Source of the DNA: Escherichia phage JLBYU50
Sequence record: OK272470.1
DNA: 64,000 bases
Reading direction: 5' to 3' (one strand)
Positions 1-64,000 of this stretch are shown in pieces; position 1 is the first letter of the stretch; each line of letters begins with the position of its first letter. A model generated the notes under the pieces. The model was not told the origin of the DNA. It saw nothing but the letters and a program-made list of their open reading frames with translations, and made no database searches. The translations under genes were made by a program, and so were the position numbers.

Positions 1-492
1 AACATTCTTTATCTTTCTGTTGGCGGTGGTTTTTTGCAAGACAAGGATGGTAATGATTGGTATCAACTTCAAAAAACCTTGATGGCTGAATATCCCGACG
101 CTTATTTTATTACCTTAGATGATAATAATATTGTACGTGGTGCTACTAAAGATGTTACTACCTATTTCCCTGCCGGACAATCTATTTTAGTTACATATAA
201 TGCACCAGATAAAATAGAAGATGAAAGTAATATTGGCTCTTGGCAATATGTTAAAGGTAAATTTGTTCCTCACAATAGTCTTGCTATTGAAGATGCTACT
301 CTTAAGTTAGAAAAGGAGTTAACTTGGGCTACGAATCAAGTGTCTGCGATTCAAGATTTAGAGGAATTACAAGGTTTATCTGAAGAACAAAAAGATTGGT
401 TAGGAAAAGTTAAACTCTATCGTGCAACATTAATTCAAATTAACGTTGAAGATGCACCTAATATAACTTGGCCTACAAGACCTAAGAAATAG
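1..492 (+). CDS. Tail fibre assembly chaperone (lambda Tfa / T4 gp38-like), 5' partial at window edge
   Basis: Frame is open from position 1. C-terminal ...LGKVKLYRATLIQINVEDAPNITWPTRP resembles the conserved Tfa C-terminus (W..YR..L..VD....I.WP..P). Confidence 0.55.
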   Translation, partial: NILYLSVGGGFLQDKDGNDWYQLQKTLMAEYPDAYFITLDDNNIVRGATKDVTTYFPAGQSILVTYNAPDKIEDESNIGSWQYVKGKFVPHNSLAIEDATLKLEKELTWATNQVSAIQDLEELQGLSEEQKDWLGKVKLYRATLIQINVEDAPNITWPTRPKK

Positions 493-501
493 GGGCAATG
501 T

Positions 502-843
502 ATGGAGCTAACAGAAGTATGGGATATCGCTAAAGAGGCGATTATCCCTCTTATTGGCGTAATCTGGGTGGTCTTCAAACAGAAGATAGATGATATGGCA
601 AGTGATTTGGATAAAATGGAAGACAAATACCGCGAACTAGAAAAGAAGTTGGTGTTTGTTGAATCCACTTATGCTACCAAAGCGGAACTTGCTCAAATGC
701 TTAACCAGATCAACTCTACATTAATGGCAAATAACACTGCCTTAGAACAGAAGATTGAAAAAATAATGGATTTAAAAAATGCTCCTGTTCAATTAATGTT
801 AGAGGAGATTACGAAGCGCACACAAAGTAAGGACAAAAATTAA
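502..843 (+). CDS. Hypothetical small protein with N-terminal hydrophobic helix and coiled-coil
   Basis: 113 aa ORF between tail genes, ends immediately before the next start (ATG overlap at 843). Hydrophobic stretch IIPLIGVIWVVF, then charged heptad-like region. Confidence 0.4.
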   Translation: MELTEVWDIAKEAIIPLIGVIWVVFKQKIDDMASDLDKMEDKYRELEKKLVFVESTYATKAELAQMLNQINSTLMANNTALEQKIEKIMDLKNAPVQLMLEEITKRTQSKDKN

Positions 844-3257
844 TGGCGAATTTTCCAACATATCCTGCTACGACACTAGAACAAGGTGTTGATCTGGTTA
901 TATTCTCGTCTAACCAGATGCATGATGTTATTAATGGGGATGCTACAGCAACTGTAGAAACCGAAACAGGTTTAATACCTACACTGCGTAAAGCACTTGT
1001 TGATAACTTCTTCTTTAAGAGTCCTGTTGCTTGGTCAGCAGGATCAACTGAAACTGTATTTAACCAGTTACGTTATTTTGAAAACGGTATCTTGAGTGGG
1101 TACTATTATGCCCCATCTGCCACTACTGCGAACCCTGTACCTATGCAGGGAACACCTGTAGGAGACAGTAACTGGACTCTGTACGCTCTTAAAACTGAAC
1201 AGTTAGCTTCAGATGTGTATCCTTGGTATTTTAAAGGTGCTACAGGATATGAAACAGAAATCAGTCCTCCTTATATCTTTGATAATGCTATTGTCACCAT
1301 TAACGGTGTAATTCAGATTCAAGGTGAAGCATTTACTATCAAAGATAGTAAAATTATTCTGGCAGAACCATTAGGTTTAGATCCGTCTACTGGTCTACCT
1401 AACAAATTGTTTGCTTTTATTGGTAAAACAACAGCCTCTACTTCTTACGTAGAGAAAAACCTTTTGTCATCCACCACTGGTGCAGCAATGGTTGGTCTTC
1501 CATCTGGAGGCAACCTGTTACAAGCTCAATACTTTGTAACGCCTGAGCAGTTTGGTGCAATTGGTGATGGAGTTACCGATGATACTCAAGCAATTTTAAA
1601 AACCATTACTTTCGCTAACACGAATAACATTCAAGTACGTGCAGATAAGAATTATAGATTCACAAGCTCAATTGCTATGTCTGGTATTCGTTGGTATGGT
1701 GGTACATTCACTGGTAACGGTGGAACAATGATTTCTACTGTGTCCTGTTGGATGGAAAACGTTCGCTTTGAAAAATGTTATGTTAAGATGTTAGGTGGTG
1801 ATTGCCGATTCTATCGTAATATCTTCTCCAATGCAACATCTACAGCAGCATTCTTAATGCAAGCAATGACAAGTGAAGGTACGTTGGACTTCAGTTACAA
1901 CGAAATGTATGGTTGTAAATATGCGATCCTGCAACAAGGTACTGGAGAAGTAATGACCTACGGGCGTTACTCTAACAACTATATTCACGATATTAAAGGT
2001 GATGCTATTGAACTTAACGTAGTTCAAAAACACTACACTGAAGGTTTGATTATCGAGAATAACCACATTGCTAACGTAGATGCTTCTGGACAAGGGGCAA
2101 ACTGGGGTATTGGTATTGGTGTAGCAGGTAGTGGCCCATATGGTGTTGATGTTCCTGATTCACAATATGTACGTAATTTCAGTATCGTTGGGAATAGGGT
2201 TTACAATTGCCGTCAATGTTTACACGTTGAAATGGGTAAAAACTTCACAATACGTGATAATGAAGTTTATCCTAACACAGCAGTTTCAACAGGTACAGGT
2301 TTAACTACTTGTGGTGTTGCATTATACGGATGCCAAGATTTTGAAGTTGATGGTTTAACTGGTTATCTGCTTAATGATCCATCTGTTTCAACACGCATGG
2401 TCTTTATTGACTGGGGTGTTAACAGTGGAAGATATGCGGGGCCACCAATTAACTTTACAATTAAGAATTTGGATATTCCAGAATCTTCAATTGAGATTGC
2501 AACATCTGGATCAGATGACTGGGAAAACTCTACAATTGTTAGTAATATCAATTGTAATGTTTTTAAATGGCGTGGGCTACCATCTAGCTCTACCTTTAAT
2601 AATATTCGTTGCCGTAGTATTGACTTTATTGGTCAACACGGAAGCGGAGAAGGAAGTGGTGGCGGTTTCTATACTCGCAGCCAATTCACGTATATGAAGT
2701 GGGTAGGATGTACAGCACTTAGCGGAGATGAAACAACAGTTTCTTTTGCTAAAATCTACACTGATCGTTGCGATCAGGTTGGAAATAACTTTGGTGTTCC
2801 AACTGCTGTTGATGGTACAGGTCATCGTGGGCCAGTTTTAACTACTATTTCTGAACAATATTTTACAGCTTATGATGAATTCCCAGGTGGGCGTGAATTC
2901 CCTACTGGAACAGTTATTCATTGTGCAAGCGGTAAAAAACATGTTGTTACAGTAGGTGGTGCTTTCTTTAGTGCCAACGAGAAAATAAAAGCAACTGTTA
3001 CAGGTCAAACCTATCTACAGTCTAATGCTTTAAACTGGGCTAGTAATGGCTACGCTAAAGCAGCAGGTACTAAGATTGTTATTCCAGGTGCAGGTGCAAA
3101 TGGCGGCGATCTTGTGACAACTATAGCACGTGCTACATATGTGACAAATAGTTTGTACACAATAGATATTGCAGATCCAATTGTAACACCTACAGCAGAG
3201 AATACACAAATTAAAGCTCTGAACCCTGTTACTTTTGTTACTGTCAATAATGCTTAA
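843..3257 (+). CDS. Tailspike / tail fibre with right-handed beta-helix (pectate-lyase fold) depolymerase domain
   Basis: 804 aa. Motif PEQFGAIGDGVTDDTQAI is typical of pectate-lyase-3/beta-helix tailspikes. Gly/Asn-rich repetitive beta-helix-like sequence. Followed by terminator hairpin at 3262-3284. Confidence 0.7.
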   Translation: MANFPTYPATTLEQGVDLVIFSSNQMHDVINGDATATVETETGLIPTLRKALVDNFFFKSPVAWSAGSTETVFNQLRYFENGILSGYYYAPSATTANPVPMQGTPVGDSNWTLYALKTEQLASDVYPWYFKGATGYETEISPPYIFDNAIVTINGVIQIQGEAFTIKDSKIILAEPLGLDPSTGLPNKLFAFIGKTTASTSYVEKNLLSSTTGAAMVGLPSGGNLLQAQYFVTPEQFGAIGDGVTDDTQAILKTITFANTNNIQVRADKNYRFTSSIAMSGIRWYGGTFTGNGGTMISTVSCWMENVRFEKCYVKMLGGDCRFYRNIFSNATSTAAFLMQAMTSEGTLDFSYNEMYGCKYAILQQGTGEVMTYGRYSNNYIHDIKGDAIELNVVQKHYTEGLIIENNHIANVDASGQGANWGIGIGVAGSGPYGVDVPDSQYVRNFSIVGNRVYNCRQCLHVEMGKNFTIRDNEVYPNTAVSTGTGLTTCGVALYGCQDFEVDGLTGYLLNDPSVSTRMVFIDWGVNSGRYAGPPINFTIKNLDIPESSIEIATSGSDDWENSTIVSNINCNVFKWRGLPSSSTFNNIRCRSIDFIGQHGSGEGSGGGFYTRSQFTYMKWVGCTALSGDETTVSFAKIYTDRCDQVGNNFGVPTAVDGTGHRGPVLTTISEQYFTAYDEFPGGREFPTGTVIHCASGKKHVVTVGGAFFSANEKIKATVTGQTYLQSNALNWASNGYAKAAGTKIVIPGAGANGGDLVTTIARATYVTNSLYTIDIADPIVTPTAENTQIKALNPVTFVTVNNA

Positions 3258-3261
3258 TTAA

Positions 3262-3284
3262 AAAGGGGCGAAAGCCCCTTTATA
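3262..3284 (+). terminator. Rho-independent terminator after tailspike gene
   Basis: AGGGGC-GAAA-GCCCCT followed by TTATAAAA. Confidence 0.55.
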
Positions 3285-3298
3285 AAAGGAGTAGTAAA

Positions 3299-5260
3299 GT
3301 GATTTTAACACGTCCAAATAGTGCCATTGCAGACATGGTAGAGTCTCGCTATAGAAAGCGTAGAAGTTTTGCAAGTGGTTTTACCTTAAGAGATGCTCGT
3401 GAAGCATTGCTCTTTGAAGCTGACGGTAACTACTATCAGTGGAAAGGTTCTCTACCTAAAGTTGTACCTGCTAACTCTACTCCTACATCTACTGGAGGGA
3501 TTTCAGATACAGCTTGGAAAAATGTGGGTAATGCAGATGACATTGCTCAAATAGAATCAGAATTAGATGCTATTGAAGCTGAAATTGAAGATCTTAGAGA
3601 ATCCATTCCAGAAGCTGGTAAATCAGCTTACCAGATTGCCGTAGACAATGGTTTCCAAGGTACTGAGACAGACTGGTTGGCTTCTTTAAAAGGTGATCCA
3701 GGTGCTCCATTAAAGCTGCTAGGGACGCTATCTAATACCAACCAATTACCTACAACTGGAAACAATGCAGGAGATGCATGGATTGTAGGCGAGAATATGT
3801 ATGCTTGGGATGGTACTGCTTGGAGAAAAGTAAACTCACAGGGGCCAGAAGGTAAATCAGCTTATCAAGTTTGGCTTGCAGCAGGAAACCAAGGTACAGA
3901 ACTAGATTATCTTGCTTCAATTAAAGGTGATAAAGGGGAACCTGGCCCAGAGGGGCCACAAGGTGTGCCAGGTAACAATGCTAATGGTTTTGATTACCAA
4001 GGTGCAGCTAATTCCGTTTCAGATCTTCCTTCTGCATCTCCTGGAAACACATCTCAAGCATGGAGTATTGGTACATATCTATACGTGTCAAACGGTGTAG
4101 AATGGATCAATATGGGCGCTATAGTGGGGCCAAAAGGAGATAAAGGCGACAAAGGAGATAAGGGTAACACTGGTGATTCTGCTTATCAAGTCTGGTTAAA
4201 TGCTGGTAACGTTGGTACTATTGACGAATATATTGCCTCTCTGAAAGGAGAAAAAGGTGATAAGGGAGACAAGGGTGATCAAGGTGAGCAGGGTATACAA
4301 GGCTTGACGGGGCCAACTGGTGCAGGGTTGACAATTATTGATATTCTGACTGACACTTCTGAACTACCACAAACTGGAGAAGATGGTGATGGTTATCTGA
4401 TCAATAATGAACTTTGGGTTTGGTTGCAAGGAGCCACACAGTGGACAAATGTTGGTCGTTTAGCTGGTACTCCAATCACTGCAAAAGGACACGTTGCGTC
4501 TGCAAGTGCACTTCCTCCTACAGCCAATTACGGTGATGCTTATCTGACGGAAGATACAGGTCATCTTTACATTTACACCTATGATGAACAAACTCAAACT
4601 GCTGAATATGTAGATATGGGTAGTTTGAAAGGTGATAAGGGTGAAAAAGGTGACGCTGGTACTAACGGTACAGACGGTGCAACTTGGATTGTTAAAACAA
4701 CAGATCCAATCTCTAGTGATGGTAAACAAGGTGATTATGCCTTTAATATCTCCACTGGCGAGGTGTTCTTAAAAACATCTGCAACTGCCTGGACTTCTCA
4801 AGGTACACTGCCTAGCATCACAGATGCACCTAGTGACGGTAAAATTTATGCTCGTAAAGATGGAGCATGGGAAGAACTCACTAGTTCTGTAGATGGTCAA
4901 GATATAGTTCCAACAAAAGTAACAGCTAATTTTATAGAGGTTACAGCATACACCAACAACTCTGTTACAGGTGACTGGACACCTCCAGGAACACATAACA
5001 TGAATGTGTTGAATCTTACTGGTAACGCTACTATAAAAGCATGGCCTGGTGTCGAAGATAGCACAAAACCTAAACCATTCTCTGCAATAGTTTATCTTAT
5101 CCAAGATGCCACTGGGGGTCATACTGTTACTTTAGATCCATCTTACAAAGTAATTGGTTCTAGTGATATTAATACAGATCCTAACGGAGTAACAATACTA
5201 CAACTAACATATTGTGGTATTGGCGATTACGTGGATGCTATTGTTGCTAAACGCACATAA
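3299..5260 (+). CDS. Tail fibre protein with collagen-like G-X-Y repeats
   Basis: 653 aa, GTG start after RBS aaaggag. Collagen-like tracts (GDKGEPGPEGPQGVPG; GPKGDKGDKGDKGNTG; GEKGDKGDKGDQGEQGIQGLTGPTG). Module KSAYQ(V/I)..AGNQGTE.DYLAS(L/I)KG repeated 3 times. Terminator at 5264-5288. Confidence 0.7.
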   Translation: MILTRPNSAIADMVESRYRKRRSFASGFTLRDAREALLFEADGNYYQWKGSLPKVVPANSTPTSTGGISDTAWKNVGNADDIAQIESELDAIEAEIEDLRESIPEAGKSAYQIAVDNGFQGTETDWLASLKGDPGAPLKLLGTLSNTNQLPTTGNNAGDAWIVGENMYAWDGTAWRKVNSQGPEGKSAYQVWLAAGNQGTELDYLASIKGDKGEPGPEGPQGVPGNNANGFDYQGAANSVSDLPSASPGNTSQAWSIGTYLYVSNGVEWINMGAIVGPKGDKGDKGDKGNTGDSAYQVWLNAGNVGTIDEYIASLKGEKGDKGDKGDQGEQGIQGLTGPTGAGLTIIDILTDTSELPQTGEDGDGYLINNELWVWLQGATQWTNVGRLAGTPITAKGHVASASALPPTANYGDAYLTEDTGHLYIYTYDEQTQTAEYVDMGSLKGDKGEKGDAGTNGTDGATWIVKTTDPISSDGKQGDYAFNISTGEVFLKTSATAWTSQGTLPSITDAPSDGKIYARKDGAWEELTSSVDGQDIVPTKVTANFIEVTAYTNNSVTGDWTPPGTHNMNVLNLTGNATIKAWPGVEDSTKPKPFSAIVYLIQDATGGHTVTLDPSYKVIGSSDINTDPNGVTILQLTYCGIGDYVDAIVAKRT

Positions 5261-5263
5261 TCA

Positions 5264-5288
5264 AAGCCCCTTCGGGGGCTTATTGTTT
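5264..5288 (+). terminator. Rho-independent terminator after collagen-like fibre gene
   Basis: AGCCCC-TTCG-GGGGCT followed by TATTGTTT. Confidence 0.55.
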
Positions 5289-5299
5289 AAGGAGATTAA

Positions 5300-8119
5300 A
5301 TGTATCCTATTCCTTTATTTATGTCAACAACATCAGCTTCAGTAGTAACAGCTACATCTATAACCACTTCCTCTATTGGTATTGCAATAGTTGGTAGTAA
5401 AAAGCAACTGACATACACAGTTTCACCGGAAGATGGTGCGTTATTTGATATAGCTTTTTCATCTTCAGATAATACCAAAATGGTTATAGATAATAGTGGT
5501 ATGATGGAGTTTGTTGCCGAAGGTGGTTTTGATGCAATAATGACAGCTAAAAATAATTTAGGTGCTGTCTTAACTGATCAATCTGGTGGTTATGCTTCAG
5601 AATTAAGCGTGTACACTGAAAGTCTATCAGCTATGGATGTAGGCACTACTCAACAGTTGGTTGCTACAATCAGTCCAGAAGGTGCTAAAGATCTTCCAGA
5701 CATGGTAATTACGTACACCACAACAGATCCAGAAGTAGCTACTGTAAGCCCTACAGGATTAATAACTGCTCTTAAAGATGGTAATTGCCGTATAGGTTGT
5801 ACTGCAACTTATCAAGGAACAGTGGTGGCCTCTGATAGTTCTTATTTAGGTGTTAATGCTATTCCTGTTATTTCTAATGTAACAGCCGTGGCAAACAGCT
5901 ATGGAGACGTTCGTGTTGCTTGGGATGTAGCTGATCCGCTAGATGGTGATACTTATACTGTAGAAGTATTAGATTTAAGTAATAATAGTGTTCAGTGGAC
6001 TACAACAACCACGAATACTTACGCTTACTTTGATATCTCTGACTCTATTCCTCTTTATGGGTTTGCTCCAACATACCTTAAAATTAGCGTTAAGAGCACC
6101 AAAGCAGCAGCCGTTATCTTTAATAACTCAATAGCTACAGATGATTCGTTCATTAAAGAAGTTATTGTTTTTGCTGGACAAGATAACGTAAATGCACACT
6201 TTACAGAACTATCTGGTGCAAATAAAGCAGCAATGAGTAGCACAACAGCCCGTAATGCATATGCTACGCAACGTGGTTTAGCAAATGCTGAAGTTCTTCC
6301 GTTAAATACAGCTTCTGGATCATCAGCAGCAGATAAATATGCTGACGATAAAGCTGGAACAGGTACACCAGACAACTACTGGTATGATCTGGATAACACA
6401 GCAGATGGGCCATGCTTAACTAACTTTATCACTAAAGTCACACCTTATGCAAGTAAGGTTAAAGCCATTATTTGGGGACAAGGTGAAAATGATGCTGTAT
6501 CATCATCTTCAACTGTTGCAGGTAGATACAGTAACACTACACGTTACCATGATGCTACGATAGCTATCTTTGATAAGATGCGTACAATAGTTCCTGCTTC
6601 TCAAGCAAAAATTGTTTGGCAGATCCTGGGACGTTCTTATTTATATGGTGTAGAAGTTAATGGTGTGGATTGGCAGAAGTACAGAAATGTACAAAGAACC
6701 ATCTCTACAGCACGTGATGATGTTATCATTGGTTCTTGGGTAGATGGTGCTGAACGTTACAGTGGTTATGTTTATGAAGAAGGTATTGATGGTCGTATCC
6801 ATTATATTTCTTCTGTATACCAAACAGCAGCTACAAAACTTGCTAAATCAGCAGCAGACGGTACAGACCTAACATCAACGTCACCTGTTTGGGTTGATAT
6901 GGCTGTTCCAACTGGAGCAACAGCTACTTCCCAATCTAATCAAGATACAATTTTAGTATGGGATGCTCAAGGCTATAGTAAACACTACTTCCGTAATATT
7001 AACGTCTTAACAGCATCTGTATTAACTGAACAAACGCTTAATACGAACAGCTATACGTTTACCTATGCAGATCAAGTAGAACAATATGGTTTTGCAGCAG
7101 GAACTACTATATTTGATGTTGCATATTATGATGAAGCAAATGATGTGTTATCTCCTTTAGTACGTTTTAATGTTAACGTTACAGCAGGAACCGTAGAAGA
7201 TAAACCTGTAGTGATGGATTATGATTTAACACAAGAAACTCTTCCATCAGATGTTAAGGTTAATGGTGGGAACTCTTTTGCTCGTGCTTCTGGAGATACA
7301 CTTGTAGCCACTAACACCTTGGTTGCTCCGTTGGAGTATGTTGGCACTACCCCTGTAGGTAGACGTGTAACAGCTAACACAGCTACACAAATTTTTGTCA
7401 ACAACGCCTTAACAAGCGCAAGCCCGTGGGTAAAGACCAACTTAACTGTTTCAACTTCATCTGATAAATCTCCGGCTGGAACTACTGCCAATGTATTCAA
7501 ATTAACTCCGACTACAACATCTGGTAGTCATATCTTAACTGCAACATATACTAACGCGTACAACATATATGCCGGACGTAACTGGTCTGCCTCTGTTTTC
7601 TTGAAAGCGAACGGGATTACTAAGGCCAAACTAAGATTAAAAGCAGGAACTGAAGTTAATGAGGGTACTTTTGATTTAGCAGCAGGTACATTTACAGGAA
7701 GTGAAGCTAATATTATATCTATGGGTAACGGTTGGTATCGTGCTATTCTGCATAAAACAGGGATAGCCAAACAGTCCTCCATAAGTTTTGAAATAATTGC
7801 CTTGGATGCAACTGGTGCGGAGATTTTCGCTGGGGATGGTACTAGTAACCTTGCAGTTTGGTTGCCACAGCTTGAAGGTGCTCCTACAGGAGAAACATCA
7901 AAAGCTGGAGCGCCTTATGTCTGCACATATCCTGGAAGTTTAGGAGGAGTATCCTTCACTATACCAAGGAACGGACATACTGGTGTGGATGTTTACTATT
8001 CCAACGGGGACGTTGTTCGTGACGTATTCTCTGGTACGGCATCTACTTGGACAATAAACTACTCCAGCTTGTACGATTGGGGATCAGTCTTTATTACAGG
8101 TTTGAAATATTACGACTAA
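5300..8119 (+). CDS. Tail fibre / adhesin with Big_2 (bacterial Ig-like) domain and possible degenerate SASA/SGNH-esterase-like region
   Basis: 939 aa. Big_2-like segment (VITYTTTDPEVATVSPTGLITALKDGNCRIGCTATYQG). Motifs FAGQDNV and IIWGQGENDA resemble GQSN / QGE(S/N)D blocks of sialate-O-acetylesterase-type domains. Terminator at 8124-8151. Confidence 0.6.
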   Translation: MYPIPLFMSTTSASVVTATSITTSSIGIAIVGSKKQLTYTVSPEDGALFDIAFSSSDNTKMVIDNSGMMEFVAEGGFDAIMTAKNNLGAVLTDQSGGYASELSVYTESLSAMDVGTTQQLVATISPEGAKDLPDMVITYTTTDPEVATVSPTGLITALKDGNCRIGCTATYQGTVVASDSSYLGVNAIPVISNVTAVANSYGDVRVAWDVADPLDGDTYTVEVLDLSNNSVQWTTTTTNTYAYFDISDSIPLYGFAPTYLKISVKSTKAAAVIFNNSIATDDSFIKEVIVFAGQDNVNAHFTELSGANKAAMSSTTARNAYATQRGLANAEVLPLNTASGSSAADKYADDKAGTGTPDNYWYDLDNTADGPCLTNFITKVTPYASKVKAIIWGQGENDAVSSSSTVAGRYSNTTRYHDATIAIFDKMRTIVPASQAKIVWQILGRSYLYGVEVNGVDWQKYRNVQRTISTARDDVIIGSWVDGAERYSGYVYEEGIDGRIHYISSVYQTAATKLAKSAADGTDLTSTSPVWVDMAVPTGATATSQSNQDTILVWDAQGYSKHYFRNINVLTASVLTEQTLNTNSYTFTYADQVEQYGFAAGTTIFDVAYYDEANDVLSPLVRFNVNVTAGTVEDKPVVMDYDLTQETLPSDVKVNGGNSFARASGDTLVATNTLVAPLEYVGTTPVGRRVTANTATQIFVNNALTSASPWVKTNLTVSTSSDKSPAGTTANVFKLTPTTTSGSHILTATYTNAYNIYAGRNWSASVFLKANGITKAKLRLKAGTEVNEGTFDLAAGTFTGSEANIISMGNGWYRAILHKTGIAKQSSISFEIIALDATGAEIFAGDGTSNLAVWLPQLEGAPTGETSKAGAPYVCTYPGSLGGVSFTIPRNGHTGVDVYYSNGDVVRDVFSGTASTWTINYSSLYDWGSVFITGLKYYD

Positions 8120-8123
8120 TAAA

Positions 8124-8151
8124 AAAGGAGCCTAATGGCTCCTTTTCTTTT
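8124..8151. terminator. Bidirectional terminator at convergence of + late genes and - strand block
   Basis: AGGAGCC-TAAT-GGCTCCT flanked by A-run upstream and TTTTCTTTT downstream. Confidence 0.6.
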
Positions 8152-8154
8152 ATC

Positions 8155-8586
8155 TTAATCAGTGAAAATTACGCTTACATCTTCTTTAGAAAAGAGTTTA
8201 TGATCTTCACCTTTTGTCTCAAGAGTTTCATACAGGTTAAGAAGTTCTGAAACATCTTTCTCTACCAGTTTCTTCAATGTTGCAATTTTCTGTTTGCGAT
8301 TCTTAATACGTTCAGCTACAACCTTACGTTGGTATCCAGCAGTACGATAACCTGAGAAAGTTACACCAGTGAGACTTGCAGTTACAGGATCGTAATGACG
8401 TTCAATCTGAAATTTATTAAAAGGTACAGCGTCATCACGAATAATCTTCCCGCCATTACTTACTTGACGAAGACCAGTAACTTGTTCTAGTCGTGCCATA
8501 GAAATCTTTGGAGACAGACCAGAGTCTAGGTTCATACCATTGTTAATCAGTGCTTTCAGGGTGATTTTGCTGTTCAGTGTACTCAT
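8155..8586 (-). CDS. Hypothetical protein (start uncertain; overlaps upstream methyltransferase 3' end)
   Basis: 143 aa ORF on the - strand downstream of the MTase. Basic C-terminal region. No motif recognised. Confidence 0.4.
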   Translation of the reverse strand: MSTLNSKITLKALINNGMNLDSGLSPKISMARLEQVTGLRQVSNGGKIIRDDAVPFNKFQIERHYDPVTASLTGVTFSGYRTAGYQRKVVAERIKNRKQKIATLKKLVEKDVSELLNLYETLETKGEDHKLFSKEDVSVIFTD

Positions 8587-9274
8587 TTAGTCGTTCCTCC
8601 GCTTGCTTAAAAATATTTACATCGGCTTCACAGCCTAAGTATTCTCTACCTGTTAAAAGTGCCGCAACTTGTGTTGTTGCACTTCCAGAGAAGAAGTCTA
8701 AGACTACATCTCCTTCGTTGGTGTGTATATTAATAAGGTCACAAAACAAAGTCAAGTGTTTTTGTGTTGGATGAAAACGATCTGCTCCTTGATAGATAGG
8801 ATACTCAAACACACCCTTATGGTAGGAAGCATTGAAGGTTGGCTTAGAACCTTTAACACAAACAATAGCCATTTCTTTAGCGTTACTAAGGTAGTTAACA
8901 CCACTGTTGATGGGTACAGGGTTTGTTTTAATCCATTCAATAGTACGGAACATACGAAAACCAAGCGGTTCAAGGATTTCACGTAGCTCCTGGATCTTCC
9001 AGATATCATACCAAACTATGCAAGTACCACCTTTTCTAAGCACCCTGTAGGCTTCTTTGAATACTTCTTTAAAGTAAGGAATATCTACAACATCCCAATC
9101 ACCAAAGTTGTAAGATACACGGAATCTATCCGTATCTTTTCCAGTAGGCTCTCCAGATTGAAAATTTGTGTCACGAGAAATAGCATATGGTGGGTCAGTA
9201 AGAATCAAATCTACACTATTGCTTTCGAGGGTTTGCAGGTAGTTTAATGCGGTGTTGTTTACAAATTCGCTCAT
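8543..9274 (-). CDS. DNA methyltransferase (amino-MTase: N6-adenine or N4-cytosine), orphan
   Basis: 243 aa. Motif IV DPPY near N-terminus (ILTDPPYAISRD) and motif I FxGSxTT near C-terminus (LDFFSGSATT). No adjacent restriction endonuclease candidate. Confidence 0.8.
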   Translation of the reverse strand: MSEFVNNTALNYLQTLESNSVDLILTDPPYAISRDTNFQSGEPTGKDTDRFRVSYNFGDWDVVDIPYFKEVFKEAYRVLRKGGTCIVWYDIWKIQELREILEPLGFRMFRTIEWIKTNPVPINSGVNYLSNAKEMAIVCVKGSKPTFNASYHKGVFEYPIYQGADRFHPTQKHLTLFCDLINIHTNEGDVVLDFFSGSATTQVAALLTGREYLGCEADVNIFKQAEERLNEYTEQQNHPESTD

Positions 9275-9293
9275 TATATCTCCTTCAAAGAAA

Positions 9294-9311
9294 AGGAGCC
9301 GTTAGGCTCCT
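9294..9311 (-). terminator. Terminator-like hairpin between SSB-like gene and methyltransferase
   Basis: AGGAGCC-GTTA-GGCTCCT; on the - strand it is followed by TTTCTTT. Confidence 0.45.
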
Positions 9312-9334
9312 TATATTCACACAATATTTAACTA

Positions 9335-10282
9335 TTAGAAACAGTGCAGGAAGTTTCGACCATACTGCAAACCAATAGGAGCAAATGGGATATCATCATC
9401 GAAATCTTGAACAACAGGTTCTGGTTCTTTCGGTGCTGGCTCTTTCTTCTCTACTTTTTTAGTTTCTTTCTTAACTTCTTGTACTGGGGTAGACATTCCA
9501 CGGATAGCAGCAGCTACTTTATCAGACAAAGCAAGAACTTCACGAGCAGCTTCAATAATCTCTTCTGCCGTTACAGTTTTACCTGTATGATCACGACAAG
9601 CGTTAAGAATTGCGTGTCCAACTGAAGCACCAAGATCATAATCAGTCACATCAACGCCACGATCTTTAGCAATTTCTGCTTTCAGAGTAACAGTTGCAGA
9701 TTGTACCACACCAGCCAAGTCGAAAGCATCACCTTTCACACCAGCACGTAGAAGCTCCAGAGCGCCGTTTACAGCGTGTCCTGTTTCAATCCCTACGGTA
9801 TCACGTTTTTTGTAGTTAGGCTTGCTACCTTCGTTATTAGATGGCTTATTTCCACCTTTTGAAGAAGATTGTGCTTGCTGAACACCTTCTGTTGAAAGAA
9901 TAGTGATTTTACCTTTAGAGGAATTGTAGTATGTTTTGCCATTCCATTCAGAAGGTTTAACATCCATAGTTAGTTCTACACCTTTTTCGATAGTAACCCA
10001 CTTGTCACCATCTTTAACTTGCAGGTTTTCATGTTCTGGATGCAGTTTAACTTCACCTAGGCTAACCCAAACACCTTTATCATCAGCACTAGCACCTTTC
10101 TCTTTAATAAGCAGAGATGCTTTGTGAGTTGATTCAATTTTCTTATCTGGCTGACCTGCAACCTTAATATAAGAGACTTTCATTTCATCAAACTTATCCA
10201 GTTTGACATATTCAACGATACCTTCAGCCCAGAATGCTTCTTTTTTAGTACGACGGTCGATTTCAGAATTAATTACTGGCAT
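9335..10282 (-). CDS. Putative single-stranded DNA-binding protein with SSB-like acidic DFDDDIPF motif
   Basis: 315 aa in the replication module. Contains the exact SSB tail motif DFDDDIPF, but followed by 15 further residues. N-terminal half is K/W-rich and beta-rich (OB-fold-like). Terminator hairpin downstream at 9294-9311. Confidence 0.5.
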   Translation of the reverse strand: MPVINSEIDRRTKKEAFWAEGIVEYVKLDKFDEMKVSYIKVAGQPDKKIESTHKASLLIKEKGASADDKGVWVSLGEVKLHPEHENLQVKDGDKWVTIEKGVELTMDVKPSEWNGKTYYNSSKGKITILSTEGVQQAQSSSKGGNKPSNNEGSKPNYKKRDTVGIETGHAVNGALELLRAGVKGDAFDLAGVVQSATVTLKAEIAKDRGVDVTDYDLGASVGHAILNACRDHTGKTVTAEEIIEAAREVLALSDKVAAAIRGMSTPVQEVKKETKKVEKKEPAPKEPEPVVQDFDDDIPFAPIGLQYGRNFLHCF

Positions 10283-10298
10283 AAATTCTCCTCTATAA

Positions 10299-10697
10299 TT
10301 ACATTACTTTAACACAAAACTCTCGTAAAAGAGTAGCGTCAGTTTCTTCCAACAGGTATTTACCAAGACCAATACCAAATCCTATTTCACCACTTTCAAA
10401 ATGGAGGATTTGTATCTTTTCTCCACCAAGATTAATTACTTTTGCTTTTCCAGGATTATCCAAAACATCTCGTATTGTATCCTGTAGTAGCATAAGCTCA
10501 CGTTTTGTGATAGTGGTTTCAGATATCTCTTTGTTTTCTACTCTCACTGTTAAACGATTGTATCCACCAAAGAGACATAGTATTTGAATAAAAAAGGTAT
10601 TATCTTGAGGTTCAACATCTTTTTTGGTTAGCTCAAGACGATTAGTTTCTCTACTGTAGAACGTCTCGACTAAGATTTTAGAACGATTATCTGTCAT
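10299..10697 (-). CDS. Hypothetical protein
   Basis: 132 aa ORF in the - strand operon. No motif recognised. Confidence 0.4.
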   Translation of the reverse strand: MTDNRSKILVETFYSRETNRLELTKKDVEPQDNTFFIQILCLFGGYNRLTVRVENKEISETTITKRELMLLQDTIRDVLDNPGKAKVINLGGEKIQILHFESGEIGFGIGLGKYLLEETDATLLREFCVKVM

Positions 10698-10740
10698 TCA
10701 AGTCCTCATAATAACACATAATTATAATGTTTGTCAACAC

Positions 10741-11334
10741 TTAAATCTTAAATTCTTCGTTGTTAAATGAATCTAGTGTACGTACTTCTGGCTCTTTGGG
10801 AATGAAAACGTCTTTTACAAAGCGGAACATAGGGAAACGTTCTGCCATTTTACGGACGTGTGCTTCTTTACCTGTGTATCGGTGATTAATAGTACAAATA
10901 TTAGTTTTCAGTGCAAATTCAAAATCTGGATGATATACATAATTTTGACCATCCCAGTAACACAAGCAAATAGCTACATCAAAGTTCCATACGATTTCAC
11001 TGCGTACACCTTCTTCCATGATCATAAAGTTAAACTTAAGATCTTTATAGTATGCTTCAAATACCCATTTCAAATGTGGTAGTTCGGCATAAGTGTGTTC
11101 TGTTTGCTTAGTAAGTTGTTTAACATTACGTGCACCAACACCCAACATCAAAAATTTCTCTACTAGTACGATTGTATTGTGGTTAGGCATACGCAAGTAA
11201 ATATCAATATCTTGCGCAGGTTTCTCTAATCGCCAATCACGTACAGCGCCGCCAGCTACAATTGCAAACGGATCTACCAGTTGGCACATACGTAACACTT
11301 CTAAAGCTCGTACTTTTTGATCTTCAATATTCAT
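10741..11334 (-). CDS. Pol-beta superfamily nucleotidyltransferase (CCA-adding enzyme / poly(A) polymerase head-domain-like)
   Basis: 197 aa. Motif VAGGAVRDWRLEKPAQDIDIYL matches the GG(A/S)VRD....D.D signature of tRNA nucleotidyltransferase-family head domains. Confidence 0.6.
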   Translation of the reverse strand: MNIEDQKVRALEVLRMCQLVDPFAIVAGGAVRDWRLEKPAQDIDIYLRMPNHNTIVLVEKFLMLGVGARNVKQLTKQTEHTYAELPHLKWVFEAYYKDLKFNFMIMEEGVRSEIVWNFDVAICLCYWDGQNYVYHPDFEFALKTNICTINHRYTGKEAHVRKMAERFPMFRFVKDVFIPKEPEVRTLDSFNNEEFKI

Positions 11335-11471
11335 ATTTTCTCCTATCTCTTATGGTCTTTGCGTTATTCTAGATGTTCAAACATCTAATTATGAAATGGT
11401 TTAAAAGTGTGGAACAACCTTGGCAATAATAGGTTGTCCCACATAAAAACTCCTTTAAAATCAAAGAGATG

Positions 11472-14051
11472 TCAGTGACAACTAGCCCATGAGTTACCAA
11501 CATCGTAACCAGCAGTGAGAGGTACATTAAGATTGTAATACTCACCAGCTTTATTAACAGCAATAGATGCTAATTCTCCAGCACGACTGTAGGCTGTAAA
11601 CCAACCACCTTTCGGAGATTCATGTACGTTAGCCCAAATCTTGCCAGTACGTTTCTCTTCCTCTTCTTTCCAGGTATTAACTTTATCCAAACATTCTTTA
11701 TCAATTTTCTTTTGTTCTTCTGGATCATCAACTTGAGTCCAACCTAAAGATTCTTTAGAGAACCATTTAAAATGCACCAGATCACGAGTTACTTCAAGCT
11801 GTGCTTCATCGTGGTATGCAATCATTTGTTGAACGAATGACTTATTTTTCCAGTCATCAACAAAAAAGTCAACAGCTAATCCTTCTTCTTCGATAAGATC
11901 ATCGTAGATAACCATTGCTCTTTTTGCACAAATAACACCACCACTCTGGAACAGAGAGTTAAGTATTGCGTGTGCAGATCGTGTAGGTACTTTCCTTCCA
12001 TCAATACCAAGAATGTATTTCTTACCTGTTTTAACCCAAAAATCATGCAGACGTTCTTTAAGAAGAGCAAGAGGTTTTGCAGCTTCCCAGAAAGCATCGT
12101 ATACAAGCTGTCCTGTATACATATCACTACCAATGGTTTTTGCTACTTTTGCAGCTTGAGCACCATAAGTAATACCATACTTAACAGATTTAGCAGGGCT
12201 TCGTTCAAACTTACGACCAATAGTATCAGAAATACGTCGAGCCATCATTGTATGAACATCATTAGGTTTTTCCAACAATAGAGCATTACAATATTCGTGT
12301 GGTTCCTGCTCGTACCGCCAACAGTAGTGTGATTCTATTTTTGCCTCAAGAGAATCAAAGTCATAACCAATTTGGAAGTATTTTGGAACTTCTACACCAA
12401 ATAAGTTACGCATTTCATATCCGTACAGAGATGTTACACGTGGGATATTTGCTACTAACCTATGTTTCATACGAGATGTAGCTGCATCACACGTTGCAGC
12501 AGGAGTTGGTATACGACCATCAGCCCTTACTGCTGCCAGATAACCTTTATCGTAATCCTCTTCATCTTCTTCCCAATCAGCACCACCCCCTAAAATAGAG
12601 TTCCTACGGTGTTTATACGTAAGATACTGCACAATCTGCGTAGCATAAGGAAACTTTTCACCTAGTGCTTCCAAGTTAGGACAAATATCTTTCTCTTGCC
12701 CTTTTGTAAAGGAAGGGTTAGTAAGCACTTTAACACCACGACCTTTAGCTTTAGCAATACGATCTCTTAGTTTCCATTCCAAAGTTTCTGGTGTGCACTC
12801 CAGATGATCACATCTGTCCTGGCAGAAGTTAGATGCTAATGTTTGATCAACGTAGTCACGAATAGCTTTCTCCATTTGTGCTTCATCTTTCTTAATCTTA
12901 GTGCCAGATTTAAGAGTGATATCTTTATCTTTATATTCAGATGGACTCCAACCTAAACCAACTAACCAGTTTTTAATATGTGTAGTGTCATCTAAAGTAG
13001 CAGGTACTGTAGGATCACAAATAGGTTCTTCTGCTGGAATAGGGAGTTTAAACTCTTTACCTAATGCAAATAACCACCAACCATCTTCTTTTTGTACAAG
13101 TTCACCAGAATGTTTCTCTGCAAACTTTATCATGTTACTTGAAGGTTCACCATTCTTTTTAAACTGTAGTTTAGGTGGAATGAATGATTTCAAATAACCT
13201 TTAGTAGCAGGTTTGGGAGGTAGTACAGGTTCTGCCTCTAAACGACATGCTTCCATTCGAGCATCCAGATCACGAATATTATCTTCTGCTTGTTTCATAT
13301 TGAAAGCAAAGCCACGGTGCTCTTGACGTGTAATAATATCAGCTACACGTTGTTCTAAGTTAAATGGTTCAGACCACTTATTATAATCACCCCACTCTTC
13401 CATCAAATAACGGAACACTGCGGTGTTAGCTTTGTTATCGTAAATACAGTAATACAGCATATCTGCTGCAAATGTTTTAAATCTTTCAGTTTCAGGAATG
13501 TTTTTTCTAAAATCAATTTTAACATCCCCTCCAGCTTTCTTAGATAACTCTGCCAGACTATGACCACCGAAGCGATCAGGGTTTAGTGTCTTACTTAAGA
13601 TCATAGTATCACAAATTTCAATGTTACTATTACCCCAAGTATTGTACTTAATACTATAGTTGAGTTTAAAAAATAATTTAATTGCCAGTAAGTCGAAGTT
13701 AATGATGTTGTGTCCAACTACTTTGGTAATTTTATAGTTTGAATTACCTTTAAATTTACCTGTTCCATTTACAAAATCAGGAAAATCTTTAAGAGGGAAA
13801 TGGGTATATTCTAAATGCTCATATTCCTCCAGTCGGTATTCATACTTTCCGTCAGTCTCAATATACGGACGACCATCGAAAAGATATTTATCACCATCAT
13901 GGAAAGCAATAATCTCTCCAGTATCATGACTTTCGCACACAATACAGTGCATTGCAAAACTATCTTTTAAACGATATGGACTTGCCAAGTAATCTACACT
14001 TTCGTCATTAAGCAAGTTGTTACTTTCAATGTCGAAAGTAAAAGCTCCCAT
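11472..14051 (-). CDS. DNA polymerase, family A (with 3'-5' exonuclease domain)
   Basis: 859 aa. Exo I motif FDIES at N-terminus. Pol A motif B (KSVKYGITYGAQA) and motif C (YHDEAQLEV). Confidence 0.9.
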   Translation of the reverse strand: MGAFTFDIESNNLLNDESVDYLASPYRLKDSFAMHCIVCESHDTGEIIAFHDGDKYLFDGRPYIETDGKYEYRLEEYEHLEYTHFPLKDFPDFVNGTGKFKGNSNYKITKVVGHNIINFDLLAIKLFFKLNYSIKYNTWGNSNIEICDTMILSKTLNPDRFGGHSLAELSKKAGGDVKIDFRKNIPETERFKTFAADMLYYCIYDNKANTAVFRYLMEEWGDYNKWSEPFNLEQRVADIITRQEHRGFAFNMKQAEDNIRDLDARMEACRLEAEPVLPPKPATKGYLKSFIPPKLQFKKNGEPSSNMIKFAEKHSGELVQKEDGWWLFALGKEFKLPIPAEEPICDPTVPATLDDTTHIKNWLVGLGWSPSEYKDKDITLKSGTKIKKDEAQMEKAIRDYVDQTLASNFCQDRCDHLECTPETLEWKLRDRIAKAKGRGVKVLTNPSFTKGQEKDICPNLEALGEKFPYATQIVQYLTYKHRRNSILGGGADWEEDEEDYDKGYLAAVRADGRIPTPAATCDAATSRMKHRLVANIPRVTSLYGYEMRNLFGVEVPKYFQIGYDFDSLEAKIESHYCWRYEQEPHEYCNALLLEKPNDVHTMMARRISDTIGRKFERSPAKSVKYGITYGAQAAKVAKTIGSDMYTGQLVYDAFWEAAKPLALLKERLHDFWVKTGKKYILGIDGRKVPTRSAHAILNSLFQSGGVICAKRAMVIYDDLIEEEGLAVDFFVDDWKNKSFVQQMIAYHDEAQLEVTRDLVHFKWFSKESLGWTQVDDPEEQKKIDKECLDKVNTWKEEEEKRTGKIWANVHESPKGGWFTAYSRAGELASIAVNKAGEYYNLNVPLTAGYDVGNSWASCH

Positions 14052-14119
14052 TCTCCCTCCTTAAAATATTTCTAAAGTCTTAATTTGTTAATACTGTACC
14101 ATAAATTAATTGTTTTGTA

Positions 14120-14137
14120 AAGGGGCTTTCGCCCCTT
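14120..14137 (-). terminator. Terminator/attenuator-like hairpin upstream of DNA polymerase gene
   Basis: AAGGGGC-TTTC-GCCCCTT, with T-rich tract on the - strand. Confidence 0.45.
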
Positions 14138-14141
14138 CTTG

Positions 14142-14537
14142 TTATTTATTGTCAGCACTTAATTGTACTTTAATAAGGCAATTAGGGACACCATTGGTAT
14201 TTCTCAAGCCTACACGTTCAATTTTAACTGTCCCTGTTAAGCCACTAAAAGTGGAAACAATGTTATTAATGTTTTCATCCTTACTAGCGATATCAAGAAC
14301 AACTTTATCACTAACATTTTTCAACATACGATCTACAAGCTCTCCCACAAAACCACTGGTAGTTTGAATGAGAAGGTATAGACAACCATCCTCAAACCAC
14401 AAATGTTCACCATAAGCATAACCGTATGGTTCTAACTCCGATCCATCTTGAAATTTAAACTTAGCAATAGTTTTCGTATAATCATACCCTAACGCAGAAG
14501 GGGATACCCCATAGAGGATATTTTCGTTGTCTTTCAT
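14142..14537 (-). CDS. Hypothetical protein
   Basis: Start reassigned to internal ATG (MKDNENIL...) preceded by RBS aaggagag. The longer ORF-track version would overlap the primase-helicase 3' end. Confidence 0.4.
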   Translation of the reverse strand: MKDNENILYGVSPSALGYDYTKTIAKFKFQDGSELEPYGYAYGEHLWFEDGCLYLLIQTTSGFVGELVDRMLKNVSDKVVLDIASKDENINNIVSTFSGLTGTVKIERVGLRNTNGVPNCLIKVQLSADNK

Positions 14538-14547
14538 ATTTCTCTCC

Positions 14548-16320
14548 TTAATAAGAACCATCAGGAATATTCTCTGGGTTACTTGTGTATTGATCGTAAT
14601 CGTGAAGTGTAGCTGTTTTAATCTCATAGAAGAAACTACCTGCTGCACCAGTCTCTGAGAACTCACGGTTCTTTAGAATGTAGCAATATGTGCGGTTACG
14701 TTCCATAGGATCTTCAGCTTGTTTATCACGCTCCAGCGCAATTGTGATACCAGCACCTTTAGCAAGGAAGCTACTACCCATTGCATCATCTTCTACAATA
14801 TGTTCATTACTATTGTTAGAAGACTTTTTAACGTGTGAAATTACAACAATGGTAATTGCGTACTCTTTCATAATGCGTTTGAGCCACGTCGCAAGTTCCT
14901 CTTGTTGTGACACGTCCATACCAGAAAGCAAGTCAGAATAAGGGTCGATAACAAGAATGGTTACTCCGAAATAAATAATCATTTCCAGAACCTTCTCTTT
15001 AATCACATCTACGTTAGCTCCACGATCATCACAAACATAGAAACGTGGTGTTCCATCTTCTCGTTCGTAAAAATCACGAATCTTTTCTTCATTATCTTTT
15101 AAAATCTTTTCCTTCTCTTCTTTCGTTTTACGGTGAAGAGGGATATGCAAGAATGAAGACAGTAAGTTACGAGAATACTTCTTATACGTTGCCTCCAAAG
15201 ATAAAATACCAAGAGTATGTTCTGGGTGTGCAAGAATAATGTGCTTCGTAATCTCGTTAACCAACAGTGTTTTACCGATACTTGTTTTTGCAAGTATAAC
15301 AGTAATTTCTTCTTCTACCAAGCCTCCACCTAACATATTAGAAGCAACACGCATGAATGGAGGAAGGGTGATCATTTTAGCTTCCAGGCATTCCAAGGCT
15401 GCTTCATACAGTACGTTAGAAGCGTAAACACCAGCAGGTGTGTACAGTTTAGCTTTGAAAAAGCGATCAATAAAATGATCAATTTTTCCTTCTACTAGTG
15501 CCTGGTTAGGATCTTTAACATCAGTTAGTTCCATCACGTAAACTTTATTACGTGGTAAGATTTTAACACATTTCTCAACTGCTGCACGTCCAGCGTCATC
15601 ATTGTCCATACATAGAACAATCTTTTTAAATTGGTCTAAGAATTTATAACGATGTTGAAGCTGCTTATGCAGAGATGTTTCGCCACAAGTACCAGATACT
15701 ACAGCAGGAACAGGATATTTACCACCCTTGTTATAATCTTTTAGCATCTGTGTTGCAGCCAGCATATCGTGTTCACCACCAACGATTAGAATAGTACCGC
15801 TGTGGTTACGATATTTAAACTCCCCAAAAAGATCACAATCCTTTCCTGTTTCACCGATAGGATGTGAGAAATCTTTTGGATCGATACGTTGTTTATACCC
15901 CGCAATATTGTAATCTTTAGTTGTAGGGTATAGTGTTGAAATTACTTCGCCAGTAGCTTCATCGTACATATAACGTACACCGAAAGGCTTAGAGATATCT
16001 TCACGAATACCGCGATAACCTTTTGGATTAGTTCCAGTGCTGGCTTTTAGTTTATCATGTACTTCTGGATTAAACTCACTACCCAAGATATCCTCCTCTT
16101 CAATTTCTTCGCCGTGTGCATTTAACCATTTTTGATCAGGGATAGTAAAGCCACAAGAAAAACAATGTGCGCCTCGATGGTCTTCATCGGCATCTAAGCC
16201 ATATACCATCAAATTGTTTTGTGATCGATCACGCCCTCCTTTCATACAACGAGGACACCCAGTATGTCCTTCTTGACTTAGATCAATGTTATACCCATAT
16301 TTATTTACAACATAAGACAC
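14548..16320 (-). CDS. Bifunctional DNA primase / replicative helicase (T7 gp4-like)
   Basis: 590 aa. N-terminal Zn-ribbon (CPRC...CFSC), central TOPRIM-like region (MDNDDAG), C-terminal DnaB-like helicase with Walker A (AKTSIGKT) and Walker B-like (LVIDPYSDL). Confidence 0.85.
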   Translation of the reverse strand: MSYVVNKYGYNIDLSQEGHTGCPRCMKGGRDRSQNNLMVYGLDADEDHRGAHCFSCGFTIPDQKWLNAHGEEIEEEDILGSEFNPEVHDKLKASTGTNPKGYRGIREDISKPFGVRYMYDEATGEVISTLYPTTKDYNIAGYKQRIDPKDFSHPIGETGKDCDLFGEFKYRNHSGTILIVGGEHDMLAATQMLKDYNKGGKYPVPAVVSGTCGETSLHKQLQHRYKFLDQFKKIVLCMDNDDAGRAAVEKCVKILPRNKVYVMELTDVKDPNQALVEGKIDHFIDRFFKAKLYTPAGVYASNVLYEAALECLEAKMITLPPFMRVASNMLGGGLVEEEITVILAKTSIGKTLLVNEITKHIILAHPEHTLGILSLEATYKKYSRNLLSSFLHIPLHRKTKEEKEKILKDNEEKIRDFYEREDGTPRFYVCDDRGANVDVIKEKVLEMIIYFGVTILVIDPYSDLLSGMDVSQQEELATWLKRIMKEYAITIVVISHVKKSSNNSNEHIVEDDAMGSSFLAKGAGITIALERDKQAEDPMERNRTYCYILKNREFSETGAAGSFFYEIKTATLHDYDQYTSNPENIPDGSY

Positions 16321-16332
16321 ATGATTCTCCTA

Positions 16333-16602
16333 CTAAAATGATTCGTTTGTCTCCATAATATATTGCATTTCCAAATCTTCCATATGTTTCTTAAATTGGT
16401 AAACAATTTCCGATGGGGAAATATCTATATCAAAAAGTTCTTTTGTACCAGAATAAAATCTAATACCATCAACAATAAGACCACCATAATAATCCCAATC
16501 ACTTTCTCGTGAGAAAGGGTTAGGTTCTTCATAATAGTAATCTACTTCAACAATAATAGGTTCTTTATTATCTTGTTTATACTCAAAATCAAAAGTGTTC
16601 AT
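16333..16602 (-). CDS. Hypothetical protein
   Basis: 89 aa acidic ORF between primase-helicase and glycosyltransferase genes. Confidence 0.4.
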   Translation of the reverse strand: MNTFDFEYKQDNKEPIIVEVDYYYEEPNPFSRESDWDYYGGLIVDGIRFYSGTKELFDIDISPSEIVYQFKKHMEDLEMQYIMETNESF

Positions 16603-17546
16603 TATAAATCCTCGATAAGCAGTCTGCGGGTTTCATTTAAATCATCAATATTGTAGTTATCTCTTACATACTTAGCAAGAGCCAATCCTTTCTCAATACA
16701 AACATCAGGGGATTCGATTAAGTATTCTACAATATCTTTCCACTCTTTAACTGAATCAGCAAAGAAGATTAGATCTTTAAATTCTTCAGTATAGTAGTTC
16801 TCTCGTGGTGAACAAACGAGTGGCAAACCTTTAGCACCAGCTTCAAGAATTTTTAAATTACTTTTGGCATTATTAAAATGATTATTTACTAACGGAGCTA
16901 TGGAGATTTGATGACCATCGTATGCTTCCATATAGCACTCATAAGGACGAATACCTTCATAAACACAATTTGGTTGAATATCTTCTTTAATTTGCAACCA
17001 TTGAGCACTACTTAACTCTTCGTGATCTCTACGAAATCCACATAAAGTTAAATCTTTACCAAAACTAGGAAGAATAGCTAAATCATGTTTATGTGTTTCA
17101 CTTCCCGCCCAAACCAGTGGACTTTTAGAATAACGATCTTTAGTAAGAACAAACTGTCCTTCATCAAAAGGTAGTCCGTTAGGCACAATATGTACATTAT
17201 CATTGTATTGGCTTAATTCAACCTTTAATGCTGGAGTTGTTGTAGTTACAAGATCGCTTCTTTCAAGGAACCATTTTAGGTCATCTCGGATTTGATTTTC
17301 AAATAATCCTTCCAGCATATGCCCTTCAGGAATAATTAAAGAATCATCCAGATCCATTACCAATTTAAACCCAAGTTGTTTAAGAGCCAGGAAACCTGGC
17401 TTTCCACGGGTTGGTACTCCATTGAACACAAAAATATTATGCTTAGGATTAATGGTCAGTTTGCGTTTATATGGCAAAATGATTCTGTGAAAATCACATA
17501 CACTATACTTTTCATTTCCGCGTGTGTCAAGAATAATATTAGGCAT
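16602..17546 (-). CDS. Glycosyltransferase-like protein (paralog 1)
   Basis: 314 aa. Shares long colinear motifs with the next gene (VWAGSETH.HDL; ISIAPLVNNHFNNAKSNLKILEAGAKGLPLVCSP). Pattern resembles GT-B sugar-nucleotide-binding C-terminal domains. Confidence 0.45.
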   Translation of the reverse strand: MPNIILDTRGNEKYSVCDFHRIILPYKRKLTINPKHNIFVFNGVPTRGKPGFLALKQLGFKLVMDLDDSLIIPEGHMLEGLFENQIRDDLKWFLERSDLVTTTTPALKVELSQYNDNVHIVPNGLPFDEGQFVLTKDRYSKSPLVWAGSETHKHDLAILPSFGKDLTLCGFRRDHEELSSAQWLQIKEDIQPNCVYEGIRPYECYMEAYDGHQISIAPLVNNHFNNAKSNLKILEAGAKGLPLVCSPRENYYTEEFKDLIFFADSVKEWKDIVEYLIESPDVCIEKGLALAKYVRDNYNIDDLNETRRLLIEDL

Positions 17547-17557
17547 ATCGCTCCTTA

Positions 17558-18532
17558 TTAAAGACTTTCAATAACTTGACGACGCAGTTCATTGGCATCT
17601 GCAAGATTATAATTAAGACGAACGTGTTCTGCAAGCATCATACCACGATCTTCTGTGTATCTAGGGTTCCTCATTAGCTTGACAACTTCATAATGCCAAG
17701 ATGCTTTAGAGTCTGCATAGATAACAGCCTTTGCATCTACCGGATTGAAGTACGGCAGCACAGGAGAACAGATAATAGGAAGACCCTTTGCACCTGCTTC
17801 CAAAATCTTCAAATTGCTTTTACAGTTGTTGAAGTCATTATCTACCAGAGGAGCAATTGCAATACTGTGACCGTCATACACAGACATATACTCACCTAAA
17901 TTTTTAATAGCTGGTTTATACTGTGCATTTGGAATTTTACGTTTTACTTTAACCCACTCCGCAGTAGTTAGATACTGACTATTATTTCCAACAGGTGCAG
18001 AAGGATACACTTCATACCCTGCAATTGTCAATAGTGTATCATCAAATGTATTAGCTACAAGAGATAAATCAGGCTCATGGCTTGCTCCTCCAGCCCAAAC
18101 AATAGGCGTGTCAGAATAACGGTCTTTTGTTAAAGTAAATTGACCTTCGTCGTAAGGCAGTGCGTTTCTAATAACGACAACATTACGATTTAAATGACGA
18201 ATTTTGTAAGCTAGGTATTCTGTTGTTACTGTAACAACATCTGCTAACTTAACCATCTCTACAATAGTCTTTGAGTGATTAGTAAATACGCCAGCCATAT
18301 AATGTTCAGGATTAAGCGAATAAAAATCATCTAAATCAACAATAATCTTAACACCTTGTGCCTTCAGGCGTTTAACTTCGTCTGATCCACGAGAATACAC
18401 TCTATTAAAAACTAAAACGTCTTTCTTAGGCTTAAACGTATTTCCCGCAAATGGCATTACAATACGATGGTAATCACAACCACTGCCTAACTTATTATCA
18501 CACTTAAGTACAGGAGTATTAGGATTTACCAT
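17558..18532 (-). CDS. Glycosyltransferase-like protein (paralog 2)
   Basis: Start set at internal ATG (MVNPNTPVLKCDN...) to match paralog 1 N-terminus and avoid overlap. Conserved block IAIAPLVDNDFNNCKSNLKILEAGAKGLPIICSP. Confidence 0.45.
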   Translation of the reverse strand: MVNPNTPVLKCDNKLGSGCDYHRIVMPFAGNTFKPKKDVLVFNRVYSRGSDEVKRLKAQGVKIIVDLDDFYSLNPEHYMAGVFTNHSKTIVEMVKLADVVTVTTEYLAYKIRHLNRNVVVIRNALPYDEGQFTLTKDRYSDTPIVWAGGASHEPDLSLVANTFDDTLLTIAGYEVYPSAPVGNNSQYLTTAEWVKVKRKIPNAQYKPAIKNLGEYMSVYDGHSIAIAPLVDNDFNNCKSNLKILEAGAKGLPIICSPVLPYFNPVDAKAVIYADSKASWHYEVVKLMRNPRYTEDRGMMLAEHVRLNYNLADANELRRQVIESL

Positions 18533-19205
18533 ATTTTTGAGCCTCCTCATAAGAGATAAAAGTTTTACCATTGCGAAGATCCTCCAGTGATTGTTTATAT
18601 TGTTCCCAGTTTACACCAATCCCCTGTTCTTTCTCTTCTTTTGACAGATTCGCAAAAGGTAAAGGATTATCTCCAAACACATCGTCAGGATGGATAAACG
18701 CCATAATTCGAATAGGACATGGTACGCCGTGAATACCTCGATTCAAACCTGCCAGTGGAACACGCTGAATCCACTCTGCATCCTCATATCCATAACCGTG
18801 AGTGTATGAGCGGAAATAGCCAGCTTTCTCAATAACTGCACGGGAATACATACCAAACTGGCACATGCCTAGCTCCCAAATAACCACTTCTCCTTCAATA
18901 CCTTTTACTTTATCTTTAAAATATTCAGGCATACCAAAGAAATCCCAACCGTTTTCCTTCGCCTGTTTTACAAAGTATGTTTCCCAACCTGGTACAACCG
19001 GATAGCAATCATCATCAAAAATAAACCAGTAGTCATACCCTTCATCATAAAACTTTTTCATCAGTTCATTACGGGCATATGCAACACCTTTTCGTTCACG
19101 ATCATACTGTACAACAAAAGTAGCATTAGGATCAGTTACAAGATAATCTTTAAGAGGACGCTTACCTACAGTAATAACACCAACACCAATTTTTGTATTT
19201 TCCAA
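18519..19205 (-). CDS. Glycosyltransferase family 2-like protein (GT-A fold)
   Basis: 228 aa. N-terminal GVGVITVGKR nucleotide-binding-like strand and DxD-type motif (WFIFDDDCYP). Confidence 0.5.
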   Translation of the reverse strand: MENTKIGVGVITVGKRPLKDYLVTDPNATFVVQYDRERKGVAYARNELMKKFYDEGYDYWFIFDDDCYPVVPGWETYFVKQAKENGWDFFGMPEYFKDKVKGIEGEVVIWELGMCQFGMYSRAVIEKAGYFRSYTHGYGYEDAEWIQRVPLAGLNRGIHGVPCPIRIMAFIHPDDVFGDNPLPFANLSKEEKEQGIGVNWEQYKQSLEDLRNGKTFISYEEAQKYGKS

Positions 19206-19214
19206 AATAACTCC

Positions 19215-19778
19215 TTAAATAATTTTATTCATGTCTTGACAATGTAAAAGGTGTGAAACAGCTTTTCTAGGATCATCATTACCTAAACGGTATGTGTGAA
19301 ATAAATATAACCCACGTAGTAAACCTAGCCTTTTATTGTTAGCGTGCAATGCTTTAGAGAAAATTATATCAAACTGTATTGATCTTTCCTCAAAAGGAAT
19401 TTCATTCCACAGACTCTTACGAAAGAGAAGAAAGAATCCTGCTAAGATAGCATCTGTAGGTACTTCCTCTATTGAGTTTCCCCATTCTAGATGTGCTCTT
19501 TTTGCAATCTCAATGTGGTGTAATATATTCGGATCTTCACTTCTTTCATTATTAAATAATTGATATGTTGATCCCAATCTGTTACAAGATGCACCAAGAA
19601 CATCAAAATCAGGATTTGAACGGACTATTGATTCCAGCCAAGCAGGTTGTTCTGGAAGAAGAAACATTGTATCAATGTCTCTTAGGCAAATCCAACTATC
19701 TTCTGGTAAGACACTTATTGTGTCATTGATACCTTTTCCAATATCTCCAGAAAGATAGGGAGTTATGTGAAATATCAT
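19215..19778 (-). CDS. Hypothetical protein, possible fourth glycosyltransferase-like gene
   Basis: 187 aa in the same operon as the GT genes. Weak DxD-like motif (CLRDIDTMF). Assignment tentative. Confidence 0.35.
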   Translation of the reverse strand: MIFHITPYLSGDIGKGINDTISVLPEDSWICLRDIDTMFLLPEQPAWLESIVRSNPDFDVLGASCNRLGSTYQLFNNERSEDPNILHHIEIAKRAHLEWGNSIEEVPTDAILAGFFLLFRKSLWNEIPFEERSIQFDIIFSKALHANNKRLGLLRGLYLFHTYRLGNDDPRKAVSHLLHCQDMNKII

Positions 19779-19835
19779 ACTCCCTCCGTATTATTACTTT
19801 AGCATTTTTAGACTAAAAAGTCCAAATGGTTTTAC

Positions 19836-20030
19836 CTATTGATTACGTTTTGCGAGTTCCATTTGGATAGCTAAACTGTGATCTCGTGCTTCCATATACT
19901 CTTTATATGTTTCATTAAGATGATCACGACAAACATCACGCAGTTTAATCAGTTTATCTGTAGGGATACCACTAAGATCATCCCAAGATTTTACAACTTC
20001 ACCAGTATCATTGATCCCAATGGTTTTCAT
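19836..20030 (-). CDS. Hypothetical small protein
   Basis: 64 aa ORF. No motif recognised. Confidence 0.35.
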   Translation of the reverse strand: MKTIGINDTGEVVKSWDDLSGIPTDKLIKLRDVCRDHLNETYKEYMEARDHSLAIQMELAKRNQ

Positions 20031-20238
20031 CTACAACCTCCTTAATTGCTACAGCACAGTTTTTGCAGATACACTGCCCTTTACCTTTAGAAATCTGGAT
20101 GTAAGGTTCATTTTCATTTTCGCCCTTACGTGAGTCATATATTACAGAATTGAAGCACACAACGCAAATATTTTTTAATATTGTATACTTATCAACTTTC
20201 TTTTTTGTTTTAAAGTTAACTTCAATAACATCAGCCAT
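20008..20238 (-). CDS. Small Zn-ribbon protein (start uncertain)
   Basis: Two CxxC pairs (CVVCFN...CICKNC). Start placed at internal ATG forming an ATGA overlap with the upstream stop; the longer form to 20286 is possible. Confidence 0.35.
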   Translation of the reverse strand: MADVIEVNFKTKKKVDKYTILKNICVVCFNSVIYDSRKGENENEPYIQISKGKGQCICKNCAVAIKEVVDENHWDQ

Positions 20239-20516
20239 CAGTGTAACACTCCCAGTATGTTGCTTTGTGACATAACCATAGAACATTCAACATTATCGTG
20301 ACTACGTGAAAAACGTTCCCAAACATCTTCATCGACTCGTAAAGCTATACAAGGATAGACGTTATCATTGATCATTTCAATTGAATAAACATCTACATTG
20401 TCTTCGTCTTCGATGAACATCATTGCAAACTGTTCTAAATGTTTCCTAATGTAATGTACATCCTCTTCTGTAAGACCAATAACAAGATAACTTGCAACGA
20501 TAACGCCCTCTTTCAT
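20238..20516 (-). CDS. Hypothetical protein
   Basis: 92 aa acidic ORF. No motif recognised. Confidence 0.4.
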   Translation of the reverse strand: MKEGVIVASYLVIGLTEEDVHYIRKHLEQFAMMFIEDEDNVDVYSIEMINDNVYPCIALRVDEDVWERFSRSHDNVECSMVMSQSNILGVLH

Positions 20517-20526
20517 CTATATCTCC

Positions 20527-21036
20527 TTAGCGATAGAATTGATGTTCTTTGTAGCGGTACACTAGAACCATATCTTTTTCCCAGTGTGCTCTTATTGTAG
20601 ATTTTTTAAAGTATAATGCTCCTTTTGTAATATCTAATGCAATTCGTAATTCTGGAAAATGCGTATCGAGATAAAGTAGACGTTCTGCTATAGCCTTAGC
20701 TTCCTTCCACTTATCACGTTCCATAACGTTGAATGTCTTTGTGTAAGAGAATTGTCCTTTTTGAAACAAAACTTCTTTTATAGTATCAGGGAAATATGAA
20801 TCTCTAGCCCTATTCAATACTACATTACCAACAGCAGACATACCGCGCTTTCCTTGATTACGACTTTCTGCATAGATTGCACAAGCTAATAGATTTTCTT
20901 TACTATCACGCTTTGTACACTTGTGAACTACTTTAGCAGTTTTTACGTTTGCAGCTTCGGCTTGCGCCACAACAGGTGTAAATGTAAAAGCAGTTAAGGA
21001 TAGTAACGCAATTGCGACAAAGGTTTTTATTGACAA
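20527..21036 (-). CDS. Secreted cell-wall hydrolase, SleB-like (Hydrolase_2 family)
   Basis: 169 aa. N-terminal signal peptide (MSIKTFVAIALLSLTAFTFTPVVAQA). Motif ACAIYAESRNQGKRGMSAVGNVVLNRA resembles the SleB/CwlJ catalytic domain. Confidence 0.6.
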   Translation of the reverse strand: MSIKTFVAIALLSLTAFTFTPVVAQAEAANVKTAKVVHKCTKRDSKENLLACAIYAESRNQGKRGMSAVGNVVLNRARDSYFPDTIKEVLFQKGQFSYTKTFNVMERDKWKEAKAIAERLLYLDTHFPELRIALDITKGALYFKKSTIRAHWEKDMVLVYRYKEHQFYR

Positions 21037-21128
21037 ACTTGCCTCCTATTTTGTTAAACGAACTTTTATTGTAACACAGAAGAGGCTGTTTTGCAAGTGG
21101 AGGGGGATTATCCCCCTCTTAGACTCTG

Positions 21129-21731
21129 TTAGATATTGTAAACCTTTGTATGAGTTACTACACCATCTTCTACAAAATCAACACGTTCTTGATCCGTAAC
21201 TAGTGCAGACAATACTTTAAATTTAATTTTTACACGTTCAAAAGCTGGTTGACCATCTTTAAGATAATTATGTTCAGTTGTCACTGTCTTGTTTACAAAA
21301 TCAACTTTTGCTTTACCGTTTTCGCGTAAATGGAATGTTTTTCCTGCTTTATACACAATTTCAACATTGCCTTCGAGAGTAATTCCTTCAAAAAGTTCAC
21401 CCTCTTCTTCATTTTCTTCACTTTTGAACAGACGACGAAACTCTTCCATATCAAGATAAACAACATCTTCAGAATAACTATCAGTAAGGTATGTCTTACC
21501 ATCCATTAACCCGAAATATTGCCAGATCGCAGAATAAACATCACTGGTTGATCCAAGGGTTTCTCTGAGTTTAGTTCCACGGATTACTTCATAAACTTCA
21601 AAATTGAAACCAGACTGCAAAGCATTAAACAGTACATCACTAACTTCTAAAGCATAATCTTCATTGTTGTCAATATCCACAAGAAAATTACCGCTACGAA
21701 TAAGTTTTTGACCTTCTAAAGTAATACCCAT
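21129..21731 (-). CDS. Hypothetical protein
   Basis: 200 aa ORF upstream of the SleB-like gene in the Ter-like cluster. No motif recognised. Confidence 0.45.
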   Translation of the reverse strand: MGITLEGQKLIRSGNFLVDIDNNEDYALEVSDVLFNALQSGFNFEVYEVIRGTKLRETLGSTSDVYSAIWQYFGLMDGKTYLTDSYSEDVVYLDMEEFRRLFKSEENEEEGELFEGITLEGNVEIVYKAGKTFHLRENGKAKVDFVNKTVTTEHNYLKDGQPAFERVKIKFKVLSALVTDQERVDFVEDGVVTHTKVYNI

Positions 21732-21783
21732 TGTTTTCTCCTCTTTTATTTAAAATATGCGCCCCGAAGGGCGCTATGATTTA

Positions 21784-22380
21784 TTACTCGAACCAATCGT
21801 CGCCAGCGCCAAACGCTTTAACTACATCGTAAATGTCAAGCCCAGCTTTACCTACACCATATGCTTTCAGTTTCCATTCGTTATCTTCTCGCACCAGGGA
21901 GGCAACGTGGCAAATGGTATTACCTGCAAGTTCTGGAGCCAAGAAGTCAAAATCCAGCAGTTCAACGTTACGTTCATCATCGAAGATTTTAAGGAAACCT
22001 TCGGTAGCGTGACCAAGGCGTTTCTTACCCGTTTCGTCATCAATAGTAATTACGAATGCAATTTCCTGTGCTTCAGCAGAGATATTATCCAGTGTAACAT
22101 CAATCTGCTCCATTTGTCCTACACCATCACGAACATCTTCACCTGCAAAAGTAGAACGTTCAGGATCAAATTTCTGCGCGTAGCACACCAGGTGACGAGG
22201 AGACAACAGTTCCGGCAGACCAGATGCATTGTGTCGGCAAATCAGAGCACTAACATCCAGATCCAGTTTTTCGTTAGATTTCCAAGAGAATTCCAGACGA
22301 ATGCGTTTCAGTGCTGGTGCAATCTTTTTCAGAGAAACTTTTTCGCTAGAACCTTTTTTCAGGGAAATTTTCTGAGTCAT
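21784..22380 (-). CDS. terD: TerD-family protein (tellurite-resistance TerD/TerE/TerZ-like)
   Basis: 198 aa. N-terminal duplicated ISLKKG...VSLKK, IRLEFSWKS and LDLDVSALI blocks match the TerD fold signature. Acidic Ca-binding-like patch (TIDDETGKK). Confidence 0.7.
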   Translation of the reverse strand: MTQKISLKKGSSEKVSLKKIAPALKRIRLEFSWKSNEKLDLDVSALICRHNASGLPELLSPRHLVCYAQKFDPERSTFAGEDVRDGVGQMEQIDVTLDNISAEAQEIAFVITIDDETGKKRLGHATEGFLKIFDDERNVELLDFDFLAPELAGNTICHVASLVREDNEWKLKAYGVGKAGLDIYDVVKAFGAGDDWFE

Positions 22381-22452
22381 AATTTATTATCTCCTTTGTT
22401 GTTAATTTACGTTGTCTATTTTACTAATCTTTTCTACAAAGTCAAGCGTTTT

Positions 22453-23247
22453 TTACGCTTTTGCTCCAAATTTTTTAACCCACTCACCAAACTCTTCGGA
22501 TAACAGTTTATCGTAAAGTTCTTCATCAGACAAGGACAAATCTGCAATACCGATAAAATCAACATTATCGTATTCTTTTGCCAAGTCTTTCAGGAATTTA
22601 AAGTTTGCATTACCTACACCAACCATAAACCAGTAAACAGGTGTATTGCGGTGTTTGTTCAGTAAGCTACGTACTGCTGAAGTATCCATGTTCTCCCCGT
22701 CAGTTTGGAAGAAAATCATTGCAGGAGTACGATCAACTTGTGCATCAGTATCTACAACCTGTTCTACAACAGTACGTGTTACTTCTACAAGTTCTTTTTT
22801 ACCAGTTAGTTTAGCAAGGAAACCTTTAGCTGGAACTTCTTCATACTCAACGACTTCGCGTGTAATATTTTTCATAGGTACACTACCGAAGTATGTATCA
22901 TAAATGTCTTGCATTACTGGAGCATAAGCTGTACCACCATTGATGCAAACATTAGACATACAAGAGCCGACATAATCATCATATACATCAGCCGTTGCAG
23001 GAGGCAGTTCAAAAGAAGAACTATTGAAAGCCCACATGTCAATCTGCGCATTATCATCAAACTTCATACCAAACGGCAGCAGCTTACCTACAAAATCACT
23101 AACAGTGCCATCACGATATAGCTCACACATACTACCCGAAATATCTAAGGCGCTACCGACACGAAGAACAACATCGTTAATCTTTTTCTTACGCAGAGAT
23201 ACAGTAAGAGTTTCTTGACGTTTTTTAAGACTGATTTTATTGGACAT
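22453..23247 (-). CDS. von Willebrand factor A (vWA) domain protein, TerY-like
   Basis: 264 aa. N-terminal ISLKK motif then MIDAS-like DxSxS (VGSALDISGSM) and vWA beta-strands (MIFFQTDGEN; VYWFMVGVG). Confidence 0.6.
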   Translation of the reverse strand: MSNKISLKKRQETLTVSLRKKKINDVVLRVGSALDISGSMCELYRDGTVSDFVGKLLPFGMKFDDNAQIDMWAFNSSSFELPPATADVYDDYVGSCMSNVCINGGTAYAPVMQDIYDTYFGSVPMKNITREVVEYEEVPAKGFLAKLTGKKELVEVTRTVVEQVVDTDAQVDRTPAMIFFQTDGENMDTSAVRSLLNKHRNTPVYWFMVGVGNANFKFLKDLAKEYDNVDFIGIADLSLSDEELYDKLLSEEFGEWVKKFGAKA

Positions 23248-23248
23248 A

Positions 23249-23518
23249 TTATTTCTCCTTTCTGACTGTAATGTTAGTAACTTCTAAATCCACTTCTACC
23301 ACTTCTGTATCATATAAAATACAGTTAAGTTGACCTCTTTGTGAACCGTTCAGACACATTGCTTGGTTTGTATTAACCTTAATAAACACTAAGTTTATGA
23401 ACGTATCTAAACCAGAATCTTGATAGGCAACATAATATACAAATGTATCACCTGTGTCAAGTTCTCCAAAACATTTAGGTTCATCTGATTTGTCGTCTTT
23501 GATATTAAATTTAAGCAC
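23249..23518 (-). CDS. Hypothetical protein
   Basis: 89 aa ORF in the Ter-like cluster. Confidence 0.4.
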   Translation of the reverse strand: MLKFNIKDDKSDEPKCFGELDTGDTFVYYVAYQDSGLDTFINLVFIKVNTNQAMCLNGSQRGQLNCILYDTEVVEVDLEVTNITVRKEK

Positions 23519-24074
23519 TGTCTTCTCCTTTACCTGCTCTCAAGCCTAAATAGAAAGCCTCTCTGGTGATTTTTTGCAACTCGTTTAAAGAGATAGTTAC
23601 AACTAAATCATCTTCAATTTCTAGCTTTGAGTCTTCTTCTGTCTCAATGCAAGTATTATGCACTTTGTGGTAAGGATTGTCAACACGTTTAAATTTATTA
23701 TTTTCAGTGCTGAAGAAGCAATCTGGATCTTCTTCTCCATCACCCCAACCCTGGTTAGGGTCTTCTTCAGATCTTTCTGTTGGGATCTCACCTGTAAAGT
23801 GCTCTTCTAATACCAGAGCAATCCCATCTCCAAGATCGGAAGAGAACATCAAATTACAAACTTCTTCCCAAGGCATAGACCACTTAAATCTTTTACGATT
23901 GCCATGTTTATCTTCTTCGTTAGAGAAAACACTACCATAGCTATCATAATTGCCATACATCTCTTCAACAACTTTACCACCTTTCAAAAGAAATAGGTAG
24001 CAAGGAGAGCCATCGAAAGAGGTAGAAAGAGCAGCATTACCAGACTCTTTGCACAAGAAACTAAAACACCCCAT
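23511..24074 (-). CDS. Hypothetical acidic protein
   Basis: 187 aa, Cys/acidic-rich. No motif recognised. Confidence 0.45.
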   Translation of the reverse strand: MGCFSFLCKESGNAALSTSFDGSPCYLFLLKGGKVVEEMYGNYDSYGSVFSNEEDKHGNRKRFKWSMPWEEVCNLMFSSDLGDGIALVLEEHFTGEIPTERSEEDPNQGWGDGEEDPDCFFSTENNKFKRVDNPYHKVHNTCIETEEDSKLEIEDDLVVTISLNELQKITREAFYLGLRAGKGEDSA

Positions 24075-24274
24075 TATACACCAACCTTAAGATCAATTAT
24101 AGCCAAAGTGGTTTCAGAGTGTGTTTGCTCGTCTACAGGTGCAGTCATGTGATAATACAAAAAATCTTCGGCATCATACCAATCTGACTCTTGACCTTGT
24201 TTCCAACCATCAATGAAAGCATCTTCCATAATTGTTTGTAACTCTTCACGAGTTAAGTGAATATCTTTACTCAT
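24074..24274 (-). CDS. Hypothetical small acidic protein
   Basis: 66 aa ORF, ATGA-type coupling to neighbours. Confidence 0.35.
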   Translation of the reverse strand: MSKDIHLTREELQTIMEDAFIDGWKQGQESDWYDAEDFLYYHMTAPVDEQTHSETTLAIIDLKVGV

Positions 24275-24507
24275 TACACATTCTCCTCTTTTACCAATTC
24301 CATCGTTGAACTATCAAAACCATCTTTAGAAGAATAGGTATAGACAGAACGTAGTTCTCGCAGGACAGTGAATACATTGGGATCATCTAACCAAGCATCC
24401 TGGAGGAGAACATAACGATCTTCATTGTCGTACTGGACAGCAATCATAGAACCAGACAGTTTGTAAATTTTAATATTCATAATATATTTCTCCTTAAAGT
24501 AGACCAC
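24274..24507 (-). CDS. Hypothetical small protein (start uncertain)
   Basis: 77 aa ORF overlapping the TelA-like gene 3' end; an internal start is possible. Confidence 0.35.
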   Translation of the reverse strand: MVYFKEKYIMNIKIYKLSGSMIAVQYDNEDRYVLLQDAWLDDPNVFTVLRELRSVYTYSSKDGFDSSTMELVKEENV

Positions 24508-25597
24508 GTTTAACAGTTTGAATCATACCATCTTCAAGAGATTGCACTTCTTGAATGTAATCAATACGCGCAGCACGGGCTTCAGTGTTGATTCGGTTAG
24601 TTTCTTCCAACATTTTAACTAAGTTTTCTTGATCGCGACGTAATGTCTCAATATCCAATACTTGACGATTAGCAAGTTGTGTAGCTTCAATTTGGTTTTG
24701 TGCCGCCAGATCACTACCCATTGCAATAGCAGCATTAAATTCATTCAGCACATTGTTCTGTGTATCGGCTGCTTTCTTCTGGCGTAGACTTTCAATATAC
24801 ATAGAAAAGTTTGCAGAGTAAGCAGGGATAACATTATTCACAATATTACGGGCTGATCGCATCAAACTTGCAGATACTTTCTGCATACTTTGTACACGTG
24901 GCCCCATCTGAACACACAGTAAGCGTAGGGCTTTCAGGTCTGCAATACGAATTTCAAGCAGATCCATAGTATCACGAGTACGTTGACGCTCTTCTACCTC
25001 ATTTTCAGGCAGTGTATTAAGGCGAACTTCTTCTTTTTCATACGTAGCTGTTAGAAGCTCTATATCTCTGTTTAAGCTAAGAGCATATTTGGCAATAGCC
25101 TCTTCTAAACGTTGCAGATATCGTAAAGAATCTTCTTCTTTTTTCAAGTCTGTTTGGAGTGTCTTTACCAAACCTTCAATACGATTATTGATGGTGTCAA
25201 ATTCTCCAAACAAATCTTCTTTCATACCTAATACTTTCTTAACTAGTTTACCTAAGCCTTTAGATTGCTTAATAGAGTTAGGATCAAGTTGCTTTGCTTG
25301 CTTAATAAGTGCAGTTAAACGTTCACTCATTTCATCCCCCTGAGATGAACGCTGGTGTTTAAGCACTTCAGCATTAAGGTTACGAAGAGTAAGTCCTGCA
25401 TCAGCACCAACTTGTTCAATCTCTTCACGAGACATTGGAGGCAGCATTTGTACAGGTCGTGCAACAGCAGGGGCATATACAGGGCTTGCATCCATAGCAC
25501 TTGGAGCAAATAAAGACTTACTTTTTTCTGTTGTTGCCGTGAATACACTCATTTCAGACGGTTTGCTTTTTACGGCACTGATAAAAGGACTGGACAT
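24494..25597 (-). CDS. telA: TelA-like toxic-anion-resistance family protein
   Basis: 367 aa, largely coiled-coil. C-terminal block QVLDIETLRRDQENLVKMLEE...AARIDYIQE resembles the conserved TelA/KlaB region. Confidence 0.55.
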   Translation of the reverse strand: MSSPFISAVKSKPSEMSVFTATTEKSKSLFAPSAMDASPVYAPAVARPVQMLPPMSREEIEQVGADAGLTLRNLNAEVLKHQRSSQGDEMSERLTALIKQAKQLDPNSIKQSKGLGKLVKKVLGMKEDLFGEFDTINNRIEGLVKTLQTDLKKEEDSLRYLQRLEEAIAKYALSLNRDIELLTATYEKEEVRLNTLPENEVEERQRTRDTMDLLEIRIADLKALRLLCVQMGPRVQSMQKVSASLMRSARNIVNNVIPAYSANFSMYIESLRQKKAADTQNNVLNEFNAAIAMGSDLAAQNQIEATQLANRQVLDIETLRRDQENLVKMLEETNRINTEARAARIDYIQEVQSLEDGMIQTVKRGLL

Positions 25598-25665
25598 TCA
25601 ATTTCCTCCATATTCTTTAGTAGATGGTGATACCTCTGTACCACCATCATAACACAAATTAAGTA

Positions 25666-26517
25666 TTAAACAAACATATCTAAATAATTTGTAGTAATAA
25701 ACGCCCCATCTGCTTCCAGATTAACATAACCAGTAGCATTAGTGGTTAAGAAATCCAGATCGAAGGACTCTTTAACACCCCGTACCTCAACACGAGAGAT
25801 ATCGAATACAGGTAGTGTAACAGCCTCTTCGTGCAATACCGTACCTTTGTAGGTTGCCTTAATGATAAACTTGATATTACCCGTTCCAGCATCATACAAA
25901 ACACTTTCAAACCCTTTGAGAGTATATTTATCACCAGAAGTGAAGTGCAAAGTTGCTTTGTTTACAGTACGTTTTTTACGAGGAGTTCCTTTCACACGTT
26001 TATGATCACTACGTTTTTTGTACTTAGGAATGAATACAAACGATACATTCTGAAGAAAGGTATCAACATCAAGGATTTTAATATCCTCTGTTGCAGCAAA
26101 TTTTGAAGTCGTTGCATCAAAATGCTTTTCCCTGCGATCATACATAAAGATATCAAACCGATCTTCTAAATCAAACAAATTATGTATTTTAATTTCAGAA
26201 TGCTTGCGCATTGCAGCAACCTTGAACTCTTCAAAACGTGGGTGTTCTACAAGTTCTTCAAGTTTTACACCAAAGACAGTATATTGCTTCGGAGTTTTTT
26301 CTGGTGTTGGCATTACAGAAGCATAATCCCCGATTGCGCTCTTAAAGCAAAATTGTTCTTGACCTGTATTTTTACCAACGAATTTACAGTATTCATCATT
26401 GTGCATACTTTCCTTAGTAGTACCAACAAACTCAAAACCATCTTTATTCTTCTCAAGAATTTCTTGATTAAAGATCCAACCTTCCAGGCGATACACTTTA
26501 CCAACTTCTAGTTTCAT
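25666..26517 (-). CDS. Hypothetical protein
   Basis: 283 aa with a basic patch (KKRSDHKRVKGTPRKKRT). No motif recognised. Confidence 0.45.
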   Translation of the reverse strand: MKLEVGKVYRLEGWIFNQEILEKNKDGFEFVGTTKESMHNDEYCKFVGKNTGQEQFCFKSAIGDYASVMPTPEKTPKQYTVFGVKLEELVEHPRFEEFKVAAMRKHSEIKIHNLFDLEDRFDIFMYDRREKHFDATTSKFAATEDIKILDVDTFLQNVSFVFIPKYKKRSDHKRVKGTPRKKRTVNKATLHFTSGDKYTLKGFESVLYDAGTGNIKFIIKATYKGTVLHEEAVTLPVFDISRVEVRGVKESFDLDFLTTNATGYVNLEADGAFITTNYLDMFV

Positions 26518-26552
26518 CTGTTTCTCCTTCTTATTTAATCTGTATTAAATTA

Positions 26553-27143
26553 TTAACGACGACGTGAGCTACTAAAACTACGTTTCGACGAAGAATAACT
26601 TTTCGAAGACTTACTATAAGAGCTAATAGGACTTGAGTAAGACTTACGAGCAGAGTAATCACTATTCACTTTTGTTGTTGATGGGCGTGAATACGTTTGT
26701 ACACTTTGCTGCTTAATTGTGTTTTGTTTAGTGGTTGTATATGTATTTCCTTGTTTATCATAAAAACTATGCTTTTGTGTTGTATATGCTTTGCTATTAG
26801 TTGTAGGAGCAGCGTTGTTATTGATAATTGTTGTATTGCTACCGCCATCTCTATAACCACCACCGCCACTATTACCACTCAACATATGACCAAGAAGCAT
26901 ACCTGTAGCAAACTCACCTACACCAGAAGAACCACTGCCGCCTCCTTGCACAACAACTGTTGAAGGTTGTGCAGGTGCTGCTTGAACAACTTGAGGTGCA
27001 GGTTGATTTACATATTGTTCATCTACCATCTGATTTGGTGTTTGTTGGTAACGTTGATTTTGTACATTTTCAGAATCATCACAACCTACCAGCAATACAC
27101 TACCTAAAACAACTGCAACAATAAAAGATTTAATGTTTTTCAT
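26553..27143 (-). CDS. Lipoprotein with Gly-rich and Ser/Tyr-rich low-complexity regions
   Basis: Start at MKNIKSF after RBS gagggt. Signal peptide with lipobox (LLVGC). Gly-zipper-like segment and Ser-rich basic C-terminus. Confidence 0.5.
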   Translation of the reverse strand: MKNIKSFIVAVVLGSVLLVGCDDSENVQNQRYQQTPNQMVDEQYVNQPAPQVVQAAPAQPSTVVVQGGGSGSSGVGEFATGMLLGHMLSGNSGGGGYRDGGSNTTIINNNAAPTTNSKAYTTQKHSFYDKQGNTYTTTKQNTIKQQSVQTYSRPSTTKVNSDYSARKSYSSPISSYSKSSKSYSSSKRSFSSSRRR

Positions 27144-27336
27144 TTGTAACCCTCTCATTTAAAGTCTCAACACAATTTTTAAAATCCCTAGAGAAACAAT
27201 ACATCTGTTCTCCGTTCCTGTTGATAGTAATTGTATGGTTATCAATATATGTTGTCAAGATAAAAATCAAACAAAACAACCCTAGAGCAAAACAAATATT
27301 TTCAAACAGAATCCAAAGAACACGTAAAACCACCAT
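27130..27336 (-). CDS. Small membrane protein
   Basis: 68 aa with one strongly hydrophobic helix (ICFALGLFCLIFILTTYI). Confidence 0.35.
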   Translation of the reverse strand: MVVLRVLWILFENICFALGLFCLIFILTTYIDNHTITINRNGEQMYCFSRDFKNCVETLNERVTNEKH

Positions 27337-27375
27337 CAGATCACCTCAATAAAGCCCCCGAAGGGGCTTAATGAA

Positions 27376-28353
27376 TTAAGCAACAGCCTGGTCTTCTTTT
27401 TCAGGGAAGATTAAACTTGCAATAACACCCAACCCAAGAGTACCTAACACAATATACATACTGATCGTCGGATCAATGTGTGCTGGTAGGAAACTCACTT
27501 TTGCGTGCAGAGTTTCTGCAAACGGGTGATACATCAGTTTTACACCCACAAATACCAGGACTACGATAACTGCTTTCTCCAGATGAACCAAATACTTCAG
27601 TGCAACACTAAGAACAAAGAACAGAGCGCGTAAACCTAAGATTGCACAGAGCATCGAAGAGAACACCAGCAGAGGTTCTTGTGTCACTGCAATTACTGCT
27701 GGAACAGAGTCTACTGCAAAGATTACGTCAACCATTTCCATTACAAACACACAAACCAGAGCCGGAGTTGCTACACGAACACCATTTTTGATTGTGAAGA
27801 ACTTCTCACCATCCATCTGATCAGATACAGGGAACAGCTTACGAACAATGCGAGTAGCCCAGTGTTTAGAGTAATCAACTTCTGCATCATTATCTCCAGC
27901 GAATACCATTTTAGCCGCACAGAAAAGGATGACAGCACCGAAGAAGATATTAACATACCAGCCCAAACTCAACAAGTAAGTACCTACTGCTACAAACACA
28001 CCTCGGAAGACAATCGCACCTGCAATACCCCAAAGTAGAATCTTGTGTTGCAAGTGTGTGCTTTTAATACCAAAACTTGCGAATACTGCCACAAATACTA
28101 CTAAGTTATCTACAGAAAGAGATTTCTCCAACACATACCCACTCAAGAACAAACTCGCAAAATCAGCACCGTGTTGGAAGTATACAAAACCATAGTAGGC
28201 TAATGATACCCCAATCCAGAAAATTGACCAACCAACTGCCGATTTAAATGAAATCTCTTTGTTTTCTCTGTGTCCAAAGAAATCAATACAAATCGACAAC
28301 ACTAAAATACCCACTAAAACAACCACATCAATAATTGGGAAACCCAGTTGCAT
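27376..28353 (-). CDS. terC: TerC-family integral membrane protein
   Basis: 325 aa polytopic membrane protein. Signature motif EKSLSVDN and several further TM helices. Terminator-like hairpin upstream at 28372-28390. Confidence 0.8.
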   Translation of the reverse strand: MQLGFPIIDVVVLVGILVLSICIDFFGHRENKEISFKSAVGWSIFWIGVSLAYYGFVYFQHGADFASLFLSGYVLEKSLSVDNLVVFVAVFASFGIKSTHLQHKILLWGIAGAIVFRGVFVAVGTYLLSLGWYVNIFFGAVILFCAAKMVFAGDNDAEVDYSKHWATRIVRKLFPVSDQMDGEKFFTIKNGVRVATPALVCVFVMEMVDVIFAVDSVPAVIAVTQEPLLVFSSMLCAILGLRALFFVLSVALKYLVHLEKAVIVVLVFVGVKLMYHPFAETLHAKVSFLPAHIDPTISMYIVLGTLGLGVIASLIFPEKEDQAVA

Positions 28354-28430
28354 TCTTTTCTCCTCTTTAATGCGGAGGACAATCCTCCGCTCTATGTCTT
28401 ATACTATAAACTGTTTTTAAAGAAAGTCAA

Positions 28431-28679
28431 CTAGTTCAGTTCTGTAATTTTAAGTTTATCTTCTTTGTTAATGATAGGGAAAGCTACAGCATCACCTACG
28501 TCATCAATAAAGCAAATAGCAAGGCCACCTTCCACTTTGCTAATCTGACCATTAAAGGCGTGATACGGGGCAGGAACTTGATCTCCATCTTCAAGGAGAA
28601 TAGCCTCGTAAACCTTGCCGATAGTACAATCACGAGTGTTTCTAAATTTTTCAAGCACTTCAACATTTACTTTACGCAT
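28431..28679 (-). CDS. Hypothetical protein
   Basis: Start set to internal ATG (MRKVNVEV...) to avoid overlapping the upstream gene stop. Confidence 0.35.
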   Translation of the reverse strand: MRKVNVEVLEKFRNTRDCTIGKVYEAILLEDGDQVPAPYHAFNGQISKVEGGLAICFIDDVGDAVAFPIINKEDKLKITELN

Positions 28680-28692
28680 ATAAAATCCTCTC

Positions 28693-28899
28693 TTATTTGT
28701 TAGATTGAAAGATACCACGGAGTACCGCAAGAATGAACGTCACACAGACTACACTCCAAAACGTTACAGGAACATGATGCCAGTCTAAGCCGATAATGTC
28801 AATCATATAATTGTATGCTAAAAGCAGTAGCCAACTAGGGATTAACACAATCAAGAACACAACAATAAAACAACCTAATACTGCTAAAACACCTGCCAT
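28693..28899 (-). CDS. Small membrane protein (two predicted TM helices)
   Basis: 68 aa with two hydrophobic segments; holin-like topology cannot be excluded. Confidence 0.4.
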   Translation of the reverse strand: MAGVLAVLGCFIVVFLIVLIPSWLLLLAYNYMIDIIGLDWHHVPVTFWSVVCVTFILAVLRGIFQSNK

Positions 28900-28908
28900 A
28901 CTTTCTCC

Positions 28909-29286
28909 TTATTTCAGTTTGTAAACAATTACATTTAAACCTTTGTTTACTAGAGTTTCTTCGATCATAAGTTTTACAATATTCCAAGAACCTCCAGCCA
29001 AACCACAACCAAGCATTGGTAAACCTACAATTTTACCGCCTGAAGATACAACATCGTCTCCCATACTATCTAGCGCATTGTAGATAGCTTCATAATTCAG
29101 GTCACGCTTACCTTCCTCACGACGACTATAACCATATTGTCCATATAAATTATAAATTGTCAAATTGTTTTCTGTATATTTGGTAAACGTACCTAATTTT
29201 TTATAATCACCACGTTTAGTGGCACAATCTGCTTTAAACGCACCAGGCCACTTGCTTTTAATTTTTGGTGCAATACCACTACCCAT
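28909..29286 (-). CDS. Hypothetical protein with weak macro-domain-like Gly-rich motifs
   Basis: 125 aa. MGSGIAPKI and GCGLAGGSW loosely resemble the phosphate-binding loops of macro (ADP-ribose-binding) domains. Shorter than a canonical macro domain; tentative. Confidence 0.3.
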   Translation of the reverse strand: MGSGIAPKIKSKWPGAFKADCATKRGDYKKLGTFTKYTENNLTIYNLYGQYGYSRREEGKRDLNYEAIYNALDSMGDDVVSSGGKIVGLPMLGCGLAGGSWNIVKLMIEETLVNKGLNVIVYKLK

Positions 29287-30232
29287 AGTGCAAAAACAGT
29301 TGAAGATGCTCTTCTCCTGACTTATGGTCTACAGCTACAACATAACGATTACCGCTAAACAAACCTTGTGCTGTCATACCGTCAATATCGGTATCTGCCG
29401 AAACATCTCCTGTACGATCTACACCGTTAACTTTCAGGAGTTTAACTTCTTTTGCAGCATAGCGGTGTTCAGTAATACTGATACCCATTAATGCAAGTGC
29501 ATCAGAGAATTTGTCATTAGGGTAACGGTTAAGTTCTTCTACTAGTGACTGAACAATATCAAAGTTCAAGTCCACGGAAAGATTATAAAGCGTTTCAAAA
29601 TCTGGTAAAAAGGCTTTGTTCTCCAGATTTTTAGCCAGATAGTCATCCATAGTAGCTTTAGGTAGTTTCTTATAGCTAAAGCTGTAGAAAATACGGCTAG
29701 GACGATTACGCAAAAATTCTGATACATAACCATCATTTTTAGTCAATACAAACAGCTTGTCATAGCCACCAACACCATCCAGCAGGGTAAGCAAACCATC
29801 CTGTGCATCTTTTTCAGCATACAGTTTATCAAATTCATCGATCATAATCATCACAGGTTGTGTGATTTTAGACATAAAATTGATAAAGCCTTCACCATTA
29901 AAAGCACTACCGATAGAAATAGTAGGAATACCCATTTCACGAAGAGCAGAAGATAGCATTTTAGCTTGCAAAGTTTTACCGCTACCCTTCGTACCCTCAA
30001 GGAGAACACCTGTGTTTTTACCTTTGCGGCTAAGGAACGTCTTGATAATACGTTCTGATTTATCATCAGTATCACCGTATGTTACTGAAGGGACTTCCAT
30101 ATCGTTTTTAGGATACAGGAAGAACTCACCACTTTGAGTAACACCTACACCAAAAGTTCCTGCTGGAATTTCTTCAATATCTGTACCAGACTTCTGACGC
30201 AGGAAGATTTGATTGCCGAATACTGTAAACAT
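29279..30232 (-). CDS. AAA-family ATPase (paralog A)
   Basis: 317 aa. Walker A GTKGSGKT, Walker B MIMIDEFDK, classical-AAA second region LLTLLDG and NRPSR. About 45% identical by eye to 44210-45337. Confidence 0.7.
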   Translation of the reverse strand: MFTVFGNQIFLRQKSGTDIEEIPAGTFGVGVTQSGEFFLYPKNDMEVPSVTYGDTDDKSERIIKTFLSRKGKNTGVLLEGTKGSGKTLQAKMLSSALREMGIPTISIGSAFNGEGFINFMSKITQPVMIMIDEFDKLYAEKDAQDGLLTLLDGVGGYDKLFVLTKNDGYVSEFLRNRPSRIFYSFSYKKLPKATMDDYLAKNLENKAFLPDFETLYNLSVDLNFDIVQSLVEELNRYPNDKFSDALALMGISITEHRYAAKEVKLLKVNGVDRTGDVSADTDIDGMTAQGLFSGNRYVVAVDHKSGEEHLQLFLHYG

Positions 30233-30252
30233 AGTTTTCTCCTCTATTTAAT

Positions 30253-30723
30253 TTAGTCAGATTCCCAAATGTTGTCTTTCTTAACCCACATTCGTTGATT
30301 ATCTGAACCTCTATAACGTTTCGTTGTTGGTTGATTCATATCATACTTACCATCTATCACTATGTCAACCAGTTTTTTAATTTTTTCTGGAATTTCTTCA
30401 AAAAGATATCCTGTATATAAGACAATATCTTTTTTGTTTCCAAAACAATCTCTTACCTTTTCAAGAACATACTCTACAGTATCAATGTTCTCTTTGTCAA
30501 GAGGTTCACCACCTAAAACTGTTAATCCTTTAATGAAAGGTCGAGATAAATCTTTCAAGATAAGATCTAATGTTTCAGTAGTGAACTCTTGTCCGTAGTT
30601 ATACGACCAGGCTTTCTGGTTAAAGCAGCCACGGCAACCGTGGCTACAACCGCTCACCCACAAAGAGCATCTTACACCGTCACCGTTGAGCATGTCAACA
30701 GGTTCATATCCGGCGTAATTCAA
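30253..30723 (-). CDS. nrdG: Anaerobic ribonucleotide reductase activating protein (radical SAM)
   Basis: 156 aa. Radical-SAM CxxxCxxC cluster (CSHGCRGC). Directly downstream of the NrdD-like gene with a 4-nt overlap. Confidence 0.85.
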   Translation of the reverse strand: MNYAGYEPVDMLNGDGVRCSLWVSGCSHGCRGCFNQKAWSYNYGQEFTTETLDLILKDLSRPFIKGLTVLGGEPLDKENIDTVEYVLEKVRDCFGNKKDIVLYTGYLFEEIPEKIKKLVDIVIDGKYDMNQPTTKRYRGSDNQRMWVKKDNIWESD

Positions 30724-32519
30724 AAATGTTTCTCCCTTTCTAATACTTCTTGCATTTTACCTTTATTATAAGGGCGAGAGTTAGGGGCAGAAAGGTATCC
30801 TGACACTCTTCTGATCACAGATATGGATTCTTCTTCATGATTACCGCAACTTGGACACTCGAAGCCTTTAGCCGTTGCTTTAAATTCACCATGAAAACCA
30901 CATTTGAAACACTGATCTACAGGTTGGTTCACGCCAAAATAAGGAATTTTATTGTAGGCATAATCTACAAGAGTTTCCAGTGCTTGCAAGTTATTTTTAA
31001 GGTTTGGTGTTTCTACATAACCTATGTTCCCACCATTACTAATTTGTGCAAAACCTTCCTCATAATCCCACTTTTGGAACGGGGTAGTGTGCATCCACAC
31101 AGGTTGATGGAAAGAGTTTGTCAAGTAGTCACGATCAATAGAACCAGGATAGCGATCATTTAATGCTTTGGCAAATTTATAGCACAAGGATTCTGCTGGT
31201 GTTCCATACAAACTAAAAGCTAAACCAGAACGTTCTTTAAATGTGCCACAGATATCCTTCATATATTGAAGGATGTTTTTACCCATTGCTTTTGGATTGG
31301 TGTTACCTGGGTATAAAATCTCCATAGCTTCTGCTAAACCTACGTAACCGATACTAATAGAGGCATAACCACCTTCGAATAGTTTACCAATCTCTTCATT
31401 AGCTTCTAGTCGAGCTAAAGCCCCTTCCATAAACAATGTAGGGTTTTGAGATGCTTTGGTATGTCTAATACGGTTAACACGTAGCATATGTGCCTTATAC
31501 GCCATCTCCATATGTTGTTCCAACAGTTCAGTAAATAAGATGCCCTTTTCACGGGACTCTGCTGCAATGATAGGTAAGTTTAAAGAAACTACGCCTAAGT
31601 TGAAACGACCATCATATTTTTCACCTTGCTCTGTTGCATAGTATGACAAGAAGCTACGGCAACCCATGCTTGTGACGCGACCATCTGAAGATCCTGTAAC
31701 CTCTTTGTTTAAAGGTACAGAGATAAAATCAGGATAAATGCGTTCAGCACAACACTCCATTGCCAGTTGCTTCAAATCATAGTTTGGATCGCCAGCTTTC
31801 ATGTTAACACCATCTTCCAAGAAGAAGATAACTTTAGGAAACACAGGAGTTACTCTATCTTTTCCCAACCCTTGTTTGTGCACCATTAGGTAGTTTTTAG
31901 TGATCATTCTACCAAAAGCAGAGGTATCCAAGCCTAAACTAATTGTTATAAAAGGTGACTGACCATTTACACTCATTAGAGTGTTCACCTGGTAGATTAA
32001 AGTTTGCATTGCATCATAGACCTGTTTATCTACCATACGCATAGCAATATCATAATCACCAACATCAGCATATATTTTATTAAAACTTGCTTTAACGTAT
32101 TGACTAAGCCCAGTATCAACATGTGCACAAGTTTGTCCACCATATTGGCTAGAAGCTACTGCTTGAATAATTTGAGTTAGGACAGTAGTCGCTACACCGA
32201 TAGATTTTGGTTTTTCAATATGTGCATTACCAATACGGAAACCGTTCTCAAGCATATCTTGGTAATTTACCAGGCAACAATTAGTTAAAGGTGAGAGTAA
32301 ATAATCTAAATCGTGGATGTGACCATACCCACTTTTATGCCATTCTGCTAAATCTTCAGGTAAAATATGGGTCATTGCCATGTGCTTGCTTAGGATACCT
32401 GCTAGTAAATCTCGGTGAGTATTAACAATCATTGCAGGTTTGTTTGCATTTTCACGAGTAAATTCTTCGGATGTTTGTTCGAGGAATCCGATTACATCCT
32501 CATATAGTTTTTGGGTCAT
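30720..32519 (-). CDS. nrdD: Anaerobic ribonucleoside-triphosphate reductase (class III RNR)
   Basis: 599 aa. C-terminal Zn-ribbon (CFKC...CPSC) followed by the glycyl-radical motif RRVSGY. Confidence 0.9.
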   Translation of the reverse strand: MTQKLYEDVIGFLEQTSEEFTRENANKPAMIVNTHRDLLAGILSKHMAMTHILPEDLAEWHKSGYGHIHDLDYLLSPLTNCCLVNYQDMLENGFRIGNAHIEKPKSIGVATTVLTQIIQAVASSQYGGQTCAHVDTGLSQYVKASFNKIYADVGDYDIAMRMVDKQVYDAMQTLIYQVNTLMSVNGQSPFITISLGLDTSAFGRMITKNYLMVHKQGLGKDRVTPVFPKVIFFLEDGVNMKAGDPNYDLKQLAMECCAERIYPDFISVPLNKEVTGSSDGRVTSMGCRSFLSYYATEQGEKYDGRFNLGVVSLNLPIIAAESREKGILFTELLEQHMEMAYKAHMLRVNRIRHTKASQNPTLFMEGALARLEANEEIGKLFEGGYASISIGYVGLAEAMEILYPGNTNPKAMGKNILQYMKDICGTFKERSGLAFSLYGTPAESLCYKFAKALNDRYPGSIDRDYLTNSFHQPVWMHTTPFQKWDYEEGFAQISNGGNIGYVETPNLKNNLQALETLVDYAYNKIPYFGVNQPVDQCFKCGFHGEFKATAKGFECPSCGNHEEESISVIRRVSGYLSAPNSRPYNKGKMQEVLEREKHF

Positions 32520-32608
32520 TAATCCTCCGTGGAAAATAAAAGCCAGCTTAATGCTGGCTTTAGGGTGGATCTTTATTTTAAATCTTTTTCGTAAGATTGT
32601 CCTTGATC

Positions 32609-33559
32609 TTAGTCAAGGTTTTTGGTAATACGTGTACAACCGTCAGAAGTCAAACCGTCAACTTGAGTTTCCCAAGTACCATGAATATTTCGGAACAATG
32701 TTGTTACACCTTTTGGTTCATTAATAATGATTGCCATAACAAGTTTAGGATCGATAACAGACATAATCTTTTCCTCAATACCCTCTGTAATAACATTATT
32801 GCGCACAATATTAATTGCATCTTCTTGTACAGTAAGAGCACTTACGTTCTTAAGAGTATATACCTGCTGCGTAGTGTAAATGATACGAACATAGCTTACA
32901 GAACGAGTAGGCACAGGTTTACGCGGTCGGCGAAAACGTGGTTTTGGTGAAGATTCAGTCTTACTTTCATTTTTTGAATAATACTCCTCAAACAGTTTAG
33001 TAAATGTTTTTACATCAACTACAAATCGATCTTTCCTATATGGAGAATTCTTATGTGCACCATTAATACCACTGTTTTCATCGAAGAAAGTAATGTTTTC
33101 TTCAGTTGAATACATTAGATAATGATCTGCATTTTTCCAATGTGGTTGTGGACAATGAGGATTACAAACGGAAAGCAAGTAATTAATATTTTCTTCCGTG
33201 GCCTCAGTATCCAGGAAACACGTATTATGCACAGTCAGTTGTACTTTTTCAGCCATATCTTTTTCTTTATCCTCTTTAGCAAGATATTCAGTACGAATAA
33301 TCTCCAGAAAACCTTCAGGTGTTACTTCCATAAATTTATATTCAGGATGAAGCTCCATATATTCAAATCCACAACCATCTAATTGCTGTAGAAAGTTAGG
33401 GTAGAAGAACAAGTCATTAACACTATGAATCAGATCATTGATTTCTGCTTCAGATGTGTAACCAAAACTTTTGTGAATTGCTTCGTTAAGAATATGCAGG
33501 ATACCCATCTCTTCTGCTGCTTTTTTAACTTCCAGTTTATTAGCGTAAAATGCAATCAT
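32609..33559 (-). CDS. Hypothetical protein
   Basis: 316 aa ORF. No motif recognised. Confidence 0.45.
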   Translation of the reverse strand: MIAFYANKLEVKKAAEEMGILHILNEAIHKSFGYTSEAEINDLIHSVNDLFFYPNFLQQLDGCGFEYMELHPEYKFMEVTPEGFLEIIRTEYLAKEDKEKDMAEKVQLTVHNTCFLDTEATEENINYLLSVCNPHCPQPHWKNADHYLMYSTEENITFFDENSGINGAHKNSPYRKDRFVVDVKTFTKLFEEYYSKNESKTESSPKPRFRRPRKPVPTRSVSYVRIIYTTQQVYTLKNVSALTVQEDAINIVRNNVITEGIEEKIMSVIDPKLVMAIIINEPKGVTTLFRNIHGTWETQVDGLTSDGCTRITKNLD

Positions 33560-33576
33560 TATGTTCTCCTTCTAAA

Positions 33577-34011
33577 TTAGTTTAAAATTTCTTTTGCAAT
33601 GGTAGAAGCAAGTTTTCCATCATATTGATTCGGATACTCTGCTTTAAGGTGTTTCATCATATCTGGCATTTTCTTGCCTGTCAAGGCAAATTCTTCAGCA
33701 ATAGCTCGAAGATCATCTTCAGATAGCATTTCTGGCAAATATTTTTCCAGAGTGGTGATATCACGCATAGCTCGCTCACATTTGCTAATGGAGGCATTAA
33801 CTTTCTTAAGCGAGTCTAGTTCCTCTTTAGCGTGTGCAATACCAATCTTAACAATGTTAATCATAATATCGTCTTCTGATTTATTCAGATTTACCTTTTG
33901 AGTACGAGCAAGGTCAAACTCACCAATAATATTAGTTAACAAAGCAAAAGCACCCTTATCGGTTGTACGTGCTAAGATACGATCTGCTTTCATTTGTGTC
34001 ACAATAGACAT
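33577..34011 (-). CDS. GatB/YqeY-domain protein
   Basis: 144 aa. C-terminal LEKYLPEMLSEDDLRAIAEEFA...GKLASTIAKEILN matches the YqeY pattern (EEYLP..LSE.E...V..A... G.....K). Confidence 0.55.
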   Translation of the reverse strand: MSIVTQMKADRILARTTDKGAFALLTNIIGEFDLARTQKVNLNKSEDDIMINIVKIGIAHAKEELDSLKKVNASISKCERAMRDITTLEKYLPEMLSEDDLRAIAEEFALTGKKMPDMMKHLKAEYPNQYDGKLASTIAKEILN

Positions 34012-34023
34012 TCTATTCTCCTC

Positions 34024-34596
34024 TTATTCGCTAATGCTTTGAATCTTATTTACAACACGGTTTATTGCCAGTGAAGCCCTAGGCTCCGCAATACCTGTTG
34101 CATAGATATAAGGATGACCTTTTGGAGACTCCCTCATACCGAATGAACCTAATTCTAAACCATATTCATCCTCTACGTCAACCCCCATATTAGTGGGTAC
34201 TAAATATGTTTTAACTCCATAATAAGTAGAGAAGAAACAGCGCATAGCGTTAGCATACTCTTCAATTGTAGCATCAGGGTAGAACTCAATCAACTCCAAT
34301 TTCAAGAAAATATTAAAATGAGTATCATCTAAATTTTCTTCTGTGCGGTAACATGGTGTTAGTGCCATATACGGATTACCTACTGCAAATTCAAAACCAT
34401 CCTTCTCCATTTGCAGGAAAGATTGTTCTGCACTAGCTACATAGTATTTACCGTTAGGATGCCCTAATGGGCGATCCTCTTTATTTTCTGGTAGTGTATA
34501 CGCCAGTATATCAGCATCCACGAGATATGGAACTTCTAACATTTGTGCAAATCGACCATAGTAATCAATAGCTTGAGCTATTACTGCAACATTCAT
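34024..34596 (-). CDS. Hypothetical protein
   Basis: 190 aa. Operonic with the YqeY-like gene. No motif recognised. Confidence 0.45.
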   Translation of the reverse strand: MNVAVIAQAIDYYGRFAQMLEVPYLVDADILAYTLPENKEDRPLGHPNGKYYVASAEQSFLQMEKDGFEFAVGNPYMALTPCYRTEENLDDTHFNIFLKLELIEFYPDATIEEYANAMRCFFSTYYGVKTYLVPTNMGVDVEDEYGLELGSFGMRESPKGHPYIYATGIAEPRASLAINRVVNKIQSISE

Positions 34597-34844
34597 GATC
34601 GACCTCCATTGCGGAATGCACGTTTAGTAATGTTTGACATAGTGATCAAATCTTGAAGCGTCATACCAGGAAAATGCTGTTCAAGAACACCTTCAACAGC
34701 GCCTACAATATCTGACAACTCAATAAGTTGCATCAGCTTGCAATCTTGATCAATAGCATCTTGAAGTTCATAAAGCTCTTCTTGAATCTTAGCAACAGAA
34801 CCATACTCCTCTTTGCTAATCTCCTTCAAATGATACCCTGCCAC
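34593..34844 (-). CDS. Putative MazG-like all-alpha NTP pyrophosphohydrolase
   Basis: 83 aa. EE/acidic helix pattern (IQEELYELQDAIDQD...LIELSDIVGAV) resembles the MazG/HisE-type metal-binding helices. Tentative. Confidence 0.4.
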   Translation of the reverse strand: MAGYHLKEISKEEYGSVAKIQEELYELQDAIDQDCKLMQLIELSDIVGAVEGVLEQHFPGMTLQDLITMSNITKRAFRNGGRS

Positions 34845-34854
34845 TTTAACCCCC

Positions 34855-36591
34855 TTAGTTTACCAGTTTATTTATGTCTGGTAAAAGATTTATTTCACCT
34901 AAGAAATCACCTTCACCTTCCTCTAGCCAACTCTCATATGCTTGTGCATGATTATAGTTACCATCAAAAGAATCTGCAACAAATTTTTCTACAGTTTTTC
35001 GAGATGTGCCAGCGCCAAATACACCAAGTTTAATACCATTGATCGGTAAAGTGGTGCTTGTTGGTACTTTCTCTGTTGCAACACGGTTGATATCTATAAT
35101 CTCCTGTACGGTTGTGTTCCATTGTAAGCATTTAACACAACGGGTATGCGCTACATACAGTAGGTTTCGCTCTGCCTCTTCCAGTCCTACCCATTCACCA
35201 GTCTTTTTATCATAGTTGGAAGGAAAATCATTAGCAACAATAACCTGATCCCACTCCAAACCTTTAGACTTGTGTGCTGTAGTCAGTGTGACTTTTGCTG
35301 TAGGAGAATTTCTATGCGTTCTAAGTGTATGTGCTATGGTGTTCGCCTTACCAGAAACTACGATGTTTAACAAGCGTTTAGCATCTGGATCAGCCTCTGC
35401 ACACTCAACAAATTCATCCCAGTCTGCGTAAGGTAATACAGTTTCATGTTTTACTTTCTCAATATCTCCTCTACGAAGAGCATTAACACTATCTACCATA
35501 GAGATAAAATCCCTGGTATCTACGTTAATAATAATTTCTTCCCCATCTGCAATACGATCCATTGCCTCCATAAGCAAGGTTAAATTCTTGCGAAAGATGA
35601 TAGTGTAAGGTTTTGTATAGTCTACAACATCTGATTTGTAGCTACCTACTACAGTATCAAAGCCTTTACCAACCAAAGGATGACGCAAAGGTTCTTTATC
35701 GCTTAAAATCATATTGGCAATGTTTGCCACTTTGGGGCCAAAACGGAAGCAAGCAGTTAATGGAAGCTCTGCCCCATATGTAGATGTTTCCTTCATCATA
35801 TTTTGGCTTCCACGGAACTGGTAGATGCTCTGATATTCGTCACCCACCACTACTACTTGTTTTGCAGATTTAGCATTTCGCAGAATAGACAAGAATGCAG
35901 GGTTAACATCCTGGAATTCATCACCAAAAATAATATCATAACCAAGATCAGCACCAGACAATTCAAACAATTTTACATAGGTGTCATGCGTCATCAAAGT
36001 ATCTGTGTTAGGATCGATGCGCTCTCGCCACAATTGTTTTGCATACTTAACTACTTCTGTAATTAGTTTGTGTTCGTTAATACCTTTTCTTTTAATATCT
36101 GCAAGATGTACACCAGGAAAATGTTTACGGCTAATAAAAGGATCATCCGAAAATTCAAACTTACCTACGGTTTGCTTGATCATTAAACCAATCATAGCAC
36201 GAGTTAAAAGTGTTTTCCCTCGTTTATCAATAAGATTATTAATCTTAAATTTCTTTGCTATCTCGCTACCTGTACCTGCAACGTTAACATACTGTCCTTC
36301 TGGTCGTGACAGTTTTGCACGTAAACGATGATCCAGGAATTGATAGCAAATAGAATGCAATGTACGGCATTCTACATTTAGTGGCATCTTACGTCGTGCT
36401 TCTTCTGCCATGCTTTTATTGAAAGCTAAGTAAAGAATGCGATCTTCTGTACTGTTAGCCAGCAAATAAAGTGTTGACGTTTTGCCTGATCCAGATTTAG
36501 CTTGGATAGTTAAAAAACGATGGTCTGGAAAAGCCTCCTTAATAGCTGTTTGCTCTTCTGTTGGAGTAAAACTCAACTCTTTCTTAGCCAT
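34855..36591 (-). CDS. UvrD/PcrA-like superfamily-1 DNA helicase
   Basis: Start at MAKKELSF after RBS GAGG. Walker A AKSGSGKT, motif II GDEFQD, motif III VVVGDEYQSIYQFRG. Confidence 0.85.
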   Translation of the reverse strand: MAKKELSFTPTEEQTAIKEAFPDHRFLTIQAKSGSGKTSTLYLLANSTEDRILYLAFNKSMAEEARRKMPLNVECRTLHSICYQFLDHRLRAKLSRPEGQYVNVAGTGSEIAKKFKINNLIDKRGKTLLTRAMIGLMIKQTVGKFEFSDDPFISRKHFPGVHLADIKRKGINEHKLITEVVKYAKQLWRERIDPNTDTLMTHDTYVKLFELSGADLGYDIIFGDEFQDVNPAFLSILRNAKSAKQVVVVGDEYQSIYQFRGSQNMMKETSTYGAELPLTACFRFGPKVANIANMILSDKEPLRHPLVGKGFDTVVGSYKSDVVDYTKPYTIIFRKNLTLLMEAMDRIADGEEIIINVDTRDFISMVDSVNALRRGDIEKVKHETVLPYADWDEFVECAEADPDAKRLLNIVVSGKANTIAHTLRTHRNSPTAKVTLTTAHKSKGLEWDQVIVANDFPSNYDKKTGEWVGLEEAERNLLYVAHTRCVKCLQWNTTVQEIIDINRVATEKVPTSTTLPINGIKLGVFGAGTSRKTVEKFVADSFDGNYNHAQAYESWLEEGEGDFLGEINLLPDINKLVN

Positions 36592-36592
36592 T

Positions 36593-37069
36593 TCAACCTC
36601 TCTTAATTTGTTTAACAAGCATAGGAACAAAATCTCGTTTTAAAATTTGTTCAATAATATGATCAGGTAGCTGTTGGAAATTATAATTAAAAGCTACTGT
36701 CTCACCTTTAGGTGTTTCTACCCGCACATATAACATGTTACGAAGTTTATCCACTTGTGCTGTGTATTCTAAACCATGTAATTGATGTAATGCAAACATC
36801 AAATCATCAGTTTCAGTTTGGAATCTATCCCTTCCCTGCATCAAGGACAAGGAAAAAGGTAGATTTTCCCTAAGAGCCACCTTCTTAGGCACTAGTGAAG
36901 GGAAATACTCCCCAATAACTTCCTGTGTAAGCTGAATACACTCTTTTTCAAGCTGGTTTTGTTCCTTGAGTTCACAAACACTCTTTTGTAAAGTATTAAC
37001 CTCTTTTTGCAAAGCTGCTAGTTGAGCACTTAACTTTCTTTTTTGATTACGACCAAAACGTTTAGACAT
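36593..37069 (-). CDS. Hypothetical protein
   Basis: 158 aa. Basic N-terminus and coiled-coil. Confidence 0.45.
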   Translation of the reverse strand: MSKRFGRNQKRKLSAQLAALQKEVNTLQKSVCELKEQNQLEKECIQLTQEVIGEYFPSLVPKKVALRENLPFSLSLMQGRDRFQTETDDLMFALHQLHGLEYTAQVDKLRNMLYVRVETPKGETVAFNYNFQQLPDHIIEQILKRDFVPMLVKQIKRG

Positions 37070-37183
37070 ATTTCCCCCTAGTAAAACCCCTTAACAATTT
37101 GTATTAACTCGGCACAACGGTTGACCAACTTTTCCTCACACAGTACACGTTGTGGCATATGTTGTATAATATACTCCATTTGC

Positions 37184-37594
37184 TCATGCCATGTCCACTT
37201 TTCTTTTTTTGTCCGGGATAACATCACTAGCACGAGAATTATCTTTTAATGTTTGTATAATCCAATTGCTTGGAAAGTGCTCTCCACCTTTCTTAAATGG
37301 TTTATAGTGGCCTAGAGTGAATTGAGAATCCCCTGTTAGAGCACCCAATTTATTTAGATGGATAATCAAACTACGAAACACATAGTATTCATAGATGTTA
37401 TCCACCGTATAGCAAGCATAATATTTCAAGATGCCCTTATCTCGCGGATACTTACCAACATCCAGATTGCACCAGTTGACATTTTCTGGATCATAGTGGT
37501 GTTCCTTAAGCCATATTTCTCTTTCATCAAAGTCTGGATATATTACCGCTCTGCTTACAGAGTCAACAAGTGGAGATTGAGCATCAAAAAACAT
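37184..37594 (-). CDS. Hypothetical protein
   Basis: 136 aa ORF. Confidence 0.45.
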   Translation of the reverse strand: MFFDAQSPLVDSVSRAVIYPDFDEREIWLKEHHYDPENVNWCNLDVGKYPRDKGILKYYACYTVDNIYEYYVFRSLIIHLNKLGALTGDSQFTLGHYKPFKKGGEHFPSNWIIQTLKDNSRASDVIPDKKRKVDMA

Positions 37595-37615
37595 TATATT
37601 TTCCTTATTGGTTTG

Positions 37616-37981
37616 TTAAACGTTTTCTAAATCTTTTAAGGCATTACCCAACGTTAGAACAATAACATCGTTTGCTGCCTCTTCCCCATTGATATTGGTG
37701 AAATTTGGTGTTACAAAAGTAACCATATAAAACTCGTCCACCTGGAAGATAGCAATAACACCATCCATCTTAACATCTTGACGAAAGGAAAAACCAATCA
37801 TCTTCTCTTGCAAAGGCATATCCCCTTCCTTCATTACCGCTAGGGAGTTTTCAGGAATGTTATATTTATCTGCTCCAATGTAGATGTACGTAATGTTATC
37901 TTTATCGTGATGATACAGGGTTGCTTTTTCCATATCTAAACCTGACAGATCAAATACGTTAATTTCTTGTGTAGTCTTCAT
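37616..37981 (-). CDS. Hypothetical protein
   Basis: Start set at internal ATG (MKTTQEINVF) after RBS GGAGG. Confidence 0.4.
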   Translation of the reverse strand: MKTTQEINVFDLSGLDMEKATLYHHDKDNITYIYIGADKYNIPENSLAVMKEGDMPLQEKMIGFSFRQDVKMDGVIAIFQVDEFYMVTFVTPNFTNINGEEAANDVIVLTLGNALKDLENV

Positions 37982-38369
37982 AAATATCCTCCCAAATCCA
38001 ATAATCATCTGTGTAAGTAGGATGCCTTTTATCCCACTCTGTTCTAGCCCAAGCAACCGCTGCTACCAACACATCACCATGACAAGGTTGAGGTGAGCAG
38101 AAGCAAACTAAGTCTTTCCCTTCTAATTCTAACAAATCCTCAAGAGTGATTTTACCACAACGAATTTGTTCCCACAACCACTCTTTATATCTTTGTATAG
38201 TTGACCCTCGTGGTTCATCATCCTTTAACTTAAAAGGATTTGCAAACTTTGAGGCTTTTAACCCCATATGAGGCATAGCTCTGCCAATGTAAACTGCACC
38301 TTCAGGTATTACTTTACCTAAGTGGTAGAAATTCAATACTCTCATATTAACCCAAACACATTTGTGCAA
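37959..38369 (-). CDS. DUF4326-like protein
   Basis: 136 aa. Motif YIGRAMPHMGLKASKFANPF resembles the DUF4326 signature (YIGR...S.WGNPF). Start may be the internal Met at 38345. Confidence 0.45.
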   Translation of the reverse strand: MHKCVWVNMRVLNFYHLGKVIPEGAVYIGRAMPHMGLKASKFANPFKLKDDEPRGSTIQRYKEWLWEQIRCGKITLEDLLELEGKDLVCFCSPQPCHGDVLVAAVAWARTEWDKRHPTYTDDYWIWEDIYEDYTRN

Positions 38370-38697
38370 TCAAGCCCTGTATAAATTTATTAGCTTCTTT
38401 ACTGTCGTAGTCAGTTTCTTCTGGATATCCATCTTCATCGTACACAACTGTACCTTCAATATACCCTGCCTCAATTAAGGCGCGGATCATATCAAATTGC
38501 CAGCATGAGTTACCAAATGGACGTTTACCATTAAAACACTCTTCTTCTTTCCATAACGTAGAGAGTAGTTGTCGGAAATATTCCCGTACAGTGACAGTAC
38601 CAAGATCTGAATCCTCAAACATAACATCCAGGGCATCAGGATTGCTTTTCTCTACATAAGGGATATATTTAACACCATTAATAGTTACATCAAGCAC
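38347..38697 (-). CDS. Hypothetical acidic protein
   Basis: 116 aa ORF. Confidence 0.4.
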   Translation of the reverse strand: MLDVTINGVKYIPYVEKSNPDALDVMFEDSDLGTVTVREYFRQLLSTLWKEEECFNGKRPFGNSCWQFDMIRALIEAGYIEGTVVYDEDGYPEETDYDSKEANKFIQGLIAQMCLG

Positions 38698-39060
38698 TTA
38701 TTTCTCCTTATCATCATATTCTAGGAACATATCTGCACGATATGCTTTACGCTCTTCAAACTTAGCAGGATCTACAACAATAAGCAATACAAGGTTAACA
38801 TCTAAATACTTCTTAACAAATAGAAATAAATCTTTTCCACAGTTAAAACCTATACCAGTATAGGCATCCCCATATTGATCTACTGATTTGATCTTCTTAC
38901 TAACCGTACACTCTATGCTATTCTTTTCTTCTTGGTATAAGGCTTTCCCACCCCAATATGTAAAGAATTTAGTACCGTCAGCACCAAGTTTAAAACCCTC
39001 TGTTGCATGTCCCGCAAATGAAAGTAAGCATAACCAAGTGATCATCAGGTACTTTAGCAT
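38698..39060 (-). CDS. Secreted hypothetical protein
   Basis: Start at MLKYLMITWLCLLSFAGHA (signal peptide) after RBS GGTGG. Confidence 0.4.
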   Translation of the reverse strand: MLKYLMITWLCLLSFAGHATEGFKLGADGTKFFTYWGGKALYQEEKNSIECTVSKKIKSVDQYGDAYTGIGFNCGKDLFLFVKKYLDVNLVLLIVVDPAKFEERKAYRADMFLEYDDKEK

Positions 39061-39061
39061 T

Positions 39062-39544
39062 TTAACCACCCAATTGCAAATGTTTAGAAAGAACAATATC
39101 CCACTGATCACCACAACCGTTATCTATGCGGAACATAATGTACGTATCATCTTCTTCTACGACATATAATACTTCATAGGAATTACAACAGCCTTCCCAA
39201 TTTTTAACAGCCTCTGGTGTATCATGTGTAAAAATTTCATTACCATCATATGACCAAAACAAAGGGGTAAGGTTTTCGAAGGTCAGTGAAGTAGGGTTTA
39301 CTTCATCTTTAACTGCTTCCTCATATTCTTTATGCGTTTGTACTGCTTTAGTTAGTGTACTCATGTCTATCTCCTTTTCTCCTTCTTGACTATGGAGGAT
39401 AGCAAACTCTCTAAACTCCACTTCACGCCACGTTTTTAGGTAGTGCTTTATAATTTTATCAACATCTGCCTGTTCAACATTACTTTTCAAGCAATAGTAA
39501 TCATGGTCTTCGCCCATTCTACCCCATATGCTATACATTGTCAT
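39062..39544 (-). CDS. Hypothetical protein
   Basis: 160 aa ORF. Confidence 0.45.
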   Translation of the reverse strand: MTMYSIWGRMGEDHDYYCLKSNVEQADVDKIIKHYLKTWREVEFREFAILHSQEGEKEIDMSTLTKAVQTHKEYEEAVKDEVNPTSLTFENLTPLFWSYDGNEIFTHDTPEAVKNWEGCCNSYEVLYVVEEDDTYIMFRIDNGCGDQWDIVLSKHLQLGG

Positions 39545-39812
39545 CTGATTGATCCTTTACATTGTTCTTGGCATACACAGGAATAACATCATTATGATCT
39601 TTATTACTTTCATCTGTTAAAGCCCAAAACAACTTACCTGCTGGATGTTTAAAGATGTAAGCAATAGGTTCCTCTTCCTGGGCTTCTTTGCTACGGATAC
39701 CATCCCGCCAGGCAAGCCAAGTGTAGATCATCACTTCTTGACGTTCTTCTTCGTTAGGCCACATATGTGATGGAAAGTTTTTATCAAACCATTGCTTAAA
39801 TTCTTCAGTCAT
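39531..39812 (-). CDS. Hypothetical protein
   Basis: 93 aa ORF. Confidence 0.4.
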   Translation of the reverse strand: MTEEFKQWFDKNFPSHMWPNEEERQEVMIYTWLAWRDGIRSKEAQEEEPIAYIFKHPAGKLFWALTDESNKDHNDVIPVYAKNNVKDQSDDNV

Positions 39813-40047
39813 AGTCTACTCCTTAGCGTACAAAGTTAACTTCTGCTTCTTTCAGCTTTGACACTTCTACATAACCACCATGATCATCTTTAATCCATTC
39901 TTTTCCTTTACGGATGATAACAGGATATGTAGAGTGAGTAAGTTTAGGTACAGATCTTTTTGTTTTAGTGATAGAAATGTTTTGCATAGTAGTCTCCTTA
40001 GTAAATTTTACATAGAGTCTAGATTATTTAGTAGATAGAGTCAATAA

Positions 40048-40314
40048 CTAATTACTGTTAGATCTGTATTCTGTCTTCCATTCACAATGGTAAACTTCAA
40101 CAGGTTCTAACTTCCAATGTTCAGGAACTAATTCAGGGCAATATCTACAAAAGAGAAATAGATAGATAACTAAGACAGGTATTAAATAGTAAAATGGTAT
40201 ACGATCATAACCATACTTACGAGATAACATGTAGACATATAGATAGGGTATAACAATTAATCCTATAACTATAAGTAAGAAGAGAAGTATAAACCTTAGT
40301 GTAGTAACATCCAT
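40048..40314 (-). CDS. Small membrane protein
   Basis: 88 aa with two hydrophobic helices. Confidence 0.4.
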   Translation of the reverse strand: MDVTTLRFILLFLLIVIGLIVIPYLYVYMLSRKYGYDRIPFYYLIPVLVIYLFLFCRYCPELVPEHWKLEPVEVYHCEWKTEYRSNSN

Positions 40315-40477
40315 AGTATTCTCCTATACAGTAATATACTCTGTTCCTGCCCCTCCATGAGTGACAGGAACAATATCTATAGAGAATACTAACTCGCTTC
40401 GCTCGTCACCTTTCAGGTTTAGGGTAGCATGTTTTTCTGAAAAAGTCAATACTCTCCACAAAACTTTACAAAATACT

Positions 40478-40750
40478 TTACATAGGTACAACAGAGTCTG
40501 TTTTGAAGTCGTACATATGATTTACACCTGTGATTTTTGACATAGAGATTGCACGTTTAGCACCTGCAATTACCTGGTCTGTCTTCTTAATCTCTTCACG
40601 GAACTTACGTACAGTTAAAGAGAAGAAACGATGATCCATCCATTGACGATTCACACGATCACGCTTGAAGTGACGGAAATCTTCAATCTGTTTATTGCGC
40701 AATCGGCGCAGTACATGCAATAGTTGATAGTAAGGGTGTTTATTTTTCAT
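40478..40750 (-). CDS. Hypothetical basic protein
   Basis: 90 aa, Arg/Lys-rich. Confidence 0.4.
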   Translation of the reverse strand: MKNKHPYYQLLHVLRRLRNKQIEDFRHFKRDRVNRQWMDHRFFSLTVRKFREEIKKTDQVIAGAKRAISMSKITGVNHMYDFKTDSVVPM

Positions 40751-40753
40751 AAA

Positions 40754-41182
40754 TTATTCTCCAAATCGAAAATCGTCAATATCATCAAACCATACACAAT
40801 GGCGAGTCCTTTCTTTTTCTGTTGCAGACATTGTTTCAACAGCTTTAGGACTAAGCACAACAGGAATGTAACGAACAGGTCGTTCATAATAGTAGCCATA
40901 CTTTTCTGTATTAGCTGCCTCAAAGACTTTACGGCGTTCTTCAAGATCTTCTATGGTGAATCCTACCATATAACCATCATGTTTGCTACCCCATCCTTCC
41001 TCACTTTCAACAATCGGGATATAAAAGCCGTTACGCGTCCCTGACACTGGTTTTTCTTGAGCCTGAAGGCAAGCCTCCCATCCTGCTTTAAAGACGTTAT
41101 AGAGCGATTTACGCACGTTATGAGTGCCGCTTTCGCTTGCTGGATAGAGTTCATTAAATTTGTCTTGAATTTGTTGTGTCAT
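40754..41182 (-). CDS. Hypothetical protein
   Basis: 142 aa ORF. Confidence 0.45.
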   Translation of the reverse strand: MTQQIQDKFNELYPASESGTHNVRKSLYNVFKAGWEACLQAQEKPVSGTRNGFYIPIVESEEGWGSKHDGYMVGFTIEDLEERRKVFEAANTEKYGYYYERPVRYIPVVLSPKAVETMSATEKERTRHCVWFDDIDDFRFGE

Positions 41183-41689
41183 ACTCGCCCCTTAGTGATT
41201 ATTTGACCAGCTAAACAAATAGCTTGTAGTACAATAAAGAAGTAGCCTAATTTTACACTACCCGATACCCAGAATGCAATGTTTGCAAACAAACAAAAAG
41301 CAATATTAAGTCTAAAGAATAACATTTAATCCCCTTCATATTTAGGTAAAGGCATATATGCCACAATAGGAGGGTAATCAAAGTGAAAATGATGGTTCAC
41401 CACGATAATCTTACCCGACATACTTTTATGCACTTCACAATACCCTTTTCACCATCTTCCATTACCACCACATACTCACCTAGTGGAATATCGTATGGAT
41501 CTTCTACTTTTACCCATTCTGTCATTTTGTAAACTCCTCATAGTAAGGTAAAGCCTTGATCAGTTGTTCTGAAGTGCCATTTTGTACCCACGTAACACCA
41601 TTGTCAACAGAAACATACCCTTTTTTGTCAATAAATTTACGCAGACAGCCCGTGAACTTATTTTTGTAGATAACCATGTTTACTCCTTG

Positions 41690-42046
41690 TTACATCCACA
41701 GGTTATGAAAATACTTAGCAAACAAAATGCGACCTTCTAAACGATCTTGCCGCTGTTTTTCATTAACTTCTTCTGGTGGAGTTGAGTCCTTAAAAGAAGA
41801 CTCCATTTTTTCAAGAATTTCTAACCAGTGTTCTGCTGCTCGTTCTTCCATATAAGGTAGATAGTCACCTTTAGCGTGTGGGTACATCCGACGAAGTAAC
41901 CCGCTAGGAATTTTAACATTGTTTGTGGCTATCACTTTTGCACGATATGCAGAAAGTGCATTGTAGATCAGTTTACTTAGTGTCACATCTAGATCAAGAA
42001 GATCACTCTCTTCAAATTGAATTTCATCGTGTACAATTTTCATCAT
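41690..42046 (-). CDS. Hypothetical protein
   Basis: 118 aa ORF. Confidence 0.45.
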   Translation of the reverse strand: MMKIVHDEIQFEESDLLDLDVTLSKLIYNALSAYRAKVIATNNVKIPSGLLRRMYPHAKGDYLPYMEERAAEHWLEILEKMESSFKDSTPPEEVNEKQRQDRLEGRILFAKYFHNLWM

Positions 42047-42327
42047 GCTTTCTCCCGATCTGCCTCTAATTTCAATAAGAAAGCTGTATACTCTTCCGAG
42101 CCTTGGTGTAAAAACATGCGATAAGAGCTTACTAGTTTCTTCGTTGTCGTATAACGTTCCATTTCCCCAACAACACCTCCACCCAAGGTGTAGAGCACAA
42201 CACCCTCAAACCCAACATGAGTTACTACTTCAATCAAATCTGTGTTATCCCAATGGTAGTTAGGTGACACAATAAGATCGCCAACTGCCAATTTAATGTT
42301 TGCTGCTTCGTTTTGTGAATAATACAT
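42043..42327 (-). CDS. Hypothetical protein
   Basis: 94 aa ORF with 4-nt overlap to the downstream gene. Confidence 0.4.
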   Translation of the reverse strand: MYYSQNEAANIKLAVGDLIVSPNYHWDNTDLIEVVTHVGFEGVVLYTLGGGVVGEMERYTTTKKLVSSYRMFLHQGSEEYTAFLLKLEADREKA

Positions 42328-42339
42328 TTGGTTCTCCTC

Positions 42340-42630
42340 TCACATTAAAACACGTTTTGCATTGCTTGGTGCATTGTCGAACATGTTTATCACTTTGTCA
42401 AGTTTGTGTATTAACTCGTTCGTAATGTTCCACTCTTTGTATGATCTCCATTGTTTCTTATTCTCACCTACCTGGTGTAAAACTTTGATGGGTGCATTCA
42501 AACGTACATTGCGTTCTTTGTCCTCTTCAAAAGAGGCTAACCATTTTTCGTTATGTCCATGAACAGCAATAATAATGCCAAAACCATCAAAAGTTTCTGT
42601 AATATTCTTAGTTGCTAGTGTGATGTTCAT
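42340..42630 (-). CDS. Hypothetical protein (first gene of - strand block)
   Basis: 96 aa ORF immediately downstream of the divergent promoter region. Confidence 0.4.
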   Translation of the reverse strand: MNITLATKNITETFDGFGIIIAVHGHNEKWLASFEEDKERNVRLNAPIKVLHQVGENKKQWRSYKEWNITNELIHKLDKVINMFDNAPSNAKRVLM

Positions 42631-42689
42631 ATCTAACCTCTTTTGTTACGATACACACAGAGTACCAGAAATTAATTTCAGATCAAGTA

Positions 42690-42717
42690 TTGACATACTG
42701 TTTTATTGTGCTAATCT
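42690..42717 (+). promoter_or_regulatory. Sigma70-type promoter (TTGACA-16-TAATCT) in divergent intergenic region
   Basis: TTGACA at 42690-42695, 16-nt spacer, TAATCT at 42712-42717. Upstream of the 42750 ORF (RBS gagaggag). Confidence 0.45.
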
Positions 42718-42749
42718 TAATGCATACACAAATGAGAGGAGATAAACGA

Positions 42750-43301
42750 ATGCAAAACATCGATCTTACTTGGATAGAAGCCAAAGAAGCAATGTTAAAA
42801 GGCAAACGCGTTAAACATAAATACTTTTGCGAAGGAGAATGGTTTGAAATGCGTAACCGATCCATTGTAGATGAAAAAGGGAATGACATGCAACAATGGT
42901 TCAAAAATGAAATTTGGCAGGGAACAGGTTGGTCTGTAGTTGAAGAGCAGCCTAGCTCAATCGCACTGTTTAGCCCTATTATGTATCGCGTTATCGGTGC
43001 TTTAGTTGTTGATCACGGGATTGCAGTGGAAAAAGAATACTGGGAAGAGGTATCTTTTTTCAACCTGGCTTCTTATGCAAAAAGCCATATGCACTTGTTT
43101 GAAGAAGGGGATGAATTTGTTCTTCGTATGCGATATGGCAAAGAATTCAGATTACCACTTGATAACGATGTAGACACTGTTGTAAAATGGTTAGCAGAGC
43201 ATTATGCTTACGATGCAATTTGTGGTCGCAGCTTCGGCAACGAACGCTGGGACATGATTTGTGAAAAATATGATTTTGAGCCGGAATACGGAGTTTTATA
43301 A
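42750..43301 (+). CDS. Hypothetical protein (first gene of + strand block)
   Basis: Start at MQNIDLTW after RBS gagaggag. Confidence 0.45.
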   Translation: MQNIDLTWIEAKEAMLKGKRVKHKYFCEGEWFEMRNRSIVDEKGNDMQQWFKNEIWQGTGWSVVEEQPSSIALFSPIMYRVIGALVVDHGIAVEKEYWEEVSFFNLASYAKSHMHLFEEGDEFVLRMRYGKEFRLPLDNDVDTVVKWLAEHYAYDAICGRSFGNERWDMICEKYDFEPEYGVL

Positions 43302-43552
43302 TGTTAAGTATCAAACCTAAAATGATAACAGCAGATGAAGCAGACTTTATTTTCAAATGTGGACATGTATGGAGAGAATTCACAAAAGGGAATGAAGTGG
43401 TGGTTGTTGTCGAACACAAGATATCTATCCAGGATCTGTTTGGACAATATGTTGATGTTATTAAATTAGGTATTGACAAGGGTTTAGTTGAGGTGTTAAC
43501 ATTAGATCAAGTTGAAGCAGAGCACCTCGATAAAGTAGTGGTTGAATTTTAA
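43301..43552 (+). CDS. Hypothetical protein
   Basis: 83 aa, ATG overlaps upstream stop. Confidence 0.4.
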   Translation: MLSIKPKMITADEADFIFKCGHVWREFTKGNEVVVVVEHKISIQDLFGQYVDVIKLGIDKGLVEVLTLDQVEAEHLDKVVVEF

Positions 43553-43760
43553 AATACAGACGGGAGAAAGGTATGAGTTTCTTTGTTACAGTATTTATGG
43601 CTATCTGGATTGTAGTCTCACTCGTTCTTTTCCTGGTGGGTTGTCTGGAAGAGATTAAGAAAGCGGTTATTTGCGGTTTCTTTGGCTTTATTATCTCTCC
43701 TGCCTGGATGTGGTTCTTCATTATGATTGGTTTCCTTAAAAGGTAAGTGAGGAATAAAGA

Positions 43761-44198
43761 ATGAGTAAAACAAACGCAATCGCAGATAAAGCAACTGATG
43801 TACTTCTGAACATGGTTAACGTCACTATTCAAACAATGAGTGATGTTGTGGAGTTTGGAAAACAACAAATTCCAGAAGTAATCCATCAATTATTAGTGTG
43901 GAAAGCAGTATCCGCAGGTTTATGGCAACTTTTTGGTATTTGCTTTATGTTTATTACTTTTATTGCTGTGCGGAACCTCGTAAAAGCAATTAAAGATAAA
44001 GAATGCCTGTGGTCACGAGATCGCTATGGTGAAGTATCTGCTTTACCTATTGTTGGTCTTGTTGTCTGTGCTTTCTTTTTCTTTTTAGGATTTGTTATTT
44101 TCTTTTCGAATTTTGATTGGCTAAAAATCATTATTGCACCAAAAGTGTATCTGATTGAATTTGCTGCTGATTTAATTCGTTCATCTCAACAAAAATAA
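43761..44198 (+). CDS. Membrane protein
   Basis: 145 aa with several hydrophobic helices. Confidence 0.45.
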   Translation: MSKTNAIADKATDVLLNMVNVTIQTMSDVVEFGKQQIPEVIHQLLVWKAVSAGLWQLFGICFMFITFIAVRNLVKAIKDKECLWSRDRYGEVSALPIVGLVVCAFFFFLGFVIFFSNFDWLKIIIAPKVYLIEFAADLIRSSQQK

Positions 44199-44209
44199 AA
44201 GGGGTTAAA

Positions 44210-45337
44210 ATGAAATACACGATTTATGGTGATATTGTAAGTGTAAATAAAGATATGGGCGTGGAATCTAACTATCTTCCACCTGGATTCTATACTGTTA
44301 GTCGTGATCCCCTTGGCAATTATTTTTTAAGCCGTGGTAATCTGACAGGTGTACCGGATGTTTTGTATGGTGAAACAGAAAAACGAGCAAATCACGTTAT
44401 CCGTACATTCCATCGCCGGAGTGCACAAGGTAAAAACACAGGCTTGCTTCTGACAGGAACTAAGGGCAGTGGTAAAACTATGTTAGCCAAACTCATTAGT
44501 CGTGACCTTGTAGAAGAAGGTATTCCAACTATTATGGTTACTCAAGCCTACAGTGATGCTAATTTCATTGAACTTATTAGCAAGATCACCGACAAAGCAG
44601 TGATTATTTTTGACGAGTTTGATAAAGTGTATGAGAAGAAACAAGATCAAGAAGCACTTCTCACTTTGTTAGATGGTACTGGCAGTGGTAATAAACTGTT
44701 TATTCTGACTAAAAACAGTGGTTTTATTTCTGAATTCTTTTTAAATCGTCCTAGTCGTGTGTTTTATAATTTTAATTATGATAAAATCTCACTAGAAACT
44801 ATGATTGACTATTTAGATAAAAACCTAGATAACAAAGCACACTTTGATAATTTCCAAAGACTTTGGGATGTAAGTTTAGAGTTGTCCTTTGATGTGATCC
44901 AAGGTATAGTAGAAGAACTTAATTTCTACCCTGATTTATCCTTTAAAGAATGCATCTCTATGATGGGCGTTTCTTTAGGTGGTGGTAATAAATGGGATAT
45001 CAGCAGTGTTGTTATTAATGGGAAACTTCAGAAAGTTAGCTGGGTATCTAGTTGGCATAACTTTACACCTGCAATCTTTTTAGGTGGCTCGTGCACACTA
45101 GACGTGTACTTGTCATCTCCAAGTGATGCAGACTCTAAAGAAGCCCTTGCTAATAGCTCTTACGTGGTTTTTGATGATGAAGGAGATGCTCGAATTCCAT
45201 TGAATGCGACAAAAATGAAAGCAGATCTTATTACAGGCGGTAAAATCGTTGTGTTTAGTGATGATCCAGAAGATTCTTTCCGTATTGTTCTGGAGCCAAC
45301 TATCACCAATGGTGCAACTTTGGCAAGTGTGTTTTAA
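44210..45337 (+). CDS. AAA-family ATPase (paralog B)
   Basis: 375 aa. Walker A GTKGSGKT, Walker B IIFDEFDK, LLTLLDG, NRPSR; colinear with the - strand paralog at 29279-30232. Terminator at 45353-45378. Confidence 0.7.
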   Translation: MKYTIYGDIVSVNKDMGVESNYLPPGFYTVSRDPLGNYFLSRGNLTGVPDVLYGETEKRANHVIRTFHRRSAQGKNTGLLLTGTKGSGKTMLAKLISRDLVEEGIPTIMVTQAYSDANFIELISKITDKAVIIFDEFDKVYEKKQDQEALLTLLDGTGSGNKLFILTKNSGFISEFFLNRPSRVFYNFNYDKISLETMIDYLDKNLDNKAHFDNFQRLWDVSLELSFDVIQGIVEELNFYPDLSFKECISMMGVSLGGGNKWDISSVVINGKLQKVSWVSSWHNFTPAIFLGGSCTLDVYLSSPSDADSKEALANSSYVVFDDEGDARIPLNATKMKADLITGGKIVVFSDDPEDSFRIVLEPTITNGATLASVF

Positions 45338-45352
45338 GTAAGCCAGCAAATA

Positions 45353-45378
45353 AAAACCCGCTTCGGCGGGTTTTCTTG
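45353..45378 (+). terminator. Rho-independent terminator after AAA ATPase paralog B
   Basis: AACCCGC-TTCG-GCGGGTT followed by TTCTTG. Confidence 0.55.
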
Positions 45379-45411
45379 TATTAATACCAGATTTAATAAA
45401 AGGAGTAGTAG

Positions 45412-46404
45412 ATGGGAACACCAAAATCATGGGAACAATATAAAGAAGAATTAACACCTCTTGCTAAAAATCGCAATATTCAAATCCTGGGTTATGTTGG
45501 TGAATGGAAAGGGAATAAAACAAAACTTGATTTGTTGTGTCATTGTGGGTATAGATGGCAAAGTACAGCTATTACGGACTTTAAACGTGGTGGTGGTTGC
45601 CCCAGTTGTAATTTAGATAGCTTACGCAAACGTATAATCATCCCTGACGATCAACACATACAAGATTTCATGAATACTGGCGCTTTCCAACCAGGAACCA
45701 TCTTCATCAATACAGGGGAACGTACTGGAAATAGTGACAGTATTTGGTGTATAAAATGTCCTATTTGCTCATACGACGAATATGTACAAGCTGGAGTATG
45801 TGATGGTAAGTTTTATTCTACAAAGAGTAGTCTTAAAAACGGGAGTCTCGCTTGTCGTTGTTCTACACGTTATGTGTTTAGCGATCAGCAGTTAACATAC
45901 CGCATGAGAAAGGAGTTGCAGAAAAAAGATTTGATTTTTATTGAATGGGTAGGCAAACCTTCTGTAAGATTAGGTAAGTTTAAATATCTTTGTCTTGTAC
46001 ATGGGGAGCAGATAGGGAGTGCTAGTAACTTATTAAGCCACGGTCGAGGTTGTCCTATGTGTGCTGGTCATAGTCAGCAGCAGTTATATATTAATATTGT
46101 TAAGGATGATAATATTATAGTTGCTCTTAAGTTTGGTATAGCTAAAGATAGTGATAGGCGATTAAACATTCAAAATAGCCGTAATCTGTTTTTTATGGAA
46201 CGTATTTGTTTATATGATTTTAGCACAGTGAAACAGTGTAAGGCTGCTGAAAGAGCTATAAAGAAAAAATTAAAAACTGGTATTTTAACAGCAAGAGAGT
46301 TGAAAGACGGTCATACAGAAACAGTAAGTGTTTCTGATTTGGAAAATCTTCAAAAAATTATTACACAATATGGTGGCAAATTAGTATATAGTAAGGAGGT
46401 GTAA
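45412..46404 (+). CDS. Zn-ribbon repeat protein with C-terminal T5orf172/GIY-YIG-like domain
   Basis: 330 aa. Three Cys clusters (CHCGYRW...CPSC; CIKCPIC; GRGCPMC). C-terminal FGIAKDSDRRLNIQNSRNL resembles the T5orf172 motif (IGRT.N...RL...). Tentative. Confidence 0.45.
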   Translation: MGTPKSWEQYKEELTPLAKNRNIQILGYVGEWKGNKTKLDLLCHCGYRWQSTAITDFKRGGGCPSCNLDSLRKRIIIPDDQHIQDFMNTGAFQPGTIFINTGERTGNSDSIWCIKCPICSYDEYVQAGVCDGKFYSTKSSLKNGSLACRCSTRYVFSDQQLTYRMRKELQKKDLIFIEWVGKPSVRLGKFKYLCLVHGEQIGSASNLLSHGRGCPMCAGHSQQQLYINIVKDDNIIVALKFGIAKDSDRRLNIQNSRNLFFMERICLYDFSTVKQCKAAERAIKKKLKTGILTARELKDGHTETVSVSDLENLQKIITQYGGKLVYSKEV

Positions 46405-46956
46405 ATGCGGATTACTGATAAGTATGTGTTCTTCTTTTCAGCAAAAGATGAATTTAGCAACTGGTATCTATCATCTTTTATTGAACCTTTAGCTCCCAAG
46501 TATAATAATTCTATTACAAGTTCTGTTGAATTTACTTGTGTGGAACAATATATGATGTGGAGAAAAGCATGTTTATTTTATGATTACAACATTGCATCTT
46601 CTATTTTAACCGGAGATCTAAGATATACAGGAGAAAAAGAACAAGCATATTATAAGCGACTAGGCAGATTAGTTAAAGATTATGATGAAGATACCTGGAC
46701 TTCTTTACGGGAGAAGATTGTCAAACGTGGTTTGTATCTTAAATACACACAAAATGAAGATCTCAAAAATAAACTTATAGCCTACGCAGATAAGGAGTTC
46801 GTAGAGGCAAGCCCTTATGATTCTATTTATGGTATCAAAATGGGGATGTGGGATCGGGACGTGGAAAATAAGGATTGTTGGAAAGGACAAAATCTTTTAG
46901 GAAAATGGCATACAGACCTTGCTGTTTATCTAAAAGCACAATCTGATATTTCCTGA
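46405..46956 (+). CDS. NADAR-family protein (YbiA-like)
   Basis: 183 aa. Blocks YVFFFSAKDEFSNWY, CVEQYMMWRKACLF, EASPYDSIYGI match NADAR/DUF1768 (F..FSNFY ... EQ.YM..KA ... EASP.D.IWGIG). Confidence 0.7.
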   Translation: MRITDKYVFFFSAKDEFSNWYLSSFIEPLAPKYNNSITSSVEFTCVEQYMMWRKACLFYDYNIASSILTGDLRYTGEKEQAYYKRLGRLVKDYDEDTWTSLREKIVKRGLYLKYTQNEDLKNKLIAYADKEFVEASPYDSIYGIKMGMWDRDVENKDCWKGQNLLGKWHTDLAVYLKAQSDIS

Positions 46957-47174
46957 TATTTTGAAAATTTTTATTTTTATAAAAAGGGGTGTGGGTTTCA
47001 TGTACGGAAATTCACCCTCTGCACAGTATATCCAGAGTAAGTAGTATTCTATACCCTGTTAATAAAGTATTTAATTTGTTTGTTGGACTATGGTATCTGA
47101 TCTTTAAAAGGCATACTATCTCTTAACTACTACTTATAACAGAACAGTAAAATCATTTTTATAAAAAGTACAAA

Positions 47175-47372
47175 ATTATTTAAAGTTTTTACAGATTTTT
47201 GGGTACAAATTTTGAAAATGAAAAGTTCAAGTTTGGTCAAAATTATTTAAAGTTTTTGTACGTATTTCTATTCAGATTTTGAAAATGAAAACTTCAATTT
47301 TTTAAAAATTCCCCAGTTTATTTAAAGTTTTTTTGCCTTTTTCCGTAGAAAAATCAAAAATGAAAAGTTCAA
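47175..47372. repeat. Three tandem ~65-bp direct repeats (iteron-like)
   Basis: Unit = ATTTAAAGTTTTT + ~20 nt + TTTGAAAATGAAAAGTTCAA, at 47175-47230, 47241-47297 and 47318-47372. Confidence 0.6.
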
Positions 47373-47395
47373 TTTCGTGTTTTTATAGGTGTGTT

Positions 47396-47455
47396 AATGA
47401 GAATCATTTTCGTTTGTAAATGAGAATCATTAGCAAATGAGAATTTTCTCATTTA
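47396..47455. promoter_or_regulatory. Three tandem Fur-box-like sites (AATGAGAATCATT)
   Basis: AATGAGAATCATT at 47396-47408 and 47419-47431, and palindromic AAATGAGAATTTTCTCATTT at 47436-47455. One mismatch from the GATAATCATT core of the enterobacterial Fur box. Confidence 0.4.
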
Positions 47456-47715
47456 GAGAATAACGCGCAGGGGTGGTGTTTGTCTCGCGCTCCCGTGTCC
47501 CCTCGCCATACAATAAGAATAGCATAACCAACAACAAAAGCAAGCGATTATTTTTATCTTTACATTTCTTTACAAATTTATTTTGGACGAGCTACCGGCG
47601 ATCAACCTTCCAACCAGTGCCCCCTGGTATGTTAGCCCCGCCTTTACGCCGTGGGGGTGGCGTTTCCTCTTCTGTATGTAAAACAGTATAAGCCCGATCC
47701 CTGGGCTTGTCAATA

Positions 47716-47982
47716 TTATTTTTTGTTTTCTTGCCAGGATAGGACACCTAACCAAAAATACATGTCGCCCCGCGCCCCTGGCGGGATCTTGCTTTCCCCG
47801 CCGCCACTGCAAGCCCATAGATAACCATTTACGAACGTATCAAAGTGATCTATCTCTTCCACCTTATGATCGCCCAGGTTGAGAACGGTTTCAACCTTTA
47901 AGCCCGTTGCGCTTGCTACCTGGTGCACCGTGCCGCCTTGCCAGCCCAATGAGTGCATGAGATGTAAAGGAGTATTTGTCAT
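47716..47982 (-). CDS. Hypothetical small protein in GC-rich segment (possible HTH regulator)
   Basis: 88 aa ORF, only candidate on the - strand in the early region. Segment GWQGGTVHQVASATGLKVETV is HTH-like. Could instead be non-coding. Confidence 0.25.
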   Translation of the reverse strand: MTNTPLHLMHSLGWQGGTVHQVASATGLKVETVLNLGDHKVEEIDHFDTFVNGYLWACSGGGESKIPPGARGDMYFWLGVLSWQENKK

Positions 47983-48093
47983 GGTATCGCCCTTTCTTTG
48001 ATGTGCGCCCTGGTTGGCGCGGTAGAAAGATAATAGCCGTTTCCTTTATAGATAGCAAGCAAAAAAGAAATGAAAAAAAGATTAAAAAAAATG

Positions 48094-48152
48094 GTTGACG
48101 TTCCTCACCTGGTAGCGTAGTATTCATCTTGTCGAGGGGGCAATAGTGCCGC
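48094..48152 (+). promoter_or_regulatory. Early promoter cassette 1 (TTGACG-17-TAGTAT) with imperfect GC hairpin
   Basis: -35 at 48094-48099, -10 at 48117-48122, imperfect palindrome GGGGCAATAGTGCCGC at about 48136-48152, then RBS and ATG 48177. Confidence 0.5.
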
Positions 48153-48176
48153 TCATAACAGAAGAGAGAAATAATC

Positions 48177-48449
48177 ATGGCATCATATAGCGCATCAATG
48201 ATCGTAACGGGTATCACTGGTAAACCTATGCGCGGTGGCGGATCTTTCGCTAACATCAACATTGACGGGCGTTTATCCCTGGACGCAGCGATCACAGTGG
48301 CACGGGAAACATTTAAAAAAGAATGTAATTTCAATAAACAAGATTATCTCGGTTTCGCTATTGAAAAAACCGCGCGCTTTGTGGATTATAAAAGCCCGAA
48401 AATGATCGACACTACACTAAAAGCGCAAGATGTAGCGTTTTTGCTTTAA
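48177..48449 (+). CDS. Hypothetical early protein
   Basis: 90 aa, preceded by cassette 1 and RBS agagag. Confidence 0.45.
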   Translation: MASYSASMIVTGITGKPMRGGGSFANINIDGRLSLDAAITVARETFKKECNFNKQDYLGFAIEKTARFVDYKSPKMIDTTLKAQDVAFLL

Positions 48450-48452
48450 GGT

Positions 48453-48513
48453 TTGACACTGAAAAATAATTGGGTAATATATACGACATAAGGCGGGGAA
48501 ATGGTTTCCCGCC
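48453..48513 (+). promoter_or_regulatory. Early promoter cassette 2 with palindrome GGCGGGGAAATGGTTTCCCGCC
   Basis: TTGACA 48453-48458, -10 TAATAT 48475-48480, palindrome 48492-48513, then RBS aaagggtaa and ATG 48536. Confidence 0.6.
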
Positions 48514-48535
48514 AAATCAAAGAAAGGGTAATGCA

Positions 48536-48898
48536 ATGAGCAAGCAAATCAATACTATCATGTTTAATCTGGTATCTTTCCGCGATGACGTGAAAAACCT
48601 TTCGCGTGATGCAGTGGATGCACGGATCGAAAGCTATCGCACACAGATCGCAACGTTACCGCTGAAACGTGATCAACATGCCGCTAATATGATGCTGGAT
48701 GCTATGATTAAAAAGATGATTCAGTGTGATATTACCCTGGCTTATGAATATGCTGGCGATCTCTTTGTAACATATAGCAAGCCCGTTCCAGGTATGAGCA
48801 CCACGGAAGAATTGCATGCCTTAAATCTGCGACAAGATGCATGGGATAACATGCGCCGTGTTATGGTATGGGTAGAAAGCGGTAAAATTTACGAATAA
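48536..48898 (+). CDS. Hypothetical early protein
   Basis: Start at MSKQINTIMF, chosen downstream of the promoter and palindrome. Confidence 0.45.
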   Translation: MSKQINTIMFNLVSFRDDVKNLSRDAVDARIESYRTQIATLPLKRDQHAANMMLDAMIKKMIQCDITLAYEYAGDLFVTYSKPVPGMSTTEELHALNLRQDAWDNMRRVMVWVESGKIYE

Positions 48899-48904
48899 AA
48901 ACGG

Positions 48905-48957
48905 TTGACATTGCACTAAAACCTGATAAGCTATCTTAAAGCGGGAACTATTCCCGC
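48905..48957 (+). promoter_or_regulatory. Early promoter cassette 3 with palindrome GCGGGAACTATTCCCGC
   Basis: TTGACA 48905-48910, -10 AAGCTA 48928-48933, palindrome 48941-48957. Confidence 0.55.
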
Positions 48958-48976
48958 TTACATAGGATAAAACTTT

Positions 48977-49123
48977 ATGAAACAATATGTAATGAGTATT
49001 CATACCAAAAACGGCGCTACTGTTACGACTCCGGCACGGTTTGCACTTGTAAACCGTTGCAAGAGACTAAAACGAGAGCTAAAAAATAACCGTGCAACGG
49101 GCTTTAAACGCTGGGGAGGATAA
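48977..49123 (+). CDS. Hypothetical small basic protein (48 aa)
   Basis: ATG 19 nt after the cassette 3 palindrome. Arg/Lys-rich. Not in the ORF track (under 60 aa). Confidence 0.35.
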   Translation: MKQYVMSIHTKNGATVTTPARFALVNRCKRLKRELKNNRATGFKRWGG

Positions 49124-49125
49124 TC

Positions 49126-49386
49126 TTGTTTTTTCTAAAAGTTTTTGATAATGTGATCGCTTTTGAACATGCTACAACGTTCGACCTGGCGAGATACGCT
49201 ATCAGGTTTAAAGATAATGTTTATCCCCGTGCTGGCGGCGGTTACACTATTTTTAATCATCGCAACGCGCAACTGACTGATGTAACTAATCCAGATCCTG
49301 GAGTGTATCGCATAGGCTGGCTACCGTCAAAAGACGCTGCAAGCATGTTTAAGGTGTGTAAACTACTAACAGAAGAGGCGAACTAG
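49126..49386 (+). CDS. Hypothetical early protein (TTG start)
   Basis: TTG start 5 nt after RBS GGAGGA. 86 aa. Confidence 0.35.
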   Translation: MFFLKVFDNVIAFEHATTFDLARYAIRFKDNVYPRAGGGYTIFNHRNAQLTDVTNPDPGVYRIGWLPSKDAASMFKVCKLLTEEAN

Positions 49387-49387
49387 C

Positions 49388-49942
49388 ATGGGGCGTGAAT
49401 ATGTGATCCAGTCCTGGGTAAAGCATGATGCTAATGATCCGCGCATAATACCAGATGACATGATCGATCACATGGTAGGGTATAGCGGGGAGCAGATAGG
49501 AAATCGAGCGGCAAAGAGCAACGGCAACACCAGGACGCGATCCGTTCGTCCTGGATGGCTGGCGAATGGTAACGCTGACATTGCAAGCGCCGCAGATCCA
49601 AGCGATGACGCTAAAAATAATCCCTTGTACAGCATTGATCCGGCTTTTAAGGTGTTGGAAGAGTATCCCGCTAAATTAGCCGCACTAGATAAGGCATACG
49701 AAGAAAAGCGCATGGCCTGGACTGTATACAACACCGCTAAAATGGTGCTAGATGCAAAACTAATTAAAGCCCAGGAGAAGATCAATAAACTTGTTACCAT
49801 AGCGCAAGAGGAAGACCAGGGCGACCAGGAGGAAGAGGAAGAAATCATGCCTACCCTGGAAGAGGAAGAGATCCAGCCATACATGCCGACGGAAGAGGAA
49901 AAAAGACAAGCCTTAAAAAATTATGAAAATTGCATTGTGTAA
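49388..49942 (+). CDS. Hypothetical protein with highly acidic C-terminal region
   Basis: 184 aa. C-terminal EEDQGDQEEEEEIMPTLEEEEIQPYMPTEEEK. Confidence 0.45.
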   Translation: MGREYVIQSWVKHDANDPRIIPDDMIDHMVGYSGEQIGNRAAKSNGNTRTRSVRPGWLANGNADIASAADPSDDAKNNPLYSIDPAFKVLEEYPAKLAALDKAYEEKRMAWTVYNTAKMVLDAKLIKAQEKINKLVTIAQEEDQGDQEEEEEIMPTLEEEEIQPYMPTEEEKRQALKNYENCIV

Positions 49943-49944
49943 GG

Positions 49945-50050
49945 GTTGACATATGCAAACAAGCCCCGTAATATGTACCACATAGAGCGGGGCAACTTCT
50001 CAAAGGTGAAATAAAAAATCAGTTGACACCTGAAATCAGTAAGCTATAAT
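49945..50050 (+). promoter_or_regulatory. Tandem early promoters 4a/4b
   Basis: TTGACA 49945-49950 with TAATAT 49969-49974; TTGACA 50023-50028 with TATAAT 50045-50050. GCCCCG/CGGGGC inverted repeat flanks the first -10. Confidence 0.5.
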
Positions 50051-50087
50051 GCTTATATAGATTGAAACATTACTAAGGAATAAAAGC

Positions 50088-50267
50088 ATGGCTATTATTG
50101 CGAAGACTGAGATCGTAGGTTTAAATTCTATCCTCCTGGCATATGAGGAAGCTATAGAAATGTATGTGGTTTCCTATGGTGATTATATCCGTGAATATAA
50201 TTCTATTGATCTAGCTTTTGAATGCTATATTCGCCAGGTAAATAAAGCATACGATGATTATCGTTAA
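50088..50267 (+). CDS. Hypothetical small early protein (59 aa)
   Basis: ATG after RBS aaggaataaaagc. Not in the ORF track (under 60 aa). Confidence 0.4.
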   Translation: MAIIAKTEIVGLNSILLAYEEAIEMYVVSYGDYIREYNSIDLAFECYIRQVNKAYDDYR

Positions 50268-50286
50268 AAGTTTTAGTCTTGTGCTA

Positions 50287-50315
50287 TTGACAACGAACGA
50301 TAGTACAAGCATAAT
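50287..50315 (+). promoter_or_regulatory. Early promoter 5 (TTGACA-17-CATAAT)
   Basis: TTGACA 50287-50292, -10 50310-50315; no palindrome. Confidence 0.45.
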
Positions 50316-50362
50316 AACTTTTATCGGGAACACTCCTAACTAATCAAAAGAGATTAAAGATT

Positions 50363-50728
50363 ATGGCTAAAAATATTAATGTTTCTGCTTATGCTACCCT
50401 GGCTAACGTTGCTAAAATTGAACTGTCCAGCATTGAAGCGGTACATATTAGCGCCCGTCGCTGGTTTCAAAAGTCTTATGGTAATACTTATTTCTCTTTG
50501 ATGGTTGACGTTGAGATCGGCGGTAAACTGATTGAAGTCGTTAACGTTCCGTTTCAATATGGTTATGGTGATCATTTCGATACCGTTGCCCTGGAAGAGT
50601 TTAGCAAGGTTATCAACCTGGAAGGTAAAGAGTTTTCAAATTATGCTTATCTTTCCCGTTTTTGCCGTGACAATGGGATCGCTGTATACAGTCATGCAAG
50701 CGATGTTAAACGTAAAAAAGATTTATAA
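50363..50728 (+). CDS. Hypothetical early protein
   Basis: 121 aa after RBS aaagagattaaag. Confidence 0.45.
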   Translation: MAKNINVSAYATLANVAKIELSSIEAVHISARRWFQKSYGNTYFSLMVDVEIGGKLIEVVNVPFQYGYGDHFDTVALEEFSKVINLEGKEFSNYAYLSRFCRDNGIAVYSHASDVKRKKDL

Positions 50729-50734
50729 AAAGCA

Positions 50735-50796
50735 TTGACAGCACGAATAAAAAGCGTAAAATGTTTCATATCAGGACGGGGGAATGGTTCCCCCGC
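50735..50796 (+). promoter_or_regulatory. Early promoter cassette 6 with palindrome CGGGGGAATGGTTCCCCCG
   Basis: TTGACA 50735-50740, -10 TAAAAT 50757-50762, palindrome about 50777-50796. Confidence 0.55.
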
Positions 50797-50816
50797 CTAT
50801 AACTAGGTATAATAAA

Positions 50817-51047
50817 ATGGCTAATATGTATATGACCGAAGTTAAAACCGTAAAAGATACTACTACCAATAAAACTACTTACTTACAGCGGATCTGCGGT
50901 GTATGGCAACGTATTAGTAAAGCAAAGTATTATAAATTAACATCATATGCTAATCGTTCGGATTCATTCAGTACTGAAATAAAAGGTAATAAAGTACACC
51001 AATACGGCACTTATTATTATTATAGCCTAGACGCGATTGCAATCTAA
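50817..51047 (+). CDS. Hypothetical early protein
   Basis: Start at MANMYMTE downstream of the palindrome. Tyr-rich C-terminus. Confidence 0.4.
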   Translation: MANMYMTEVKTVKDTTTNKTTYLQRICGVWQRISKAKYYKLTSYANRSDSFSTEIKGNKVHQYGTYYYYSLDAIAI

Positions 51048-51066
51048 GCATATTTTTAAAAAGTAC

Positions 51067-51125
51067 TTGCAAACTAGGTTTAAAGGCGTATAATGTTTTG
51101 CATAGAGAGCGGGAATAGTTCCCGC
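51067..51125 (+). promoter_or_regulatory. Early promoter cassette 7 with palindrome GCGGGAATAGTTCCCGC
   Basis: TTGCAA 51067-51072, TATAAT 51089-51094, palindrome 51109-51125. Confidence 0.6.
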
Positions 51126-51149
51126 CTCACTGAAAAAGAGATTAACATC

Positions 51150-51389
51150 ATGGCTAAATCTAAAATGTACAACGGTCACAAAAACAAAACTCATTGGAAT
51201 GTAAGCCTTTGGATTAATAACGATGAATCGTTATACTTATACGCTGTAGGTTTAATAAATGAGTGTGGCAATAAAGATAAAGCGGCGGATCTAATGTGCT
51301 ACAGATTAAAACAGGATGGGATCACTCATACACCTGATGGTTTCAAGTATAGTAAAACTGCAATCCGTGCCGCTATGGTTGGAATGTAA
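51150..51389 (+). CDS. Hypothetical early protein
   Basis: Start at MAKSKMYNGHK downstream of the palindrome. Confidence 0.45.
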   Translation: MAKSKMYNGHKNKTHWNVSLWINNDESLYLYAVGLINECGNKDKAADLMCYRLKQDGITHTPDGFKYSKTAIRAAMVGM

Positions 51390-51398
51390 TAAAAACAG

Positions 51399-51458
51399 TT
51401 GACAACGTTTTTTAATCTGATAAGATGTATCACATAGGGCGGGAAATGGTTTCCCGCC
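51399..51458 (+). promoter_or_regulatory. Early promoter cassette 8 with palindrome GGCGGGAAATGGTTTCCCGCC
   Basis: TTGACA 51399-51404, TAAGAT 51421-51426, perfect 9-3-9 palindrome 51438-51458. Confidence 0.6.
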
Positions 51459-51480
51459 AAATCAAAGAAAGGTTAACATT

Positions 51481-51708
51481 ATGGCTATCGTTATTGTTCG
51501 CGTATCCGGCACGGTTGGGATCTCCCAGGTAGTAGCAGTTATCACCGAGAAGAAAGGGGATGATCTTCACTCCTCCTTGAATAGCTGGGCGGTCGCTAAC
51601 TTTGGGCAATGGTCGAGCGTTGAGTACATCGAATCCTACCAGGTGCCAACGATTAGCCTAACCGATCTAAATGTTGATCGCTTGTTGTGCCTGGATCAAT
51701 TAAACTAA
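51481..51708 (+). CDS. Hypothetical early protein
   Basis: 75 aa after RBS aaagaaaggt. Confidence 0.45.
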   Translation: MAIVIVRVSGTVGISQVVAVITEKKGDDLHSSLNSWAVANFGQWSSVEYIESYQVPTISLTDLNVDRLLCLDQLN

Positions 51709-51726
51709 AAATAATATTGACAAGAT

Positions 51727-51783
51727 AACTAAAATCAGTAAAATGTAATGCATAGGGCGGCACTATTGCCGCCCCCTAGTGAG
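51727..51783 (+). promoter_or_regulatory. Early promoter cassette 9 with palindrome GGCGGCACTATTGCCGCC
   Basis: TTGACA 51727-51732, TAAAAT 51749-51754, palindrome 51766-51783. Confidence 0.6.
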
Positions 51784-51796
51784 AGAGATTATCAAA

Positions 51797-52012
51797 ATGG
51801 CTAATATCCGCACACTGTTAAAAAATGCAAGTCAAGTTTTATTTTCAGATGACGAGTATTTCAACAAAGACATTACAGGCGTGAAAAATTTAAAAGACGT
51901 GAAGGATGTTATCGGTATCCGTGGATCTTTACGTAAAGGTGACATATACGGTAACAAGGTGCAATATAAATTGTCAAAAGATTATGATTTTACTTTGACA
52001 ATTATTTCATAA
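51797..52012 (+). CDS. Hypothetical early protein
   Basis: Start at MANIRTLLKN after RBS gagagag. Confidence 0.45.
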   Translation: MANIRTLLKNASQVLFSDDEYFNKDITGVKNLKDVKDVIGIRGSLRKGDIYGNKVQYKLSKDYDFTLTIIS

Positions 52013-52018
52013 AACCGC

Positions 52019-52079
52019 TTGCAATACTGCAAAAATAAAGTAAACTGTATTCATTAAGGCGGTGGAATAGCCCACCGCC
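52019..52079 (+). promoter_or_regulatory. Early promoter cassette 10 with palindrome GGCGGTGGAATAGCCCACCGCC
   Basis: TTGCAA 52019-52024, TAAACT 52041-52046, palindrome 52058-52079. Confidence 0.55.
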
Positions 52080-52102
52080 TAACAAAGAGAAGAGGAAACA
52101 TC

Positions 52103-52273
52103 ATGATCACTTTCGCCACCCGTGAAGCCGCTCGCAACGTTGCACGTAAAGTTAACGCCGCCAACCTGGGCGCTACGCTTAAAGCCCCGGTGAAAGATGA
52201 ATCAGGAAAATGGATCTTTCCTGGTCTGCGTCACGCTGATAAGCTGGGAACATTAACGTTAAAAAACAAATAA
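52103..52273 (+). CDS. Hypothetical small early protein (56 aa)
   Basis: ATG after RBS agaggaaaca. Not in the ORF track (under 60 aa). Confidence 0.4.
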   Translation: MITFATREAARNVARKVNAANLGATLKAPVKDESGKWIFPGLRHADKLGTLTLKNK

Positions 52274-52280
52274 TATCCGT

Positions 52281-52339
52281 TTGACAGTAGCATCATTTAT
52301 AAGTAAAGTAACAACAACGGCGGGAAATGGTTTCCCGCC
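52281..52339 (+). promoter_or_regulatory. Early promoter cassette 11 with palindrome GGCGGGAAATGGTTTCCCGCC
   Basis: TTGACA 52281-52286, TAAAGT 52304-52309, palindrome 52319-52339 (identical to cassettes 2 and 8). Confidence 0.6.
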
Positions 52340-52359
52340 ATCAATAAAGAGATAAGATT

Positions 52360-52719
52360 ATGAAATCAGTAAAAGCAATTAAAACTTACATTGTGTCGGC
52401 TATTTCTTTTGATGGTACTACAACCGAAAAAGAAAAGATCACCGAACTGATGCGCCGTTTTAACTCTGAATACTGGTATCCCGATAATCAAAAACGTTAC
52501 AATTATAACGTGATCAAGGCAATAGCCTCATGGTTACAAGGTTTACCGTCAGAAGTCAATATTGCTTTTGATTATAACGAGATCGATCACTTGTTAATTG
52601 AATGGAAGTACATAAAAGAAACAAGCAAAGAAACAACCGTTACCCGTGAGCGGGAAAATTATTGGTTATATATTGCAAGCATGATCGTAACCCTGGCAAA
52701 ACAGCATAACGTGGCGTAA
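52360..52719 (+). CDS. Hypothetical early protein
   Basis: 119 aa after RBS aaagagataag. Confidence 0.45.
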   Translation: MKSVKAIKTYIVSAISFDGTTTEKEKITELMRRFNSEYWYPDNQKRYNYNVIKAIASWLQGLPSEVNIAFDYNEIDHLLIEWKYIKETSKETTVTRERENYWLYIASMIVTLAKQHNVA

Positions 52720-52734
52720 TTAAGAGGAAAAAAC

Positions 52735-52872
52735 ATGAACGCATCACAGCAGATCGAAAAATTCAACCGCAACAAAGCGCGTAAAAATTGGAATGAAGAG
52801 ATCACCAAGAAAGGCGATAAGCGGAACAAAACAAAAAGAGATCGCAGCACAAAAAGACACTGGAACGAATAA
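52735..52872 (+). CDS. Hypothetical small highly basic protein (45 aa)
   Basis: ATG after RBS aagaggaaaaaac. Lys/Arg-rich. Followed by terminator 52877-52900. Confidence 0.3.
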   Translation: MNASQQIEKFNRNKARKNWNEEITKKGDKRNKTKRDRSTKRHWNE

Positions 52873-52876
52873 CAAA

Positions 52877-52900
52877 AAGGGCGCAATAAGCGCCCTTTTA
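52877..52900 (+). terminator. Rho-independent terminator-like hairpin
   Basis: AAGGGCGC-AATAA-GCGCCCTT followed by TTTA. Confidence 0.5.
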
Positions 52901-52990
52901 GCTTATATAGAGGCTTGTTACCCATAGGCAATGGTAACGCCAGGGCAAGCCTATAAATCAACGTTAGACAGCTTTACAGGAGCTTTAAAA

Positions 52991-53173
52991 ATGAAATTAG
53001 ACGAAATAAGCAAGGCACTAGCCCAGGGGCAAAGGTTATGCGCCCGATATCGTGATCAATATGGCTTCATAACTAGCGGCGTGATCCTGGGGATTGAAGG
53101 TAATAAAATTTTTATTGACACGTTGAAAAACGTTGTATATAGTGACAATATAATCTCAATAAAACATATATGA
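52991..53173 (+). CDS. Hypothetical small protein
   Basis: Start at MKLDEISKAL after RBS acaggag. Confidence 0.35.
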   Translation: MKLDEISKALAQGQRLCARYRDQYGFITSGVILGIEGNKIFIDTLKNVVYSDNIISIKHI

Positions 53174-53181
53174 GGCAAGAA

Positions 53182-53583
53182 ATGAAAAAATTATTGATCG
53201 CTGGTTTAATCTCTTTTGGCATGGTTGGAACATCTAGCGCGGCGATATCCTCCACAGTAGCAGAATTAAGCGCCGTTGATGCAATGGAAAACGTCATGAT
53301 CATTAATAACGCGATCCCCGATGAAATCATGGAGGATTCACACATGATCGCTTATGGTGCTGTTACACAATTAACGGCAAAAATAGATAAATCTATTGTT
53401 AATGGCTTAAATGAAGATGTACCATGTGAAATTATTACCAGTGTGCTAACGACTCAAAATTTTACGCCGTGGTTAAAAAGTATTCAAAAGGTACACAGCA
53501 CCGCCGCAGATCGTAGCAATGAAAAACTAGTGTCAGCACTTGCAACGTATACCCTAGCAAAATGCACCGAAATAAAAGATTGA
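53182..53583 (+). CDS. Secreted hypothetical protein
   Basis: Start at MKKLLIAGLISFGMVGTSSAA (signal peptide). Confidence 0.45.
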   Translation: MKKLLIAGLISFGMVGTSSAAISSTVAELSAVDAMENVMIINNAIPDEIMEDSHMIAYGAVTQLTAKIDKSIVNGLNEDVPCEIITSVLTTQNFTPWLKSIQKVHSTAADRSNEKLVSALATYTLAKCTEIKD

Positions 53584-53607
53584 CAATATAGAAAGCACGT
53601 TATAAGA
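53580..53607 (+). promoter_or_regulatory. Promoter 12 (TTGACA-16-TATAAG)
   Basis: TTGACA 53580-53585 overlapping the upstream stop, -10 at 53602-53607. Confidence 0.4.
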
Positions 53608-53630
53608 TACACACAACAAAGGAGAACTAC

Positions 53631-53933
53631 ATGAACGGCATAGCTAAAACGTTTTTTCTTTTTTCTGGTGTAAATGATCCATCAATAAAAGTCGATAGTG
53701 TAAAAGAAAACAATACTATCACCGCTAAATTGTTTCAAGATGAAACAAATAACGTGCTAATCATTAATCTTAAAGAAATAACGAAAGGTTATTATACTAT
53801 TGCTTACCATGCGATCTATCATGCTGGTACTAGCGAGGAAGTGCAAACAAGCAACAACGAAAGCGCGGCGCTACCTGGTGATCTGGTGTTGGGCGTTATC
53901 AGTTTAATTGTCAATGATTTTTTTAAGGAGTAA
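53631..53933 (+). CDS. Hypothetical protein
   Basis: 100 aa after RBS aaaggagaac. Confidence 0.4.
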   Translation: MNGIAKTFFLFSGVNDPSIKVDSVKENNTITAKLFQDETNNVLIINLKEITKGYYTIAYHAIYHAGTSEEVQTSNNESAALPGDLVLGVISLIVNDFFKE

Positions 53934-54116
53934 AACCATGCCCTATTTACATTTATTTTTCGGTATCTTATTGACAGGATCTTTTTTCTTCTGTATGCTT
54001 GTTTCTATTGTAAACCACGTTTTAAGACATTAAGGAAACAGCATGAAAATTATTCCCGTACAGTATAGCGTAATAAATCCAGCATATGAGGAAGGAAGGA
54101 AAACAAGCATGGCTTT

Positions 54117-54461
54117 ATGTTGTATTACTACTATAGCCATGTTATTATACATTGTGTTTTAATAGGTTTTATAGTTGTACGCTTTACAGGCTTTACAATT
54201 TTTTTGTTATGCTTTAAAATATATCTTGAAAACGGCAAAGGCCGCAAACAAAAGGGTAAAACTTATGCGCTGAATCATGCGTTTATCGGCAAGGTTGAAT
54301 ATAGAGAAATGATCGACGAGGAAACAGGGCAAGATTTTAGCGATTATGTTTATATTCGTTCAGAAACATTAGCCGAACGTTTGATCGAGAAAATGAAAGC
54401 AAAAAATAAAATTAATTTAGCTCATTGGATTGATATAACAAACGATTCTGCTTATCAGTAA
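54117..54461 (+). CDS. Hypothetical protein with N-terminal hydrophobic segment (start uncertain)
   Basis: 114 aa ORF ending just before terminator 54478-54504. Overlaps an alternative-frame 39-aa ORF (54043-54162) that has a better RBS. Confidence 0.35.
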   Translation: MLYYYYSHVIIHCVLIGFIVVRFTGFTIFLLCFKIYLENGKGRKQKGKTYALNHAFIGKVEYREMIDEETGQDFSDYVYIRSETLAERLIEKMKAKNKINLAHWIDITNDSAYQ

Positions 54462-54477
54462 ATAACATTTCATACCA

Positions 54478-54504
54478 GGGCGCACAAAGCGCCCTTTCTT
54501 TTTA
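54478..54504 (+). terminator. Rho-independent terminator
   Basis: AGGGCGC-ACAAA-GCGCCCT followed by TTCTTTTT. Confidence 0.6.
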
Positions 54505-54707
54505 CCTAAATAAAGATGATAGCTTTTACCTATCAAAAACGTTCACCGAAAAAAGTGAATAGATCGCGGTATCGAGCTAATCAAGGAGCAGATGAACAAC
54601 CATACCATGAAGATCATAAGGCGCTTACAGCGTGTTTTAGACCGCTTATTTTTAATTTCTTCATGCAACTATCTGGCAAAAACAGCCTTTTTCTCATCTT
54701 TCCTCTT

Positions 54708-54780
54708 AAATGATAATCATTCTTATTTATAGCTGATTATTTATGCAATAAACTGCATAATGCAATAATGATAATCATTC
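54708..54780. promoter_or_regulatory. Two Fur-box-like sites
   Basis: AAATGATAATCATTC at 54708-54722 and AATAATGATAATCATTC at 54764-54780. Each contains the 13-nt core AATGATAATCATT of the GATAATGATAATCATTATC consensus. Confidence 0.45.
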
Positions 54781-55154
54781 TTAACTTATGACCATCTAAC
54801 CTATAAAATAATAAGTTATCTAACTAAATTAAAGCTAACTATTTCACCTTTATTTATAACTTACTGTTACTATCTCATTGATAACCTTATATTAAACAAC
54901 AATAACTAATATAAATCATTATTAAGCTAACTATAATCTATCTAACCTTTAAAACTATAACTATAATCTATCTAATTGTTGCACAAAGTAACTATTAAAT
55001 TGTTAGTAACATTACTAAATAATTAATATCCTATTTATTTATGATCTAATCTTTACCTTCCTATTTATCACCTAACTAATCATTTCATACAATAATTATA
55101 ACAAGAAATATAATTCGCAAGCGTATCATTAGCAGCCTATGCCGGACACATAGG

Positions 55155-55303
55155 CGGCTAATAATAACGCAACTACACACCCCACATAATAACCATCACC
55201 GATAGTTATTATTTGTGCTTATGTAGCTTGCAACAATTGCAAGCGCAACAATATACATGGTATATTGTATCCCTTACATTGTTGCGGTGCGTTATTATTA
55301 GCT
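55155..55303. repeat. Nested inverted repeats in AT-rich non-coding region
   Basis: GCTAATAATAACGC (about 55156-55169) pairs with GCGTTATTATTAGC (about 55285-55298). Inner CGCAACAAT...ATTGTTGCG and CAATATAC-ATG-GTATATTG palindromes. Confidence 0.5.
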
Positions 55304-55602
55304 AATGTTTGGAACATTGGCTATAATATAAGCTATCCAATAATAAACATAGTGGATAATGACACTGATGATCATAATGCGCCACCTTCCAGGGGGCGCT
55401 ATGTGAACACAAAAAATCTTTCTTGTCAAGAAAAATATTACCATTATTGCGCAAAATTATTTATATATGAATAGATGGTTTTTCATACTATTATTGTTAT
55501 TTGTCGGGCATAACTATCCCTATTTGTTGAGCCTACTTTCTTAAAAGCGCAATAAATCAGAATTATCTTGATTTTTAGTGAGTTTTATAGTATAGAAAAT
55601 AT

Positions 55603-55621
55603 GCAAATGATAATCATTATC
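55603..55621. promoter_or_regulatory. Near-consensus Fur box
   Basis: GCAAATGATAATCATTATC matches GATAATGATAATCATTATC at 17 of 19 positions. Confidence 0.5.
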
Positions 55622-55788
55622 AGCTATCTTCCACGGGTGGCACTATTTCACGCCAGATCATTTCATTTGGCAAGGTGTATATAGATGTTTAGACTTGCCA
55701 AGCCATTGATTTACTTAGAATTTATCTGTTTTGTTGTGAGTAGTACCTTTCTTGCTCAGAAAATAATCAAAAGTCTTATAAGTCATTG

Positions 55789-55820
55789 AATGATAATGCA
55801 AATGATAATTATTCTCATTG
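55789..55820. promoter_or_regulatory. Overlapping Fur-box-like repeats
   Basis: GAATGATAATGCAAATGATAATTATTCTCATTG: two AATGATAAT half-sites followed by TCTCATT, the partner of the 47.4 kb boxes. Confidence 0.4.
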
Positions 55821-56111
55821 ATATTTGAGGGGGACGGTCGGCAGAAATCGGGGGCGCTGAAAATCGCGTTAAGCACCTCTCGCAAGCGAGCAGTATTTTG
55901 CGGCAAGTTATTGATATTATTGACTTTACGCTTATGAAAAGGGGGCGTGTCGAAATAAATCGGGTATACCGGAAAATTTTTGTGGCATAGATATTTATTT
56001 GTCTATATTATGTACAAAGGGGTGTGTTAAAAATAATAGGTATATATAGAATAATTGATAGGGAAATCCTATACTAAATCCTTCATTAATGATGTTCCTA
56101 TGTTGCTGTTC

Positions 56112-56140
56112 TTGTAACAGATGAAAAGATGCTATATGAT
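56112..56140 (+). promoter_or_regulatory. Candidate promoter (TTGTAA-17-TATGAT)
   Basis: -35 56112-56117, -10 56135-56140, upstream of RBS aaggag and ATG 56178. Confidence 0.35.
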
Positions 56141-56177
56141 GTGTGGCATGAAACGTAAATTTATAAAGGAGTCTGAT

Positions 56178-56543
56178 ATGTGTGTTCCTCTTAGCAGTCC
56201 ACTGCTGTTAGAATTTTACAAAGCATGGATGGAAGATCATTCCTCAATGCATCGTGAGAATGTTGGTTTGTGTATTTGCCTTATGGATTATCTGGCAACC
56301 ACTATGTCAAAGAAAAAGCCTACGCAAGAAGATATAGAACATTTCAAAATGGTTCGTAGCAAAACGCTGGAAGAGATGAAATGGCAATTCACGTGTGCTG
56401 GGTTATCCTCCTTCCTGCCCTTTAATGATGATCTTCTGTGTTATGAAGATGAAGGTAAGAAACATTCTTGCCATACTAACCAAGGAAGATTGCAGTGGGT
56501 GAAAGACAGAATCGAAGATGCAAATAATGCTTGCATTGAATAG
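56178..56543 (+). CDS. Hypothetical protein, paralog family A (member 1)
   Basis: Start at MCVPLSS after RBS aaggag. Shares LL.FY..W......GLC.CL.D.L ... PFN ... RL.WV.DRI with 58467 and 59459 ORFs. Confidence 0.45.
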   Translation: MCVPLSSPLLLEFYKAWMEDHSSMHRENVGLCICLMDYLATTMSKKKPTQEDIEHFKMVRSKTLEEMKWQFTCAGLSSFLPFNDDLLCYEDEGKKHSCHTNQGRLQWVKDRIEDANNACIE

Positions 56544-56613
56544 AAATGTCTGTACACTGTGTTCCATAAGATATGCAATATCGCGCATAACAAACTACTA
56601 ATGAGAGGTGTAA

Positions 56614-57072
56614 ATGAAAACTGTATCTTTGTATCTTGCTAACACGGAGCGTGTACATAATCTTGTAAAAGAATGCGGTGTGAGTGTTCAATTTAACATA
56701 GGAAAGCCTTCCGTGGTGACAGGCAGTGAGATGTGTGTTATTGATTTCCTCAATGAATATTTTCGTGGAAAACCTATTGCTCGTCACTTCATTCAAGAAA
56801 TGCGAGATGTACTACAGGCTTATGAATTCTACCCAGAAATTTGTGAACGCTATGAAACTATTCTTAGTTCTGTAGAAGATCCAGATACTAGTGAAACAGG
56901 TGTTTCCCACTTACTGTGGATGTTGAATGAAATTCAGGATGGGTGTAATGGTATGTCTGAAACCAAACGCCATCGTTGGCTAGGCTATATTCAGGGTGTT
57001 ATGGTTATGAAAAACCTTATTACCGTTGATGATGAACGTAATGCTACACGCCCCGTCTTTAATGGAGCATAA
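56614..57072 (+). CDS. Hypothetical protein
   Basis: 152 aa after RBS gagagg. Confidence 0.45.
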   Translation: MKTVSLYLANTERVHNLVKECGVSVQFNIGKPSVVTGSEMCVIDFLNEYFRGKPIARHFIQEMRDVLQAYEFYPEICERYETILSSVEDPDTSETGVSHLLWMLNEIQDGCNGMSETKRHRWLGYIQGVMVMKNLITVDDERNATRPVFNGA

Positions 57073-57073
57073 C

Positions 57074-57289
57074 ATGAAAAGCATTCAGGTGTGTATTGAA
57101 AATAATTGTGGTTATCTGGGGTTGACACATGTTGCTTTCCCTCTTATGTTAGATGCTGATATCGCTTACAGCGGAGTTGCTTATGTGTCATTCAAGACAA
57201 TGAGCCAAGTACCTGGCTGGAAGTGGGAAGTAGTTGATGTTGTTGAAGGAGAAGATTATGTTTTCCTTCCACACGAATATACTGTTTAA
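57074..57289 (+). CDS. Hypothetical small protein
   Basis: Start at MKSIQVCIEN after RBS ggag. Confidence 0.4.
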   Translation: MKSIQVCIENNCGYLGLTHVAFPLMLDADIAYSGVAYVSFKTMSQVPGWKWEVVDVVEGEDYVFLPHEYTV

Positions 57290-57304
57290 AGAGAGGAAAA
57301 GAAG

Positions 57305-57481
57305 ATGGATAAACAAACTACTGTGTACTTAGTAACAAAGAATACCCCAGGCTGGAGCCAATGCAGCACTGTACCTTACAAGATCTGTGCAACATTAGAA
57401 CTAGCACAACGCGCAGAAGCAGAAGTGGATGCCATGCAACACAGCTATGGTGAGATCATTCCTTTTACTCTTGAACAATAA
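57305..57481 (+). CDS. Hypothetical small protein (58 aa)
   Basis: ATG after RBS agagaggaaaag. Not in the ORF track (under 60 aa). Confidence 0.35.
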   Translation: MDKQTTVYLVTKNTPGWSQCSTVPYKICATLELAQRAEAEVDAMQHSYGEIIPFTLEQ

Positions 57482-57492
57482 GGAGTTGTGTA

Positions 57493-57945
57493 ATGTTTGA
57501 AATTGGTAAAGTGTATCGTTTTAAAAACCCATCCTATATCCGTAAGTTTGCTAACATGTCTGAGTGCAATAGCAGGATTGCTTCTTTCTTAGGTGATTCC
57601 TATTTCCGTGTATTAGATGTGGATGATTGGTATGGTGTCACTGCTTTGCAATCCTTAGCAGGAGAACAAGAAATTATCGCTCAAAATGAAGGAGACTTTC
57701 TTCAGTGTTACACGTTGCTTGCAAAAAGTGAATTTGAGTATTTTGTAGAAGTCTTAGAGGAAGCACCAAAAAGTAAACACGAAGAGAAATACCTGCTTGT
57801 AGTGGATGGAGTTCCGATCATGGAAACTATCTCCCGTGAGGAAGTTGAAAAAGAGGCGAAACGTTACAAGCTGGATCGTACACAGAGTGTAGTTGAAGTC
57901 TATTCTCTTGTTGGTGTTGCAGATATTAGTGTGAACATCGTATAA
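57493..57945 (+). CDS. Hypothetical protein
   Basis: 150 aa after RBS aaggag. Confidence 0.45.
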   Translation: MFEIGKVYRFKNPSYIRKFANMSECNSRIASFLGDSYFRVLDVDDWYGVTALQSLAGEQEIIAQNEGDFLQCYTLLAKSEFEYFVEVLEEAPKSKHEEKYLLVVDGVPIMETISREEVEKEAKRYKLDRTQSVVEVYSLVGVADISVNIV

Positions 57946-57948
57946 TAT

Positions 57949-58161
57949 ATGTGTAATGACAGATACATTCTTCGTGTATCTGATAAGTCTCCTATGTTTG
58001 ACTGGCGGGGCTGGTGGCTACTAGCTCCGATGCAAGGTCTGACAGACGTGGAAAAGGAGGCTTATGTGTATACAAAAGAAGAGATAGAAGATAGTCTTTA
58101 TTTGACAGATAACATTAAGAATGGTATCTTTGAGTGTAAATTGAAAGGAGAGGAAGAATGA
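57949..58161 (+). CDS. Hypothetical small protein
   Basis: 70 aa, tightly packed. Confidence 0.4.
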   Translation: MCNDRYILRVSDKSPMFDWRGWWLLAPMQGLTDVEKEAYVYTKEEIEDSLYLTDNIKNGIFECKLKGEEE

Positions 58162-58457
58162 CTGTTACAGAAAAACTGCGTTGTATTGCAAAGCAAAGTG
58201 GAGAAGGTTTATGGTTTCCTATTGATGAAGTTATTCAGGACTGTTATGACCAGGCTAAGACTGGCAAATACTCCAAAGCATTTAAACCATCTGTTTTCGG
58301 TTTGGATGACTATCCGACAAATGAACAAGCAAAGAAACGCCAAGTTGATTTGATTGATCTTGCTATGGAAGCACTACGAGAGCGTGGGCTTAGTAAGGTG
58401 TATGCTTTAAACACCAAAGAGGGTTTTGTAGATTCAGTGATCGTAGATTGGCATTAA
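58158..58457 (+). CDS. Hypothetical protein
   Basis: 99 aa, ATGA overlap with upstream gene, RBS aaggagagg. Confidence 0.45.
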   Translation: MTVTEKLRCIAKQSGEGLWFPIDEVIQDCYDQAKTGKYSKAFKPSVFGLDDYPTNEQAKKRQVDLIDLAMEALRERGLSKVYALNTKEGFVDSVIVDWH

Positions 58458-58466
58458 GGAGAAGCC

Positions 58467-58835
58467 ATGCAAGAGAATAATAAAGTGTGTAACATGAAAA
58501 GCAGCCCCTATTTGCTACAATTTTATGAATGGTGGTTAGAACAAGAAGATACAAACTTTAGCAAAAAGCATTATGGTCTTTGCACGTGTCTTGTAGACTT
58601 CTTGTACAATATTGCTTGGATAAAAGATGTTGAGAATGTAGCAAAGCTCCAATCCTCTGTACGAGAGGAAATGAAGGAACAGTTTAAGAAAGCAGGTTTG
58701 AACCATTTACACCCATTTAATACAGATTTCTCACATTACTTTACGGAAACAGAGCTAGGCATTGCACACCTTAATAAAGAACGTGTACAATGGGTGATTG
58801 ATCGTATTCGTGATATGGAGGAATATAATGGTTAA
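58467..58835 (+). CDS. Hypothetical protein, paralog family A (member 2)
   Basis: 122 aa after RBS aaggagaag. Motifs LLQFYEWW, GLCTCLVDFL, HPFN, RVQWVIDRI. Confidence 0.45.
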   Translation: MQENNKVCNMKSSPYLLQFYEWWLEQEDTNFSKKHYGLCTCLVDFLYNIAWIKDVENVAKLQSSVREEMKEQFKKAGLNHLHPFNTDFSHYFTETELGIAHLNKERVQWVIDRIRDMEEYNG

Positions 58836-59046
58836 GTTTAAAACTTTCTGTGCAATCACTGTTTGTCTTATTCTTGCATACGTGTTATTCTCTGGTATCG
58901 TTCGTTTAGGTGAGTATATGGCAAGAGAAGCTCGTGAAAGCGAAGCTAAAAAAGAACAGTGTATTGTGTTAAAGCATCAAAGGGATGCTGAAAAGTTTCT
59001 CGCACTTGATTGCAATCGTTATGTATCTTATCAAATGTATGAGTAA
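58828..59046 (+). CDS. Small membrane-anchored protein, paralog family B (member 1)
   Basis: Start at MVKFKTF after RBS ggagg. TM helix then EQCIVLKHQRDAEKFL, paralogous to 63540-63764. Confidence 0.4.
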   Translation: MVKFKTFCAITVCLILAYVLFSGIVRLGEYMAREARESEAKKEQCIVLKHQRDAEKFLALDCNRYVSYQMYE

Positions 59047-59055
59047 GGAGGATTT

Positions 59056-59280
59056 ATGGTAAAACGTCTGGAATGGGATGCGTGTACTGCTCACGCTTGT
59101 CACTGTGATATTGTGGAAGATCCTAATGGAGAAATGGTGTATTATGAGGATTACGAAGCATTGCATAATGCTGTGATCGCTTTACTGGATGATATTAGCT
59201 CACGCTATCCAGGACAACAGTTTACGTGTCCACATATCCAACTATTAGCCAAACTTACGGAGTATCCAAGTGTTTCATAA
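59056..59280 (+). CDS. Hypothetical small protein
   Basis: 74 aa after RBS aaggagg. Confidence 0.4.
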   Translation: MVKRLEWDACTAHACHCDIVEDPNGEMVYYEDYEALHNAVIALLDDISSRYPGQQFTCPHIQLLAKLTEYPSVS

Positions 59281-59458
59281 TATGGGTGTCCCTGAACAAC
59301 TCCTCTTTATCGTAGGATTAGTAGGCTTACTGGCGGCTGGCGCTAAAGCCGCTTCTCACACGCATCACATAATGTTAAGATTTCTATTCCTACTCCCTTC
59401 TATCCTCGTACTATTAGTCATACTGATCGATAACATTTTGCACAATTAAGGAGAGGTT

Positions 59459-60043
59459 ATGAGTAAAATTATACCAAGCAGTTATGAATTATTGCAGTTT
59501 TATGTATATTATATAGACTGGGTTAATAGATCGAATGTTAAAGACAATGCGATGTTTAGTAAAAACATATGTTTAACAGAAAGTATCTTCCGTTACTGGC
59601 ACACAGGTAGAAAGTGTACACACAGTGAAGCTATGCGCATTGTAGGAGAATATCTGGAGCAATTGCAAAAAGCAGAGCTACCTGTCCTTCACCCATTCAA
59701 CGAATCTAAAGAAGAATTAGAACAAGAATGTAGGGAAGGTAAGTGCCATTTGAATGAAAAACGTATAGAATGGGTGAGGCAACGTTTAGCCGATGCAGGG
59801 AATCCTCCTAGTGACTCTGACTATACGTGGTATGATGTAGAGGGTTTAGTTCAAGGTTTTGAGGCTTGTGCTATAGATAATACCAACTTTGCCAAAGTTT
59901 TATGCGAGGCTTATGACCTGGCAGATAAAATCCGAAATCACGGATGGAAACAAGAGCATAAAGAATCATATGAACGCCTTGACAAGATTTTCAAACAGAT
60001 CTATTCTAACCACAAGAAGATGTTCCAAATGGAGGATGTGTAA
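59459..60043 (+). CDS. Hypothetical protein, paralog family A (member 3, extended)
   Basis: 194 aa after RBS aaggagagg. Motifs LLQFYVYYIDW, HPFN, RIEWVRQRL. Confidence 0.45.
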   Translation: MSKIIPSSYELLQFYVYYIDWVNRSNVKDNAMFSKNICLTESIFRYWHTGRKCTHSEAMRIVGEYLEQLQKAELPVLHPFNESKEELEQECREGKCHLNEKRIEWVRQRLADAGNPPSDSDYTWYDVEGLVQGFEACAIDNTNFAKVLCEAYDLADKIRNHGWKQEHKESYERLDKIFKQIYSNHKKMFQMEDV

Positions 60044-60729
60044 TGAAAGAGATTATGTTTGAAGGTCATCGTTACGAAGTTCCAGATAATGCGAACTTCA
60101 TGGCTCGTGATATCACTGGAGATGTGTTCTGGTTTGAAGATGAACCTGTATTTTCTTCGAACAAACACTGGTTTTCACAACAATCTTCTTCGGAAAATAT
60201 GACTTTTGGTTATGTAGAACCTAAAGTCCGTTGCAGAGCAGCTTCTTCTTTGGTAAAAATTGCGCAGGATGATCAAGAAAATACTCCAGATGTTGTTAGT
60301 GCACTACTGAAGTACATTGCAGAACTTGAAAATAAAATTAAAGAAGCAGAAACTAAGGTGAAAGCACGATCAGCAATCATTGAATCTATGTCTGAACGTA
60401 TTTTAGAACTAGAAGATTTGTGTGGAGAGGCTTATCAAGTGGTTGGTGCACTGGCTTGTGAAGCAGAAATGTTTGAAACTTCAGAACAAGTTTCACATAT
60501 GTTAGATAATTTGAGTGAATGTAAAATGATTCATGATGATGTATTGCCATTTTGTTGCAATGTTAACAAAACAGAGCAAACAGAAGATTCAGAAACAGTT
60601 TATGTTCCGCTAATGTGTGTTCCAGATCATCTAAAAGGTGTATTCTCTTATAAATGGTCACTGTTGAGCGTTAATAATTGTGGTGAAAACTATTCTGCTA
60701 ACATTGAATTGCTAAAACACGTTAAATAA
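60043..60729 (+). CDS. Hypothetical protein
   Basis: 228 aa, ATG overlapping upstream stop. Confidence 0.45.
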   Translation: MKEIMFEGHRYEVPDNANFMARDITGDVFWFEDEPVFSSNKHWFSQQSSSENMTFGYVEPKVRCRAASSLVKIAQDDQENTPDVVSALLKYIAELENKIKEAETKVKARSAIIESMSERILELEDLCGEAYQVVGALACEAEMFETSEQVSHMLDNLSECKMIHDDVLPFCCNVNKTEQTEDSETVYVPLMCVPDHLKGVFSYKWSLLSVNNCGENYSANIELLKHVK

Positions 60730-60739
60730 GGAGAGTAAG

Positions 60740-61144
60740 ATGTGGTCTGTTAAAATCAAATATAATGCGCAGTATTATGGTGGAAAACCTTACGAAGTTG
60801 TTATTTGTGATTGTATCTCTAAAGAAGTTGCACAGCTTTGTGGCGCTGGTGTTAGTGAAGCTATGAACAAAATGCATAATTCTACTGTGCGTTTCCTGGA
60901 TCGGGATATTCCAGAAGATGTAAATGACTATGGTTACGAAGTTATTTACAGTGAAGGTAAGAAGCTCTCTATTGAAGATGCACTTAAAGCACTACCTGCT
61001 ATGTGCAACCCGACACCAGAAGCAGTTAAAGAGATTTTACCAGAATCCAACCCCGATGAATATGCTTCTATGGTTGCTTCAGATATGTGGAATCTCTGTC
61101 GAGAAACTATGATTAAAAATCTTGTGGAAATGGCACATGAGTAA
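60740..61144 (+). CDS. Hypothetical protein
   Basis: 134 aa after RBS aaggagag. Confidence 0.45.
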   Translation: MWSVKIKYNAQYYGGKPYEVVICDCISKEVAQLCGAGVSEAMNKMHNSTVRFLDRDIPEDVNDYGYEVIYSEGKKLSIEDALKALPAMCNPTPEAVKEILPESNPDEYASMVASDMWNLCRETMIKNLVEMAHE

Positions 61145-61355
61145 AACGCACTTTATACATCCGTTTGATCCAAAGAACAAGGCGGTTATACACCGCCGTT
61201 GGACTGAAACGCGCATTACAAAATGTCCTGTGCCAGCAGCACAGGAATATAACAAAACATATAAAGCAGAATTTGTGGAGTATACCTTTGTGAATAACAA
61301 AGGGAAGGAGGTTTATGTTCCAGAATACTGCCTTTGGATAAAATGGGAGGAATAA
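61122..61355 (+). CDS. Hypothetical protein
   Basis: 77 aa ORF overlapping upstream 3' end. Confidence 0.4.
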   Translation: MWKWHMSKTHFIHPFDPKNKAVIHRRWTETRITKCPVPAAQEYNKTYKAEFVEYTFVNNKGKEVYVPEYCLWIKWEE

Positions 61356-61522
61356 TGCAAGCATTTTTTATCGACAAGTTCAACAAAAATATGAACACGT
61401 GGATGGCAACATTCACTATGCAATTTGCGTCGTTTAAAGAAGCTCAAGAATGGTGCGATCAACACAAGGATTTTGATTTTTACTATCAAGTAAATCTAAA
61501 TCTCTCTTCAGAGGAGAAATAA
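61355..61522 (+). CDS. Hypothetical small protein
   Basis: Start at MQAFFIDKF (TAATG overlap) after RBS gggagg. Confidence 0.35.
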   Translation: MQAFFIDKFNKNMNTWMATFTMQFASFKEAQEWCDQHKDFDFYYQVNLNLSSEEK

Positions 61523-61523
61523 T

Positions 61524-61868
61524 ATGTTGGCTGATATTGAAATCCTTATGTACCGACAAGGTATGATCAAAATGTGGCTAGATTCTTTTAGTAACATATA
61601 CTCCACAGTACGATCAGCAGATGAGCGTAAAACGCTTATTTTATCTGCTATTGTTGATAAACAACGTTTCTTCAAGGAAATTTTACAAACAGGCTTCTCC
61701 GATGCAGGAGTAGAGATTGCAACTCTTAGTCTTGGGGTGCTGTCTTACTTGGAATCCGTTGTTTTATATGTCTTCTCTTTAGAAGAACACTTGCAATTTG
61801 AAGCATTAAAACTTATCTTAGATGCTGCAATTGATATAGAACAAAATCGAATTGATTCTTTTGAATAA
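61524..61868 (+). CDS. Hypothetical protein
   Basis: 114 aa after RBS gaggag. Confidence 0.4.
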   Translation: MLADIEILMYRQGMIKMWLDSFSNIYSTVRSADERKTLILSAIVDKQRFFKEILQTGFSDAGVEIATLSLGVLSYLESVVLYVFSLEEHLQFEALKLILDAAIDIEQNRIDSFE

Positions 61869-61884
61869 AGATAAGGAGAAAACT

Positions 61885-62343
61885 ATGCAAGAGGTTAAAC
61901 ATTATCCACATGGTCGTAGTTTTGTAGCTGTATGGCATGTTCCTGCTCGTAATGAACTGTTTTGCGCATCTTTTCATTACAAAGATGGACAATATTTCAC
62001 CTATGACGAGACGATGGATGATTTTATCCCAGAGTGCGATCATGGGTATACACCAATGTTCTTTAAACGTATGAAAGCTCGTTTCTTCGTTACAGATGTT
62101 GATGGTGAACCTACTTGGCATATCGAAGAAGATTGGCAAGATTCTGTGGATATTAAAGAAGCCCCAGAATGGGCTACATTACTGGTACACGTCAAAACCC
62201 CTACTCTTGACGTTATGGCGTGGGTTAATCATGATGATACCCATTACCAATACATAAATGGTAGCACAGAGATTTCTGGTGAGATTATTGGTCGTTGGAA
62301 GCCTACGAATCAGGTTGCTATTGTCGGGTATAAGACAGTATAA
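61885..62343 (+). CDS. Hypothetical protein
   Basis: Start at MQEVKHY after RBS aaggag. Confidence 0.45.
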   Translation: MQEVKHYPHGRSFVAVWHVPARNELFCASFHYKDGQYFTYDETMDDFIPECDHGYTPMFFKRMKARFFVTDVDGEPTWHIEEDWQDSVDIKEAPEWATLLVHVKTPTLDVMAWVNHDDTHYQYINGSTEISGEIIGRWKPTNQVAIVGYKTV

Positions 62344-62344
62344 T

Positions 62345-62539
62345 ATGAAAAATAGTGTAGATTGGGATGATTTATCCGATTTTGAAAAATGGTTCTTAGG
62401 TAGTGGTTGTTATGCAGATGGGGATCTCGAAAGAGATCCCTCTGGAAACTACACTATGCCATTAACCCAAGGTTTTTATGAGTGCTGGTGCGCAGCACAA
62501 AACAACGTACTGAATAAGGAGACAACACAATGCAATTAA
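62345..62539 (+). CDS. Hypothetical small protein
   Basis: Start at MKNSVDWDD (TAATATG junction). Confidence 0.35.
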   Translation: MKNSVDWDDLSDFEKWFLGSGCYADGDLERDPSGNYTMPLTQGFYECWCAAQNNVLNKETTQCN

Positions 62540-62769
62540 ACATCGGACAACCAATTTTTGATGCAGATACTGGTCAATATGCAGTGATTGTTGCTCGTAT
62601 GAGCGGTGATGACCTTATTGTTTCAGAACTACTCGGATCAGATCCGCAACTCCGCGTAGTATGTGACCTATATCTTCGAGACGAAAGTGATCGCATTGCA
62701 CTGAAAGAAGATGGTATGCTCTACTACACCTGGACTAGAGATCCTGGGGTAACGGAGGTAGAGGTATAA
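62530..62769 (+). CDS. Hypothetical small protein
   Basis: 79 aa after RBS aaggag. Confidence 0.4.
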   Translation: MQLNIGQPIFDADTGQYAVIVARMSGDDLIVSELLGSDPQLRVVCDLYLRDESDRIALKEDGMLYYTWTRDPGVTEVEV

Positions 62770-63056
62770 TGGTAAGGAATAGGGGTTTACATAAAAGAAG
62801 ACACCTTACTTACTGGCATCGTAAAGTACATGAACCTGTATCAAAGAAAGAATGGCAATATCTGCCTTATGGGAAGGAGCGAAGAAAGTATCTGTTAGCT
62901 CACTTAAGGGTACATGGTTCTCTTCCTGTTAACAGTAAGTGGCAATTGCAAACAGCTTATGACGAAGATATGAAATATCTGTTAAAGAGAGGCATTATTT
63001 GCCTTGTTAAGATAGGACGATGGAAATCTCGTCAATCTTATATCGTACTTAAATAG
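62769..63056 (+). CDS. Hypothetical basic protein
   Basis: 95 aa, Lys/Arg-rich (HKRRHLTYWHRKVH). Confidence 0.4.
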   Translation: MVRNRGLHKRRHLTYWHRKVHEPVSKKEWQYLPYGKERRKYLLAHLRVHGSLPVNSKWQLQTAYDEDMKYLLKRGIICLVKIGRWKSRQSYIVLK

Positions 63057-63064
63057 GAGAAACC

Positions 63065-63316
63065 ATGAATATCAAAGATGTTGTAGCATACGTAGAAGAT
63101 GAAGTTAAAAAACATACAAGTTTATTGAAAGTAATGGTTGTGGTTAAAGATGGTATTGGACAAGTAAACGTACAACATGTCTTATCTGACACTGTATATA
63201 ATGTGTTTGAATGTAAAGAAACACCTCATGGAGTACGTGTGGTTTATATTGATAACAATTTCAAAGAATGTGTGAGACATACCTTAAAAAATGAACTAAG
63301 GATCACAATCTTATGA
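63065..63316 (+). CDS. Hypothetical protein
   Basis: 83 aa after RBS aggag. Confidence 0.4.
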   Translation: MNIKDVVAYVEDEVKKHTSLLKVMVVVKDGIGQVNVQHVLSDTVYNVFECKETPHGVRVVYIDNNFKECVRHTLKNELRITIL

Positions 63317-63539
63317 GTTATTATGTTGTACCTTATGCCAATAAGTGGAGAGTAAGAGAAACTTGTTTTCTATTCTCCTGGTGGGCTACGTTCGGAGATG
63401 GTTGTGGAAATGATACAGGAAAGCCTGTAGAGTACGACACAAAAGAAGAATGTGAACAGTGGATAAAATTAACACAAAGATGTTGACACGATCTTAACTT
63501 CTTGTTAGTATCAATGTGTACTAACGATAAGGAGGGTTT

Positions 63540-63764
63540 ATGAAGTCTGTAAACAAGTTGCAACAATTTTTGTTATCAACAGCAATCTTTTTGCTTTTGT
63601 TAATTGGTATTCTGTATGGTGCATCTAACTTATACAATCTACATAATGATGTAGAACAGAATAAAGAGAAGTGCATCATTCTAAAACACAAGAAACAAGC
63701 AGAAGATTTCTTAAAGAATAAGTGTTACAACTACATTGATTATGAGGAGACAAACAATGATTAA
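63540..63764 (+). CDS. Small membrane-anchored protein, paralog family B (member 2)
   Basis: 74 aa after RBS aaggagg. TM helix then EKCIILKHKKQAEDFL. Confidence 0.4.
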   Translation: MKSVNKLQQFLLSTAIFLLLLIGILYGASNLYNLHNDVEQNKEKCIILKHKKQAEDFLKNKCYNYIDYEETNND

Positions 63765-63999
63765 AGAATTAGGTATGCGAGTATACAGTGAGTGGACTCC
63801 AAGCAATGGCCCAGGAGTTGTTGCAGCTAAATGTATCAATGGTCGTATTGAGTACCTGGAAGGGTATGAAGATAATGAAGAGTTAGTAGATTATGCTAAA
63901 TCTTTTATTGAAGATGATACAGACTTTATTGTATTATATGACACAGGAGAGTTAGAGTATGGATATGATGGAGATGGGGATATCTTTGAACTTCAGTAA
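63757..63999 (+). CDS. Hypothetical acidic protein
   Basis: Start at MIKELGMRVY after RBS gaggag. Confidence 0.4.
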   Translation: MIKELGMRVYSEWTPSNGPGVVAAKCINGRIEYLEGYEDNEELVDYAKSFIEDDTDFIVLYDTGELEYGYDGDGDIFELQ

Positions 64000-64000
64000 G

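Follow-up and report, generated by a model that had tools for sequence, protein, structure and literature searches.

The closest described system to the gene analysed here is gp65 of phage N4, a "non-contractile tail sheath" and receptor-binding protein (PDB 9LC0, 9YF4, 9YF5 and 9YFT), with which the N4-like "tail sheath and receptor binding" and "160 kDa" proteins are grouped. N4 and the Justusliebigviruses both need the NGR glycan pathway (PMC8669472, PMC11990801). Few coliphages have a host range as broad as that of the Justusliebigviruses (phi92-like), which are candidates for therapy and carry a multi-fibre "Swiss army knife" (PMC8594841, PMC13450770). The second point of reference is the SGNH hydrolases, in which the Ser of Block I is the nucleophile that forms the acyl-enzyme and, in most families, the Block V Asp lies at -3 from the His. 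The SASA enzymes carry (H)QGE as Block III and use a Gln beside the Ser as oxyanion residue in an "inverted" oxyanion hole, and EcNanS lacks the Block V Asp (PMC9487903).

The gene and the modules of its product

Within the window, which is the whole 64,000-nucleotide stretch of Escherichia phage JLBYU50 that was analysed (OK272470.1), the ORF at 5300-8119 starts with ATG and is complete and intact, with the boundaries first noted for it. It comes from a Justusliebigvirus (phi92/alia-like) and shares 97-99% identity with many genes of E. coli phages, and its orthologs include bas60_0037 of phage PaulScherrer and a "tail protein" of phage alia. The 939-aa product begins with two Big_2 domains, continues with an FN3-like domain, then a SASA-type SGNH domain (aa ~276-535) followed by an Ig-like one, and ends in a swappable tip (aa 629-939).

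5300..8119, + strand: complete ORF, 939 aa, the final gene of the + strand tail-fibre cluster
5357..5860, + strand: two Big_2 Ig-like domains, about aa 20-100 and 105-187 (Pfam PF02368)
5867..6124, + strand: FN3/Ig-like beta domain, aa ~190-275, reading SNVTAVANSYGDVRVAWDV... (alignment A1; full-length model)
6125..6904, + strand: predicted SASA-type SGNH-fold domain without the Ser nucleophile, aa 276-535 (AF2, Foldseek, profile matches)
6905..7183, + strand: Ig/FN3-like domain, aa 536-628, where natural short forms of the gene stop
7184..8116, + strand: exchangeable C-terminal tip, aa 629-939, a putative GTA-head-spike-fibre-like receptor-binding domain (NCBIfam, PDB matches)
8123..8146, no strand assigned: terminator-like hairpin with a 10-bp stem and A and T runs on its flanks, between the ORF and convergent - strand genes

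The position of the hairpin is annotated as a terminator in phages PATM and Paula. The Big_2 domain of the original prediction holds, given that PF02368 passes its gathering threshold in two stretches (51.2 bits against a cutoff of 22.8, E 1.2e-13); the same region also matches the Ig region of PDB 6N1A and PHROG Ig-domain structural and major-tail families. The domain at aa ~190-275 is all-beta, with a pLDDT of 74-89, in a full-length AF2 model that was poor overall (pLDDT 59, tip mostly <50) and was used for secondary structure only. This module also precedes the SGNH domain in the N4 gp65-type relatives, and residues 618-663 of N4 gp65 align to the equivalent region of the homolog P0037. 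The segment at aa 536-628 is strongly diverged in the short-form alleles (dS > 1).

From the sequence comparisons, the last third of the ORF forms a tip of its own, exchangeable and putatively receptor-binding. It passes the cutoff of GTA_spike_fiber (NF048003; 70.1 bits against 36, aa 694-863, nt 7379-7888) and matches PDB 9OCC (gp17) at E 1.5e-19 and RcGTA Rcc01080 (6TB9) at E 4e-13, and it is common to Klebsiella phage ZCKP1, Phapecoctavirus-sized phages and small siphophages. Between alleles whose SGNH domains are ~100% identical the tips are only 62-66% identical, which locates the specificity-determining variation in the tip and not in the SGNH domain. A short form that lacks the tip occurs in ~25 phages and ends with the SGNH domain and one Ig domain; given that the SGNH domain is then the sole non-Ig module, it must have some function. 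A possible association of the short form with poor use of NGR was suggested by Eryne, a short-form phage whose growth is weak when O-antigen is missing, but this was not robust, as the short-form phages muut, arall and outra were isolated on K-12 MG1655.

The copy of the gene in phi92 is disrupted by a 218-nt frameshifting deletion, and phi92 is the only member for which virion structures exist. We also considered that the ORF might encode the "glycan deacetylase" fibre of BASEL, a homolog of N4 gp64. That fibre is bas60_0026, with NCTSP_N and TIM-barrel domains, and the identification was rejected: a Pfam search of the ORF found neither NCTSP_N (PF23844) nor the NCTSP TIM barrel (PF23845), both of which are present in PaulScherrer bas60_0026 and in P0036, P0037 and P0043.

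The SGNH domain and its active-site blocks

The original prediction placed a SASA/SGNH carbohydrate-esterase-like region between aa 250 and 550 and named structure prediction beforehand as its refuting test. The AF2 model of the domain is confident (pLDDT 88.2, pTM 0.89) and has a SASA/SGNH fold, with the span refined to about aa 276-535. The best PDB match in Foldseek was N4 gp65 (TMq 0.77, E 1e-13), followed by 4XVH, 1ZMB, 2APJ, 7KMM and GDSL esterases, thus covering the CE2, CE6/SASA, CE20 and GDSL families; after N4 gp65, > 70 SGNH esterases were matched at E <= 1e-3, and many viral SGNH tail proteins at E ~1e-6. The HMM check gave a divided answer. The domain itself misses the gathering threshold of Pfam SASA (PF03629; 14.4 bits against 24.8, with only aa 374-433 covered), but a 6-sequence domain profile recovers the homolog P0117 at E 1e-22, and P0117 passes the same cutoff at 46.7 bits. 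A 22-sequence profile (alignment A5) matches the solved SASA/CE6 and CE20 esterases 1ZMB, 9H4U, 7KMM and 2APJ at E 9e-5 to 7e-4. The match to the N4 gp65-type module (FN3 - SGNH-like - FN3, gp65 residues ~620-1060) is stronger (profile E 1e-44 to 4e-49), and PHROG 15324, "tail sheath and receptor binding protein," was matched at E 3e-37. An exhaustive representative search was needed to reveal the family; a domain-only word-index search returned two fragments only, and its profile version added three useful proteins.

Judged on transitive homology, the confident AlphaFold model and the Foldseek matches, the predicted SGNH assignment is genuine. Chance resemblance or misalignment, in which the region would not be SGNH/SASA or the Asp would lie off the nucleophile position, could draw on the direct Pfam score, which is below cutoff and covers only Block III. 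We regard it as extremely improbable, given the structural matches, the strong profile links and the gap-free alignment of FAGQ[S/D]N across homologs. The conserved blocks lie at the following positions.

6170..6187, + strand: Block I, F291-A-G-Q294-D295-N296, with the D295 codon GAT at 6182-6184
6317..6325, + strand: Block II, G340-S341-S342 (GSSAAD), from alignments A2/A3/A5
6473..6493, + strand: Block III, W392-G-Q394-G395-E396-N-D398, the SASA (H)QGE motif, from alignments and profile
6788..6805, + strand: Block V region, D497-G-R-I-H501-Y502, with H501 in the catalytic-His column

The catalytic Ser of SGNH Block I is not present, and Asp295 occupies its column. In the alignments, the Ser of GQSN stands opposite D295 for P0036, P0037, P0115 and P0117 and for the majority of the 180 domain instances. 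In the AF2 model a strand at aa 287-293 is followed by a helix that starts from D295, so that the nucleophile position of the three-layer alpha/beta/alpha fold falls where beta-1 ends and helix 1 begins. The GQSN of 2APJ and 7KMM aligns to AGQsN of the profile, again the D295 column, in short, low-scoring local pieces. The substitution noted in the original prediction thus stands, and the misalignment offered there as one explanation falls away, given that the alignments and the profile to solved esterases fix the column. FAGQDN was read in 31/31 ortholog clusters and in 5/5 translated phage alleles, so the Asp is not a sequencing error; with the ORF intact, the motif the same in all orthologs examined and dN/dS low, we ruled out both an error and a pseudogene.

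The other SASA hallmarks are in place. Q294 of Block I, the SASA oxyanion Gln, and W-G-Q394-G-E396 of Block III are both present, although the resemblance to Block III first drawn from IIWGQGENDA stands only for its (H)QGE part, as the Asn is a variable position across the family. G340 lies in a conserved G-S-S-A-A-D with an invariant S342 (A2/A3/A5), and Block II pairs with WGGSAIE of 7KMM in a low-scoring local piece only. H501 does not vary in A5, and in a significant piece it pairs with the His of 2APJ DNLH. The acid of Block V, D497, lies one residue further off, at -4 instead of -3, and varies between D and A in the orthologs. We considered this polymorphism as a sign of a relaxed catalytic triad and rejected it as weak: tail relatives that do have the Ser lack the acid as well, as does EcNanS (PMC9487903), and nothing can be diagnosed from its absence.

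Origin of the Ser-to-Asp change and function of the domain

Among the 180 domain instances, Asp in the Ser column occurs only in Justusliebigvirus (GQDN) and in P0032-34 (GGDN; phages 18-1-2, 24-2-1 and Av-05); the other 170+ instances do not carry it. The two clades are sisters with 100/100 bootstrap support and are nested among Ser-bearing sequences, which indicates that the change from Ser to Asp occurred once. The Asp is kept in both at ~47% identity. In the GGDN clade, the Block I Gln has become Gly, the Block III Gln has become Leu, and the His has become Gln in 2/3 sequences, a decay that would be the pattern expected after catalysis was lost. Catalytic residues have also been lost independently in related tail modules (S>A in P0119, S>M and H>N in P0123, and VGINQF in the second copy of N4 gp65), suggesting that this fold has repeatedly been used without catalysis. 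In Justusliebigvirus, the SGNH domain is under purifying selection, with a dN/dS of 0.06-0.10 against four alleles, a value drawn from few substitutions (10-14 synonymous, 2-5 non-synonymous).

Given that SGNH chemistry needs the Ser for the acyl-enzyme, the domain has most likely lost its esterase activity and taken on a binding or structural role. Our preferred reading is that the domain is probably a pseudo-esterase, kept as a non-hydrolytic carbohydrate-binding or rigid structural module within a modular adhesin or side-fibre protein. The evolutionary pattern favours the inactivated binding module that had been proposed; the nature of a ligand and the position in the virion we infer. In this account, the domain derives from a Ser-bearing SASA-type acetylesterase module circulating in N4 gp65-type phage tail proteins, and its nucleophilic Ser was replaced by Asp in the common ancestor of Justusliebigvirus and the small sister group. 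The predicted pocket (Gln294, Q394-G-E and His501) would have remained well folded and selectively maintained, now with a carboxylate at its centre, and the domain may serve this adhesin or side-fibre protein as a sugar-binding module or as a rigid module that presents the distal domains. The intact non-Ser hallmarks in Justusliebigvirus and the Asp kept in both clades would also fit a functional carboxylate.

Such a carboxylate is the basis of one alternative, in which the domain is an active enzyme with a variant mechanism. Asp295 would act as a nucleophile, through an acyl-anhydride intermediate, or as a general base that activates water together with His501, and a surface glycan would be de-O-acetylated or otherwise modified. 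This would account for the retention of Q294, QGE and H501 in Justusliebigvirus under purifying selection and for the conservation of the Asp in both descendant clades, and it accords with the short-form alleles, which have no other candidate functional domain. The gene is, moreover, already called "tail carbohydrate esterase" in some GenBank records; however, we found no paper in support of this label, and the "esterase" annotations look like the output of automated assignment by fold or profile. To our knowledge, no member of the SGNH superfamily uses an Asp as its nucleophile. The SGNH review mentions no such case (PMC9487903), and the Asp is missing from the column in the other 170+ instances. 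The sister clade keeps the Asp and yet has lost both oxyanion Gln and usually the His, which argues that the Asp is independent of that catalytic apparatus. We therefore consider an active variant distinctly unlikely and the label probably wrong as to function. In a more specific form of this proposal, phi92-like phages would act on a conserved surface glycan such as NGR through a competent SGNH-fold enzyme in which Asp295 replaces the Ser and works with His501 and the SASA Gln oxyanion hole; this seems to us very unlikely.

At the other extreme, the domain could be a purely structural spacer that binds no ligand, its esterase fold serving as a rigid block as in the degenerate second copy of N4 gp65, with the gene accessory or dispensable. 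That second SGNH-like copy, whose Block I is fully degenerate (VGINQF), is part of the sheath wall; the specificity-determining variation lies in the tip; and phi92 still infects many hosts despite its deletion (PMC13450770). A spacer would nevertheless leave the intact Q294, QGE and H501 of Justusliebigvirus unexplained, as the sister clade shows that they can be lost, and short forms that end in the SGNH domain and one Ig domain are widespread. We judge this reading improbable and retain the pseudo-esterase as the preferred one. It would be a clean natural case of a phage receptor-binding enzyme turning into a pseudo-enzyme through one substitution, after which one daughter lineage visibly decayed and the other was preserved. 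Were the Asp variant active instead, it would extend SGNH chemistry by a class of carbohydrate esterase or transferase with a new mechanism.

Comparison with N4 gp65 and other known systems

The RcGTA head spike fibre Rcc01080 (6TB9) and the tail fiber gp17 (9OCC) belong to the NF048003 family, which includes the tip at aa 629-939. Their likeness is limited to this tip and does not extend to the esterase-like region, and in this protein the tip forms one chain with a long Ig/SGNH stalk. The SASA/CE6 enzymes (PF03629; At4g34215 2APJ, CAC0529 1ZMB and EcNanS 3PT5) and CE20 (7KMM, 9H4U) share with the domain the SGNH fold, the Block I Gln, the Block III QGE and the Block V His, and in SASA/CE6 the Block V Asp is likewise optional, as in EcNanS. 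The domain differs from both groups in its Asp in place of the nucleophilic Ser, its score below the Pfam gathering threshold, its extra loops and its setting in a phage structural protein. O-antigen-deacetylating fibres, to which the original prediction pointed, proved more distant than the SGNH-like domains of the N4 gp65-type proteins. The esterase tailspikes and fibres of phages (for example the O-antigen deacetylase G7C gp63.1 and the Moo19/B2 esterase tailspikes) do carry an SGNH module within a receptor-binding protein, but they belong to other SGNH subfamilies and, as Ser enzymes, are competent in catalysis, with similarity at the level of the fold only (10-16% identity).

N4 gp65 gives the best match to the SGNH-like domain both in sequence (profile E 1e-44, two copies) and in structure. 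It has the FN3 - SGNH - FN3 arrangement in common with the protein described here, and its second SGNH-like copy lacks the catalytic motif, much as this domain lacks the Ser. In contrast to N4, which has GESQ and GINQ, Block I is here otherwise intact (GQDN). The NCTSP_N and TIM-barrel domains lie in a separate Justusliebigvirus gene, bas60_0026, and Big_2 domains and a GTA-spike-like tip are found instead, in a myovirus fibre cluster and not a podovirus sheath. The core of the gene is the same module as the C-terminal half of the N4 gp65-type receptor-binding sheath proteins, with the other half (NCTSP_N and TIM barrel, the "deacetylase" fibre of BASEL) encoded by a separate gene of the same phage. 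Given that N4 and the Justusliebigviruses share a dependence on the NGR/NfrA pathway, the two gene products may represent a candidate protein pair for the recognition of NGR or NfrA.

Locus and architecture of the fibre gene

The fibre gene is 97-99% identical at the DNA level to a gene that recurs across many Escherichia phages in the genus Justusliebigvirus (phi92/alia-like phages, Stephanstirmvirinae). Its orthologs are labeled "tail protein", "lateral tail fiber protein", "non-contractile tail sheath" or "tail carbohydrate esterase", and the esterase-like fold has evidently already been picked up by automated annotation. The features of the locus and the protein are as follows.

843-3257, +: ortholog of the phi92 gp150 colanidase tailspike, with a TSP_Ig-like domain; precedes the collagen-repeat fibre gene
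3299-5260, +: upstream fibre gene; its product has a Tail_spike_N domain (TSP1/Gp66-type) at the N-terminus, GXY repeats resembling collagen and a segment similar to fibritin-C
5264-5281: terminator-like hairpin between the collagen-repeat fibre gene and the gene studied here; GC-rich 7-bp stem, weak T tail
5300-8119, +: intact ORF of 939 aa, the final gene of the + strand tail-fibre cluster
8123-8146: strong terminator-like hairpin directly 3' of its stop codon; 10-bp stem, A and T runs on both sides
11472-14051, -: 859-aa ORF, matching in position the intein-containing DNA polymerase precursor of phage PaulScherrer
aa ~20-187: two Big_2 domains
aa 190-275: FN3-like domain
aa 276-535: SGNH-like domain
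aa 536-628: Ig-like domain
aa 629-939: 311-aa tip, GTA_spike_fiber (NCBIfam 70.1 bits, cutoff 36)

The gene is thus bracketed by two terminator-like hairpins; the downstream one, possibly acting in both directions, is followed by convergent - strand genes. The PaulScherrer polymerase precursor has 1104 aa including a 245-aa intein, and given that the difference is 859 aa, JLBYU50 appears to have an intein-free allele. Four "Campylobacter phage" records with stated host C. jejuni (MG065639, MG065656, MG065689 and MG065645, named A150, C3, A110a and A145) have equal genome size and 94-98% identity to the fibre gene, and probably represent E. coli phages, either mislabelled or present as contaminants.

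An SGNH domain with aspartate at the nucleophile position

The original prediction described a Big_2 domain and a SASA/SGNH-like region in this protein. The Big_2 match was significant, and both proposed esterase motifs are present (F291-A-G-Q-D295-N296, with the D295 codon GAT at 6182-6184, and W392-G-Q-G-E-N-D398). On a direct Pfam scan alone the SASA claim would fail, given that PF03629 scored 14.4 bits, below its gathering score of 24.8, and covered Block III only; its support came through homologs. The domain profile matched P0117 (E 1e-22), a homolog that reads GQSN, WAQGEQE and DSVHF and clears the SASA threshold with 46.7 bits, and 1.84 billion representatives, searched exhaustively by profile, yielded 238 proteins at E <= 1e-3. 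A 22-sequence profile matched the solved SASA/CE6 and CE20 esterases 1ZMB, 9H4U, 7KMM and 2APJ (E 9e-5 to 7e-4); the His of 2APJ DNLH paired with the H501 column in a significant piece, and the pairing of GQSN in 2APJ and 7KMM with profile AGQsN (the column of D295) came from short local pieces of low score. Gap-free alignment with distant relatives placed FAGQSN (P0036, P0037, P0115), FAGQSH (P0043, P0044) and FAGGDN (P0032-34, a 645-aa group) at the same motif.

The AlphaFold2 model of aa 275-535 (pLDDT 88.2, pTM 0.89) positions D295 at the strand 1/helix 1 junction, the nucleophile site of SGNH enzymes. The top Foldseek match in the PDB was gp65 of phage N4 (TMq 0.77, E 1e-13), followed by CE2 (4XVH/2WAO), SASA-type (1ZMB/2APJ), CE20 (7KMM), PatB and GDSL esterases, and in a viral structure library the hits were the ortholog from alia, gp153 of phi92 and numerous SGNH tail proteins of phages. 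Since homolog alignments, profiles, model and structural matches agree, the region is a real SASA/SGNH-like domain with a confidently modeled fold, the misalignment first offered as an alternative is ruled out, and chance resemblance is refuted, with next to no probability left to it.

Four features define SASA enzymes: Block I supplies the nucleophilic Ser and, next to it, a Gln whose oxyanion hole is "inverted"; the (H)QGE of Block III holds this Gln in position, and Block V contributes a His. The Asp of Block V can be absent, as it is from EcNanS (PMC9487903). Our protein retains Q294, G340, Q394-G-E396 and H501 and is missing only the Ser, D295 standing in the nucleophile column as originally noted. 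The sole candidate for a triad acid, D497, sits out of register (DxxxH) and is D/A polymorphic; we gave this little weight, given that the acid is also unconserved in Ser-bearing relatives. Across 180 tabulated domain instances, GQSN, W.QGE.D and H predominate, and Asp occupies the Ser column only in Justusliebigvirus proteins and P0032-34. By tblastn, Escherichia phages 18-1-2, 24-2-1 and Av-05 carry a domain at 46.9% identity to the query, the same level as P0032-34, and on that identity level are taken to be their cultured counterparts. Other members of this tail-protein family lost catalytic residues independently (P0119, GQAN; P0123, GQMN with His to Asn).

Origin and retention of the aspartate-bearing domain

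In a neighbour-joining tree (100 bootstraps), the two Asp-bearing groups are sisters (100/100) nested within a Ser-bearing radiation, so the Ser-to-Asp replacement occurred once. Thereafter the sister clade replaced the Gln of Block I by Gly and that of Block III by Leu, and two of its three sequences also exchanged the His for Gln, as would be predicted for catalytic residues that have become superfluous. In the Justusliebigvirus lineage both Gln residues and the His are retained, and its SGNH domain is undergoing no decay (dN/dS 0.06-0.10 against four other alleles, from just 10-14 synonymous and 2-5 non-synonymous differences).

We consider it probable that the domain is a pseudo-esterase kept as a binding pocket or rigid stalk element. 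The module would have been inherited from an active SASA-type acetylesterase in phage tail proteins, Ser295Asp would have abolished acyl-enzyme chemistry, and selection may have kept a folded pocket that binds carbohydrate rather than cleaving it. Alternatively, the retained role could be that of a rigid stalk element presenting the Ig domain, along with the receptor-binding tip in long forms; that the domain is a purely structural spacer is unlikely. An Asp-based catalytic variant would fit the Justusliebigvirus pocket, which is intact apart from the Ser, but we regard it as quite doubtful, since the sister clade holds the Asp yet dropped Gln, Gln and His, and we know of no SGNH precedent for such catalysis. 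Our literature search found no publication reporting the Ser-to-Asp replacement, that it arose once, or a connection to the gp65 SGNH modules.

The orthologous gene of phi92 is broken (NC_023693.1 91320-92982; L002:3501-5163). An internal deletion of 218 nt (gene nt 591-808) causes a frameshift, and the gene ends at the stop of the tipless short form, which explains its annotation as two genes, gp152 (the Big_2 part) and gp153, which begins within the SGNH domain without Block I. A recent paper on the structure of the phi92 virion does not mention either product, consistent with a decayed copy.

The gene has two natural forms that differ over the stretch 6905-8119, one of ~940 aa with the GTA-spike-like tip and one of 628 aa without it, the latter in ~25 Justusliebigviruses (e.g., muut and Eryne). 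For the tip, solved homologs are tail-fibre gp17 (9OCC) and, from RcGTA, the head-spike fibre (6TB9). It undergoes horizontal exchange: it is all that Klebsiella phage ZCKP1 has in common with our gene (96% nucleotide identity), and it recurs in other large ~150 kb E. coli phages (e.g., Schickermooser and ESCO37) at ~62% and in small siphophages at ~27%. The SGNH domain is ~100% identical between alleles whose tips are 62-66% identical. The last Ig domain (aa 536-628) of short-form alleles has itself diverged strongly (dS > 1), which puts the recombination break near aa 536.

Relation to N4 gp65 and gp64

N4 gp65, a receptor-binding "non-contractile tail sheath" protein, is the closest solved relative. 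Its first SGNH-like copy (433-600, FAGESQ...WGQGDQD) reaches only two-thirds of the way into the domain profile (PDB 9LC0/9YF4), and the C-terminal third that it lacks is matched by the N-terminus of N4 gp64 (16-77, ...GQIHF...; E 0.17, or 0.006 with a broader profile), which suggests one SGNH domain divided across the gp64-gp65 heterodimer. The second gp65 copy reads VGINQF, having lost its catalytic residues independently. Metagenomic P0036 (1173 aa) has an N-terminal Mu Gp48 baseplate domain and an altered order, Gp48 - NCTSP_N - SGNH(Ser) - TIM barrel, and therefore such modules have also been built straight into a baseplate protein of myovirus type.

The NGR glycan pathway (nfrA/nfrB/wecB) is needed by N4 and by tested Justusliebigviruses (PMC8669472, PMC11990801). 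Eryne, a short form, reportedly uses NGR poorly. Three NGR-dependent BASEL phages match past nt 1884 and are thus not short forms (PaulScherrer and EmilieFrey confirmed by annotated CDS, JohannJBalmer judged solely by 87% query coverage). A tie between short form and poor NGR use is an unproven lead, given that other short-form phages were isolated on K-12.

Phage receptor-binding proteins with an SGNH module are already known, as is the gene itself from public databases; what we describe here is a putative pseudo-enzyme case. Metagenomic relatives P0037 and P0043 are single chains (NCTSP_N - TIM barrel - FN3 - SGNH(Ser) - FN3), whereas Justusliebigvirus spreads the modules over two genes. FN3 - SGNH(Asp) - Ig lie in our ORF, and Calx-beta, NCTSP_N and the TIM barrel lie in PaulScherrer bas60_0026, a locus beyond the window whose fibre was termed "deacetylase" by BASEL and aligned there to N4 gp64. 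From these modules shared with N4, we infer that the ORF may be involved in NGR or NfrA recognition.

What the first reader, a model, noticed from the sequence alone, without database searches (positions are those of the whole stretch)
9335..10282. SSB-like protein carrying an internal copy of the E. coli SSB C-terminal peptide DFDDDIPF followed by a 15-residue extension
The exact host-SSB tail motif, which recruits many replication and repair proteins, occurs 15 aa before the C-terminus rather than at the end as in canonical SSBs. The protein may be an SSB whose partner-binding tip is masked, a hijacker of SSB-interacting host proteins, or the product of a frameshift in the source sequence.
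Basis: seen in the sequence. Interest (0 to 1): 0.45.

Follow-up and report, generated by a model that had tools for sequence, protein, structure and literature searches.

The report
Phage SSB with capped partner-binding tip
A phi92-like phage's single-stranded-DNA-binding protein carries the universal bacterial SSB docking tip (DFDDDIPF) buried under a conserved 15-residue cap that in related phages arrives as the front end of a mobile homing-endonuclease cassette, and that also occurs on many other phage and prophage SSBs. It should change which proteins the tip can recruit.

Summary
ORF 9335..10282(-) encodes 315 aa ending ...DFDDDIPF|APIGLQYGRNFLHCF*. It is not a frameshift: 55 phi92-like (Justusliebigvirus) genomes keep the same ORF.

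The protein has a predicted OB-fold domain, a four-helix domain, a disordered linker and the tip. It is homologous to Bas52_0087, the "SSB-like" DRT10 trigger of a 2026 preprint. About 80% of sampled relatives end exactly at ...IPF.

The 15-residue extension is a portable module. In three near-identical allele pairs, extension plus an HNH-type endonuclease gene form one insertion starting exactly after the Phe codon. One pair shows both junctions: 638 bp between Phe codon and stop. The endonuclease start codon lies inside the extension codons. The window keeps only the extension.

The same extension type also sits on canonical phage and prophage SSBs without any endonuclease (full-length match in at least 158 of 5,426 complete E. 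coli genomes). It evolves under purifying selection in the SSB frame only. Other host clades have other extension types.

One extra C-terminal glycine abolishes detectable SSB–chi binding in the literature. So the extension most likely re-specifies the tail. The partner is unknown. I found no description of these extensions; the SSB-like family and its tip are already described.

The parts
9335..10282 (-). Gene for the 315-aa SSB-like protein (phrog_4477 family; phi92 gp156 ortholog)
   Evidence: ORF. It matches 55 Justusliebigvirus records at 95-100% nucleotide identity. PHROG phrog_4477 E 2.5e-101. Homolog of Bas52_0087, blastp 5e-15.
9893..10282 (-). N-terminal all-beta domain (aa 1-130), predicted OB fold
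9803..9892 (-). Linker between the two domains (aa 131-160); aa 136-156 predicted disordered
   Evidence: pLDDT below 50 for aa 136-156. Variable in length and sequence in alignment A1.
9497..9802 (-). Four-helix domain (aa 161-262), the most conserved part of the family; function unknown
9407..9496 (-). Lys/Pro/Glu-rich disordered linker (aa 263-292)
   Evidence: Block pLDDT about 49-60. Hypervariable among relatives.
9383..9406 (-). DFDDDIPF, identical to the E. coli SSB C-terminal tip (SSB-Ct)
   Evidence: Profile hit to the C-termini of SSB chains 7f2n and 1eqq. P299 and F300 are invariant in 55 relatives.
9338..9382 (-). 15-residue extension APIGLQYGRNFLHCF ('A15' class cap)
   Evidence: Conserved module A-P-[IV]-G-L-[QPM]-[YF]-x-x-x-x-[IL]-[YH]-x-[IL]. 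It differs at 6 of 45 nt, all synonymous, from the extension inside the Mt1B1_P17 endonuclease cassette. pN/pS is 0.3-0.4 in this frame against about 0.9-1.7 in the other frames. AF2 leaves it disordered and undocked.
9328..9363 (-). +1-frame mini-ORF MVETSCTVSNS*, matching the first codons of the homing-endonuclease ORF of relatives (MVETSCIASKVCFKCG...). A putative stump, not independent of the extension similarity.
   Evidence: No endonuclease homolog anywhere in the 64-kb window. No detectable similarity to the endonuclease gene beyond the stop codon (my reading).
9293..9312 (-). Intrinsic-terminator-like hairpin (AAGGAGCC-TAAC-GGCTCCTT + T-run) between the SSB-like gene and the methyltransferase gene
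   Evidence: One such site was found in the scanned region; shuffles give 0.8 on average, so this is a weak statistic.

Best explanation
[quoted passage not shown] It sits in the replication module next to a family-A DNA polymerase and a primase-helicase. Its parts are an OB-fold domain, a four-helix domain, a disordered linker and an E. coli-type SSB tip.

The 15 residues after the tip are a distinct, portable peptide module. In related lytic phages this module is the first 45 nt of a mobile insertion, 638 bp in the one case measured. The insertion carries its own stop codon and an HNH/endonuclease-VII-type homing endonuclease gene whose start codon lies inside the extension codons in the +1 frame. 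It sits exactly after the last sense codon (Phe) of genes ending in DD(I/T)PF. In this phage the endonuclease gene is absent and only the extension remains.

The peptide itself is kept by purifying selection. It also occurs, without any endonuclease, on canonical SSBs of temperate phages of enterobacteria and vibrios.

Shown: anatomy, homology, insertion boundaries, distribution and selection.

Inferred: canonical SSB-tip pockets need the free carboxylate of the last Phe, so the extension prevents ordinary docking of host SSB partners such as chi and ExoI. It would turn the tail into a longer, bipartite docking peptide with altered partner specificity. The partner is unknown. That extension types follow host clades hints at a host factor, but a clade-limited recombination pool would explain it equally well.
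For: SSB identity:
- OB-like N-domain.
- Synteny with DNA_pol_A and Toprim+DnaB_C genes.
- phrog_4477 membership and homology to the DRT10 trigger Bas52_0087.

Tip normally terminal: 79 of the 100 sequences returned, including the two distant tail-only hits P0099 and P0100, end at ...PF.

Cassette:
- ESCO13 and Mt1B1_P17 are 98.6% identical over 984 nt up to the Phe codon. Mt1B1_P17 then has extension plus endonuclease and ESCO13 has nothing.
- KE22 and KE23 primase-helicase C-terminal 184 residues are 99.5% identical, and only KE23 has extension plus endonuclease.
- Bas52 and Bas49 differ by a clean 638-bp insertion between the Phe codon and the stop, with 18 of 44 gene differences in the last 150 nt.
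- The endonucleases downstream of an SSB gene and of a primase-helicase gene are homologous, 41% identity, E 5e-22, and belong to phrog_2340 or phrog_1035.
- Decayed endonuclease remnants lie behind extended alleles P0070 and P0057.
- None of 12 unextended IMG/VR alleles has the endonuclease.

Selection:
- Window versus Mt1B1_P17: 6 synonymous and 0 non-synonymous differences.
- A15 set: pN/pS 0.37-0.42 with saturated pS, against 1.2-1.5 in the other frames. Lytic-only set: 0.31.
- Six different DNA sequences encode the identical APVTLPFPRHAIHAI.

Breadth:
- 190 of 611 phage records that match the tail query cover at least 80% of it, that is tip plus most of the extension.
- At least 158 of 5,426 complete E. 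coli genomes hold a full-length match.

Masking logic: SSB+Gly has no detectable chi binding and is impaired in vivo (PMC3045619).
Against: - No partner has been identified, and AF2 leaves the tail disordered and undocked.
- The tip stays strictly conserved in extended proteins. This is odd if it were simply switched off, so a bipartite-motif or unmasking reading is needed.
- Extended and unextended alleles alternate between near-identical phages, so the fitness effect may be small or context dependent.
- The same endonuclease family also sits directly behind unextended tips (AV125, Shigella phage 2KOFFS), so the extension is not obligatory for the element.
- In the window itself nothing beyond the stop codon resembles the endonuclease. 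The cassette origin here is therefore inferred from relatives.
- The extended allele could instead be ancestral and [extension + endonuclease] deleted together in the unextended sisters.
- ssDNA binding has not been shown for any member.
Confidence: 0.6

Rival explanations
1. Tolerated scar. The extension is only the leftover 5' edge of a lost homing-endonuclease cassette and has no function of its own in this phage. It persists because no single mutation can restore a stop right after the Phe codon.
For: - Extension and endonuclease come and go together in three near-identical allele pairs.
- Both states are viable.
- Endonuclease remnants decay behind retained extensions.
- GCN and CCN codons cannot mutate to a stop in one step (my reading).
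Against: - Purifying selection acts in the SSB frame only, also within the lytic-phage set: pN/pS 0.31, and 6 synonymous versus 0 non-synonymous differences for window versus Mt1B1_P17.
- The full 15-residue length is kept, although in-extension stop mutations are one step away.
- The same peptide is maintained on temperate-phage SSBs that have no endonuclease or stump.
Confidence: 0.15
2. Pro-peptide. The extension is removed by a protease cutting after Phe300, which exposes a normal SSB tip. The conserved F-A-P junction is the cleavage site and the rest is the recognition element.
For: - The tip stays perfectly conserved in extended proteins.
- The junction residues after F are almost always A-P or a small residue in the unbiased protein set: AP in 17 of 21.
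- Extension classes differ by host clade, as expected for a host enzyme's specificity.
Against: - To my knowledge no bacterial cytoplasmic protease is known to process SSB tails in this way.
- No protease gene is linked to the locus.
- This is pure inference. The later DNA scans forced A-P by design, so only one search is unbiased.
Confidence: 0.12
3. Second host-replisome motif. The core P-[IV]-G-L-[QP]-[YF] is a variant of the hexameric beta-sliding-clamp-binding motif (QLxLx[LF], as in Hda QLSLPL or Pol IV QLVLGL; recalled from my own knowledge). Under this reading the tail binds the host clamp in addition to, or instead of, SSB partners.
For: The best-conserved extension positions are [IV]3, G4, L5 (invariant) and [YF]7. 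Positions 3, 5 and 7 line up with hydrophobic positions 2, 4 and 6 of the hexamer motif.
Against: - Pro replaces the motif's Gln.
- The Pseudomonas (APLHHLAGA) and Rhizobiales (APEWR) extension classes do not fit any clamp motif, although the clamp pocket is conserved across bacteria.
- These phages encode a T7-like family-A polymerase that should not need the host clamp.
- No structural test was possible.
Confidence: 0.07
4. Immunity allele. The extension matters at the DNA level only. It destroys the endonuclease's target, the tip-stop junction, and so protects the genome from cleavage by endonuclease-carrying competitors.
For: - The endonuclease family repeatedly sits at exactly this junction.
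- Endonuclease-positive, unextended alleles carry tip variants DFDEDIPF and DFDSDIPF.
Against: DNA-level protection does not predict amino-acid conservation with saturated synonymous change. It may well be an additional benefit rather than a rival.
Confidence: 0.05
5. Sequencing or assembly frameshift that reads through the true stop.
For: None beyond the unusual position of the motif.
Against: - The identical ORF is present in 55 independently sequenced genomes.
- The extension is conserved at the protein level in distant lineages.
Confidence: 0.01

Closest known systems
E. coli SSB C-terminal tip (SSB-Ct, ...MDFDDDIPF-COOH), the hub that recruits chi, ExoI, RecQ, PriA, RecO, DnaG and others
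   Same: The octapeptide is identical, it is preceded by a disordered linker, and it is attached to an OB-fold protein.
   Different: Here the motif is internal, 15 residues from the end. The OB domain has no detectable sequence similarity to PF00436, and an extra four-helix domain is present. Published SSB+Gly data say an internal Phe should not fit the chi pocket.
Bas52_0087 of Vequintavirus RudolfGeigy, the 'SSB-like' trigger of the DRT10 (UG17) reverse-transcriptase defence (bioRxiv 10.64898/2026.04.29.721553)
   Same: It is homologous in the N-domain and the helical domain (blastp 1.6e-14 and 4.9e-15), sits in a replication-gene neighbourhood and has the FDDDIPF tip. According to the preprint, DRT10 also restricts Stephanstirmvirinae, the subfamily of this window's phage.
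   Different: Bas52_0087 is 408 aa with a second inserted OB-like domain and ends exactly at ...IPF. Its near-identical sister Bas49_0089 has the extension plus a homing endonuclease. The passages of the preprint I read do not mention extensions.
Phage T7 gp2.5 (SSB) and gp4 (primase-helicase) acidic C-terminal tails ending in Phe, both of which dock on T7 DNA polymerase (my knowledge; partly restated)
   Same: In Seunavirus and Vequintavirus relatives, both the SSB-like protein and the primase-helicase end in an acidic DD(I/T)PF tail. Both genes lie in the same replication-gene region as a family-A polymerase gene, and the primase-helicase gene is immediately upstream of it.
   Different: In the window's phage the primase-helicase lacks such a tail and ends ...NIPDGSY. 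The tail sequence copies the host SSB tip rather than a phage-specific one. Binding to the phage polymerase is untested.
Free-standing homing endonuclease genes of phages, such as the T4 seg and mob genes, and the intron-encoded I-KsaII of Staphylococcus phage K (my knowledge, plus the annotation seen)
   Same: There is presence/absence polymorphism at one precise site between near-identical genomes. Divergence is elevated next to the junction. The gene is a small HNH/EndoVII-type endonuclease with a CxxC zinc-finger N-terminus, and it decays and is lost.
   Different: The insertion starts inside the open reading frame of the neighbouring gene, before its stop codon. It therefore adds a conserved, selected peptide to that protein. 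In the window only the peptide-coding part is left.
SSB+Gly, the engineered E. coli SSB with one extra C-terminal residue (Naue et al. 2011, PMC3045619)
   Same: The tip Phe is no longer C-terminal.
   Different: That is an artificial one-residue extension with loss of function. Here a natural 15-residue extension is maintained by selection.

Membership tests
Bacterial-type SSB (Pfam PF00436) | Sequence match to the SSB family profile | tested here: not met
   No Pfam family at E up to 1. The PDB profile search matches only the tail.
Bacterial-type SSB (Pfam PF00436) | OB-fold ssDNA-binding domain | tested here: met
Bacterial-type SSB (Pfam PF00436) | Disordered linker ending in an acidic tip whose Phe is the C-terminal residue | tested here: not met
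   The linker and DFDDDIPF are present, but 15 residues follow the Phe. The feature is met in 79 of the 100 sequences returned.
Bacterial-type SSB (Pfam PF00436) | Binds ssDNA; oligomer | not testable with these tools
   No biochemical data exist for any family member. The preprint only predicts the fold.
phrog_4477 / Bas52_0087-like phage SSB-like proteins | Sequence homology over the N-domain and the helical domain | tested here: met
   phrog_4477 E 2.5e-101. 100 homologs. blastp to Bas52_0087 and Bas49_0089, 5e-15 and 2e-21.
phrog_4477 / Bas52_0087-like phage SSB-like proteins | Position in the replication module near a family-A DNA polymerase | tested here: met
   Window gene order: primase-helicase, an overlapping 174-aa ORF, polymerase, nucleotidyltransferase, 132-aa ORF, SSB-like gene. 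The same order from polymerase to SSB-like gene holds in ESCO13, Mt1B1_P17 and L275.
T7-type shared acidic C-tails on SSB and primase-helicase | Both proteins end in an acidic tail with a terminal aromatic residue | tested here: not met
   The window primase-helicase ends ...NPENIPDGSY without an acidic tip. The feature is met in Seunavirus and Vequintavirus relatives, which end ...DDDTPF.
T7-type shared acidic C-tails on SSB and primase-helicase | Tails bind the phage DNA polymerase | not testable with these tools
Free-standing homing-endonuclease cassette | Endonuclease ORF present | tested here: not met
   No homolog in the 64-kb window (tblastn). Only an 11-codon +1-frame stump exists. The ORF is present in Mt1B1_P17, KE23, GAP31, Bas49, P0004, P0033, P0049 and L266.
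Free-standing homing-endonuclease cassette | Presence/absence polymorphism at one precise site between near-identical genomes | tested here: met
   Three pairs, all with the left junction at the Phe codon: ESCO13/Mt1B1_P17, KE22/KE23 and Bas52/Bas49. Both junctions were resolved only for Bas52/Bas49. This concerns relatives, not the window.
Free-standing homing-endonuclease cassette | Co-conversion tract (elevated divergence next to the insertion) | tested here: inconclusive
   Bas52 versus Bas49: 18 of 44 differences fall in the last 150 of 1,224 nt. ESCO13 versus Mt1B1_P17 shows no clear gradient (15 differences).
Free-standing homing-endonuclease cassette | Endonuclease cleaves the cassette-free allele and homes | not testable with these tools
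   Needs in vitro cleavage and co-infection experiments.
Beta-clamp-binding motif proteins | QL[SD]LF or QLxLx[LF] consensus | tested here: inconclusive
   The A15 consensus P-[IV]-G-L-[QPM]-[YF] matches the hydrophobic positions but has Pro for Gln. The other extension classes do not match.

The most novel reading that the evidence does not exclude
A family of HNH-type homing endonucleases homes to the stop codon of genes ending in the SSB-tip codons. It carries with it a selected 15-residue 'cap' that turns the universal, carboxylate-dependent SSB-Ct hub motif into an internal motif. Together with the independent cap classes on temperate-phage SSBs (A15 in enterobacteria and vibrios, APLHHLAGA-type in Pseudomonas, APEWR-type in Rhizobiales), this would be an unrecognised, widespread way by which phages re-wire or shield the SSB interactome. 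It would also be a case of a selfish element editing a protein-interaction hub of its host gene.
Probability: 0.35. Interest if true: 0.75.

Novelty: new variant of a known kind. Interest (0 to 1): 0.6.

Why it matters
The SSB C-terminal tip is the central recruiting point for bacterial replication, repair and recombination proteins. Its free terminal Phe is considered essential.

Naturally capped tips turn out to be common and under purifying selection. They occur in about 190 of 611 tip-matching phage records, and a full-length match to an extended prophage ssb 3' end occurs in at least 158 of 5,426 complete E. coli genomes. This gives a directly testable question: do phages deliberately keep host SSB partners such as ExoI, RecQ, PriA and chi away from their ssDNA, or do they recruit something else?

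Three further points follow:
- It shows how a homing endonuclease can spread a functional peptide between unrelated replication genes.
- It bears on defence systems that sense phage SSBs, since the homolog Bas52_0087 is the reported trigger of DRT10.
- It matters for recombineering tools that rely on SSB-tail compatibility.

Tried and rejected
- **Frameshift or artefact:** rejected.
- **Pfam and PDB sequence searches:** no family for the body of the protein. Only the tail matches SSB.
- **Foldseek against viral models:** only uncharacterised homologs and weak phage-SSB hits.
- **Literature searches** for the extension sequence, for extended or prophage SSB tails and for clamp motifs on phage SSBs: nothing describing the extension. 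The DARNA preprint was read and is not relevant to the tail.
- **Extension as merely the overlap with the endonuclease reading frame:** rejected, because the +1 frame is unconstrained while the SSB frame is constrained.
- **Endonuclease always accompanying the extension:** rejected. Most temperate-phage extended SSBs have none, and the endonuclease also occurs behind unextended tips.
- **Homolog of the endonuclease elsewhere in the window:** none. The rest of the roughly 147-kb genome was not searched.
- **Intramolecular docking of the tail:** AF2 gives none, but this is low-confidence negative evidence.
- **Extension motif without a preceding tip:** none in 2.2 Mb of fetched loci and none in an IMG/VR scan for PIGLQYGRN. 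Both samples are biased or narrow.
- **Evasion of DRT10 by the cap:** not supported. The preprint reports protection against Stephanstirmvirinae as a group, and no per-phage data are in the text.
Full report
**1. The observation**

ORF 9335..10282 on the minus strand (ATG start, 315 aa) ends ...KEPEPVVQDFDDDIPFAPIGLQYGRNFLHCF*. DFDDDIPF is aa 293-300 (nt 9383-9406). The 15 further residues are nt 9338-9382. The motif occurs once in the six-frame translation of the window.

The octapeptide is identical to the end of E. coli SSB. A profile of the family matches solved structures only through this tail: SSB chains 7f2n and 1eqq.

The gene is present at full length and 95-100% nucleotide identity in 55 phage records. 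These are Escherichia phages alia, VEcB, muut and other Justusliebigvirus; phi92 matches in the protein search. So the window comes from a phi92-like myovirus of about 147 kb, and a frameshift artefact is excluded.

**2. What the protein is**

Pfam finds nothing. PHROGs places it in phrog_4477, function unknown, E 2.5e-101.

An AlphaFold2 model built from 55 homologs (mean pLDDT 79) gives these parts:
- an all-beta domain, aa 1-130;
- a disordered linker, aa 136-156;
- a very confident four-helix domain, aa 163-260;
- a disordered tail from about aa 262 to the end.

The gene lies in a replication module. A Toprim+DnaB_C primase-helicase is at 14548..16320 and a family-A DNA polymerase at 11472..14051. 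A nucleotidyltransferase and a 132-aa ORF follow, then this gene, then an N6/N4 DNA methyltransferase at 8543..9274.

A 2026 preprint identifies the Vequintavirus homolog Bas52_0087 as an "SSB-like" protein with an FDDDIPF C-tip. Escape mutations in it abolish triggering of the DRT10 reverse-transcriptase defence, and the authors report that DRT10 also restricts Stephanstirmvirinae. Bas52_0087 aligns with the window protein over both domains (E 1.6e-14 and 4.9e-15).

I conclude that this is the phage's SSB-type protein. It is an OB-fold relative at the fold level, not a sequence member of PF00436. ssDNA binding is untested for the whole family.

**3. The tip is normally terminal**

Of the 100 sequences returned from the large protein collection, 79 end exactly at ...D(I/V/L)PF and 21 carry an extension. 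Two of the 100, P0099 and P0100, are distant hits through the tail only. Twenty of the 21 extensions fit one pattern: AP[IV]GLQY-x-x-x-x-[IL]-[HY]-x-hydrophobic. Extended members are scattered among unextended ones at all levels of divergence.

**4. The extension is a portable module**

A tblastn search with the 27-residue tail hits 611 phage records, and 190 of them cover at least 80% of the query, that is tip plus most of the extension. The carriers are unrelated proteins:
- canonical E. coli-like SSBs of Vibrio phage BT-1011 and the P22-like Salmonella phage NM-3;
- a different SSB type in Vibrio phage K443;
- the C-terminus of the primase-helicase of Seunavirus-type phages, for example ...DDDTPFAPIGLQYANHAIYVL*.

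The primase-helicases of these phages natively end in ...DDDTPF, as in KE22, PVP-SE1 and Ro1. This recalls T7, where gp2.5 and gp4 share an acidic tail ending in Phe.

Most are canonical SSBs of 150-190 aa, with three main extension classes:
- A15, such as APVTLPFPRHAIHAI, APIGLPYPRHAIYVI and APIGLQYGRNFIHCI;
- B9, such as APLHHLAGA and APHHHLNGA;
- C5, APEWR with or without one more residue.

In bacterial genomes the class follows the host clade:
- A15 in Providencia, Proteus, Sodalis and Xenorhabdus;
- B9 in Pseudomonas;
- C5 in Rhizobium, Devosia and Pseudohoeflea.

The same class sits on different SSB N-domains within a clade. At least 158 of 5,426 complete E. coli genomes hold a full-length match to the NM-3 ssb 3' end including the extension codons, annotated simply as ssb.

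In 2.2 Mb of fetched loci the A15 core never occurs without a preceding ...PF. That sample is biased.

**5. Link to a homing endonuclease**

Three pairs of near-identical alleles differ by [extension + endonuclease gene] against nothing. The junction is at the Phe codon in each.
- **ESCO13 and Mt1B1_P17 (Phapecoctavirus).** They are 98.6% identical over 984 nt, and homology ends at ...ATTCC(G/A)TT.
- **KE22 and KE23 (primase-helicase).** The C-terminal 184 residues compared are 99.5% identical, and only KE23 has the extension and endonuclease.
- **Bas52_0087 and Bas49_0089 (Vequintavirus).** A clean 638-bp insertion lies between the Phe codon and the stop, with homology resuming on the far side. 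Eighteen of 44 gene differences crowd into the last 150 nt.

The endonuclease ORF starts inside the extension in the +1 frame. Its ATG lies in the TAT-GG(N) codons for Tyr-Gly, or in the CAT-GC(N) codons for His-Ala.

The endonucleases behind an SSB gene and behind a primase-helicase gene are homologous: 41% identity, E 5e-22. They fall in phrog_2340 (endonuclease) or phrog_1035 (endonuclease VII). The family has 566 phage hits, including the annotated intron endonuclease I-KsaII.

Further counts:
- Among 12 unextended phrog_4477 alleles from IMG/VR, none has the endonuclease.
- Among eight extended metagenomic homologs, three have it and five do not.
- Two of those five, P0070 and P0057, still show endonuclease-like DNA beyond the stop codon.

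The same endonuclease family also abuts unextended tips in AV125 (DFDEDIPF*) and Shigella phage 2KOFFS (DFDSDIPF*). So the element targets the 3' end of tip-coding genes in general.

In the window no endonuclease homolog exists. The extension DNA differs at 6 of 45 positions from that of the Mt1B1_P17 cassette. The +1 frame reads MVETSCTVSNS*, against MVETSCIASKVCFKCG... in Mt1B1_P17. This "stump" is a by-product of the extension similarity. I see no similarity past the stop codon. The cassette origin in this phage is therefore an inference from relatives.

**6. The peptide is under selection**

All six differences between the window and Mt1B1_P17 are synonymous in the SSB frame. Two of them fall inside the endonuclease ORF and both change its amino acids.

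Nei-Gojobori counts give the following:

| Set | pN/pS in SSB frame | pN/pS in other frames |
|---|---|---|
| 32-33 unique A15 DNAs | 0.37-0.42 (pS about 0.8, saturated) | 1.2-1.5 |
| Lytic-phage subset | 0.31 | 0.9-1.7 |
| B9 class | 0.30 | about 1.4 |

The 0.42 and 0.30 values exclude the two codons fixed by the search pattern.

Six different DNA sequences encode the identical APVTLPFPRHAIHAI. Vibrio phage BT-1011 keeps the peptide (3 of 15 residues differ from the window) although 7 further codons differ synonymously and the +1 frame is broken by stops.

The extension is therefore a functional peptide. It is not just a scar and not a shadow of the overlapping gene.

**7. How it most likely works**

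Adding one glycine to the C-terminus of E. coli SSB abolishes measurable chi binding and impairs growth, because the terminal carboxylate and Phe fit a closed pocket (PMC3045619). From my own knowledge, other partner pockets such as those of ExoI, RecQ and PriA use the same logic.

A 15-residue extension should therefore prevent ordinary docking of host SSB partners. Yet the tip stays conserved in extended proteins, and the junction is nearly always F-A-P.

The reading I favour is a bipartite docking peptide with altered specificity. The partner is unknown. The clade-specific classes could reflect a host factor, or merely a recombination pool confined to each clade.

The alternatives are scored separately in the rival explanations: proteolytic unmasking, a clamp-type motif, DNA-level immunity to the endonuclease, and a tolerated scar. 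The clamp idea fits the A15 hydrophobic pattern but not the other classes.

**8. Comparison and novelty**

The SSB-like family and its tip have been noted before, in the Bas52_0087 preprint. The extension, its breadth, its selection and its coupling to a homing endonuclease inserted before the stop codon were not found in any of the literature searches. These searches cover open-access papers only. I rate it a new variant of a known kind.

**9. Limits**

- No binding or cleavage experiment exists.
- Complex prediction was not possible with these tools.
- Only 64 kb of the phage genome was examined.

Noticed in passing
L002 1024-3078, L001 1018-3081, L010 1-1529 (relatives); window 14548..16320: Primase-helicases of Seunavirus and Vequintavirus phages natively end in an SSB-tip-like ...DDDTPF, a T7 gp4/gp2.5-like arrangement. 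The window's own primase-helicase (590 aa) ends ...NPENIPDGSY and lacks it.
   Followed up: partly
IMG/VR loci L011-L130; genome loci L132, L135, L143, L169, L182, L183, L191, L200, L202: Prophage and phage SSBs of Pseudomonas carry a 9-residue extension (APLHHLAGA-type). Those of Rhizobiales carry APEWR with or without one more residue. Paenalcaligenes has AP[LM]LAR.EY.I. B9 and C5 show pN/pS below 0.3 in the SSB frame, though the C5 sample is tiny.
   Followed up: partly
L008 1440-1640 (AV125), L009 1440-1640 (Shigella phage 2KOFFS): The same endonuclease family sits directly on the stop codon of unextended SSB genes, with overlapping start and stop. These alleles have tip variants DFDEDIPF and DFDSDIPF, possibly self-immunity changes in the target site.
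   Followed up: no
window 10741..11334 (-); L275 396-1034; L277 270-1082: The 197-aa nucleotidyltransferase (phrog_1614) lies between the polymerase and the SSB-like gene. At the syntenic place a relative has a product with a Pfam Gad2 hit (anti-Gabija family) and another relative has a SIR2-domain gene. This may be a variable anti-defence slot.
   Followed up: no
window 8155..9274 (-): An N6/N4 DNA methyltransferase (8543..9274) and a 143-aa ORF (phrog_20244, unknown function) occupy the space downstream of the SSB-like gene. Phapecoctavirus relatives have there either nothing or the endonuclease before the convergent tail gene.
   Followed up: no
window 14142..14666 and 14548..16320 (-): A 174-aa ORF with a GTG start overlaps the 3' end of the primase-helicase gene by about 120 nt in another frame. 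It was not examined.
   Followed up: no
L001 3060-3140: In Klebsiella phage K54_rec1 the extended primase-helicase is followed by a hairpin and a different, AP2-like HNH endonuclease. The +1 frame of the extension keeps only NMQFM*. This looks like replacement of one endonuclease by another at the same site.
   Followed up: no
P0100 (179 aa) and L009 1130-1510: A third, small SSB-like family with an N-terminus like MSDYDNENKGVLFPN or MAQYSDVNTGIIGPN also ends in the E. coli tip. It occurs with the A15 extension (P0100) and without it (2KOFFS).
   Followed up: no

Follow-up and report, generated by a model that had tools for sequence, protein, structure and literature searches.

Class-II nucleotidyltransferases comprise the tRNA nucleotidyltransferases (tRNA-NTases) and bacterial poly(A) polymerase I (PAP), and the enzymes of this kind that have been solved, such as the CCA enzyme of B. 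stearothermophilus (1MIV), the A-adding enzyme of A. aeolicus (4WBY/1VFG) and the poly(A) polymerase of E. coli (3AQL), are proteins of 340-520 aa. Their body and tail domains bind the acceptor and the T-arm of the tRNA, and Asp and Arg residues of the neck read the base (PMC3925840). When a CCA enzyme was randomised, no substitute for either the D or the R of the EDxxR motif was recovered (PMC11784652). Full-length CCA enzymes are carried by jumbo phages as RNA-repair genes (PMC7824862), and the immune nuclease Cas12a3 cuts tRNA 3′ tails (PMC12851939). Proteins annotated as tRNA nucleotidyltransferases, encoded between the helicase and the DNA polymerase, are also enriched in the Autographiviridae of Pectobacterium (37/46 vs 60/>500; PMC7693777). 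Two groups of small proteins come closer in size to the one described here: a bacterial stand-alone protein of S. pneumoniae, NP_344798.1 (PDB 2LA3, 191 aa), described as a 'CCA-adding enzyme head domain' protein, and a family of small phage proteins labelled 'nucleotidyltransferase' or 'putative tRNA nucleotidyltransferase', which includes phi92 gp158, gp28 of Pectobacterium phage PP47 and ICP1 ORF223.

The window analysed here, a 64-kb stretch of DNA from Escherichia phage JLBYU50 (OK272470.1), encodes a protein of this last kind. A first-pass annotation had taken it for an enzyme resembling CCA-adding enzymes and had proposed that, together with a YqeY-domain protein encoded elsewhere in the window, it may serve tRNA maintenance.

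The window and its genes

Both regions are 98-99% identical to the corresponding DNA of Justusliebigvirus (phi92-like) E. coli myoviruses, e.g. VivaForever, alia and phi92. The records of these relatives already name the 197-aa protein 'nucleotidyltransferase' (gp158 in phi92), and they label the 144-aa protein 'tRNA amidotransferase' or 'YqeY-like' and the 190-aa protein 'histidyl-' or 'seryl-tRNA synthetase'. The reading frames picked out earlier, a 197-aa ORF with a GGAVRD…DIDIY signature and an ATG start and the 144-aa and 190-aa ORFs, are all present on the minus strand (Table 1). The window had also been said to hold no tRNA genes, and ARAGORN indeed found neither a tRNA nor a tmRNA gene in the 64 kb.

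Table 1. Positions of the features discussed in the text, numbered from the first nucleotide of the window.
Feature	Position	Strand	Remarks
315-aa protein, phrog_4477	9335..10282	-	Weak SSB C-terminal match; labelled SSB in phages Eryne and BME3
132-aa protein, phrog_16560, directly downstream of the NTase	10299..10697	-	
Stand-alone class-II-type (CCA/PAP-like) nucleotidyltransferase (NTase), 197 aa, head and short neck	10741..11334	-	
Intergenic, DNA polymerase to NTase	11335..11471	-	Hairpin, T-rich run, weak promoter-like site, NTase ribosome-binding site
Family-A DNA polymerase, 859 aa, directly upstream of the NTase	11472..14051	-	'DNA polymerase I' in 98-99% identical phages
316-aa protein, PHROG label 'ribonucleotide reductase' (phrog_15930)	32609-33559	-	
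YqeY-family (GatB C-terminal-domain-like) protein, 144 aa	33577..34011	-	Pfam YqeY; phrog_1460
Minimal SerRS-like class-II synthetase-type core, 190 aa	34024..34596	-	phrog_4806, E 3e-70
Putative MazG/PRA-PH-like all-alpha NTP-pyrophosphohydrolase-type protein, 83 aa	34593..34844	-	phrog_6408
UvrD-type helicase	34855..36630	-	ORF; annotation in related phages

The NTase, whose sequence contains the stretch AIVAGGAVRDWRLEKPAQDIDIYL, is preceded by a good Shine-Dalgarno sequence (ATAGGAGAAAATATG). The gap of 137 nt that separates its gene from the DNA polymerase gene holds a terminator-like hairpin (GTGGGACAACC…GGTTGTTCCAC) followed by a T-rich run (11400-11440, minus strand), and a weak promoter-like site with 9/12 consensus matches (11395-11366, minus strand). 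A better sigma-70-like promoter match (11/12, with an extended -10 TG; 10737-10708, minus strand) lies immediately past the NTase stop codon and ahead of the 132-aa gene. Given the hairpin upstream and the promoter match after the stop, the NTase may form a small transcription unit of its own.

A class-II catalytic head that ends after a short neck

The NTase matches phrog_1614 over its full length (residues 7-193, E 3.1e-34), and its homologues carry the precomputed Pfam label PF26128. At E<=1e-3 the family comprises 1233 cluster representatives, which are stand-alone proteins, nearly all of 175-240 aa, and 196 phage records contain a member. Many viral homologues of 165-225 aa with the same compact architecture are found in BFVD, from T7-like phages (of Pectobacterium, Dickeya, Providencia and Pseudomonas), Caulobacter Cd1, ICP1 (ORF223) and even pithoviruses. 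Ten longer members of the family contain no extra Pfam domain and no fused sensor or effector domain. Our literature searches returned no functional study of this small phage family (phrog_1614/PF26128).

Among 126 homologues with 20-53% identity to the window protein, no substitution occurs at G28, G29, D42 or D44, and Q6, A10, A27, A30, R32, D33, W34, Y82 and K162 are conserved in at least 90%. Since it is conserved across homologues as divergent as these, the GGAVRD…DxD signature is no chance match and is under selection. At E93, which may be the third acidic residue, no more than about 71% of the homologues have E or D. Motif A of the class-II CCA enzymes (GGxVRD, then DxD) is represented by GGAVRD at residues 28-33 and by D42-I-D44; in a PDB profile search, residues 10-50 of the family profile align to the CCA enzyme 6ibp (E 7e-4), and the alignment that hhalign produces between the family and E. 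coli Cca is restricted to the motif A stretch.

An AF2 model of the NTase, built from the 126-sequence alignment, predicts the Pol-beta-type head-domain fold of class II. The solved structures nearest to the model are all tRNA-NTases or PAP, and matches to structures of the DNA-polymerase-X type score well below these; the model covers about a quarter to a third of its structural targets, in their N-terminal part only (TMt 0.24-0.32). The ordered part ends near residue 175 and the last ~22 residues are predicted to be disordered.

The features by which the canonical enzymes hold and read their substrate are not found in this chain, which at 197 aa stops after a short neck and contains neither body nor tail domain. 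No conserved RR-D corresponding to motif B (RRD), which senses the ribose, occurs anywhere in the family alignment; at its position the window protein reads VWNFDVAICL and the family consensus is xxF[P/D/S]xSIC. Likewise, the alignment holds no conserved D…R pair at i and i+3 that would correspond to motif D (EDxxR), the protein template by which CTP and ATP are chosen, the stretch in question being K-E-A-H-V-R-K (156-162) in the window NTase and [D/E]157 (52%)-x-[H/Y]159-x-x-K162 (94%) across the family. Both positional equivalences follow the succession of secondary-structure elements and the profile searches, rather than a 3D superposition. A profile of NTase residues 100-176 showed no similarity to residues 1-210 of E. 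coli Cca, scoring below shuffled controls (200 shuffles), and since neither this profile nor hhalign found anything beyond motif A, the equivalence of motifs B-E cannot be established by sequence. The library models agree with this picture, the Pfam PolyA_pol head reaching 19.2 bits (cut-off 23) and the NCBIfam CCA equivalog NF009814 15 bits (cut-off 290).

Because the body and tail domains, RRD and EDxxR are all missing, the NTase, as judged from its sequence, is not a canonical CCA-adding enzyme. The first-pass annotation was thus right about the fold family, but the canonical CCA-adding function that the resemblance might imply fails on three defining features. A lack of body and tail domains was half of what that annotation had itself named as counting against a tRNA nucleotidyltransferase, and here RRD and EDxxR are absent as well. 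In the HMM and structure comparison that it had proposed, PolyA_pol stayed below its cut-off, the nearest structures were tRNA-NTases or PAP, and YqeY scored above its own cut-off.

Gene neighbourhood and tRNA genes

We fetched 80 viral loci with members of the NTase family and reduced them to 48 non-redundant ones; the gene calls in metagenomic loci come from a simple greedy ORF picker. In 33 of the 48, as counted with Pfam and with local iterative HMMs, the strand of the NTase gene also encodes, within 6 kb, a family-A DNA polymerase (PolA) and/or a DnaB-type primase-helicase, and PolA directly adjoins the NTase homologue in 21; a replication gene is absent from the vicinity in about a third of the loci. 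The small neighbours of the NTase include homing HNH endonucleases, an exonuclease, dCMP deaminase and methylases, and the fetched loci contained no recurrent small neighbour and no recurrent RNA-repair gene (RNA ligase, Pnkp). The genes found downstream in the window, for the 132-aa and the SSB-like proteins, were considered as family-wide partners and set aside, as they occur only in rV5/phi92-like relatives, where the 132-aa gene stands beside the NTase in 10 of the 80 loci.

Genes for tRNAs lie within 6 kb of the NTase in just 5 of 60 loci, and a conserved association with tRNA genes was accordingly rejected. The tRNA cluster of phi92 (NC_023693) is located outside the window, at 51618-54544 of the phi92 genome, and consists of 15 genes (Met x2, Leu x2, Ser x2, Lys, Tyr, Asn, Thr, Gly, Gln, Pro, Phe and Ile), every one of which encodes its 3′-CCA. 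The addition of CCA is therefore unneeded for their maturation, which removes maturation of phage tRNAs from the roles that the NTase could have, and for these tRNAs only a repair role would make sense. The host, E. coli, has a Cca of its own.

Two further observations concern the phi92 cluster and its surroundings. For the Lys(TTT) gene ARAGORN found no normal anticodon loop and gave the output 'tRNA-??? (tt)'. Just ahead of the cluster, at 48179-50877, a PRPP-synthetase-like and a nicotinamide phosphoribosyltransferase-like gene stand side by side, a pair that presumably resembles the phage NAD+-reconstitution gene pairs.

Possible functions of the nucleotidyltransferase

The most fitting description of the NTase is that of a class-II nucleotidyltransferase variant with the head only, one that travels with phage replication genes and is already catalogued and routinely annotated. 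As for its function, we favour, with a probability of roughly 55%, an active two-metal nucleotidyltransferase that adds nucleotides to a nucleic-acid 3′-OH, with a rebuilt pocket and no dock for tRNA. On this view the protein would be the catalytic core of a Pol-beta nucleotidyltransferase of class II (the CCA-adding/poly(A)-polymerase type), active and standing alone. At its two-metal site, formed by GG…DxD, NTPs would most likely donate nucleoside monophosphates that are joined, without a template, to the 3′-OH of a nucleic-acid end. RNA would be the default substrate by homology, and the pocket would be lined by the family-specific residues W34, Y82, K162, Y153 and H/Y159. Because the family travels with T7-type replication genes (PolA, primase-helicase), the NTase is probably expressed with the replication or middle genes, and its function could be an accessory one, or one in host conflict or in nucleic-acid metabolism. 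Catalytic activity, a nucleic-acid 3′ end as substrate and the timing of expression are all things that we infer, the first two from homology alone.

A repair enzyme for tRNA is a possible, if unlikely, alternative to this broader reading. The NTase would in that case be a minimal enzyme acting on tRNA 3′ ends (CCA or A76) and restoring tails damaged in infection or by tail-targeting immunity. Such a role would agree with the CCA-like motif A (GGAVRD…DxD), with the exclusive occurrence of tRNA-NTases and PAP among the nearest solved structures, and with the investment of the phi92 lineage in tRNAs, 15 genes in all. In addition, a part in host conflict is suggested by the enrichment among phages of Pectobacterium (PMC7693777), immunity by nucleases that act on tRNA 3′ tails has been described (Cas12a3; PMC12851939), and jumbo phages carry CCA enzymes of full length (PMC7824862). 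However, the enzyme would have to recognise tRNA without body and tail (PMC3925840), for example by oligomerisation or through an unknown partner, and it also misses RRD as well as the D and R of EDxxR, for which randomisation in CCA enzymes yielded no substitute (PMC11784652). Repair is further disfavoured by the scarcity of tRNA genes near the NTase, by the lack of RNA ligase or Pnkp among its recurrent neighbours, by the small genomes of many T7-like carriers, and, in phi92 and its host, by tRNA genes that need no de novo CCA addition and by the Cca that E. coli already has. The discovery of Cas12a3 makes the idea of repair topical, but nothing found here supports repair specifically. The tRNA-maintenance role first proposed for the NTase thus keeps the CCA/PAP-type catalytic head in its favour, but the neighbourhood of the family is that of DNA replication and not of tRNA or RNA repair; the fallback offered at the same time, a minimal nucleotidyltransferase with another substrate, agrees with the evidence no less well.

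That neighbourhood could also be read literally, as a sign that the NTase acts in DNA replication or metabolism by extending or modifying DNA 3′ ends or RNA primers, or by using dNTPs. Its constant position next to PolA and the primase-helicase would then be accounted for, yet we regard this reading as distinctly improbable. To our knowledge, every characterised class-II nucleotidyltransferase adds nucleotides to RNA and none acts on DNA, and the DNA-polymerase-X-type matches of the model fall well below those to CCA enzymes and PAP. Moreover, the order of phage genes often reflects the timing of their expression rather than a pathway, so that the placement of the NTase in the replication cluster may reflect shared expression timing only, and roughly one locus in three lacks a replication gene in the vicinity. 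Finally, an anti-defence or host-takeover enzyme that attaches nucleotides to small molecules or proteins, or that makes or destroys a signalling nucleotide, is very improbable, as the structural similarity is clearly strongest to RNA 3′-end polymerases, no PADLOC defence model matches and no sensor or effector domain is fused to the longer members of the family.

The YqeY gene

The YqeY-domain protein is real, scoring 29.8 bits against the Pfam YqeY model (PF09424; gathering threshold 27, E 7.5e-7) with residues 44-143 matching profile positions 40-143 of 143, and matching phrog_1460 with an E of 1.4e-36. It consists of the YqeY domain only and has no GatB catalytic (cradle) domain, and the database label 'tRNA amidotransferase' over-reaches. 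Our literature searches returned no functional study of a phage YqeY.

Homologues with 63-99% identity are found on phage contigs of 140-157 kb. In relatives with a 65-68% identical YqeY the gene order is UvrD - ~100 aa - YqeY - DUF7244 - NrdD - NrdG, with no synthetase-like gene, and a UvrD-type helicase is the conserved upstream neighbour of YqeY in this phage group. On the other side, the 316-aa protein, which is always placed between YqeY and NrdD/NrdG, contains no Pfam RNR domain; its counterpart in the relatives carries DUF7244.

The first-pass annotation had described the YqeY gene as coupled to that of the 190-aa protein, and the two are indeed adjacent here. However, among 80 viral loci that encode a protein of the 190-aa type, YqeY adjoins its gene only in two phi92-like ones, and since the distant (65-68% identical) relatives have no 190-aa gene in this place, the coupling is specific to the phi92 lineage. 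A split synthetase in which YqeY would supply the tRNA-binding domain in trans to the 190-aa protein, an attractive idea, was rejected on the same grounds. The NTase and YqeY genes are separated by 22 kb, and no sign of a link between them was found.

A synthetase-like core and its MazG-like partner

The profile of the 190-aa family matches residues 177-322 of the seryl-tRNA synthetase (SerRS) 2dq3 with an E of 9.5e-5 and, more weakly, AspRS and PylRS. Invariant in the family are S55 and E57 of a SAEQS stretch that aligns to TAEVP of SerRS, T80, C82 and R84 of motif 2 (TPCYRxE), F97, K99 and E101 of the motif H93..F97xK99xE101, and P172 and R173 of motif 3 (GTGxAEPR), so that class-II motifs 2 and 3 are both present with their ATP-binding arginines (R84 and R173). 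In the alignment the motif-2 loop is ~8 residues shorter than in SerRS. The 190-aa protein has neither a tRNA-binding arm (the SerRS coiled coil) nor an anticodon-binding domain, and no Pfam or NCBIfam synthetase model exceeds its threshold. These motifs identify the protein as the minimal core of a class-II synthetase of the SerRS-like kind, and the names 'histidyl-' and 'seryl-tRNA synthetase' given to it over-reach.

Another phi92 protein of 190 aa, gp051 (18696-19268), is labelled 'histidyl tRNA synthetase' too; BLAST found no similarity between it and the 190-aa protein of the window, and it was excluded as a relative. Its label is probably an annotation carried over from a different PHROG.

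An 83-aa ORF that the first reading of the window had missed ends within the start of the 190-aa gene, with an overlap of 4 nt. In 76 of 80 viral loci a gene of this type occurs close to the synthetase-like one, mostly as its immediate neighbour, usually upstream with overlapping stop and start and sometimes downstream, and in loci L139, L151 and L159-L162 the two are fused into proteins of ~262-280 aa. The pair occurs in 272 phage records that span rV5/phi92-like, T4-like Acinetobacter, phiCbK-like, Microcystis and jumbo phages, and the module was also found in a giant-virus MAG. The real conserved partner of the 190-aa gene is therefore the 83-aa gene, and the two form a module separate from YqeY.

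In the 83-aa family, E22, E23, E26, E42 and D45 are invariant (EExxE…ExxD). PRA-PH matches were obtained for 33 of 43 members, all of them weak (best E 2.9e-4), the window protein itself reaching 15.2 bits against the PRA-PH HMM (cut-off 21.3), and the family also weakly matches the MazG-like protein 1vmg. From these similarities we infer that the pair may combine an amino-acid-adenylating enzyme with an NTP pyrophosphohydrolase-type partner. Literature searches for a MazG-like/synthetase-like pair found nothing.

Implications

The NTase family is large (>1000 cluster representatives) and is present in the model phages phi92 and ICP1 and in BASEL phages. Should the small NTases turn out to be repair enzymes for tRNA tails, no smaller enzymes of the CCA type would be known, and phages would have in them a counter-defence to tRNA-tail cleavage, a class of immunity described only in 2026. 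If they act in replication instead, an unrecognised activity would be added to the T7-type replisome gene set.

A further-reaching view, to which we give little credence, is that the NTases are phage-specific template-independent polymerases that have dispensed with the docking and templating parts and, separately, that the pair at 34024-34844 is a new amino-acid-activating system. Were it true, the head-only NTases would rebuild tRNA 3′ tails or extend other RNA or primer ends and could be a portable phage countermeasure to immunity that targets tRNA tails, and the MazG-like and SerRS-like proteins would be a widely spread two-component activating system, sometimes fused. The coupling of the 83-aa and 190-aa genes across very different phages may be a more useful lead than the NTase.

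Comparison with known systems

In comparison with the class-II tRNA-NTases and bacterial poly(A) polymerase I, the phage NTase, at 197 residues, has only about half the length, and its sequence similarity to them is confined to motif A. The bacterial head-domain protein NP_344798.1 is also a stand-alone protein and of nearly the same length, but its identity to the phage NTase is only 9%, and 2LA3 was not recovered by the sequence-profile searches. By contrast, nothing sets the window NTase apart from the small phage family of phrog_1614, of which it is a member: it is 99% identical to the protein of phage alia, has the same size and occupies the same place by the replication genes. The Pectobacterium-phage proteins were placed in this family by fold matches and not by alignment.

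For the second module, we take the atypical truncated SerRS homologues known as amino acid:[carrier-protein] ligases, along with other adenylating enzymes that resemble class-II synthetases, to be probably the closest to the 190-aa protein. They would share with it the SerRS-type core (SAE loop, TPCYRxE, HxxFxKxE and GxGxxxPR) and the lack of a tRNA-binding arm. However, the phage family is much smaller (~185 aa) and no carrier-protein gene was seen with it. It has instead a MazG/PRA-PH-like protein as its partner, to which it is fused in some loci.
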